A DNA stretch of 52,406 bases from Macrostomum lignano (Eukaryota): the NCBI GenBank assembly GCA_002269645.1, contig NIVC01000698.1:144694-197099 (forward strand). Direction: 5' to 3'. Under the pieces are notes generated by a model that saw nothing but the letters and a program-made list of their open reading frames with translations, was not told where the DNA came from and did not search any database. The position numbers and the translations under genes were made by a program. Positions 1 to 52,406 of this stretch are shown piece after piece (position 1 is the first letter of the stretch; every line of letters starts with the position of its first letter).

Positions 1-1350
1 AATTTAAATGCTGCAATAGAAAATAAACTGTTAGGCGTTAGTTTGATTTATTTTAGGAATCACATTATAATACATATGCAGTATAATTGGAATCATTAGA
101 AGATATGAAAGAAATTTTAAAATAAAATATTCTAATTAAAGCGACATGAGCATGAGGATGAGAACGTGGACACGACACCATTAATATAATTGTAAAATAC
201 ACAATTATGAATTATCAAGTAAACAGTTCAGTAAGAGGAGTTCCCATTTATAGATTTTTTAACTTTCGGCTTTCAAAAATAATAATTAGAATACAATAAA
301 CTAGAAATTTATAACGTGGACAACCGAGTTGGCAAGTTCCAAAACTTAAAATTTTCTGCGAAGTCTGCGATTACTACAAAATTTAGAGCAAATGGCTAGA
401 TTTAAATGTTATTAATAAATAATCTAAAAAAGCTTTCAAAATACAATCAAGAGCTTATAGATGGCAGCACTGTGGTATTAATAGGTCAAAATCATTGCAG
501 GCAGTAGATTGTAGTTCTACTTCTCAGGGCGAATGTTAAATGACAATCGGTCAGTAGTAAAAACAAAATCAGGAATAGGCTATTCTCAGATCTAGCCAGT
601 CAAGCTTAGAGTTAAAATCTGCGTTAAATTGTAGGGCAAAATAGGACAAAATTGATTTGAGCGCATAGAATAGAAGCAAAGTATTGGATTACAAAATTGA
701 ATTACGATCGTATATTGTAAAAAGTATACAAATGTTACACTTAAACTCCTACTTATTTACCTTATCAAAACATAAAAGCAAAAACTCAGTTTTTAGAGAA
801 GTTTTAATCATTATATTTTTCTATTAAAACTAAAATGATAACTTATTGTCTACAAAGTGTTGTTTTTATCAATAGTTATGTAACTGTATTTGTTTTAAAT
901 TACTAAAAGTGTAAATGAAAGCCGCGGTAAAAAAATTATTTCTGCTTTTTCGTCGACAATATAAGAACTTAATTTGACTTTCAGCACTAAGAAACACGTT
1001 ACTTTAACAACAATGTTTTTTTGCGGATTAAAGTTTGTAGATGGGTCCGATGCATGGTTTCTGTTATGAAAGGATGTACGTACAAATGTAAGAGACGATC
1101 TACATCATTGCCATGGCTGTGTTTGTGTAGCTTAAATAAAAAGTATGAACATTGCATGTAAACAATGTTTTATATAATTATTTATAGGCGGCTAGAGATT
1201 AAAAAAAACAAGAAAATAAGTAAATTTTCCCAAACATATAATCTCAGTTGTATACTTTTCTATTCATGCACGGCTGCTATTTTCCCCAACCAGATCCGAT
1301 GGACTGCAATGATAGGTACTAGCTAGCTAGTTAGCCGCAGGACTTATGCA

Positions 1351-1548
1351 ATGGGTATCCTGGCCGCAGCTCTGCTGGTCCTTGGCGGCCCAGTTCGGTG
1401 TCATGCCAGCCGACCCAACACCGGTGTCTCCAACGCCAGAGCTAATGAGCCGAGCAATTGGCAATTATATACATGTACGTTTCATCAAGTCGACTCAATG
1501 TTTTGCATGTATGAATTCGATCGAGGATCTGAAAACGGAGTGTTGTGA
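1351..1548 (+). CDS. Possible small secreted peptide or orphan exon (65 aa)
   Basis: GC-rich island in AT-rich DNA. ATG at 1351 follows an acceptor-like CCGCAG (ends 1340). Hydrophobic N-terminus MGILAAALLVLGG resembles a signal peptide. Possible donor GTACGT near 1475. No family recognised. Confidence 0.25.
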   Translation: MGILAAALLVLGGPVRCHASRPNTGVSNARANEPSNWQLYTCTFHQVDSMFCMYEFDRGSENGVL

Positions 1549-2981
1549 TCAGCGATGCGCGATGCTCCAAAGTCCAAATTATTCAATACATGTAGCGCTT
1601 CATTGCATTCCTGTTGTTTGTTCAAGCGTATTTTAGGGTTTTGCTGAAGCAATCGGCCGGCGTTAAATGTTTAAACTCACTTTTTTGTTTAAACTGATCA
1701 AGAAGGAAACTGTAATTTGATTCAAACAATTGGGAACGTAAAAGCTTTTTTTAAATAAATCGCAAAGCACTGTGACGAGGTGAACAGTAGTGATAATTTA
1801 TTGTTTATCAATTGACAGCCTTTTTACAATCTAAAGGGGCAGTATAGTTCTGTAGTAGTCAACCGCAATATATAATGAAGGGCCTTCAGTCTAGCATGTA
1901 ATAGACTGAGTTTGATTGGTCACAAGACCATGCTAGAGCCCGCGCAGGAAGATGCGGCCAAAAGACACAATTAATATAATACGCTTCAAAATAATTCATT
2001 TTGAGATACAATTAAAACAAACTTAAGTATTGATTACATTAGATATGAATATATCAGGTTAATCAATATTACATTAAAAAATCACAAATATTATGCTCAA
2101 ATAATCCATAAAGTATTTGAACGAATTTGACACCGTCACATCACTATTAGTAATTAACAGGATGATTTTAAATATTTGCACGTTCCCTACTAGAAGCTGC
2201 GTGGTTACAAAACGTACGTCACACTTAAAACAGTCCAATTGACTCTATATCTGTAACAAGGGTATGAAGCGCAAAAAGTTCCATATTCCAAGCAATGCAT
2301 ACGTATACGGCCATAAATTCTTCCTAGAGAGCTGCGCGCCTCGATTTCCGCATTTCAAGTGCAGAAGCGGTGCAGATTCCAGCAGCATCTGCACGCCATT
2401 CCATTCCACCTCGGACCTCCTTGGTTCCGAAAACATGACGCGACCCGCGGGCGACTAAAATAGCGACAGCCCCCCCCCCAGTAGTTGCGCGAACCTCGGC
2501 AGATATAAATTCCTTGCTAAACGCGCAGACACGTGATAAAAGCACCCAGCTGCCGCATGATGCCGGAATTCGGACCCCCTTCGTGCAGCTGCCTCGGGAA
2601 CGTCGATCCCCGCAAGTGGATTGGCCGATAAGGCAGTCACGGGACTGCGATCGGCTCTAGAAAGCAAATAAGTCTTCTAAAAGAGCAATGGGTACTATAC
2701 AGTGTAATACAAGCGAGTAAAGGGTGACAGAAGAAGCTATTGCACTACAATTTGCACTGTACTGGCTGTGGAGTTGTACATCCCACACGCCCTTCCAATA
2801 TCTATATATATATGTAATAGCTTACGTATATTCGACCTATTTTTATACCTATTCTTGCTTACAGAACCGACCCTGCAGATCAGCTGATTCTCGCGGCTCC
2901 CAACCTCACCAGCCAGCCCTATATATCTGCATGCTCTTAGCCAGCAAATAGGGGAGTTCATAGAGCGAACCCATCGTAACC

Positions 2982-5900
2982 ATGGCGCCAGTTCTTAACG
3001 CCCTGCTGCTGCTCCTCACTGGTGTCTCCGCCACCTTGGCCGCTGAACAATTCGTTGAAGCCGGCGACAGCGGCAACTGTACTAGGCCGAGCCCGGCCTG
3101 CTGCGCCACTGGACCACCCTGGAACTCGCCGGGGTGCCCGTGTTTGTGCACCAGCGCCTGGACCGGCGCGGCCACTTCCTGCTGGAGCCGCTGCTGTCCC
3201 TGCCAACCACCGAGCCCGTCGAGGCCATCATCAACGCCTCGTGCGTCCGGTTCGACCGGCTGACCGGAGTTCACTACCTGAGCTTTCCCGTGGCTCTGCG
3301 AGATGACGAGCTGCTGCACCAGGCCAGGGAGAGGCTGCGGCATGCCGCGCCTCGGTCTGTGGCCTTCCTGCGGCCGGCCGGGCCAGCCTGCCGCCTGCGG
3401 AGGCCGAGGGACGCCTGCCTGGCGGCTGGAAGATGGAGAGCCTCCGGCTCAGCTCGGAGGGCCAGCTGGGCTACCTGCGAATCAACTGCCCGCACCAGCG
3501 GGCCTGCGTGGAACTCAGGCATGTCCGCGATTATGAACTGCATCCCAATGCCTCATCATGAGGGATCTCGGATCGCAATCTCAAAAAATCTCTCAGATCT
3601 CCCCTTATTCCAACACGGATCCCATCGCAAGAAATCCCAGATACCAACTTAGAAACTCCTATCTCAGGAAATTTCGGACCCCATCTCAAGAAAATCCATC
3701 ACGAGTAATCATGGATCATCTAGGATCATCTCAGGAAATCCCAGATCCCATTATGAGATGTCCAAGATCCCATTATGGGATATCCAAGATCCCATTATGG
3801 GATATCCAAGATCCCATTATGGGATATCCAAGGTCCCAATATGAAATATCCAAGATCCCAATATGGGATATCCAAGATCCCATTTTAGAATATCCAAGAT
3901 CCCATTATGGGATATCCAAGATCTCATGATGGGATATCCAAGGTCCCAATATGAAATATCCAAGATCCCAATATGGGATATCCAAGATCCCATTTTAGAA
4001 AATCCAAGATCCCATTATGAGAAATTCAAGATCCCAGTATGGGATGTCTAAAATCCCATTATGGGACAACTCAACTCCCATAAAAATCGATGCTGAAAAA
4101 TTTTTCAGATCCCAGCTGTTGAGTGGCAGCGTTGGGATCTTTGAGCGCTTCCTGCTCCGCCTGGACTCCGCCGTGTCGCCCGACGGCTGCGCCTCCGTTG
4201 CAAACCTGACCAAGCCGGTGGTGGTGCCCGCCGCCTCGCAGATCGACGTCGCGCACTTCGCCCGCCGGAGCGTCGGCGACGCGTCCGGCCCGCCCGATGT
4301 CGACGACAGCCGTAACTTGACGGCCTGCTCCAAGCCGGCGCCCCAGCTGGTGCTGTACCGGGATTTCTACATCAAAGGCAGGCCGGTGTTTGTGCTGACG
4401 AGGCGCGAGTCCGTGGCGGCCAGGGCGCCGAGCGAGTTCTGGCTGGAGCCGCTGCTCAGCCTGCAGACCGGGGAGGCGGTCACCGCCCGAGGGTTTCGGA
4501 ACGCCAGCGGCTGGTGAGACTTAACTGCTGCATTCGAGATCCCAAATCCCAGATTGACAATTCAGATCATCAATCCTACGTTCTTATCGTAGAATTTTAG
4601 TACCCAAAATCCTAGTTCCCAAATCCCAGTTCCCAAATCCCAGTTCCCAAATCCCAGTTCCAAAGTCTCAGTCCCCAAATCCCAGTTCCCAAATCCCAGT
4701 TCCCAAATCCCAGTTCCAAAGTCTCAGTCCCCAAATCCCAGTTCCCAAATCCCAGATCCCAAATCCCAGATCCCAAATCCCAGATCCCAAATCCCAGATC
4801 CCAAATCCCAGTTCCCAAATCCTAGTTCCCAAATCCCAGATCCCAAACCCCAGTTCCCAAATCTCAGTCCCCAAATCCCAGTTCTCAAATTCCAGATCCC
4901 AAATCCCAGTCATAAAACGCTAAATCAATGCTCTGATTTAATTAAAAATCCCAGATCCTAGCTGTAATACCAGATCCTACAGTTTCAAGATCTCTGATCC
5001 CTTCAGCTCCTGAGTTGAAAAATTTGCATAGATCCCCAGATTACTCAATGTGCTGGTAACAATGACATTAGAAAAGGTCTCCCCAAAGTTTACCTGACCC
5101 AGTGCACCGCTCCGCAGGCCCTACGTGCCCCTCCGCCTGAGCCTCCGCCAGTCGGACATCAGAAGCGCCGCAGTGAAGCGGCTGCGACAGCCCAACAGGC
5201 CAGTTCCCAGTCTGCGCTACCTGCACCTCGTCGACTGGCGTCTGGAAGGCCGCAAGCGCCTGCCCGGCTTTAAAGTGGACCGACTACGGCTGTCCACCAA
5301 CCGGGAGGTCGCCCATATCCGGTTGATGGCGCCGAACGACACAGCAGCGGGTGCCAAGGCTGCTGAAGTGCTGAGGTGAGCATTCTCGCGCTTCCTACGA
5401 GTACTCAGGGGTCCAGCTGGATCGCTAACCCTACCCTAACTCTAACCCTACCCTAACCTAAACCCTAACCCTAACCCCAACTCCTGCCTCGATAGTGTAT
5501 TTTCCCGAAAAGCCTACACCTTTGAAGTGTTTTCTAAGAAACGAAATTTAAACCGTTCCACTTGATTTGATGTTGCAAAGCATTTGAAATATTTCAGCCT
5601 GCTTGATACTAACAGTAGAGTATTAGGGTTTTGACTCGAAATTCGTATGTTAAAATAAAAAAAAGTTTTGATTTGAACATTAAGAGGCCAATACACACTC
5701 CTTGTACTTTAGATTTTCGATCATCTCACTCCACACATGTATCTCTGATCTGATTGGATACGCATCAAAGTCAAAGGACACCCACCTCACGCGTCCTGAA
5801 ATCATCTCTAATCTGATTGGATAAGCGCCAAAGTCAAAGGACACCCACCTCACGCGTTCTGAAATCATCTCTAATCTGATTGGATAAGCGCCAAAGTCAA

Positions 5901-8900
5901 AGGACACCCACCTCACGCGTCCTGAAATCATCTCTAATCTGATTGGCCGAGAGCGAACACAGACTAGATTGATCACAGAAACCCCTCCCGAACATCCCAG
6001 GCAGCAGATCGCCGCCAATCCAACTCTGCTATTCGACGCGCTGCAGTTCAGCTTTGCCTTCTCGCCGGACGAGGCGCCTGCCTCCTCTGCGGCGTCCTCA
6101 TCGTGCGAGGAGTCGCCAGTCTACTGGGTGCAGCGCAGGCCCATTGTACCGCACCTGTCCCAGTTCCCAGTGTCCGAGCTGCAGCGCCACTGGCAGGCAG
6201 ATCGGCCTGGCAATGAGTCCCGCTGTCGCCTGTCGATGCAGCCGCAGGTGGCGAAGGTGGTGAGCTACCGGGGCCAGCCGCTGGTGCTGTGGAAACGGCA
6301 GGACCATCCAGGCAGTCATTCATCTCAGCTGGATGACTTCCTAATCGAGCCAATCTTCCTGCTGCGCAACGACGGTCTTGAGGCGGCGTTCAGCGTCGGA
6401 TTCGACTACGCCAGATCGGCGCATTTCGTCAGCTGCCGGGTCGACCTGCAGAGCGACGACGCGTTGGCGTTAATTAGGCGGAATTTGACCCACTTGGACA
6501 GGTTCCGCTCGGTTGCGTTCGCCATGATTGGCAATCTCAGCATCTGGCCGACTGCCAACATCAGCGGCGTGACGGCCGTGGAATTCTACGCCTCCTACAA
6601 CCAGCGGGACGGCTTTCTGCGGCTCTACTGCGACCGGCTGGCCGCCTGCGCCGGGCTTAGGTCGGTTTTAAACTGGCTTCCATAGTTACTGGCTCCGATT
6701 ACATTGCCTAGCAACCTGGTATCCTAGCAACCTGGTATCCTAGCAACCTGGTATCCTAGCAACCTGGTATCCTAGCAACCTGGTATCCTAGCAACCTGGT
6801 ATCCTAGCAACCTGGTATCCTAGCAACCTGGTATCCTAGCAACCTGGTATCCTAGCAACCTGGTATCCTAGCAACCTGGTATCCTAGCAACCTGGTATCC
6901 TAGCAACCTGGTATCCTAGCAACCTGGTATCCTAGCAACCTGGTATCCTAGCAACCTGGTATCCTAGCAACCTGGTATCCTAGCAACCTGGTATCCTAGC
7001 AACCTGGTATCCTAGCAACCTGGTATCCTAGCAACCTGGTATCCTAGCAACCTGGTATCCTAGCAACCTGGTATCCTAGCAACCTGGTATCCTAGCAACC
7101 TGGTATCCTAGCAACCTGGTATCCTAGCAACCTGGTATCCTAGCAACCTGGTATCCTAGCAACCTGGTATCCTAGCAACCTGGTATCCTAGCAACCTGGT
7201 ATCCTAGCAACCTGGTATCCTAGCAACCTGGTATCCTAGCAACCAAGCAATCTAGCTCAGAGATTGGATATAACTGCTGTCAGTGTCTGAAAAGTTAAGC
7301 AAAATTCGCTGCGGTTAGTGCAGGCTGCTTTTTTTAACCTGACTTTCTCAACTCTCGACTTGCTTAACTAATCTCCAGGAACTACCTGTCAAAGTCCAGC
7401 GAACTTCTGCTCGAGCGCTTGCAAATCAACATCACCATGGCAACGCCTGACGACGGCTGCCTAGCACCGGAGCCCATTGGCAAGCTGATCCTGGCCAGGC
7501 GACATCTCGTAGACCTGGCCTACCTCAGGGAGAAGTCGCCGCCGCGGCTGGTGTGCGCCGAGGCCGCCTATCCCCGGGTGCAGGCACCGGTGCAGCCGAC
7601 CGGCTCCTGCCAGCTGGTGCTGCACCGGTCCCGCAACCTCCTGGGCGGCCAGAGCCTCTTTGTCGAACCGGCCTTCTGCCTGGACCGGCAGCCGCCCACT
7701 CTGCACTTTGACTACGTGCGCAACCTGCCCTACCTGAGTCTGCGAATGGCGCTGGCGAACGATTCCCTGCTTGGCGAAGTTCGCCGAGGCCTCGCGGACT
7801 CCGGCGGGACCAGCGACACCGCCGACATCCCGGCGGAGGACACCATCGACTTCATGGAGCTGTGGAACCTCCGGCTGAGACCGAGGACCCGGCTGCCGGG
7901 ACTCGAGGCCGGCGATTTCAAAGTGGCCTTCGATAGGAGCGAAGCCGAACTGCGGATTCACTGCCTGAGCGGCAGAGTGTGCAGGACTCTGCAGTGAGCC
8001 GGCGCTACCCACTAAATTGTCCTCAATCCAGACCGCTGCGTCTCGAACGCCTGGGATGCGGATTCTCGATCCATGGTCCATCGATTATTTTCCTGATCCC
8101 TGATCCTTAATTCCTGATCTCTGATCCCTGATCTCTGATCCCTGATCTCTGATCCTTGATCCCTGATCCCTGATCCCTGATCCCTGATCCCTGATCCTTT
8201 ATCTTTGATCCCCGATTCGTGATCCCTAATCCCTGATAACCCGATCCTTGATCTTGATACCGATCCTCTTTCCTGATTTAGATCATCCCGATTCTCCTGA
8301 TCCCCAATCTGATCCTTGATCTCTATTCCTTGATCCCAATCCTTTATTCTTCTCAATCAGTCACCATTGGCCCCTGCTCCGCAGCTCGAACATGCTGCAG
8401 AACAGCACCCTGCTGCTGGAGAACTTCAACCTCGAGATCACGGCAAATCTGCCCAGCTACGATTGCTGGATGCCGCAGCTGTTGCGCAAGCAAATTTTGA
8501 GTCGCAGCGCCTCCTACTTCGATTTGAGCTACCTGAACGGCAAAACCCGCCGCCTCCCCGGCTGCCCTCGGCCCCTGCCGATGCGCCTGTTCAGCGTCAA
8601 GTCGGTGGACGGTTGCACCGCCGTGGTGCACAAGCGCGAGGACACCAAGGCGGAGTTCTACATCGAGCCGCTGTTTTGCTTCAACGGCAGGGTTGAGCTG
8701 GGCTTCAACTACCTCACGGGCAGCCCCTACGCCAGCCTGGGCGTCGACCTCAGCCGCCAGTCCGTGCTGGACACCGTGACCGCCCAGCTCGCCAATCTAG
8801 CGCCCAAGCGGGTGTCATTTCTCCAGGTGCGCAAGGTGAACCTGACTCGGAGGGACTTGGGCAGCGAGGCCTACCAGCTGGACAGCTTCTCCGCCAGCGT

Positions 8901-11900
8901 GGACAGGAGCCGGGGCCAGTTCCGGGTGCTCTGCCAGACCTGGGCTGCCTGCAGGGACCTCAGGTAAGCTGGTGTGGTCTCGGATTGGGATCTCGGATTG
9001 GGATCTCGGATTGGGATCTCGGATTGGGATCTCGGATTGGATCTCGGATTGGGATCTCGGATTGGGATCTCGGATTGGGATCTCGGATTGGGATCTCGGA
9101 TTGGGATCTCGGATTGGGATCTCGGATTGGGATCTCGGATTGGGATCTCGGATTGGGATCTCGGATTGGGATCTCGGATTGGGATCTCGGATTGGGATCT
9201 CGGATTGGGATCTCGGATTGGGATCTCGGATTGGGATCTCGGATTGGGATCTCGGATTGGGATCTCGGATTGGGATCTCGGATTGGGATCTCGGATTGGG
9301 ATCTCGGATTGGGATCTCGGATTGGGATCTCGGATTGGGATCTCGGATTGGGATCTCGGATTGGGATCTCGGATTGGGATCTCGGATTGGGATCTCGGAT
9401 TGGGATCTCGGATTGGGATCTCGGATTGGGATCTCGGATTGGGATCTCGGATTGGGATCTCGGATTGGGATCTCGGATTGGGATCTCGGATTGGGATCTC
9501 GGATTGGGATCTCGGATTGGGATCTCGGATTGGGATCTCGGATTGGGATCTCGGATTGGGATCTCGGATTGGGATCTCGGATTGGGATCTCGGATTGGGA
9601 TCTCGGATTGGGATCTCGGATTGGGATCTCGGATTGGGATCTCGGATTGGGATCTCGGATTGGGATCTCGGATTGGGATCTCGGATTGGGATCTCGGATT
9701 GGGATCTCGGATTGGGATCTCGGATTGGGATCTCGGATTGGGATCTCGGATTGGGATCTCGGATTGGGATCTCGGATTGGGATCTCGGATTGGGATCTCG
9801 GATTGGGATCTCGGATTGGGATCTCGGATTGGGATCTCGGATTGGGATCTCGGATTGGGATCTCGGATTGGGATCTCGGATTGGGATCTCGGATTGGGAT
9901 CTCGGATTGGGATCTCGGATTGGGATCTCGGATTGGGATCTCGGATTGGGATCTCGGATTGGGATCTCGGATTGGGATCTCGGATTGGGATCTCGGATTG
10001 GGATCTCGGATTGGGATCTCGGATTGGGATCTCGGATTGGGATCTCGGATTGGGATCTCGGATTGGGATCTCGGATTGGGATCTCGGATTGGGATCTCGG
10101 ATTGGGATCTCGGATTGGGATCTCGGATTGGGATCTCGGGACCTGATCACGATCGGAGTACAGGTGACAGGCTCTCCATCATCCCGCAGCTCCAATCTCT
10201 CCGCGCAGCCCTGGCTGCTGTTCGAGCGAATCCAGCTGACAACCTTCATGGCTAACGTCGCCGACTGCGAGCTGTCGACCGCCATTTACCAGCAGCCGAC
10301 CTCTGCAGCCAGTGACTTCCGCCTGCCGCTCAAGGCCCTCCGGTTGAAGCTGCCAGCGGTGGGCGAGTGCCCCGCCGACGAGGCGCCGCGCCTGCTGCGC
10401 ATCCTGAGCATCGACGGGTGCCCGGTGGCGGTCTACCAGCAGCCCGGCGAGCTGCCACATCAGCGCCGCCTTCTGATCGAACCGCTGCTCTGTTTCCATG
10501 GCAACAATGCCAGTTCGAGTCTGAGCCGGGGCCGCGACTTTCTCAGCAGCGAGGAGTTCGTCAGCGTCCGGCTGATGCTGCGAAGCCACGGCGTGCTGGC
10601 CGCGGTGCAGGAGCAGCTGTCGCTGTCCACCTTGGAGGCCGGCTCCCTGCTGCGCTTCGCCGAACTCTGGGACGTCGGCGTGGCCGAGGAGAGCACTGCG
10701 GCGGGATTGCGGGTGGCTCGGCTCGGCGTTGCCGCCGACGGCGAGACAGCGGAGCTGCGAGTAGCCTGCAGCAGCCGGGCGGCCTGCGAGGCGCTGGTGT
10801 GAGATGCGCCGGGTGGGAGCTTGGCTTGATATGGGGGATGATGAAGCTCAGCATCTGTGTAGTGGGATGCGGAATCTGAGCACATAATGTGAGGTTCGAA
10901 TTGTGGGATGTGGGGTCTGAGCATAGGATGTGGGGTCTGAGTACAGGATGTGGGATATGAGCACAGGATGTGGCCCGATCTGAGCATAGGATGTGGGGTC
11001 TGAGTACAGGATGTCGGATCTGAGCATTGGATGTGGGGTCTGAGTACAGGATGTCGGATCTGAGCATTGGATGTGGGGTCTGAGTACAGGATGTCGGATC
11101 TGAGCATAGGATGTGGGGTCTGAGTACAGGATGTCGGATCTGAGCATAGGATGTGGGATTTGAACACAGGATGTGGGATCTGAGCACGGATGTGGGATAT
11201 GAGCACAGGATGTGGGATCTGAGCATAGGATGTGGGATCTCATCGTAGAATGTGGGATCTGAGCACAGGATGTGGGATCTGAGCATAGTAAGTCGGATCT
11301 GAGCATAGGATGTGGGATCTGAGCATAGGATGTGGGATCTGAGCATAGGATGTGGGATCTGAGCATAGGATGTGGGATCTGAGCATAGTATGTCGAATCT
11401 GAGCATAGGATGTGGGATCTGAGCACAGGATGTGGGATTTGAGCACAGGATTTACTGTAGTATTATCCTGTAGTACTATATGTACGTTCGTAGGTTGTTG
11501 GATATTTTTCGAATAAAAAGAACTTTCCGGATGACACGAGAAAGATGAACGACTTCAAGGGATTATCATTAATCCCAGGGTTTGATCTTCGGTTCGGATT
11601 AAAAGGAACGGTGCATCACCCTAACGGATCGCGAACCCTTTACTCTTTAGGATTCTTTTCTTTGAAGCTTAGGCTTCAGACTTTTCAAGTTAATAATTAG
11701 ATTTCTTTTGCGAAAACAGCAATTCCGTTGACCGCGTAAAGGTTCTAAAGACCTAATGAACTATAAATATCTCTCGCCATTTCTCTCGCAGTCAAAGCCT
11801 CACGGAGGAGCCCACCGACTACCTTCGGTCGGTGCTGTTCTCGGTGTCCAGCCTCACGCCTTCGCGCAGCTGCTACTTCAAAGCGCCCGCCGCCAAACGG

Positions 11901-13582
11901 CCCCTCATCATCGGCTACAGCTGGGACCGGCGCTGCCGCTACGACAGCCTGGCTGAGTCCGGCGGGACCGCGAAGCGCAATGCCAGCCTCCAGTTGTGGA
12001 CTGGTGAGACCAACTTTGATCTACGAGGGCTGTCCCAAAAGTACCTGCCTGTCACCTGCCTGTCATCTGCCTGTCACCTGCCTGTCACCTGCCTGTCATC
12101 TGCCTGTCACCTGCCTGTCACCTGCCTGTCATCTGCCTCTCACCTGCCTGTCACCTGCCTGTCACCTGCCTGTCATCTGCCTGTCACCTGCCTGTCATCA
12201 TCTACTTGTCACCCATCTGAAATCTTGCTGTCATTCACCTGTAATCTAGCTGTCATCTATCTGTAGTCTAGCTGTCATCTATCTGTAGTCTAGATGTCAT
12301 CTATCTGTAGTCTAGCTGTTATCTATCTGTAGTCTAGCTGTCATCTATCTGTAGTCTAGCTGTCATCTATCTGTAGTCTAGCTGTTATCTATCTGTAGTC
12401 TAGCTGTCATCTATCTGTAGTCTAGCTGTCATCTATCTGTAGTCTAGCTGTCATCTATCTGTAGTCTAGCTGTCATCTATCTGTAGTCTAGCTGTCATCT
12501 ATCTGTAGTCTAGCTGTCATCTATCTGTAGTCTAGCTGTCATCTATCTGTAGTCTAGCTGTCATCTATCTGTAATCTAGCTGTCATCTATCTGTAGTCTA
12601 GCTGTCATCCTCCTGCATTTTAGCTGTCATCCTCCTTCATTTTAGCTGTCATCCTCCTGCATTTTAGCTGCCTTCTATCTGTAGTCTAGCTGTCATCTAT
12701 CTGTAATCTAGTTGTCATCCTCCTGTAATCTAGCTGTCATCCTGTAATCTAGCTGTCATCTATCTGTAATATAGCTGTCATCTATCTGTAATATAGCTGT
12801 CATCTATCTGTAATATAGCTGTCATCCTTCTGTAATCTAGCTGTCATCCTCCTCTAATCTAGCTTTCATCTATCTGTAATCTAGCTGTCATTCTCCTGTA
12901 ATCTAGCTGTCATCAACCTGTAATCTAGCTGTCATCTATCTGTCCTCTAGCTGTAATCTAGGTGTCATCCTCCTGTTAATCTAGCTGTCATCTATCTGTC
13001 CTCTAGCTGTAATCTAGCTGTCATCAACCTGTAATCTAGCTGTCATCTATCTGTCCTCTAGCTGTAATCTACCTGTTATCTACATGTTACCTGTAATCTA
13101 GCTATCATTCATTTGTCGCATACCCGTCATCCACCCGACGTCCCACAGTGCATCGCTGCCACCCGGACGAGTGGACGGCCTGTGAGGTGTCCCGCTCCGG
13201 CCGGTCCGCCTATTTCTTCAGCCGAGGCCTCTCTGACTGGGCCGACGCCCGGCGAACCTGCCGATCAATGGGCGCCGACCTGGCCGTGATTGACAGCCCG
13301 GAGGAGAACGCGGAGGTGTTCGCGCACCTGGTCGGCGCCAGCTGGATCGGCATGTACAGATCCGGCGGCCGGTTCGTCTGGGTGGGCGGGCCGGTCGCTC
13401 GCAGCGAAGGCTACCGGAACTTCGCGGCGGGGACCGAGCAGGCGGAGCTGGACTGGCAGTTCAACTGCGTGGCCATGAGCGGCGTCTCCAGCCTGAGCGG
13501 CGCTGGCGGCGGCGGCAGCGGCGGCTGGCTACCGGCGGCCTGTCACCGACACCTCCGCTTCGTGTGCCAGTATTCCGCCTGA
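2982..13582 (+). CDS. Secreted multi-repeat protein (~1436 aa): signal peptide, 6 copies of an unrecognised ~200-aa domain, linker, C-type lectin domain
   Basis: Exons 2982-3518, 4109-4513, 5118-5375, 6001-6660, 7379-7993, 8385-8963, 10190-10798, 11792-12003, 13149-13582. All acceptors end in CAG. Donors are GT except GC at 3519. Introns 1-7 are phase 2 and intron 8 is phase 1, and all join in frame. Exon 1 needs +2 nt (two 1-nt frameshifts), giving 4311 nt = 1437 codons. Signal peptide [20 protein letters not shown]. Many N-x-S/T sequons. Confidence 0.8.
3740..4067 (+). repeat. 22-bp minisatellite ATCCAAGATCCCATTATGGGAT (intron 1)
   Basis: Direct reading. The unit contains the palindrome ATCCCAT-T-ATGGGAT. 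Confidence 0.9.
4603..4912 (+). repeat. 14-bp minisatellite CCCAAATCCCAGTT/GAT
   Basis: Direct reading, intron 2. Confidence 0.9.
5425..5479 (+). repeat. Short degenerate telomere-like (CCCTAA)n tract
   Basis: CTAACCCTACCCTAACTCTAACCCTACCCTAACCTAAACCCTAACCCTAACCCC. Confidence 0.7.
5742..5946 (+). repeat. 63-bp tandem repeat, ~3 copies
   Basis: TCAAAGGACACCCACC recurs at 5771, 5834 and 5897. Confidence 0.9.
6707..7243 (+). repeat. Perfect 16-bp minisatellite CCTAGCAACCTGGTAT, ~33 copies
   Basis: Direct reading, intron 4. Confidence 0.97.
8086..8340 (+). repeat. Degenerate 7-bp repeat TGATCCC/T
   Basis: Direct reading, intron 5. Confidence 0.85.
8977..10138 (+). repeat. 13-bp minisatellite GGATTGGGATCTC, ~89 copies
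   Basis: Near-perfect array with one 12-bp variant near 9040. Explains the spurious long ORFs at 8960-10285. Confidence 0.98.
10852..11450 (+). repeat. 20-bp minisatellite GATGTGGGATCTGAGCATAG
   Basis: Direct reading, intron 7. Confidence 0.93.
12045..13105 (+). repeat. Compound array: 11-bp CCTGTCA(T/C)CTG grading into 22-bp TAGCTGTCATCTATCTGTAGTC
   Basis: Direct reading, intron 8. The two units share the core CTGTCATCT. Confidence 0.92.
13149..13582 (+). CDS. Terminal exon encoding a C-type lectin-like domain
   Basis: Motifs YFF...W.DARRTC...[13 protein letters not shown]...WIG, then CV...W...C...FVC match the established CTLD signature. Acceptor CACAG ends at 13148 and the stop is 13580-13582. 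Confidence 0.92.
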
Positions 13583-13774
13583 GGACGGCCAGATGTGCAT
13601 GACTCAGCCGCAGCTCGACTCGAAACTCACAGCTGTGTGTGGTTGTTTCTTTTCTGAATCAAAAACTTGCGACTTAAGTTTATGCGTGATCGACACTTTG
13701 GGGGTTCGCGAAATCCGCCGCACTGACTTCGCGGGACTAAATAATTCACGTATTAGTGGTGTTTTTTAGTTCAC

Positions 13775-14310
13775 CGAAACCTTGATTCACTGATTCTTGG
13801 GGATTCACACATTCTTGGAGCATTCACTGATTCTTAGGGATTCATTGATTGTTGGGGATTCACTGATTCTTGGATATTCACTGATTCTTTGGGGATTCAC
13901 TGATTCTTGGGGGATTCACTGATTGTTGAGGATTCACTGATTCTTGGGGGATTCACTGATTGTTGAGGATTCACTAATTATTGGGGATTCACTGATTTTT
14001 GGGGATTCACTGACTCTTGGATATTCACTGATTCTTGGGGGATTCACTGATTGTTGAGGATTCACTGATTGTTGGGGATTCACTGATTATTGGGGATTCA
14101 CTGATTGTTGGGGATTGTTGGATATTCACTGATTGTTGGGGATTCACTGATTGTTGGGGATTCACTGATTGTTGGGGATTGTTGGATATTCACTGATTGT
14201 TGGGGATTCACTGATTGTTGAGGATTCAGTGACTGTTGGGGATTCACTGATTGTTGGAGATTCAGTGATTGTGGTATTCACTGATTTCTGGATTCAGTGA
14301 TTGTTGGATT
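13775..14310 (+). repeat. 19-20-bp minisatellite GGGATTCACTGATT(C/G)TTG
   Basis: Direct reading. Confidence 0.9.
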
Positions 14311-15764
14311 CTGTTAAGATTTTTTATAGTTATCAAGTTCACACTTTTCTAGACCTTTCGATTCACGAAATATTAAGCTTCAAAAATTTCAATGCTTCAT
14401 TGAGTCACATATTTTTTGTTTCGGGGTTCTAGAATCACAGCAGACTGTTTCATAAAAATTGTTGAAAGCTATAAAAAGAATTTTTTATTCATTTGTCTGT
14501 TTTAAAATGATTTTTTCCCCGACAATCCTCTCGCCAGTTAAAACAATTTTTGTTTCCTGCACGAATCATAAAATTTGGGCTCTTGCATTCTTTTCAGTTG
14601 TTGATTTTCAGCCTCAAAAGTTATTAAAAATCTTCCATTGATCTCATTTACATTCATCACAGCCAGCTAAAACTTTTATTATAAAAATCATTTTTTGTTA
14701 AAACTATTTTTATTTTTTTATCGCTCGCGTGCACTTATTTTAAGTTGCAGTCTGCCGGTCGCAATGTACACATTTTTTCCAACTCTTTAATTTAAAGCTG
14801 TTTTTTATCTGCATGCTTTTCTGGTAATGTAAAAAACTAAAATTAAAAACATTAAAAAAGCGTTTTGAGGAAAATAATTGTTTGCGCAAGTCTAAAAGCG
14901 AATAGCAAACCCGGAAAAACATTAGCTATTTTTCTTTATTGCCGCCATGCAGTCACAATTGCTGTTTGAATTGCTGACAATGTGGATTTCGAAGACTTTA
15001 TTCTAGGAAATACCCTCGTAATTCACTACAGCCCCACAAACTAGGGTTAACCTTGGCTAAACTGAAGCTAAAATTATTTTCTATTTACAAAAATATGTGC
15101 TATTTTTGATTAAATAAGTAGGGTGGTTGAGAACTGACTCCACCAGCTTGGTAATTGAAAATACAAAAAATATTTGTTAAAAATAAAGCTTTTAAAAGGA
15201 GACAAATGACTTGGTCCATTGTTACCAATGCTTTAGAAAACAGAACAGCACAGTCCTATTATGTGTTCTGACATAACAACATATTCTAAGTTTTTTTACC
15301 TCAAACGTACATGTACAGTTTATTTATAGATAATAAATTTAACAATTCACCCGAGCACAGTAAATAAAATGGTATTTAAAAAAGAGAATTACTTCAGTGA
15401 TTAAAATACATATAAAAATGAATTTTGATGTCAATTTGTTACTCCCAACAGCTATGTTAGATAAAACAATACGAAAATGTGTTAAATATTGTATTAATAT
15501 GCCGTGATTCTCCGATTCTCAATAAAACAAGCATAAAACTGTTATTTACAGACCCTTAGTACTTTTATAAAGATTTTCACAAATGAGGAATGTTGCGGAA
15601 GTACTTTTGACGCATGGCCTTAGATGTCAGTGAGCGACTACCAAATTTTATTAGTTACCTAAACAACTAGTTTTCATTTTTGGCGTAAATTATTTTGGCC
15701 ATAATGGGAGAACGGATAGATAAATATGGCAGGCAGATAGAGGCTGGATAAGGACAGCGATAGC

Positions 15765-15922
15765 CAGATAAAAATCTAGATAAAGACAAGGGTGGCCAGA
15801 TAAAGGTTAGATAAGTACAAGGGTGGTCAGATAAATTCAGATAAGTACAAGGGTGGTCAGATAAAGGTCAGATAAGTACAAGGGTGGTCAGATAAAGGTC
15901 AGATAAGGACAAGGGTGGCCAG
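15765..15922 (+). repeat. 30-31-bp repeat GATAAGTACAAGGGTGGTCAGATAAAGGTCA, ~5 copies
   Basis: ATAAGTACAA recurs at 15811, 15841 and 15872. Confidence 0.85.
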
Positions 15923-15988
15923 GTACTAATGAACTTAGCGCTCCATATAAAACTAAAATCAACCCCGATTAGTCAGCAGTAGCAGCTG

Positions 15989-16459
15989 TTACACCTGATG
16001 CGATGAGTAGCTCGGGCGGCCATACGGCATGCTGGCATAAGCTGTGTTGTCCGCCTGCCTCATGGACGGCGGCTGCTGCTGGAAGGTGCCCTGCGGCACC
16101 GCCGAAGCGTACGTGGGATTCAAGTTTGATTGCACCTGCGGATGCTGCGGTGGCGGCGGCCCGCCAGCCAGGTTAATTCCCCTGGCCGGGTCCAGGTAAA
16201 CCGGGTCCATGTTTACGTTGGTCTGATGACCGGTTGGCAGGTAGGCCTGCTGCATCCCCGGCTGCCTCTGGAACATCAGCTGCCTCTGCTGCTGCACCGC
16301 CCACATCCGGTTCTTGCCGGCCCCGCCGCCTCCGCCGCTTCTGTCTAGGCGATATTTGCGGCAGCAGATGATGCCCAGGGCGATGGCGAAGATCAGGGCG
16401 ACTCCGCCGCCAAGCATCGCTATGAGCAGGCGCTCCTCGTACGGGTCAAGGCCGACCAT
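15989..16459 (-). CDS. Single-pass membrane protein (156 aa) with Gln/Pro-rich cytoplasmic tail
   Basis: ATG at 16459, 7 nt after acceptor TTTCAG. TM segment LLIAMLGGGVALIFAIALGII is followed by CCRKYR. Tail contains NPTY. An upstream exon 17273-17110 (TTTGCAG ... GTAAGT) has an in-frame stop and no ATG, so it reads as 5'UTR. Confidence 0.8.
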   Translation of the reverse strand: MVGLDPYEERLLIAMLGGGVALIFAIALGIICCRKYRLDRSGGGGGAGKNRMWAVQQQRQLMFQRQPGMQQAYLPTGHQTNVNMDPVYLDPARGINLAGGPPPPQHPQVQSNLNPTYASAVPQGTFQQQPPSMRQADNTAYASMPYGRPSYSSHQV

Positions 16460-16467
16460 TTGCGGTC

Positions 16468-16885
16468 TGAAATTTGGTCACGGAAAGATTTGATCATAGG
16501 GAGATTTGGTCACGGAAAGATTTGGACATGGAGAGATTTGGTCATGGAGATTTGGTCATGGAGAGATTTGGTCATGGAGAGATTTGGTCATGGATAGATT
16601 TGGTCATGGATAGATTTGGTCATGGATAGATTTGGTCACGGAAAGATTTGGTCATAGGGAGATTTGGTCATGGAGAGATTTGGTCATGGAGAGATTTGGT
16701 CATGGAGAGATTTGGTCATGGGGAGATTTGGTCATGGATAGATTTGGTCATGGATAGATTTGGTCATGGAAAGACTTGGTCAAATGAAGATATGGTCATA
16801 TGGTTATTTGGTCATATGAAGATTTGGTCATGGATAGATGTAGTCATGGAGAGATTGGTCATCGAGAGATTGGTCATGGAGAGAT
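16468..16885 (+). repeat. 17-bp minisatellite GAGATTTGGTCATGGA(G/T)
   Basis: Direct reading. Fills the intron of the minus-strand membrane-protein gene up to its acceptor. Confidence 0.92.
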
Positions 16886-17794
16886 GGTTACATAGCGGTT
16901 AGGTTAGGGACACGTCTAAACACAGCATAGGTCATATACTAGAGAGATCTAGGGATAATATTTCATCAAAAGTACATCAAAGTCATCTTAAAAAGCTTTG
17001 ATGTCAGTCTATCTGGCTGTCTATCGATCCGCAGCTCAGGTGAGAAGTGTGCCAGCAAACTTAATTATTAGCTCTAGTGGGTAAGACTTCAATTCACTGA
17101 GAAAACTTACTTTAGCCTCTTGGTTGCCCTTTGAATAGCGGAAGGAAAAAGAAGGCAAGGCTCTCCTCAGAATTGCCGCAGGATTTTGTTGTTACACGAA
17201 TTTCTGCTCAAATTTCTGCTTTCACGAGCGACTTCCGGTTTGGAGAGGCCTTTTCTGTCTACTGGCTTGCTGGCTGCAAAATTAATTAAGAAGACAGAAG
17301 AGAAAGAAAGGGTTACAGAGGGTAGAAGAGGTATTGCACACTGTACAGCACTCAGCAAAGCCAAGTTTTGCAAGCTTCTGTTCTCTCTCTTGAGCCAGTC
17401 CGAGTTCAGGCCGTGCACCCACCCACCCCCGGGGGTGTACATTGAGTTGACACAGCCCCAGAGGTAACTGTTGTTTGGCTGTGTGCTCAGCCGCTCAACC
17501 CCTCCTGTGACTCAGAGAAAATAGAAAATGGAATGACAAGATGGCGATGCATTTTAATGCTAACATTTAAAGCGGGTCTCTACGCTGACTTCGTATAAAG
17601 TTGATCAGCGCAAACGTCTGATTATAATGACCGGTCATTAATAAGTTAGCCGGTTTCGGCCATAGACAATTCAATCAATGCAACTACGAGCTAATATGAA
17701 GCGAGAATTTCAGTTAATGGCCAAATTTCCACTTCGTGCGCGCATTAAACTGAGAATAGGGGTTGCTATGTGGCATAAAAATAATCTAGATGTA

Positions 17795-17945
17795 GATGAG
17801 AAGTAGACAGAAAAGTAGCCTGAGAAGTAGCCTCAGAATTGGGAGAAGTAGCCAGAAAAGTAGACAGTTGAATATAGAACTGAGAAGTAGAACTGAGTAG
17901 ACTGAGAAGTAGACTGAGAAGTAGACTGAAAAGTAGACTAATAGA
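17795..17945 (+). repeat. Degenerate ~12-bp repeat GAGAAGTAGACT
   Basis: Direct reading. Confidence 0.7.
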
Positions 17946-18809
17946 CGGCGGAGACAGAAAGTTCAGAATAATACGCTTCTAGCTTTCATAATTTAATTAG
18001 AGTTTTATCGGAGCAAAAAAGTTATTGTAGTGAATAATTCCTTGCTTTGGTGTTCAGTCATATTAGCTTAAAACTTACACTGCTTTGTGTGCGTTTGCAT
18101 ATTGGATAGATATGCATAGAGCAGATAGAGATAGACTACAGGTAACTGTCTGGCAGCTACTCAAGGGGGGCTGATTAGTTGTCCCCAGATACAGCAGACG
18201 CAGACTCTGTCTCAAGTCGGCTGCTGGGGCGTGGGGGGGGGCAAGCGGTCCCGTCTCTACTCTCCCTCTCCCTCTCTATTTCTCTCGATTATGCATTGAA
18301 CTTCTTCACGGGCTGTGCTGGGGAGGGGGGTTGCTGCCCAATCCACAATGCAGCTATGCTCTGTCTGTGCAGGCGACTCAACTCAAGGTCCAGCCTAAGT
18401 CATGGAGTACTCGACCGAGAATCTGGACCAGGAAGTCTGGTCAGCCAAGTCTTCTTATTCGTTGCAGGTCTCCTTGGCCAGCACAGCGCCTTCCTCCCTC
18501 CCTACTTCTCTCTTTCGTATCAGCTTAGCATTGCTTTGGTTTCTTTAGCGTCTTTCTCTCGCTGTCTCACCCCTCTGCCCCTCTTAGTAACCAAAAGCAG
18601 TACCTCTAATCGTAAGCATATTAGATTTAAAATGCTATTTGATGAAGGATTTGAGCTAAATAGTTTGTATTGGAGGACCTAATGGCCAACTGGTCAAATG
18701 CGTTAGTAAAGTTTTCCAGTTGTAGCTTAATTATTAACTAAAAAATTGCAATATCTCAAAACAGCCAAGTCCATTCATTAGGTTGATCAAGGTAAGCGAA
18801 GAACTCTGC

Positions 18810-19020
18810 ATACTGTAAGAGAACGTGATCTGTGAGTCTCTAGGCTGCTCTGCATACTGAAAGAGAACATGATCTGTGAGTCTCTAGGCTGCTCTGCATA
18901 CTGAAAGAGAACATGATCTGTGAGTCTCTAGGCTGCTCTGCATACTGAAAGAGAACATGATCTGTGAGTCTCTAGGCTACTCTCTGCATACTGAAAGAGA
19001 ACATGATCTGCGGGTCTCTA
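18810..19020 (+). repeat. 44-bp tandem repeat, ~4.5 copies
   Basis: GAGAACATGATCTG recurs at 18863, 18907 and 18951. Confidence 0.9.
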
Positions 19021-19465
19021 TATTGCCTGCAAGCGTGATTCAGTCAACCGAACGATCACGGATCACGCAGTCTGCAGGATAAAAACTGGAATGCCCAGAA
19101 AAACTGATACGAGAACGAACCCAATTATAAAATCTGAGGGGTTTGGAATGTCAAACTGTTTGAATGTTTAACTGTCAAAGCTAAGCTATGGCGGAGACTG
19201 CTACAGAAGCACGCGCATGAGCTTGAGCAGATCGATTTCATAAAGAAACAGAGAGTCTTGTTTCCCAGCAAAACACTATCAAGGACCATTGAAGTCTTCT
19301 TAAGTAGTCCTTGATCAATGATCAGTTTTCAAACGTACAGCCTGTTTCTTCAATTACAAGTACAAAACGATCTATAAATATCCGAAGTTGGCTTTATTAA
19401 ATTCTTATTTTATACATGCCTGATCTAAGGACTACCAAAGTAGAAGGACGAGAAACTATATTTCT

Positions 19466-19911
19466 TAGAAAATGTTAAGGAAGGCTGGTTTTCGCCGAAA
19501 AATACACTACGAAGATAGGAACATTTCACTTTTTTCATATTAAAATATGTACACTTACTTAGTAGTTTAAAATTAGTAGTTTTGATATGTACAATTAAAC
19601 ATGTCTTGTGCCTAAAAACCATTAATTAAAATGGCACGGCTGGGTCCTTGATTTTATGAATCTATTTTGTCATTCTTAGCTGACTGTGTAACGATATGTG
19701 TAACAGAGATGATAAAATAGATTCATAAATTTTTAGGTACAGGAAATGTACGTAGAATAAAAATATGACATAGAATTCTAATTTTGTAAACGAAAAGCTC
19801 TATGAATATCGATAAAGCTAAAAGAAAGGCAGAACATATCAAGAAATAAACATTTTTCTATATAGGTTCTGCCTCCTTTCGAAAGCAATAACAATTTTAA
19901 TATGAAAAAAT
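19466..19911. mobile_element. Second, diverged copy of the same MITE family, right end replaced by a 9-bp array
   Basis: Shares the left TIR (GTTTTCGCCGAAAAATACACTACGAAGATAGGAA), the core (reverse complement of 27478-27535) and the right arm (CGAAAAGCTCTATGAATATC...TCTGCCTCCT) with 27269-27795. Confidence 0.75.
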
Positions 19912-20731
19912 CTGTCTATCCTGTCTATCCTGTCTATCCTGTCTATCCTGTCTATCCTGTTTATTCCTGTCTATCCTGTCTATCCTGTCTATCCTGTCTA
20001 TTCCTGTCTATCCTGTCTATCCTGTCTATCCTGTCTATTCCTGTCTATCCTGTCTATCCTATCTATCCTGTCTATCCTGTCTATTCCTGTCTATCCTGTC
20101 TATCCTGTCTATTCTGTCTATCCTGTTTATTCCTGTCTATCCTGTCTATCCTGTCTATCCTGTCTATCCTGTTTATTCCTGTCTATCCTGTCTATCCTGT
20201 CTATCCTGTCTATTCCTGTCTATTCCTGTCTATCCTGTCTATCCTGTCTATCCTGTCTATTCCTGTCTATCCTGTCTATCCTGTCTATCCTGTCTATCCT
20301 GTCTATCCTATCTATCCTGTCTATCCTGTCTATCCTGTCTATCCTGTCTATCCTGTCTATCCTGTCTATCCTGTCTATCCTATCTATCCTGTCTATCCTG
20401 TCTATCCTGTCTATCCTGTCTATCCTGTCTATCCTGTTTATTCCTGTCTATCCTGTCTATCCTGTCTATCCTGTCTATCCTGTCTATCCTGTCTATCCTG
20501 TCTATCCTGTTTATTCCTGTCTATCCTGTCTATCCTGTCTATCCTGTCTATCCTGTCTATTCCTGTCTATCCTGTCTATCCTATCTATCCTGTCTATCCT
20601 GTCTATCCTGTCTATCCTGTCTATCCTGTCTATCCTGTCTATCCTATCTATCCTGTCTATCCTATCTATCCTGTCTATCCTGTCTATCCTGTCTATCCTG
20701 TCTATCCTGTCTATTCCTGTCTATCCTGTCT
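19912..20731 (+). repeat. 9-bp minisatellite TATCCTGTC
   Basis: Direct reading. Confidence 0.96.
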
Positions 20732-21039
20732 GAATATAGATAGAGAGGAGAAAGGCAGACACAGGGGAGGCAGAGAAACGATAAAAAAACATCCCAGGAC
20801 GGAGATGCGAACGGTGAAACTATAGGCACCCGCCCGCATCGCAGGCCCTCCGACTCTCTCTCTCTCTAATCCTACATGCCCAGCCTTTGCTTATTGAATA
20901 ATTGAATAAAGGCGGCCCCCGAAAAGCCATTATTAAATCTCCATTCCCACCTCCGCTCAAGCGGACGGCCCCCTGCGCTTCAGTCTGTGGTTTTCTCCCC
21001 CCAATATTTTCTGTTCCCCCCAACGCGCCTTTCTACCAG

Positions 21040-24000
21040 ATCGCTGCGGCAAGCTGGCGGCCTCTGAGAGCCACGACGGAATCGGCAGTCAGCCGGCGGA
21101 GCTGACAGAAGACGATGCAGCGGCGTCAACTTCGGCTGAGGCGGCGGCGCCTGAAGAGACCGCCGACTCGGCTGGCAACAGCCGCGAGAAGGCCAGCATA
21201 TTTGTAGCGTACAGCCCGGAGGCTGGTTTCCTAGAGAAGCGCTTCATCGCCCGCCTGGTGAAGGAGCTCAAGGCCGTTGGCCTGGCTGACAGCGTCTGGT
21301 TCGACAAAGACGAAGGCCTCTTCGAGAGCAGCGCCTGGGTGGCCTGCAGCCTGGAGGCGGCCGAGAAGTGCTTCGCCGCTGTGCTGTTCCTGTCCGAGTC
21401 CTTCTTCTCCAGCCGGCTGGCGCTGCACACCATGCGCACCCTGGCGGAGCGGCTGCACGACAATCGTGCCTCGCTGCATCTGTTCGCCGTACTGCTCGAC
21501 GCCGAAGGTCAAAGCGGCCTCGAGCGCCAGTGTCCCCCAATCCTGGCCGAGGCGATACGGCGCGGCGACGGCGATGCGTCAGCGGCGTCGCTGGTCGACA
21601 TTGCCGAATCGCGTCGCCGCGGAGCGGCCGAGTCTGAGCTGATTGCCCAGTGCTCAGCCAGACTGGCGCCCCAGCTGGAGCGATTCGCCACCGACTTCCG
21701 GCCGCTGCTGCCGGAGCCGCTGCTGGCGCCGGGCTACACCGGAAAGTTCGCCAGCAAGCGCTTCCTGGCCTGGACTGTCAACGATCTGCAGGAGTGGCTG
21801 CACAGTCTGGACATTCGCGAGTTCTACAGGCAGCAGTTTGCCGAGCAGGGAGTGGACGGCTTCCTGGCCTACAGCCTGACGGACGCTGACCTGGCCGGCT
21901 CCCTTCGGGTGGACGTGCAGCTGTCTAGGAAGAAGCTGACGAGAGAGATTCTGAACCGCCTGCAGGCTGAGCAGCGTGACAGCTGGAGCGGCCGGTGCCG
22001 CCTGACGAAGCCGCGCCCCGGCTGCGTTTTTCTCGTCTGCGATCCGCGCCGGGACGCCAAAACTCGGGACGCGTTGAAACTCGCGCTAGAGCGTCGCCGA
22101 GTTCGCGTTAGCCACGTTGAAGAGCTCGGCGAGTCCAGGGACGACTTTCTGCGCAAGAACGGGCCCGCCATGGCCGCCTGCGGTCACGTGCTGGTGCTGC
22201 TCACCGAGCACAGCCCGAGATCGGCGGTGTTCTACCACTGCGTGATGTTCGCCGAATGGTTGGGCCGTCGGGTTATCGTGCTGTTCCTCACCAACTGCTG
22301 GTTTCAGCTGCGGCCGGCGTTGCGGGCTCTGCTGTGTGAGTTGCTTTGTTGCCTGTGAGTGGTGTGTCGGCCTGGCTGGGTCTTGATGTTGCCACGAAAT
22401 TGGCACAGCTCAGAAACCCCCCATCAGATTCTGTGAGTCAGTGGAGACGGCAGAGGAGCTCAATGGTAAACGCAACGCGACCCTGCCTGACGATTAGAAA
22501 GTCAAAGGGCCGTTTTACACCCTGTGTGAGCGTGTGTGTGCGTGCCCGCGTACAGTCGACGCAAGCAAACAATGTATTTGCGTACTAACCGTCTCCTGAT
22601 CTGCTTAACTTTACGATGGCAAGCATCTTTAAGGCATTAGAAGGCTGTTCGCATTTTATTCTCCCTGTAGTTATATAATCTGTAATCCTTGTCTCATCCC
22701 CTGCATTTGCCTTTGTCCGTTTTGATTTGTTTCGACTGAAATCAAAGTGTCAATGCCAATTGTATGTTGGCATGTCAACCATTTGCAGACGCTGCTTCAG
22801 CAAATACAAGAAATAGATACTGTGGAAAGGATTAATTGCGCGGCCCAAATTCTCAAGTTGCTTGCACCACTGACCCCCCCCTTTGGGCCATAGACAATGA
22901 AAAGCAATTCTTCAACAGCTCGATTCTTCCGCTAAGAATTTAGCTTGGGCCATAGACAATAAAAAGCAATTCTTCAACAGCTCGATTCTTCCGCTAAGAA
23001 TTTAGCTTGGGCCATAGACAATGAAAAGCAATTCTTCAACAGCTCGATTCTTCCGCTAAGAATTTAGCTTGGGCCATAGACAATGAAAAGCAATTCTTCA
23101 ACAGCTCGATTCTTCCGCTAAGAATTTAGCTTGGGCCATAGACAATGAAAAGCAATTCTTCAACAGCTCGATTCTTCCGCTAAGGACGAAACCGTTCGCT
23201 CCTGGGCTCAAATTTGCTGGGAAAATGCAATATAGTCTGTGGTAACCCCCCCCCCCGATGTCAGGCGGGTAACTTGGCATATATGACAGGGGAACAAATT
23301 GCACTTCTTCCATATCAAGTTTTGTCTATGGCCAATCCCACTCCAAACCGCATTCCCACCCAGAAAGCTCACATCGAGGTTGAAAGTGATGCCTAAGTAC
23401 ACTTTTTACCTCCTATTTTGAACGTGAAACGTCTAGCTCCTGTCCTCAAGTAGGAGAGGGTTTTCCTTTCAAGTTAAATCGGTTAGCAACATGCAGGTTT
23501 GTCATGGGGATATGGTAGCAAAGTCTACGAGCATGTTGCATATTGCTTGCAGAAAGTCGATCAAGACAAACACTCCTACGGGTGCATCTTAACGTCATTC
23601 AGATGATGTTCCTTTGCCTCATTCTCTTCTTTCAGACGATGCCCAAGGCTTGGATTTCAGCGGCCAGCCGGTGGCGGACAGCTTGGACGAGCTCGGCTCG
23701 GCCATAGTGGCGCCCGAGCGGACTCACCCAGCCGTGGTACTTGAGCAGAGCTATGTGCGCAAGCTGGCCAGAAAGCTGCCACCTGCTGGCTACCTGGCGC
23801 ACACCTCCGGTGAGCCGATGTACTCTTGCTGGGTTGTGAGAGCTGGTAGAGAAAGAGATCGTATGTGCATCTCCATTGACATTCACTACAACTTTGAAGC
23901 GACATTGGCTTTGTTTATTAATTTCTTTGCAATTTTATTGGCTTGAAATCGCTTCTAGTTATTCTCTATAAAATTATACTTCTTTATACTTTTTGTAATA

Positions 24001-25037
24001 ATTTATTGTAGATTGGGATGGAGATACGCTAAGCTAATCCGACCTATATAATTGGTCGCAAAATGTATAATGGACTGATTGATTATTTGATTGATTGATT
24101 GATTAATTACGAGCGTAATTGATTGGTTGCTTGATTGATGGATTGCTTGATAGATAGATAGATAGATTGATTGATTGACTGATTGTTAGACTAATTTCGT
24201 GATTGATTGATTGATTGATTAATTAATTGATTGATTGATTGATTGATTGGTTAATCAATTGATTGAATAAATAATTGATTAATTCATTGATTGATGGATT
24301 GATTAAATAATTAATTTATTGACTGATTGATTGATTGATTGACTGATTGATTGATTAATTGATTGATAAATTGATTGATTGATTGATTAATTGATTTATA
24401 AATTGATTGATTGATTGATTAATTACGAGCGTAATTGATTGGTTGCTTGATTGATGGATTGCTTGATAGATAGATAGATAGATTGGTTGATTGACTGATT
24501 GTTAGACTAATTTCGTGATTGATTGATTGATTGATAAATTAATTGATTGATTGATTGATTGATTGGTTAATCAATCAATTGATTGAAAAAATAATTGATT
24601 AATTCATTGATTGATGGATTGATTAAATAATTAATTTATTGACTGATTGATTGATTGATTGACTGATTGATTGATTAATTGATTGATAAATTGATTGATT
24701 GATTGATTAATTGATTGATAAATTGATTGATTGATTGATTAATTACGAGCGTAATTGATTCGTTGCTTGATTGATGGATTGCTTGATAGATAGATAGATA
24801 GATTGATTGATTGGCTGATTGTTAGACTAATTTCGTGATTGATTGATTGATTGATTAATTAATTGATTGATTGATTGGTTATTCAATTGATTGAATAAAT
24901 AATTGATTAATTCATTGATTGATGGATTGATTAAATAATTAATTTATTGACTGATTGATTGATGGATTGACTGATTGATTGATTAATTGATTGATAAATT
25001 GATTGATTGACTGATTTATTGATTAATTGATTGATAA

Positions 25038-25070
<33 letters not shown>

Positions 25071-25285
25071 CTGATTTGATTGATCGCGTGCCTTCCTCCC
25101 CGCTGGCTGCGGATCGCCAACCAGACGCTACTGTAAAGTACATCCAACAACCACAATCACCGAACAAATCAAATTTCAATTGGAACTTCACAGCCGAGCT
25201 CTTCATGCACTACCTGATGGACTATGAAGCGTGGCTGAGACGCGAGTCCAGCTCGACGCCCCCTGACCCACCGAAAGCCCAATGA
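21040..25285 (+). CDS. TIR-SAM-TIR domain protein (5' end unresolved)
   Basis: Exons 21040-22335, 23636-23809 and 25125-25285, with phase-1 junctions in frame. TIR1: IFVAYS...VWFDKD...AVLFLSESFFSS. SAM: WTVNDLQEWL...FAEQGVDG...LTDADL...RKKL (~21771-21960). TIR2: VFLVC...VLVLLT...VIVLFL...LDF. The first exon starts in phase 1 with no ATG, so an upstream exon is missing. Confidence 0.82.
22885..23183 (+). repeat. 62-bp tandem repeat, ~4.8 near-identical copies
   Basis: GGGCCATAGACAAT recurs at 22885, 22947 and 23009 with no unique spacers. Confidence 0.93.
24075..25083 (+). repeat. Degenerate (GATT)n array with ~316-320-bp higher-order period
   Basis: Marker AATTACGAGCGTAATT at 24105, 24421 and 24741. 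Confidence 0.92.
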
Positions 25286-25567
25286 CCTTGTTTGGTTTTT
25301 TTATATCAACACAGAAAATGCCTATAAAAGATCTTTAATTTTATTGACTCTATCCTTCTTTATTTATATGTGTGCGTGACCTGTCTCTCATTATTAGACT
25401 TTTGTTTTCCATGAACTTGCACCCCCCCCCCTAATAGAAAGCGCCATTAACTCTCGGAGCAATTGAGTGGCAAGTGTGACTTCAGCGTTGGAAAATTTAT
25501 AATCGAAATTTTGTTTCTAATCCAAGAAGTAATTTTTGACTAGTGGTGTTTCATGTATTGTGCCAGT

Positions 25568-26695
25568 ATGTCAGATAGAATCTGTCAGCAATGATAGGAT
25601 GTCAGATAGAATCTGTCAGCAACGATAGGATGTCAGATAGAATCTGTCAGCAATGATAGGATGTCAGATAGAATCTGTCAGCAATGATAGGATGTCAGAT
25701 AGAATCTGTCAGCAACGATAGGATGTCAGATAGAATCTGTCAGCAATGATAGAATGTCAGATAGAATCTGTCAGCATTGATAGGATGTCAGATAGAATCT
25801 GTCAGCAATGAAAGGATGTCAGATAGAATCTGTCAGCAATGAAAGGATGTCAGATAGAATCTGTCAGCAATGATAGGATGTCAGATAGAATCTGTCAGCA
25901 ATGAAAGGATGTCAGATAGAATCTGTCAGCAATGAAAGGATGTCAGATAGAATCTTTCAGCAATGAAAGGATGTCAGATAGAATCTGTCAGCAATGAAAG
26001 GATGTCAGATAGAATCTGTCAGCAATGATAGGATGTCAGATAGAATCTGTCAGCAATGAAAGGATGTCAGATAGAATCTGTCAGCAACGATAGGATGTCA
26101 GATAGAATCTGTCAGCAATGATAGGATGTCAGATAGAATCTGTCAGCAATGATAGGATGTCAGATAGAATCTGTCAGCAACGATAGGATGTCAGATAGAA
26201 TCTGTCAGCAATGATAGAATGTCAGATAGAATCTGTCAGCATTGATAGGATGTCAGATAGAATCTGTCAGCAATGAAAGGATGTCAGATAGAATCTGTCA
26301 GCAATGAAAGGATGTCAGATAGAATCTGTCAGCAATGAAAGGATGTCAGATAGAATCTGTCAGCAATGAAAGGATGTCAGATAGAATCTGTCAGCAATGA
26401 TAGGATGTCAGATAGAATCTGTCAGCAATGATAAGGATGTCAGATAGAATCTGTCAGTTATGATAGAATGTCAGATAGAATCTGTCAGCAATGATAGGAT
26501 GTCAGATAGAATCTGTCAGCAATGATAGGATATCAGATAGAATCTGTCAGCATTGATAGGATATCAGATAGAATCTGTCAGCAATCATAGGATATGTCAG
26601 ATAGAATCTGTCAGCATTGATAGGGTATCAGATAGAATCTGTCAGCAATCATAGGATATGTCAGATAGAATCTGTCAGCAATGATAGGATGTCAG
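25568..26695 (+). repeat. 31-bp minisatellite ATGTCAGATAGAATCTGTCAGCAATGATAGG, ~36 copies
   Basis: Direct reading. Confidence 0.96.
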
Positions 26696-26757
26696 AGCCG
26701 TGTAACATTGAAAGATGTGATGTCATGGCCACAATGACATGCAGTTGTTTTGCCTAG

Positions 26758-28844
26758 ACTCTTACCAACCCGTTATGCAAGCTGGAACAACTCTGCAATC
26801 CAACATGGCAACGCTGCCGAACTTCTTCGCAGCCCCTGCGCGCAGTTTGGACTCTGCTGCATCATCCAGCCAGTCGCAGCAGCCTGACCCAGCCTCTCCT
26901 GGCTTCATCAGGACTCGAACCGGTACGCAGCTCAGCTTGGCACCATCAGTGCCCAGCCAGCAGCATCAGCAGCCCGCCGTGTTCATCTCCTATCACTGGG
27001 ACTCCACCGAGGCCGTGCTGGAGCTGAAGCGATTCCTGATTGCCCACGCAATCCGAGTGCAGCTGGACACCGACAAGAGTCCTGATGAGGGTAGCATGAA
27101 GGTAATTGGAGTGACTTGATAGCTCAGCTTTGCCAATAAATTGAATAGCACTTCACTGCATGCGACACTCTGCATGCTATCACTTTCTTTGTAAACCCCG
27201 TTGACCCTCTCGTCACGGCCATTCACGCCCATGAAGGCCAACCCCTAAGGCGCGACCCTCGCGTTTCGTGGAAAATGTTTTGAAGGCCACTTTTCGCCGA
27301 AAAAAACACTACAGAGATAGGAAGTTTTCGTTTTTCAGCACAAAAATTGTTCGTTAGGTTAGGTTCACAAAATTAGGATTCTATGTTAATTTTATATTCT
27401 ACGTACATTTTCTGCACCTAAATACTCGTATCATTAAAATGATATTCAGCACAACTCGACTCTTTGGTTTTATGAAGCTATTTTATCATATCTGTTACAC
27501 ATATTGCTACATAGCCAGCTAAGAATGACAAAATACTCGTAGAATCATAACGAGTTTTTAGGCACAGGACATGTGCAATTGTACGTAGAATAAGAATTGA
27601 ACATTGAATCCTAGTTTTCTGAACGAAAAGCTTTATGAATATCAATAGAGTTATAAGAAAGGCACAACATATCAAAAGAAGAACATTGGGTCTGCCTCCT
27701 ATCAAAGGAATAACAGTTTTAGTGCTGAAAATATGAGAACTTCCCATCTCCGTAGTGTATTTTTCGGTGAAAACTGGCCTTCAAAACATTCTCCATTGAT
27801 TTAGTGTTGCGTCTTACTTATTCAACAGCGCGCTTCTTTAGTGTTTTAGCCTACGTTTCTTGCCAATACAAAATCATTCACAAGGGTTTTACAGCCACTG
27901 CACAAAAAAACTAAAAAATAATTGGAAAGTTAGAGTCATTAAGTTAATGCCAGCAATTACAGTTAGTCAAATCAGAAGCTTTTGTTTATTCGCTTAGAAA
28001 TCAACTCCATCATAGCTGTCGTAAAAAATCACAGTTCAATGTTTTTTCACCTCGCTGCTTTCTGGCAAACTTTCGACTTTTTTATTTTGCAGATCATGAA
28101 AGGCGTTCGTGACGACGGCAGTCGAAAGGTTGGCAACCAAATTTGGTGTTTCTTTTAGAGCTGCACTTTATAATAAGCGCGTGCGGACTGCTGTGTAACT
28201 AATAATTAATTTGAGGGTAATCCTTCGGTTAGAGTACATCAGATAAAATATTAACTGAGTGTGCTAAGCCGAGTGCCAGATGAGTGTGCTAAACTGAGTG
28301 CCAGATGAGTGTGCTAAGCTGAGTGCCAGATGAGAGTGAAAAAAACTGAGTGCCAGATGAGTGTGCCAAACTGAGTGCCAGATGAGTGTGCCAAACTGAG
28401 TGCCAGATGAGTGTGCCAAACCGAGTGCCAGATGAGGGTGCCAACAAAGGTTCTGCATGTAAATGAACTAAAACCCTTGCTTGCTAAATGCTTTGCCTCC
28501 CTATTACTAGATATCCCTCAATTTCCCATCCATTGAAAAACATTCCACAGGTGTTCATTGAAAAAGCTATGCGCGACTGTCACTGCGTTCTGCTGGCCGT
28601 CACGCCAAAATATCTGCGCAGCGAGAACTGCCAGTCGGATATTGAAGCCGCCTACAGGCAGCGCAGGCCGCTGCTGCCGGTGCTGCTGACCTTCTGCGCC
28701 TGGCCGCCCGACTCCAGCTGCGCCGCCGGCCTGCGCAAACGGCTGGCCGCGATTCCGGCCATAGACATCGGGAGCGAGCGGCTGGCCAAGAAGAATCTGG
28801 CTCGGCTGGTGCAGCGGGTGCAGCAGATCTCCGGGCCGCCTTGA
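26758..28844 (+). CDS. TIR domain exons: stand-alone TIR protein (ATG 26775 or 26805) or alternative 3' end of the upstream TIR-SAM-TIR gene
   Basis: Exons 26758/26805-27101 (donor AAG|GTAATT, phase 0) and 28551-28844 (acceptor CACAG). Motifs AVFISYHW...VQLD...AMRDCHCVLLAVTPKYLRSENCQSDIEAAY...LLPVLL are typical TIR (TIR_2-like). Confidence 0.88.
27269..27795. mobile_element. Non-autonomous foldback/MITE-like DNA element, full copy
   Basis: Imperfect TIRs of about 75 bp: left TGGAAAATGTTTTGAAGGCCACTTTTCGCCGAAAAAAACACTAC, right reverse complement TGGAGAATGTTTTGAAGGCCAGTTTTCACCGAAAAATACACTAC. Internal inverted pair TATTCTACGTACA/TGTACGTAGAATA. No TSD identified. Confidence 0.8.
28256..28442 (+). 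repeat. ~25-bp repeat CTGAGTGCCAGATGAGTGTGCCAAA
   Basis: Direct reading, ~7 copies. Confidence 0.88.
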
Positions 28845-29073
28845 TTGATTGCTTGTTTGATTAATTGATTAATTGATTGATTGATTGATTGACTGACTGA
28901 TTGATTGATTTATTGGTTGATTAATTAGTTAATTGATAAATTGATAGATAGATAGATTGATTGATTTATTAATTGATTGATTGATTTATCCATCGATTGA
29001 TTGATTGGTTAAATATTTAATTGATTTATTGATTGATTGATCGATTGATCGATTGATTGATTAATTGATCGAT

Positions 29074-29114
<41 letters not shown>

Positions 29115-29211
29115 TGATTGACTGACTGACTGATTTAATGAATGATTGGTTAATTGATTGGTTAATTGATTGGTTGATTGATTGACGAATTAATTTATTG
29201 ATGGTCTAATA

Positions 29212-29248
<37 letters not shown>

Positions 29249-30025
29249 CTGACTGATTGATTGATTTATTGGTTGATTAATTAGTTAATTGATAAATTGA
29301 TAGATAGATTGATTGATTGATTTATTAATTGATTGATTGATTTATTAATTGATTGATTTATTTATTGATCGATTGATTGATTGGTTCAATATTTAATTGA
29401 TTTATTGATTGATTGATCGATTGATCGATTGATTGATTGATTGATTGATTAATTAATTAATTGATTGATTGATAGATTGATTGATTGATTGATTGATTGA
29501 TCGATCGATTGATTGATTTATTGGTTGATTAATTAGTTAATTGATAAATTGATAGATAGATTGATTGATTGATTTATTAATTGATTGATTGATTTATTAA
29601 TTGACTGATTGATTTGTCGATCGATTGATTGATTGGTTAAATATTTAATTGATTTATTGATTGATTGATCGATTGATCGATTGATTGATTGATTGATTAA
29701 TTGATTAATTGATTGATTGATCGATCGATCGATTGATTGATTGATTGATCGATCGATTGATTGATTGATTGATCGATCGATTGATTGATTTATTGGTTGA
29801 TTAATTAGTTAATTGATAAATTGATAGATAGATTGATTGATTGATTTAATAATTGATTGATTGATTTATTAATTGACTGATTGATTTGTCGATCGATTGA
29901 TTGATTGGTTAAATATTTAATTGATTTATTGATTGATTGATCGATTGATCGATTGATTGATTGATTGATTAATTAATTAATTGATTGATTGATCGATCGA
30001 TCGATTGATTGATTGATTGATCGAT

Positions 30026-30078
<53 letters not shown>

Positions 30079-30175
30079 TGATTGACTGACTGACTGATTT
30101 AATGAATGATTAGTTAATTGATTGGTTAATTGATTGGTTGATTGATTAACGAATTAATTTATTGATGGTCTAATA

Positions 30176-30206
<31 letters not shown>

Positions 30207-30239
30207 TATCGATCGATTGATTGATAGGTTATTTATTGA

Positions 30240-30320
<81 letters not shown>

Positions 30321-30342
30321 CTGACTGACTGACCGACTGATT
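28843..30342 (+). repeat. Degenerate (GATT)n array with internal block duplications
   Basis: Begins at the TIR stop codon. Block TTGGTTGATTAATTAGTTAATTGATAAATTGATAGAT recurs four times. Confidence 0.93.
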
Positions 30343-30702
30343 AATTTTTTTACGTTTCGGCTCATCAATTGATATATTTTTTATTCACTTTTGATTCACA
30401 ACTTTACCTACAGAGTTTTCTTTGCTTTGAAAAAAATTCAAAAAGAGCTTCACCGTCAAAATATTTATAAATTCAAGCTGAGAAATTAAATTATAAACAA
30501 ATGTTCTCCGGTTGCCTCTCTTTGCTTTGAGCTGATATTTGAACCCAAGACACAAAGCAGGTTTACAGATTGCAATGTATTTACTTTGGTAAATTATTTC
30601 TTGAGCTTAAATCCTTCGTGCGACGGGGAAAAGATTTGCATTCATTTAGGATCGCGTGGATGGCTGGCGCTCAAAGAAAACAAACGTTGACCTTTGACGT
30701 AC

Positions 30703-31416
30703 TAACTCTCCCTCCCAACTCTCCCTCTTAACTCTCCCTCTTAACTCTCCCTCCCAACTCTGCCTCTCAACTCTGCCTCTCAACTCTGCCTCTCAACTCT
30801 CCCTCTCAACTCTCCCTCTCAACTCTGCCTCTCAACTCTCCCTCTCAACTCTGCCTCTCAACTCTCCCTCTCAACTCTGCCTCTCAACTCTCCCTCTCAA
30901 CTCTGCCTCTCAACTCTCCCTCTCAACTCTGCCTCTCAACTCTCCCTCTCAACTCTGCCTCTCAACTCTCCCTCTCAACTCTGCCTCTCAACTCTCCCTC
31001 TCAACTCTCCGTCTCAACTCTCCCTGCCAGCTCTCCCTCTCAACTCTGCCTCTCAACTCTGCCTCTCAACTCTGCCTCTCAACTCTCCCTCTCAACTCTC
31101 CCTCTCAACTCTCCCTCTCAACTCTCCCTCTCAACTCTCCCTCTCAACTCTCCCTCTCAACTCTCCCTCTCAACTCTCCCTCTCAACTCTGCCTCTCAAC
31201 TCTCCCTCTCAACTCTCCCTCTCAACTCTCCCTCTCAACTCTCCCTCTCAACTCTCCCTCTCAACTCTCCCTCTCAACTCTGCCTCTCAACTCTGCCTCT
31301 CAACTCTCCCTCTCAACTCTCCCTCTCAACTCTCCCTCTCAACTCTCCCTCTCAACTCTCCCTCTCAACTCTCCCTCTCAACTCTCCCTCTCAACTCTCC
31401 CTCTCAACTCTCCCTC
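30703..31416 (+). repeat. 13-bp minisatellite CAACTCT(C/G)CCTCT
   Basis: Direct reading. Confidence 0.95.
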
Positions 31417-31755
31417 TTTGGACTCGCAACTCAAGCCTGCTCGAATCATGCTCGTGTTTTGCTACTTTATTAATTATTGTATTATCAATGAATTGTATTA
31501 AAAGCACTCTTTATAGGTGCATATAAAATTTTTCACCAAATTAACTCAAATGGCAATGTCATTTCGATTAGGACCGAGCCGTTTCTCTTCTATGCAAATA
31601 CTGTTGATAATATAATTCAAGCTACTCACTTCTGATCAGCCCAGACTATAAAAGATAGGAAATGATATCTTCTAGATTTTGAAGCCAGAGCTTCACCAGC
31701 TGCTCTGGTTGGCTAACCTCTGCCAGCCAATACTCAACTTCCTGCTCAAACAAAG

Positions 31756-31861
31756 ATGTTGCAGACTCTGAATGAAAAGAGCGGAGGGTCGGTTTTCTTG
31801 ACAAAATCTCGACTGCTCGAAATTCGCAAGTCTGCAACGCTTCTTGGCACCAGACTCTCAG
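31756..31861 (+). other. Probable 5'UTR exon of DUR3 carrying an upstream ORF start
   Basis: ATG at 31756, open frame to a strong donor CAG|GTAAGC at 31862. Splicing to either nearby acceptor (32360 or 32379) hits a stop before ATG 32506. Confidence 0.35.
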
Positions 31862-31894
31862 GTAAGCTGTTTGTACAGTCAGAATAGTTCACAA

Positions 31895-32285
31895 CTTCAA
31901 TCTCTAATCTCCAATCTTTAATCTCCAATCTCCGAGTTCAAATATCGAATATCGAATATCCAACCTCTAATCTCTAATCTCAAATATCGAATCTAAAACC
32001 TCCAATCTCCAATCTCTTATCTCTAATCTCTAATCTCAAGCCTCCAACCTTCAATCTCTAATCCACAATCTCTAATCTCAAACCTTCAATCTCCAATTTC
32101 TAATCTCCAATCTCTAATCTCAAACCTTCGATCTCCAATTTCTAATCTCAAATTTCAAATCTCAAACCTTCAATCTCCAATCTCTAATCTCCAATCTCTA
32201 ATCTCAAACCTCCAATCTTCAATCTCCAATCTCCCATCTCCAATCTCTAATATCTTATCTCTAATCTCCGAGTTCCAATCTCCAG
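31895..32285 (+). repeat. Degenerate AATCTC(T/C)-type low-complexity repeat
   Basis: Direct reading. Confidence 0.75.
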
Positions 32286-32505
32286 TCTAAAGACATGCTC
32301 ATGCAAGCCTCATCATCATTTGTAAGACTCATAGCTGAAGCATTCCTTTTGATAAGACAGCTAGTCTTTATTCTTCAAGAATTGTGAACTGAAAGAATGA
32401 GGCAGACGTGAGGAAAGCCTTGCAGAGATTAAGTTTCCGCCAAACCATTCCAGTTTTGTCGCAGAAGCTCTTGAAGCGCAATAGGACACTCGGAACGGGT
32501 GCAGC

Positions 32506-45118
<12,613 letters not shown>

Positions 45119-45332
45119 CGTGCCGGGACGCTGCCGCTACGCACTGCCGCCCTGTGTCACCTTTTACTCGCACGACTTTACTAGTTAGTGAAACTAACTC
45201 GTACTAATGTATACAATTTGGCAATATAGAAAGTTTTTATTTTTCTGCGGACACTTAATCACTGTTGTTGCCAGTTATTTTCTCTTTTTTTCTGAAATGA
45301 GTCACCTTTCTCAACTCTCTCAAAAAAGTAGT

Positions 45333-46108
45333 CCCTGGTTCCAGGATGGTTCCAGGTGTCCCTGGTTCCAGGTGTCCCTGGTTCCAGGTGTCCCTGGTTC
45401 AAGGTGTCCCTGGTTCAAGGTGTCCCTGGTTCCAGGTGTCCCTGGTTCCAGGTGTCCCTGGTTCAAGGTGTCCCTGGTTCCAGGTGTCCCTGGTTCAAGG
45501 TGTCCCTGGTTCCAGGTGTCCCTGGTTCAAGGTGTCCCTGGTTCCAGGTGTCCCTGGTTCCAGGTGTCCCTGGTTCCAGGTGTCCCTGGTTCCAGGTGTC
45601 CCTGGTTCAAGGTGTCCCTGGTTCCAGGTGTCCCTGGTTCCAGGTGTCCCTGGTTCAAGGTGTCCCTGGTTCCAGGTGTCCCTGGTTCAAGGTGTCCCTG
45701 GTTCCAGGTGTCCCTGGTTCCAGGTGTCCCTGGTTCCAGGTGTCCCTGGTTCCAGGTGTCCCTGGTTCAAGGTGTCCCTGGTTCCAGGTGTCCCTGGTTC
45801 CAGGTGTCCCTGGTTCCAGGTGTCCCTGGTTCCAGGTGTCCCTGGTTCCAGGTGTCCCTGGTTCCAGGTGTCCCTGGTTCCAAGTGTCCCTGGTTCCAAG
45901 TGTCCCTGGTTCCAGGTGTCCCTGGTTCCAGGTGTCCCTGGTTCCAGGTGTCCCTGGTTCCAGGTGTCCCTGGTTCCAGGTGTCCCTGGTTCCAGGTGTC
46001 CCTGGTTCCAGGTGTCCCTGGTTCCAGGTGTCCCTGGTTCCAGGTGTCCCTGGTTCCAGGTGTCCCTGGTTCCAGGTGTCCCTGGTTCCAGGTGTCCCTG
46101 GTTCCAGG
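45333..46108 (+). repeat. 16-bp minisatellite CCTGGTTCCAGGTGTC, ~48 copies
   Basis: Direct reading, downstream of the DUR3 stop. The unit contains CCTGG-TT-CCAGG. Confidence 0.96.
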
Positions 46109-46974
46109 TTGATTGATAAGCGCTATCACCTTGAGATGCGCTACTTGCGGTGTTTTTGTCTGTTGTCATGGTTTTGTCGCAAATTTTATAAAGTTCGTGA
46201 TTTTCTTTCCAATTAATAATATTGCACCTGCACTGCAAATCCTAAGTGTGTTTATTACGTGCCAGTGCCGTACTTGCAGTGTATTACCTGCACGTTATAA
46301 CAGTTTAATCATTACTGTCGATCTCTGTCAATAACGCGATATTACAAATATGAGCTATATCTGATCCAATTTCATTGATTTCTTGCTGCGTTCCGACATA
46401 AATAGAAGCAACTTTGATGTTAATAGCGTCTGTGTTGTAATAAACTTCTTGTGTCACAAATATCCACTATTTCTCACCTATAAAGCAATTTCATTGTTCT
46501 CTAACTATTCCTACCTTTGCAACAGAATTGCGTCGCAATCGTAACGCTCTACTTTTACTCTGTTATCAGTAGGCAGTATCGAGCAGGCCACTATTCAATA
46601 ACCGGATAAAAATGAAAAAAAGGCAGTGTTTTCACTGGTGTATAAATAGATGCTATGCAGTCAGTGCTGCACTGAACTTAATTGAAATATATTTAATACA
46701 AATAATATTAAAATGGCATTTGTTCAAGTTCCCTCATTGAAAATACAACCAATGGATGATATGATGGAATTTTACGGTGCCTATGATTTCCATCATCAGG
46801 TGCACTTTATATTCGAAAGCATTTACCAAATGAGCCAACGGGATGAATACTAAACCAATCCTTGCTGGAATAAAAGCTTTTTTTAGAGAAAAATTTCTTA
46901 TCTCTGGCTGACAAGCAAGTTAGTAAGCAGTTTACGTGTATTTGCAGAGCACGCATCAGTGCGCGGAGCTCTAG

Positions 46975-47597
46975 TACAAAAGTACAAGAGTACAAGAGTA
47001 CAAGAGTACAAGAGTAAAGGAGTACAAGAGTACAAGAGTACAAGAGTACAAGAGTACAAGAGTAAAGGAGTACAAGAGTGCTAGAGTACAAGAGTAAAAG
47101 GGCACAAGGGTACAAGAGTACAAGAGTACAAGAGTACAAGAGTACAAGAAAACAAGAGTACAAGAGTACAAGAAAACAAGAGTACAAGAGTACAAGAAAA
47201 CAAGAGTACAAGAGTTCTAGAGTTCAAGAGTACAAGAGTAAGAGTACAAGAGTATAAGAGTACAAGAGTACAAGAGTACAAGAGTACAAGAGTACAAGAA
47301 TTCTAGAGTTCCAGCGTACAAGAGTAAGAGTACAAGAGTATAAGAATTCTAGAGTTCAAGAGTACAAGAGTAAGAGTACAAGAGTATAAGAGTACAAGAG
47401 TACAAGAGTGCTAGATTACGAGAGTACAAGAGTACAAGAGTACAAGATACAAGAGTACAAGGGTACAAAAGTACAAGAGTGCAAGAGTACAAGAGTACAA
47501 GAATACAAGAGTACAAGAGTACAAGAGTGCAAGAGTACAAGAGTACAAGAGTACAAGAGTACAAGAGTGCAAGAGTACTAGAGTACAATAGTACAAG
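46975..47597 (+). repeat. 8-bp minisatellite GTACAAGA
   Basis: Direct reading. Abuts the stop codon of the minus-strand ORF. Confidence 0.93.
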
Positions 47598-47603
47598 CGC
47601 TGG

Positions 47604-49922
47604 CTACTGCATTCGACATCCATTCAGTCTCGCCAGCACTGCATCCATGAAGTCCTCAGGCGATTCTTTCACATCGGCAAACGTAACCTCTTCCTCAGTT
47701 TTGCTGCTGCCTTCTTCCTTGACTCTGTCCGGCTTTACCGCGGGCACCCGCATAAGCCGGATGTCCTCCTGAGTGACGGCCGTCTCGGCCAGGGCGGCGT
47801 TCTTCCGCTGCTCCTGCACCAGAGCCGCCCAGTAGGTGGAGGCTGGGGGGAAGCCGATGAAGCCGTAGACCCGTTGGTGGCCCTTGAACGCGTAGCTGTG
47901 GTGCAGGCTGAGGTTCACGGTGCAGCTCAGGTCTTCCCTACCATCCAGTCGCCTCTGTCGGGTGTTGAGGTGCTGCCTGACGTAGCTGTTCATCGCCTGC
48001 AGCAGGCGGTCCAGGAACTTGATGTCTGGCTCTGGTGATCTCGATTCCAAGGCGTGCTTTGGGTGCTCAAGTGAGCCGAAACCGAGCATTGGCTGCTCCT
48101 GGTGCGGGATGAGCACAAAGTCCTCAAACAGGTCGAATTCTCCCCGCAGCTGCTTCGCGGGCTTCCGTTTTGCAACTTCCGACGGCGGGTTCCGGCGCGT
48201 CACCAGCAGCTCCGGCATCTTGACCAGCTGCAGCCTGCGAAGCACGTTCTTCTCGTACAGCTTCATTGTAAGACGGGGATCCTTGTCGCTCGAGCTCGAG
48301 CTCTCCTTGGAGTAGGTCCAGAACTCGGTCACGTAGCTCTTGTCGGGCCAGTTGGGGATCGCACAGCTGCTCTTTTTCTGGCGCACGCCCGGCTTTACAG
48401 GCGGATTGCAGACCTCGAAAATCTCCAGGTACTTGGTGTGGTCCGGAACGATGATGTAAGCGAAGAACGCCGGGTAGGCATTGGTGCGATACTTTCCGTG
48501 CGGTACCTGCAGCGTGCAGTGGCCAAGGTTGTAGCTTGTGGTGATGTCCGTGGCCGCCTTCACAAGGTCTTGCCGTTCCTCTGCGTCCAGGCAGTCGTAC
48601 AGCTGCTTGTGGAACTTGTAGTGCAGCAGGAACCTGGGCAGGCAGTGCACCAGATCGAATCGCACCGTGAAGCTGTCGTTCTTCCTGTGCGCAAACAGCA
48701 GATCGTAGTATCTGGCGGCCGACTGGCTCGTGTCGACATCAAGTGAGCCAGCCGACCCGCAGCAGTCGCACGGAAATCTACCACCATCTTCTAAGTCAAC
48801 AGAACTGCCGTTTCGGTCGAGCAGACGGCTCTGAAGTATCTCGCGTTCTTCTGGACTGAGAGCGTCTGTCGGTGGCGACTCAACCAAGCCGTTCAGGAAC
48901 AGTAGCTGAGCCCGACGCGTTTTCGCCTGCTCCAAATCATCCAGACACTCGCTGTGCACCCCCAGTGAGCTCGGCTTCTTGACTTGAAGAAACATGTTCA
49001 CCCGCTCCTGAAAGTCGACGGTATCAGAGCCAATTTTTGACGCATGTGTGTTGCCTTCGGTTGGTTTGTTTCCGGTTTCTACCATATTTGCTTCCGCTTG
49101 TGCATCGCCGGGCTTGTCATGTCCGACACTCACTGCGCTGCTGCTCGCTGCTGCAGCGGGGCTCTTGGAAACGCGTTTTACAATCCAGGCAAACTCGTAG
49201 TCATCAACACTTTCACTCCGCACGCGGTGACGCCCATTGGGCTGCTTGTGTTTAAGATGCCGATCGCGCAGCTCCTGCTGCTCGTGCCTGGCTAGGCGGA
49301 ACAGCCGCTGACTTGGCAGCAGGCCGGAGTCGTGATCCTCTCTGGACTGTACAAACGGGTTCATCGGCAGTTCAACGTTGCCTTGCTCGTCTGTCTCGGG
49401 TCCGGTTCGATTCTCGTGAAAGAAGTGCTTCACCTGCTTCTTTATCACTGCTAAGGTGTCCTTTTTCTTACGCAACTCGTTCTTAGTAATCTGGATGCTC
49501 TGTGTTCTCATTCTTGAGAAGTCGATAGTCTGGACTCGCTCGTCAATGGGAGCGAAGACGTCATCACCGTCGTCGCACTCGCTCCCGGTGAGTTCGTCTC
49601 GCTCGTCGATCCGGCCAGAGCGCGTCATCCCGTCGGAAAAATCCAGGCCGGCTGGCCGGGCGGATCTGGAGGCCGCGCCAACAGAGTCGATGCTGGGACG
49701 TCGCGATCCGGGCGGCAGCACCGACATGGAACGCTGCGGCGTCGGCGGTACCGCTTTAGAGGGTCCAGCTGGAGACGTCGCCAGCACGGACGCTGATCGA
49801 ATCGGCCGCCTCGGTCTGGAGAAGCTCGCGTCCTTGATGCTGCTGTCATCGTCGTGATGCTGAGTTTGACCAGCAGATTGATACGAGGGCTTCTGAGAGC
49901 CACCTGAGTACCATTCGGACAA
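47604..49922 (-). CDS. Hypothetical protein, large exon (~770 codons), no recognised domain
   Basis: 2.3-kb stop-free, GC-rich, non-repetitive frame. The track start at 49922 is TTG. A donor CTCG|GTGAGC at 50057/50056 and acceptors CTCAG (49904, phase 1) or CTCTCAG (phase 0) suggest a short upstream coding exon (ATG 50228 or the downstream ATG CCA GAC). Confidence 0.75.
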   Translation of the reverse strand: MSEWYSGGSQKPSYQSAGQTQHHDDDSSIKDASFSRPRRPIRSASVLATSPAGPSKAVPPTPQRSMSVLPPGSRRPSIDSVGAASRSARPAGLDFSDGMTRSGRIDERDELTGSECDDGDDVFAPIDERVQTIDFSRMRTQSIQITKNELRKKKDTLAVIKKQVKHFFHENRTGPETDEQGNVELPMNPFVQSREDHDSGLLPSQRLFRLARHEQQELRDRHLKHKQPNGRHRVRSESVDDYEFAWIVKRVSKSPAAAASSSAVSVGHDKPGDAQAEANMVETGNKPTEGNTHASKIGSDTVDFQERVNMFLQVKKPSSLGVHSECLDDLEQAKTRRAQLLFLNGLVESPPTDALSPEEREILQSRLLDRNGSSVDLEDGGRFPCDCCGSAGSLDVDTSQSAARYYDLLFAHRKNDSFTVRFDLVHCLPRFLLHYKFHKQLYDCLDAEERQDLVKAATDITTSYNLGHCTLQVPHGKYRTNAYPAFFAYIIVPDHTKYLEIFEVCNPPVKPGVRQKKSSCAIPNWPDKSYVTEFWTYSKESSSSSDKDPRLTMKLYEKNVLRRLQLVKMPELLVTRRNPPSEVAKRKPAKQLRGEFDLFEDFVLIPHQEQPMLGFGSLEHPKHALESRSPEPDIKFLDRLLQAMNSYVRQHLNTRQRRLDGREDLSCTVNLSLHHSYAFKGHQRVYGFIGFPPASTYWAALVQEQRKNAALAETAVTQEDIRLMRVPAVKPDRVKEEGSSKTEEEVTFADVKESPEDFMDAVLARLNGCRMQ

Positions 49923-52406
49923 GTATATTTTGAAACACCCCGATAAGTTCAGAATTATGCTATGCTTGCAACATCACATTGCTAATTTCATGCTGCTCTA
50001 AATCTGCTCAGCCACAATTAAGGTTTCCCTACAGAGCAACTATTGCGTCAGCTCACCGAGTTCCTGCGGCTGCCACTCGCCGGGTCCGACGCTGGCGCAC
50101 TTCCGGCGGCTCTCTGCCGCAATTGAAGAAGGCGTCTGCAGTTTGACAATGGCCGACCGTCTGGCATACCTGCAGCTGGCTGATGAAGCCCGTCTAGCCT
50201 CAGTTTTATGGAGGCCTAGAAAACTCATGTTTGTAGCTGTACCGATAAACGCACCAAAATTCAAGTACGAAGCACGATTGCGACTACAAACGTTTTACAG
50301 AAACGGTCTTCCATATTTCTTGTAGAGCAGCGAACTTTAATTGTTTTGACACCAGATTTATACGAAAACTTCTATTTTTAGAGCGGAAACGACAGCCAGC
50401 TTCTGTTGTTGTTATTAAGCGTTCCAATGCACACAATCTCATGGCTATGTTGTGGAGACATTGTAAAGTCTGCGGCGAAATGACGGCAGTTCTTTATTGT
50501 CCGCCATCTCGGGCTAAAAATAGACTCACACTGACAGCAAAAGCACCGCTTTCAGTTTTTGTAAGTAATTTACTTATTTACTAATTTACTAATCGGTAAA
50601 TTTTGTAATTTACTTGAATTGAAGGTGGAATTTTAAATGGAGAGTTACATCATGATCTCATTAGATACCATCTACCGATGCCTCATACTGGTCCTCACCG
50701 TTCGTCATGTAGTAAAAGTAAAAAAATGCGCAATTTAAGCGTAGATCAATCTCACATTAATACAGATCATGTATACTGTAGGGTCGAAACATTAACATAT
50801 GTAGAAAGCGCGAATCACGTGATCGGGCTCTGCATGCTGGGTAGTCCAAGTTGGAGTTGCTCACGGATATATGAATTGTTGTATCTACGAACTATTCTAA
50901 CATGGGATTTGCGGTATCATAGCGCTACATCCTACATATATGTACCTGGTGATGTTTATCATATGTACAATGTACAACGATGTACAAGAAAGTGTGTACA
51001 TCTACATGTTTGTACCAGTGCAGTGTTAAAAATTGTGTGCTTATTATATCTGAACGGGGTCCAGATCAGCTAGGTGAGCGCAGCTTGGACCAGAAAATGA
51101 AGTCTTTACGATTGATCGCTATGTTTTTATGCAATACATTTAGATGTACCTATAATTGGAGTGAGCCGCGGCGTGGCCGGTATTACATGTCACGCAGACT
51201 AGACCCTGTTTGAAGCAAACTGAAGAATTCTAGCCAGTCTATGTACATGTATTAAAAAAGGTGTCGTAAAGCCATTCTATATTTACATGAAGTTGCAAGC
51301 AAGATTGCCTTCCGCTGTAGGGCCGGATCGCTGAAGGCTATACATCTTATCTATTGAGTGTTTAACACTCAATACGGGTTTCCGAGTGATTTTTAATGCT
51401 TAATCCACTGTTCTCTACTCAAATAATTCCCTCTGTGTATCAGATACGCTGCTGCAAATAATATTGGCTGCATGCCGGTCTGCACGACTTTACACTTAGA
51501 CAGGCCACTGGACTATTACAGGTAGTTAAAAAATGAATGGTTTTATTATGTACTTATACCAGTGATCCTTACTTTAAATCTTATGCATGCATCTAATACA
51601 GTATACATGTGTCCTACTAGATCGCTACTTCTAACATGTACATTAAAGAGGCGAATGTGTCACATACAACAATCATTCAAAAAGAGTCATTCAAAAAGGG
51701 AAATGAGGAATATATCGATTGATTCGGCTTTCTTTAATCGGATGCTGGTCAGACCTTAGAGCAAAGAAATCTATCATTAATAATGCTAGCTGGCCTCCCA
51801 AGCTACGTACAGCATGTCAGATACATGGTCAGCCCCAAGGTATAGCAAAGATATGTGGCGAACAGCTACGTCCTAAATGTATATAGCTTAAAAGAACATA
51901 GCGAGAGATAAGCAGGAAACTTTGAACAGCAGAAATCAACTAACCCGGAGATAAGGCTAATCTGCCGCCACCAGTACGTGAGCGCATGGCTTTCCAAACC
52001 AGCTCTTTGGAAATCGGGTGTCAGAAGGGCTCTGAACTTAACCTACTAACTTGTGTCTTTTAGCTGTCAATCTACAAGTCATAGCCGATGATAAAACCGT
52101 GAGCGCTGAAGCGCTGACATCAGGTGTAAACGCCACGGCCGGGACTGCCGCTGTCTCCGCTTAAGCAGCCGCCTCGAACAAACAATGCAGTCGGTGCAAA
52201 GCGTACCATACCCTTCAGCAATTCGGTGGTCGTATCAAAGTTAGCTCAGGATGGAACGTCGTTGAAAGTATTTTGTATTGAACTCTCAGCAAATGGAAAC
52301 TCGTATCATTGACAGTTCGGTTTAGCTCTATTTTCAGTCAAATTTTTAACTTTGTTAAACTGTAACTCTTACTCTTGTTCTACTTTAAGCCATAACTTGT
52401 AAGCTT

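Follow-up and report, generated by a model that had tools for sequence, protein, structure and literature searches.

Introduction

Gastropod FREPs, CREPs and GREPs, the variable immunoglobulin and lectin domain (VIgL) proteins of Biomphalaria, are secreted proteins in which a signal peptide precedes one or two non-lectin modules at the N-terminus; a short interceding region is then followed by a C-terminal head, which is either a fibrinogen-related domain (FReD) or a C-type lectin-like domain (CTLD). The same type of N-terminal module, which in FREPs and CREPs is an immunoglobulin-superfamily domain, is combined with different lectin heads in lineage-restricted, multi-gene families. Collectins and ficolins also place CTLD and fibrinogen-type heads at the C-terminal end of one type of stalk, which is built of collagen Gly-X-Y repeats. 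Little is known about the innate recognition molecules of platyhelminths. One flatworm, Macrostomum lignano, is a model amenable to genetic work by transgenesis and RNAi. Among the large secreted repetitive proteins of this species, Mlig-ap1 and Mlig-ap2 contain KR-rich regions and vWD, TIL, EGF, TSP-1 and LDL-receptor-like domains, and Mlig-ap1 additionally contains a C-type lectin domain, its KR-rich regions alone exceeding 3,600 aa (PMC6410801).

Here, we analyzed a 52,406-nt window of the M. lignano assembly GCA_002269645.1 (contig NIVC01000698.1, positions 144,694 to 197,099, forward strand), in which an original prediction, made from the sequence alone, had proposed a secreted, lectin-tipped protein with six tandem copies of an unrecognised extracellular domain.

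Results

The predicted repeats belong to the annotated gene BOX15_Mlig001894g2, which occupies positions 2982-13582 of the window on the + strand and is named only "hypothetical / C-type lectin domain-containing"; the description as an undescribed system thus holds for the domain and not for the locus. The gene has nine exons (Table 1), and the spliced model exactly matches PAA78245.1 in GenBank. The full-length product is approximately 1,436 aa and begins with a cleavable-looking signal peptide; six tandem modules of 160-220 aa each, a 70-aa linker and a C-terminal CTLD follow in this order. The predicted start at 2982 is an ATG, the predicted end at 10798 is the final base of the module 6 exon, and all the quoted motifs were located at their expected places in + strand reading frames. 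The linker exon had been overlooked. Module 2 is split across two exons, and the donor of intron 1 is GC (GCATGT). Because the introns carry minisatellites (3734-4066, 4607-4910, 5741-5946, 6707-7244, 8092-8253, 8978-10139, 10906-11451, 12043-12197 and 12200-13082), the open reading frame (ORF) track is broken up and crowded with spurious repeat ORFs, and such introns are a reason why ORF maps of this genome mislead.

Table 1. Features of BOX15_Mlig001894g2 and their positions in the window.
Feature	Position	Strand	Basis or remark
Exon 1: signal peptide (about 2982-3041) and module 1, core only	2982..3518	+	paralogues P0004 and P0005 encode exon 1 in one frame
First apparent frameshift: C-run CCC, CCCC in intact paralogous copy	3093..3095	+	blastn alignment to L002
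Second apparent frameshift: G-run GGG, GGGG in intact paralogous copy	3381..3383	+	blastn alignment to L002
Exon 2: module 2, first part (IFERFLL ... FWLEPLLSL)	4109..4513	+	
Exon 3: module 2, second part; without C-x5-C pair	5118..5375	+	
Exon 4: module 3, 220 codons, phase 2-2	6001..6660	+	
Exon 5: module 4, 205 codons, phase 2-2	7379..7993	+	
Exon 6: module 5, 193 codons, phase 2-2	8385..8963	+	target of both AlphaFold models
Exon 7: module 6, 203 codons, phase 2-2	10190..10798	+	
Exon 8: 70-aa linker between module 6 and CTLD exon	11792..12003	+	
Exon 9: CTLD and stop codon	13149..13582	+	EPN/QPD and WND motifs absent
Intronic minisatellites, nine arrays	within 3734..13082		

That the modules and the CTLD belong to one transcript was indicated by a 4,758-nt contig of the Logan assembly of sequencing run SRR30276812, from a related species, which is intronless and encodes all six modules and the CTLD in a single 1,462-aa ORF (54% identical); being intronless, this contig is transcript-type evidence, albeit from the related species. 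The orthologue P0002 has, in its N-terminal part, a 7-aa S/T/P-rich tandem repeat, mucin-like in appearance, which the M. lignano copies do not have.

Exon 1 is read in frame 0, then frame 2 and then frame 1, owing to two 1-nt deletions, and the annotated CDS begins only at 3433 because of these frame changes. The assembly contains three near-identical copies of the gene, at least two of which are intact, and an intact copy is approximately 99% identical to the exon 1 region of the window. When positions 2900-3600 were compared with L002 by blastn, the only two differences were 1-nt homopolymer gaps, with identity otherwise at 701/701. The two deletions are thus most likely long-read homopolymer or assembly errors rather than true lesions, and the GenBank model, in which these indels had cost the signal peptide and further N-terminal residues, 151 in all, can be corrected. 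If the deletions were real, this copy would have no signal peptide.

The homology of the six modules was supported by pairwise and block alignments. BLASTP within a database of the six sequences gave E-values from 2e-14 to 4e-2, typically with 23-31% identity over 130-220 aa. Furthermore, an HMM was built solely from the modules of fibrinogen-type paralogues, with nothing from this gene or its orthologue; among all 825 ORFs in the six frames of the window, it matched the six modules only (module 5, 5e-35; module 6, 6e-30; module 1, 8e-25, and its frame-shifted end, 1e-3; module 4, 2e-23; module 3, 3e-21; and the two exons of module 2, 3e-6 and 7e-3). The modules fit a proposed Macrostomum module family with a core of about 135 aa, followed by a helix-strand-Cys extension, in which the core pattern is G-[C]-x-V-x-V-H...F-x-[IL]-E-P-L-x-C...F-D-Y...L-R-x-x-C-x5-C-x-x-L. 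As had been noted, the E-P dipeptide does not vary, being present in all 25 module instances (eight proteins), module 2 is devoid of the C-x5-C pair, in both species, and module 1 does not have the N-terminal part. The Cc-Cd cysteines are gained or lost as a pair, as are those of C-x5-C, and the pairing of a cysteine at the start of the core with one at the end of the extension is tentatively suggested.

Each module corresponds to one symmetric phase-2 exon, with the intron always directly after C-x5-C-x-x-L, and the modules originated by tandem exon duplication; the fibrinogen-type gene P0013 has the same intron site and phase. In comparison with the orthologue, modules 4 and 5 were the best conserved (62-63% identity), whereas the CTLD was 42% identical. 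The dN/dS was approximately 0.38 overall, 0.26-0.40 for modules 4-5 and 0.75 for the CTLD, these being rough values at a dS of about 1 and a GC3 of about 0.85.

Two AlphaFold models of module 5, obtained from shallow alignments of 12 and 25 rows that were mostly paralogous repeats, had pLDDT values of 75.8 and 82 (core above 90 in the latter), with the same order of strands and helices. The predicted core is a Cys-containing alpha/beta domain of eight beta-strands, with one long helix that separates strand 5 from strand 6 and another helix at the C-terminal end. The helix-strand element behind C-x5-C had a pLDDT of 84-89 when trailing a core, compared with 52-68 for the equivalent element leading a core, and in every protein the first core is without this part and an extra tail resembling it stands at the end. 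The structural unit is therefore probably phase-shifted from the exon-defined unit, as judged on pLDDT only, so that the motif originally placed at the N-terminus is modelled better when it extends the C-terminal end of the core before it. The exon 8 linker resembles, in position and pattern, this element as it trails every other module core, and an HMM of the element did not detect the linker (E above 10).

The view that the module is not assignable to a described family was borne out by sequence and structure searches. With Pfam-A, which was searched with single modules and with all 25 instances, no family match was better than E 0.035, and no family was matched by more than two members; a PDB profile search gave a best E-value of 0.57 with a smaller profile and nothing at E up to 10 with a larger one; and Foldseek against the PDB with the two AlphaFold models gave best E-values of 0.16 and 0.015, with a TM-score of at most 0.23. 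In the libraries covered by the structure comparison, which were the PDB and the viral model library BFVD, the sole match below E 1e-3 was A0A7S7YF07, an uncharacterised protein of Medusavirus stheno T3 (E 1e-4, probability 1.0, 168 aligned columns). It is itself a predicted structure, with TM-scores of 0.37 (query) and 0.24 (target), an RMSD of 7.5 A and 12% identity; the fold of the module may thus not be unique. None of the outcomes that the original prediction had named as refuting it was encountered, as the module had no confident match to a known family, the segments align and the contig of the related species joins them in a single ORF.

When 1.84 billion proteins (representatives) were searched exhaustively with a profile, 13 clusters were obtained, of which all the named ones were from M. 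lignano and were annotated "Fibrinogen C-terminal domain-containing protein". Within this library, the module was confined to Macrostomum-type sequences. Most clusters have one or two modules with a FReD. Besides the present gene, M. lignano has at least seven gene groups in which the module stands once or twice between the signal peptide and the FReD, for which the Pfam Fibrinogen_C matches ranged from E 1e-13 to 4e-37. The FReDs of these relatives bear FSTxDxDND...GGWW, which resembles the site that canonically binds ligand and Ca2+ in recognition FReDs. The module has the appearance of a building block that is specific to this lineage and used in extracellular recognition proteins.

The protein is "lectin-tipped" at the level of the fold, but the canonical EPN/QPD and WND ligands are absent. 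The CTLD (13148-13582) matched PF00059 Lectin_C with 43.6 bits (cut-off, 22.6; E 5e-11), as P0004 and P0002 also did, and its PDB matches included CD23 and the asialoglycoprotein receptor, at E-values of about 1e-9 to 1e-10. The C-terminal 144 aa share the conserved Cys and WIG framework of the C-type lectin-like superfamily. In the alignment with ASGPR1 (1dv8), however, QPD is replaced by QAE and WND by WLP, and EPT of CD23 is replaced by TEQ; canonical sugar motifs are also missing from P0002, which has WVK at the WND position. In this respect, the domain differs from Ca2+-dependent carbohydrate-binding C-type lectins, which carry EPN/QPD and WND (Ca2+ site 2), and resembles non-sugar-binding CTLDs. 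Because the canonical Ca2+/sugar triad is missing, its ligand would more likely be a protein or a non-canonical glycan. The predicted secretion agrees with a signal-like N-terminal segment, which is the sole hydrophobic stretch, 17 N-glycosylation sequons and 38 Cys; the protein is presumably secreted and N-glycosylated.

Discussion

We lean toward the account that BOX15_Mlig001894g2 encodes a secreted six-module protein with a CTLD that belongs, most plausibly, to a family of humoral recognition or agglutinating molecules. The modules, presumably stapled by disulfides, could form an extended stalk or scaffold that would hold a faster-evolving recognition head away from an N-terminal contact. 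The immune reading takes its analogy from the FReD and CTLD proteins that other invertebrates have, and the earlier guess of a mucus, adhesive or immune function is somewhat strengthened by the occurrence of the module in fusion with FReDs as well. A literature search found no paper that mentions BOX15_Mlig001894g2.

The same anatomy could also serve in a reproductive or secretory gland product, such as a component of seminal fluid, eggshell, cement, mucus or adhesive, in which the repeats would provide bulk, cross-links or a matrix. Lineage restriction and fast divergence (54% identity to the orthologue and the high CTLD dN/dS) are also typical of reproductive proteins, the sequons and cysteines are numerous, the orthologue has its mucin-like N-terminal repeat, and a C-type lectin domain is present in the adhesive protein Mlig-ap1 (PMC6410801). 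We regard such a product as possible but doubtful, considering that no mucin-like stretch is present in the M. lignano copies, that the architecture of Mlig-ap1 and Mlig-ap2 is not shared, there being no KR-rich regions, vWD or EGF, and that the sister architecture carries FReDs with FSTxDxDND...GGWW. From the sequence, a stalk is indistinguishable from a binding module, and the stalk role is putative. The module itself might be the ligand-binding or oligomerising unit, with the CTLD or FReD as an accessory, as would suit the constancy of E-P where even cysteines vary, the higher conservation of modules 4 and 5 than of the CTLD and the loss of the canonical sugar ligands. We think this rather unlikely, because E-P, at the end of predicted strand 3, could equally be a structural turn, and a copy number varying from one to six across family members is more typical of spacers.

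With regard to its origin, the module might represent a new fold or superfamily, either born in macrostomids or diverged past recognition, that became the common stalk of an expanded set of fast-evolving soluble receptors; we propose this tentatively. Spanning about 190 aa, modelled with confidence and without a PDB neighbour, the domain is a candidate for both a new fold and a new Pfam family. The module would, in our estimation, improbably be a very divergent member of a described extracellular fold, for example an SEA-like or other alpha/beta sandwich. The structural search extended to the PDB and viral models only, the sequence comparison to profile searches of Pfam and the PDB, and the A0A7S7YF07 match would mean that similar folds exist elsewhere. 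Against a described fold, however, stand the low TM-scores in the PDB for two models with confident cores, the failure of Pfam, whose models cover SEA and other extracellular domains, to match the 25 instances with a family, and the empty result with the larger PDB profile. That the window copy is a pseudogene, in which real frameshifts eliminate most of module 1 together with the signal peptide, seems quite unlikely. Both deletions do stand in the deposited assembly, the annotation pipeline was forced to open the CDS at Met 3433, and the intact near-identical copies could render this one redundant. However, each lesion is a single-base shortening of a homopolymer run, the two are the sole differences across 701 bp, and the remaining CDS has no substitutions relative to P0005. 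GCA_002269645.1 is a long-read-based assembly, in which indels of this type are the commonest error.

Mlig-ap1 and Mlig-ap2 are from the same species and likewise large, secreted and repetitive, but they are far larger and are set apart by domain content, their characteristic KR-rich, vWD, TIL, EGF, TSP-1 and LDL-receptor-like regions being absent here. The likeness to collectins and ficolins lies in the use of one stalk type for CTLD and fibrinogen-type heads at the C-terminus. The stalk itself differs, consisting here of globular disulfide-containing modules; P0004, P0005, P0002 and the fibrinogen-type members contained no Gly-X-Y runs, no Collagen match in Pfam and no obvious coiled-coil neck.

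A close parallel is with FREPs, CREPs and GREPs, with which the present family shares the predicted secretion, the order of signal peptide, non-lectin modules, short interceding region and C-terminal FReD or CTLD, the joining of one N-terminal module type to different heads, and a lineage-restricted, multi-gene nature. It differs in having up to six modules, in a CTLD without sugar-binding motifs and in the module, which is predicted to be mixed alpha/beta with two helices rather than an immunoglobulin-superfamily domain; no Ig-family Pfam match was obtained for the modules, and Fab chains appeared only at noise level in Foldseek (TM-score of at most 0.19). The family is not known to undergo somatic diversification or to function in immunity. 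What is new here is the orphan domain family, the architecture itself being familiar. With one non-lectin stalk and two head types, the family may be the lineage-specific equivalent of the FREPs and CREPs of snails or of the collectins and ficolins, and if the new-fold reading is true, it would be a flatworm counterpart of the snail proteins built from a non-immunoglobulin module. The family would be another independent case of a stalk with interchangeable lectin heads, beside collectins and ficolins and mollusc FREPs and CREPs, and it offers a concrete gene family for immune, reproductive or adhesive roles.

Results

Gene structure and confirmation of the six repeats

The window consists of eukaryotic DNA with GC-rich exons (GC3 ~0.86) and AT-richer introns packed with minisatellites. 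The concatenated repeat ORFs were 99% identical to PAA78245.1 (GenBank, hypothetical protein BOX15_Mlig001894g2, Macrostomum lignano), and a splice-aware reconstruction of nine exons reproduced this 1,285-aa protein exactly. The UniRef cluster of the gene is named "C-type lectin domain-containing protein" and nothing more. The GT-AG rule is followed by every intron but the first, whose donor is GC (GCATGT, window 3519-3524); this is the only junction that gives the annotated protein, and the ...VELRSQL... of the orthologue agrees with it. The introns bounding the modules are of phase 2 throughout and are positioned directly after C-x5-C-x-x-L, and the lengths of the module exons are divisible by three (660, 615, 579, and 609 nt; module 2, 405+258 nt). 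Judged from this exon structure, the symmetric phase-2 module exons are a signature of tandem exon duplication.

The original prediction had described the region as six tandem copies of one extracellular module hidden in a fragmented ORF track, and this six-repeat observation was confirmed. Every motif that it quoted was found in the window sequence, its boundaries fell precisely on the ATG (2982) and on the final base of exon 7 (10798), and the six segments were mutually similar by BLASTP (E down to 2e-14, 23-31% identity). For a non-circular test, an HMM trained only on modules of the fibrinogen-type paralogues, which are other M. lignano proteins combining the same module with a fibrinogen-related domain, was run on the complete set of 825 ORFs from the six reading frames of the window. 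As a result, modules 1-6 were recovered on the + strand with E values of 5e-35 to ~1e-6, and no other match was obtained among these ORFs. The E-P dipeptide, claimed to be invariant, was present in 25 of 25 aligned module instances; the C-x5-C pair is indeed missing from module 2, in both species, and module 1 does lack the N-terminal part. The fragmented look of the ORF track is explained by the minisatellite-filled introns, which lead to a list dominated by spurious repeat ORFs. The predicted anatomy held for the six modules, yet it had missed exon 8, which encodes a 70-aa linker before the C-type lectin-like domain (CTLD).

Features of the window (positions in the window)
Feature	Position	Strand	Basis or remark
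Annotated exon 1 (GenBank CDS part)	3433-3518	+	splice-aware reconstruction
Exon 2, module 2 first part	4109-4513	+	splice-aware reconstruction
Exon 3, module 2 second part	5118-5375	+	splice-aware reconstruction
Exon 4	6001-6660	+	splice-aware reconstruction
Exon 5	7379-7993	+	splice-aware reconstruction
Exon 6	8385-8963	+	splice-aware reconstruction
Exon 7	10190-10798	+	splice-aware reconstruction
Exon 8, linker between module 6 and CTLD exon	11792-12003	+	splice-aware reconstruction
Exon 9, CTLD	13149-13582	+	splice-aware reconstruction
First 1-nt gap	3093-3095		DNA alignment; CCC vs CCCC in P0005 locus
Second 1-nt gap	3381-3383		DNA alignment; GGG vs GGGG in P0005 locus
Minisatellite-filled introns of the lectin gene	3734-13082
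Telomere-like array, short, interstitial	5425-5481		intron 3; CTAACC, ~10 copies
Minisatellite	6707-7244		16-nt unit x 33.6, 100% identity
Minisatellite	8978-10139		13-nt unit x 89.5, 99% identity
Further minisatellite regions	13784-14307, 19902-20825, 32506-33496, 36537-37990, 42196-43312, 45207-46238
ORF, 156 aa	15989-16459	-	one hydrophobic segment, P/Q-rich tail; no Pfam match
TIR-SAM-TIR-type ORF	21258-22358	+	SAM_2 (E 2e-6), weak TIR_2
TIR-SAM-TIR-type segment	26739-27119	+
TIR-SAM-TIR-type ORF	28488-28844	+	TIR_2 (E 6e-10)
Single-exon ORF, 772 aa, uncharacterised gene	47604-49922	-	no Pfam match at E up to 1e-3

Exon 1 and the copies of the gene

Exon 1 of the window gene is read across three frames, whereas the full N-terminus lies in a single frame in two intact M. 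lignano copies, P0004 (BOX15_Mlig001890g2, 1,436 aa) and P0005 (BOX15_Mlig001546g1, 1,438 aa). An alignment of window 2900-3600 with the P0005 locus (L002) contained two 1-nt gaps and zero substitutions, and the remaining protein equals P0005 except for a 2-aa indel. Tiny introns were considered for the frame changes and rejected, as no GT..AG pair is suitably placed and all differences from the paralogue are single bases in homopolymers. The two deletions are probably long-read homopolymer errors, so that the GenBank model, starting at Met 3433, would be missing the signal peptide and the greater part of module 1. Identity between the two loci is 99.2-99.8% across exons and introns and falls to 86-90% upstream of ~2223 (window 1-2223 vs L002 1-2158), which suggests a putative boundary of duplication or conversion directly 5' of the promoter region.

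The minisatellites of the introns and intergenic DNA are long and very regular, yield long spurious ORFs on both strands, and differ in array length between the two compared gene copies. Downstream of the lectin gene lies a gene of TIR-SAM-TIR-type appearance; the adjacency of this immune-signalling-type gene may be a coincidence. The 156-aa minus-strand ORF is probably a real neighbouring gene because a gene of 156 aa has been called in the corresponding position next to the paralogous copy (L002 15726-16196).

An orthologue in a single reading frame

An orthologous protein of 1,462 aa (P0002) is encoded on a Logan contig (run SRR30276812, 4,758 nt) and is 54% identical to the window protein over aligned codons (51% by BLASTP). 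The contig has one unbroken ORF, in which the signal peptide is followed in a single frame by the six modules, the linker, and the CTLD, and it is free of minisatellites except for a coding 21-nt repeat; such features would be expected of an assembled orthologue mRNA from a related species. In this transcript-like contig, rather than in M. lignano RNA, the six modules and the CTLD share one ORF, which speaks against separate transcripts. The 21-nt unit encodes 7.4 copies of a mucin-like D-V-P-S-A-T-T repeat between the signal peptide and module 1 (contig 319-473), which is missing from all M. lignano copies.

The module has no assigned family and is shared with fibrinogen-type proteins

Pfam-A returned no family for the module, whether searched as single modules, as whole proteins, or as all 25 instances, and matched only the heads (Lectin_C and Fibrinogen_C); sequence profile searches of the PDB with the module gave no match. 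AlphaFold2 modelled module 5 with a pLDDT of 75.8 and a pTM of 0.72 (12-row alignment), and a segment running from the N-terminal part (N-part) of module 5 through its core to the N-part of module 6 with a pLDDT of 82 and a pTM of 0.74 (25-row alignment), with core residues 60-195 mostly above 90. The strand and helix order was the same in both models: eight strands, one long internal helix, and a C-terminal helix. Foldseek of these models against the PDB found nothing below E 0.015, with TM scores of at most 0.23, and it is in this sense, none in the PDB by Foldseek, that the module has no known fold. Against BFVD, a model of exon 6 and the start of exon 7 gave one match, the only one with E under 1e-3 across the libraries, to an uncharacterised protein (417 aa) from Medusavirus stheno T3 (A0A7S7YF07; E 1e-4, probability 1.0, TM 0.37/0.24, RMSD 7.5 Å). 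The module therefore could not be assigned to a known family, as originally claimed, none of the Pfam, PDB profile, and PDB Foldseek searches having given a confident match. In the literature searched, nothing was found on the window gene, its accessions, or the module family; the M. lignano proteins Mlig-tuf2 (IgV plus CLECT) and Mlig-ap1 are distinct from it.

When a 12-repeat profile was searched exhaustively with HMMER against 1.84 billion representative proteins, only 13 clusters were obtained. Two are the window gene and its orthologue, and the other named ones are all M. lignano "Fibrinogen C-terminal domain-containing" proteins (BOX15_Mlig027058, 009643, 010465, 015530/003017, 024225, and 010354, and the UniRef-only A0A1I8HWT0, P0014); short fragments from Logan or IMG make up the unnamed clusters. 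Where fibrinogen-type models are complete, a signal-like N-terminus is followed by one or two modules and then by Fibrinogen_C at the C-terminus (E 1e-13 to 4e-37). In one of these genes (P0013), the first intron follows C-x5-C-N-E-I-L in phase 2, the same site and phase as in the window gene, which favours a shared origin of the module exon. By sequence comparison, the module is a shared building block upstream of two kinds of lectin-type head and is apparently restricted to Macrostomum. The UniRef names "SHR-BD domain-containing" and "CAP10 domain-containing" on two fragmentary models of the window gene (A0A1I8HC86, P0006; A0A1I8HD81, P0008) look spurious, as Pfam finds no domain in either.

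The folding unit and the repeat may be out of register

The first module of every family member begins at the core, with a Cys ~18 residues before G-C-P-V-F-V and without the LLFERxxL part, and an extra segment of similar pattern always trails the last module. In the two-flank model, the helix and strand after C-x5-C had a pLDDT of 84-89 vs 52-68 for the equivalent element leading the core (77-81 for residues 41-60, which form the latter half of the leading N-part), at about equal alignment depth for both flanks. The G-C and E-P-L-x-C cysteines occur together in 19 rows and are both missing in 6, and the C-x5-C pair is both present or both missing in all rows but one. P0013 lacks the first core Cys of module 1 and also the Cys of the following extension, a single case that hints at a possible staple from the core start to the end of its extension. 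Because of the ends of the first and last modules, the flank pLDDT, and the Cys pattern, we think that the exon-defined repeat is offset by ~30-40 residues from the folding unit.

The reading of exon 8 as a partial seventh repeat was rejected: an N-part HMM (modules 2-6, both species) missed the linker in both species (E >10). The same HMM gave marginal values against fibrinogen-protein tails (0.01 for P0018, 0.09 for the N2 segment of P0010), and an HMM built from these tails found nothing significant in the window. The linker would thus resemble the N-part by position and pattern only, and a "seventh half-repeat" is without statistical support.

Head and evolutionary constraint

The original description as lectin-tipped stands in that profile searches identify the C-terminal domain as a genuine CTLD, alignable to CD23 and the asialoglycoprotein receptor; the canonical sugar motifs are absent. 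The window CTLD has QAE (or TEQ) at the QPD/EPN position and WLP at WND, and the orthologue likewise lacks both motifs. Canonical Ca2+-dependent sugar binding is not expected of CTLDs without QPD/EPN and WND, which predicts that the window CTLD would lack it. The fibrinogen-type relatives retain FSTxDxDND...GGWW, which appears to resemble the canonical Ca2+/ligand site of fibrinogen-related domains (FReDs).

Nei-Gojobori estimates between the window gene and its orthologue gave a dN/dS of ~0.38 for the whole protein (dN 0.395, dS 1.03; 54% aa identity), 0.26-0.40 for modules 4 and 5 (62-63%), and ~0.75 for the CTLD (42%), values that are only indicative given the nearly saturated dS and the strong codon bias. 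They point to a gene under constraint, with a head that evolves faster than its stalk.

Discussion

The gene is multi-copy, spliced, and constrained, and it encodes a signal-peptide-bearing, Cys- and sequon-rich modular product of six orphan modules and a CTLD, with the module common to the fibrinogen-type proteins. The locus is already annotated, and the domain is the part that is undescribed. The protein would be secreted and glycosylated, and its modules might form a disulfide-stabilised extended scaffold holding out a diversifying recognition head. Immune recognition is the reading that we prefer, although taken on its own we hold it tentatively, at somewhat below an even chance; its main rival is a reproductive, adhesive, or mucus role. 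The family could act like the FREP/CREP or the collectin/ficolin systems. The module family lies outside both: it differs from FREP/CREP in having no Ig domain, and from collectins and ficolins in having no collagen.
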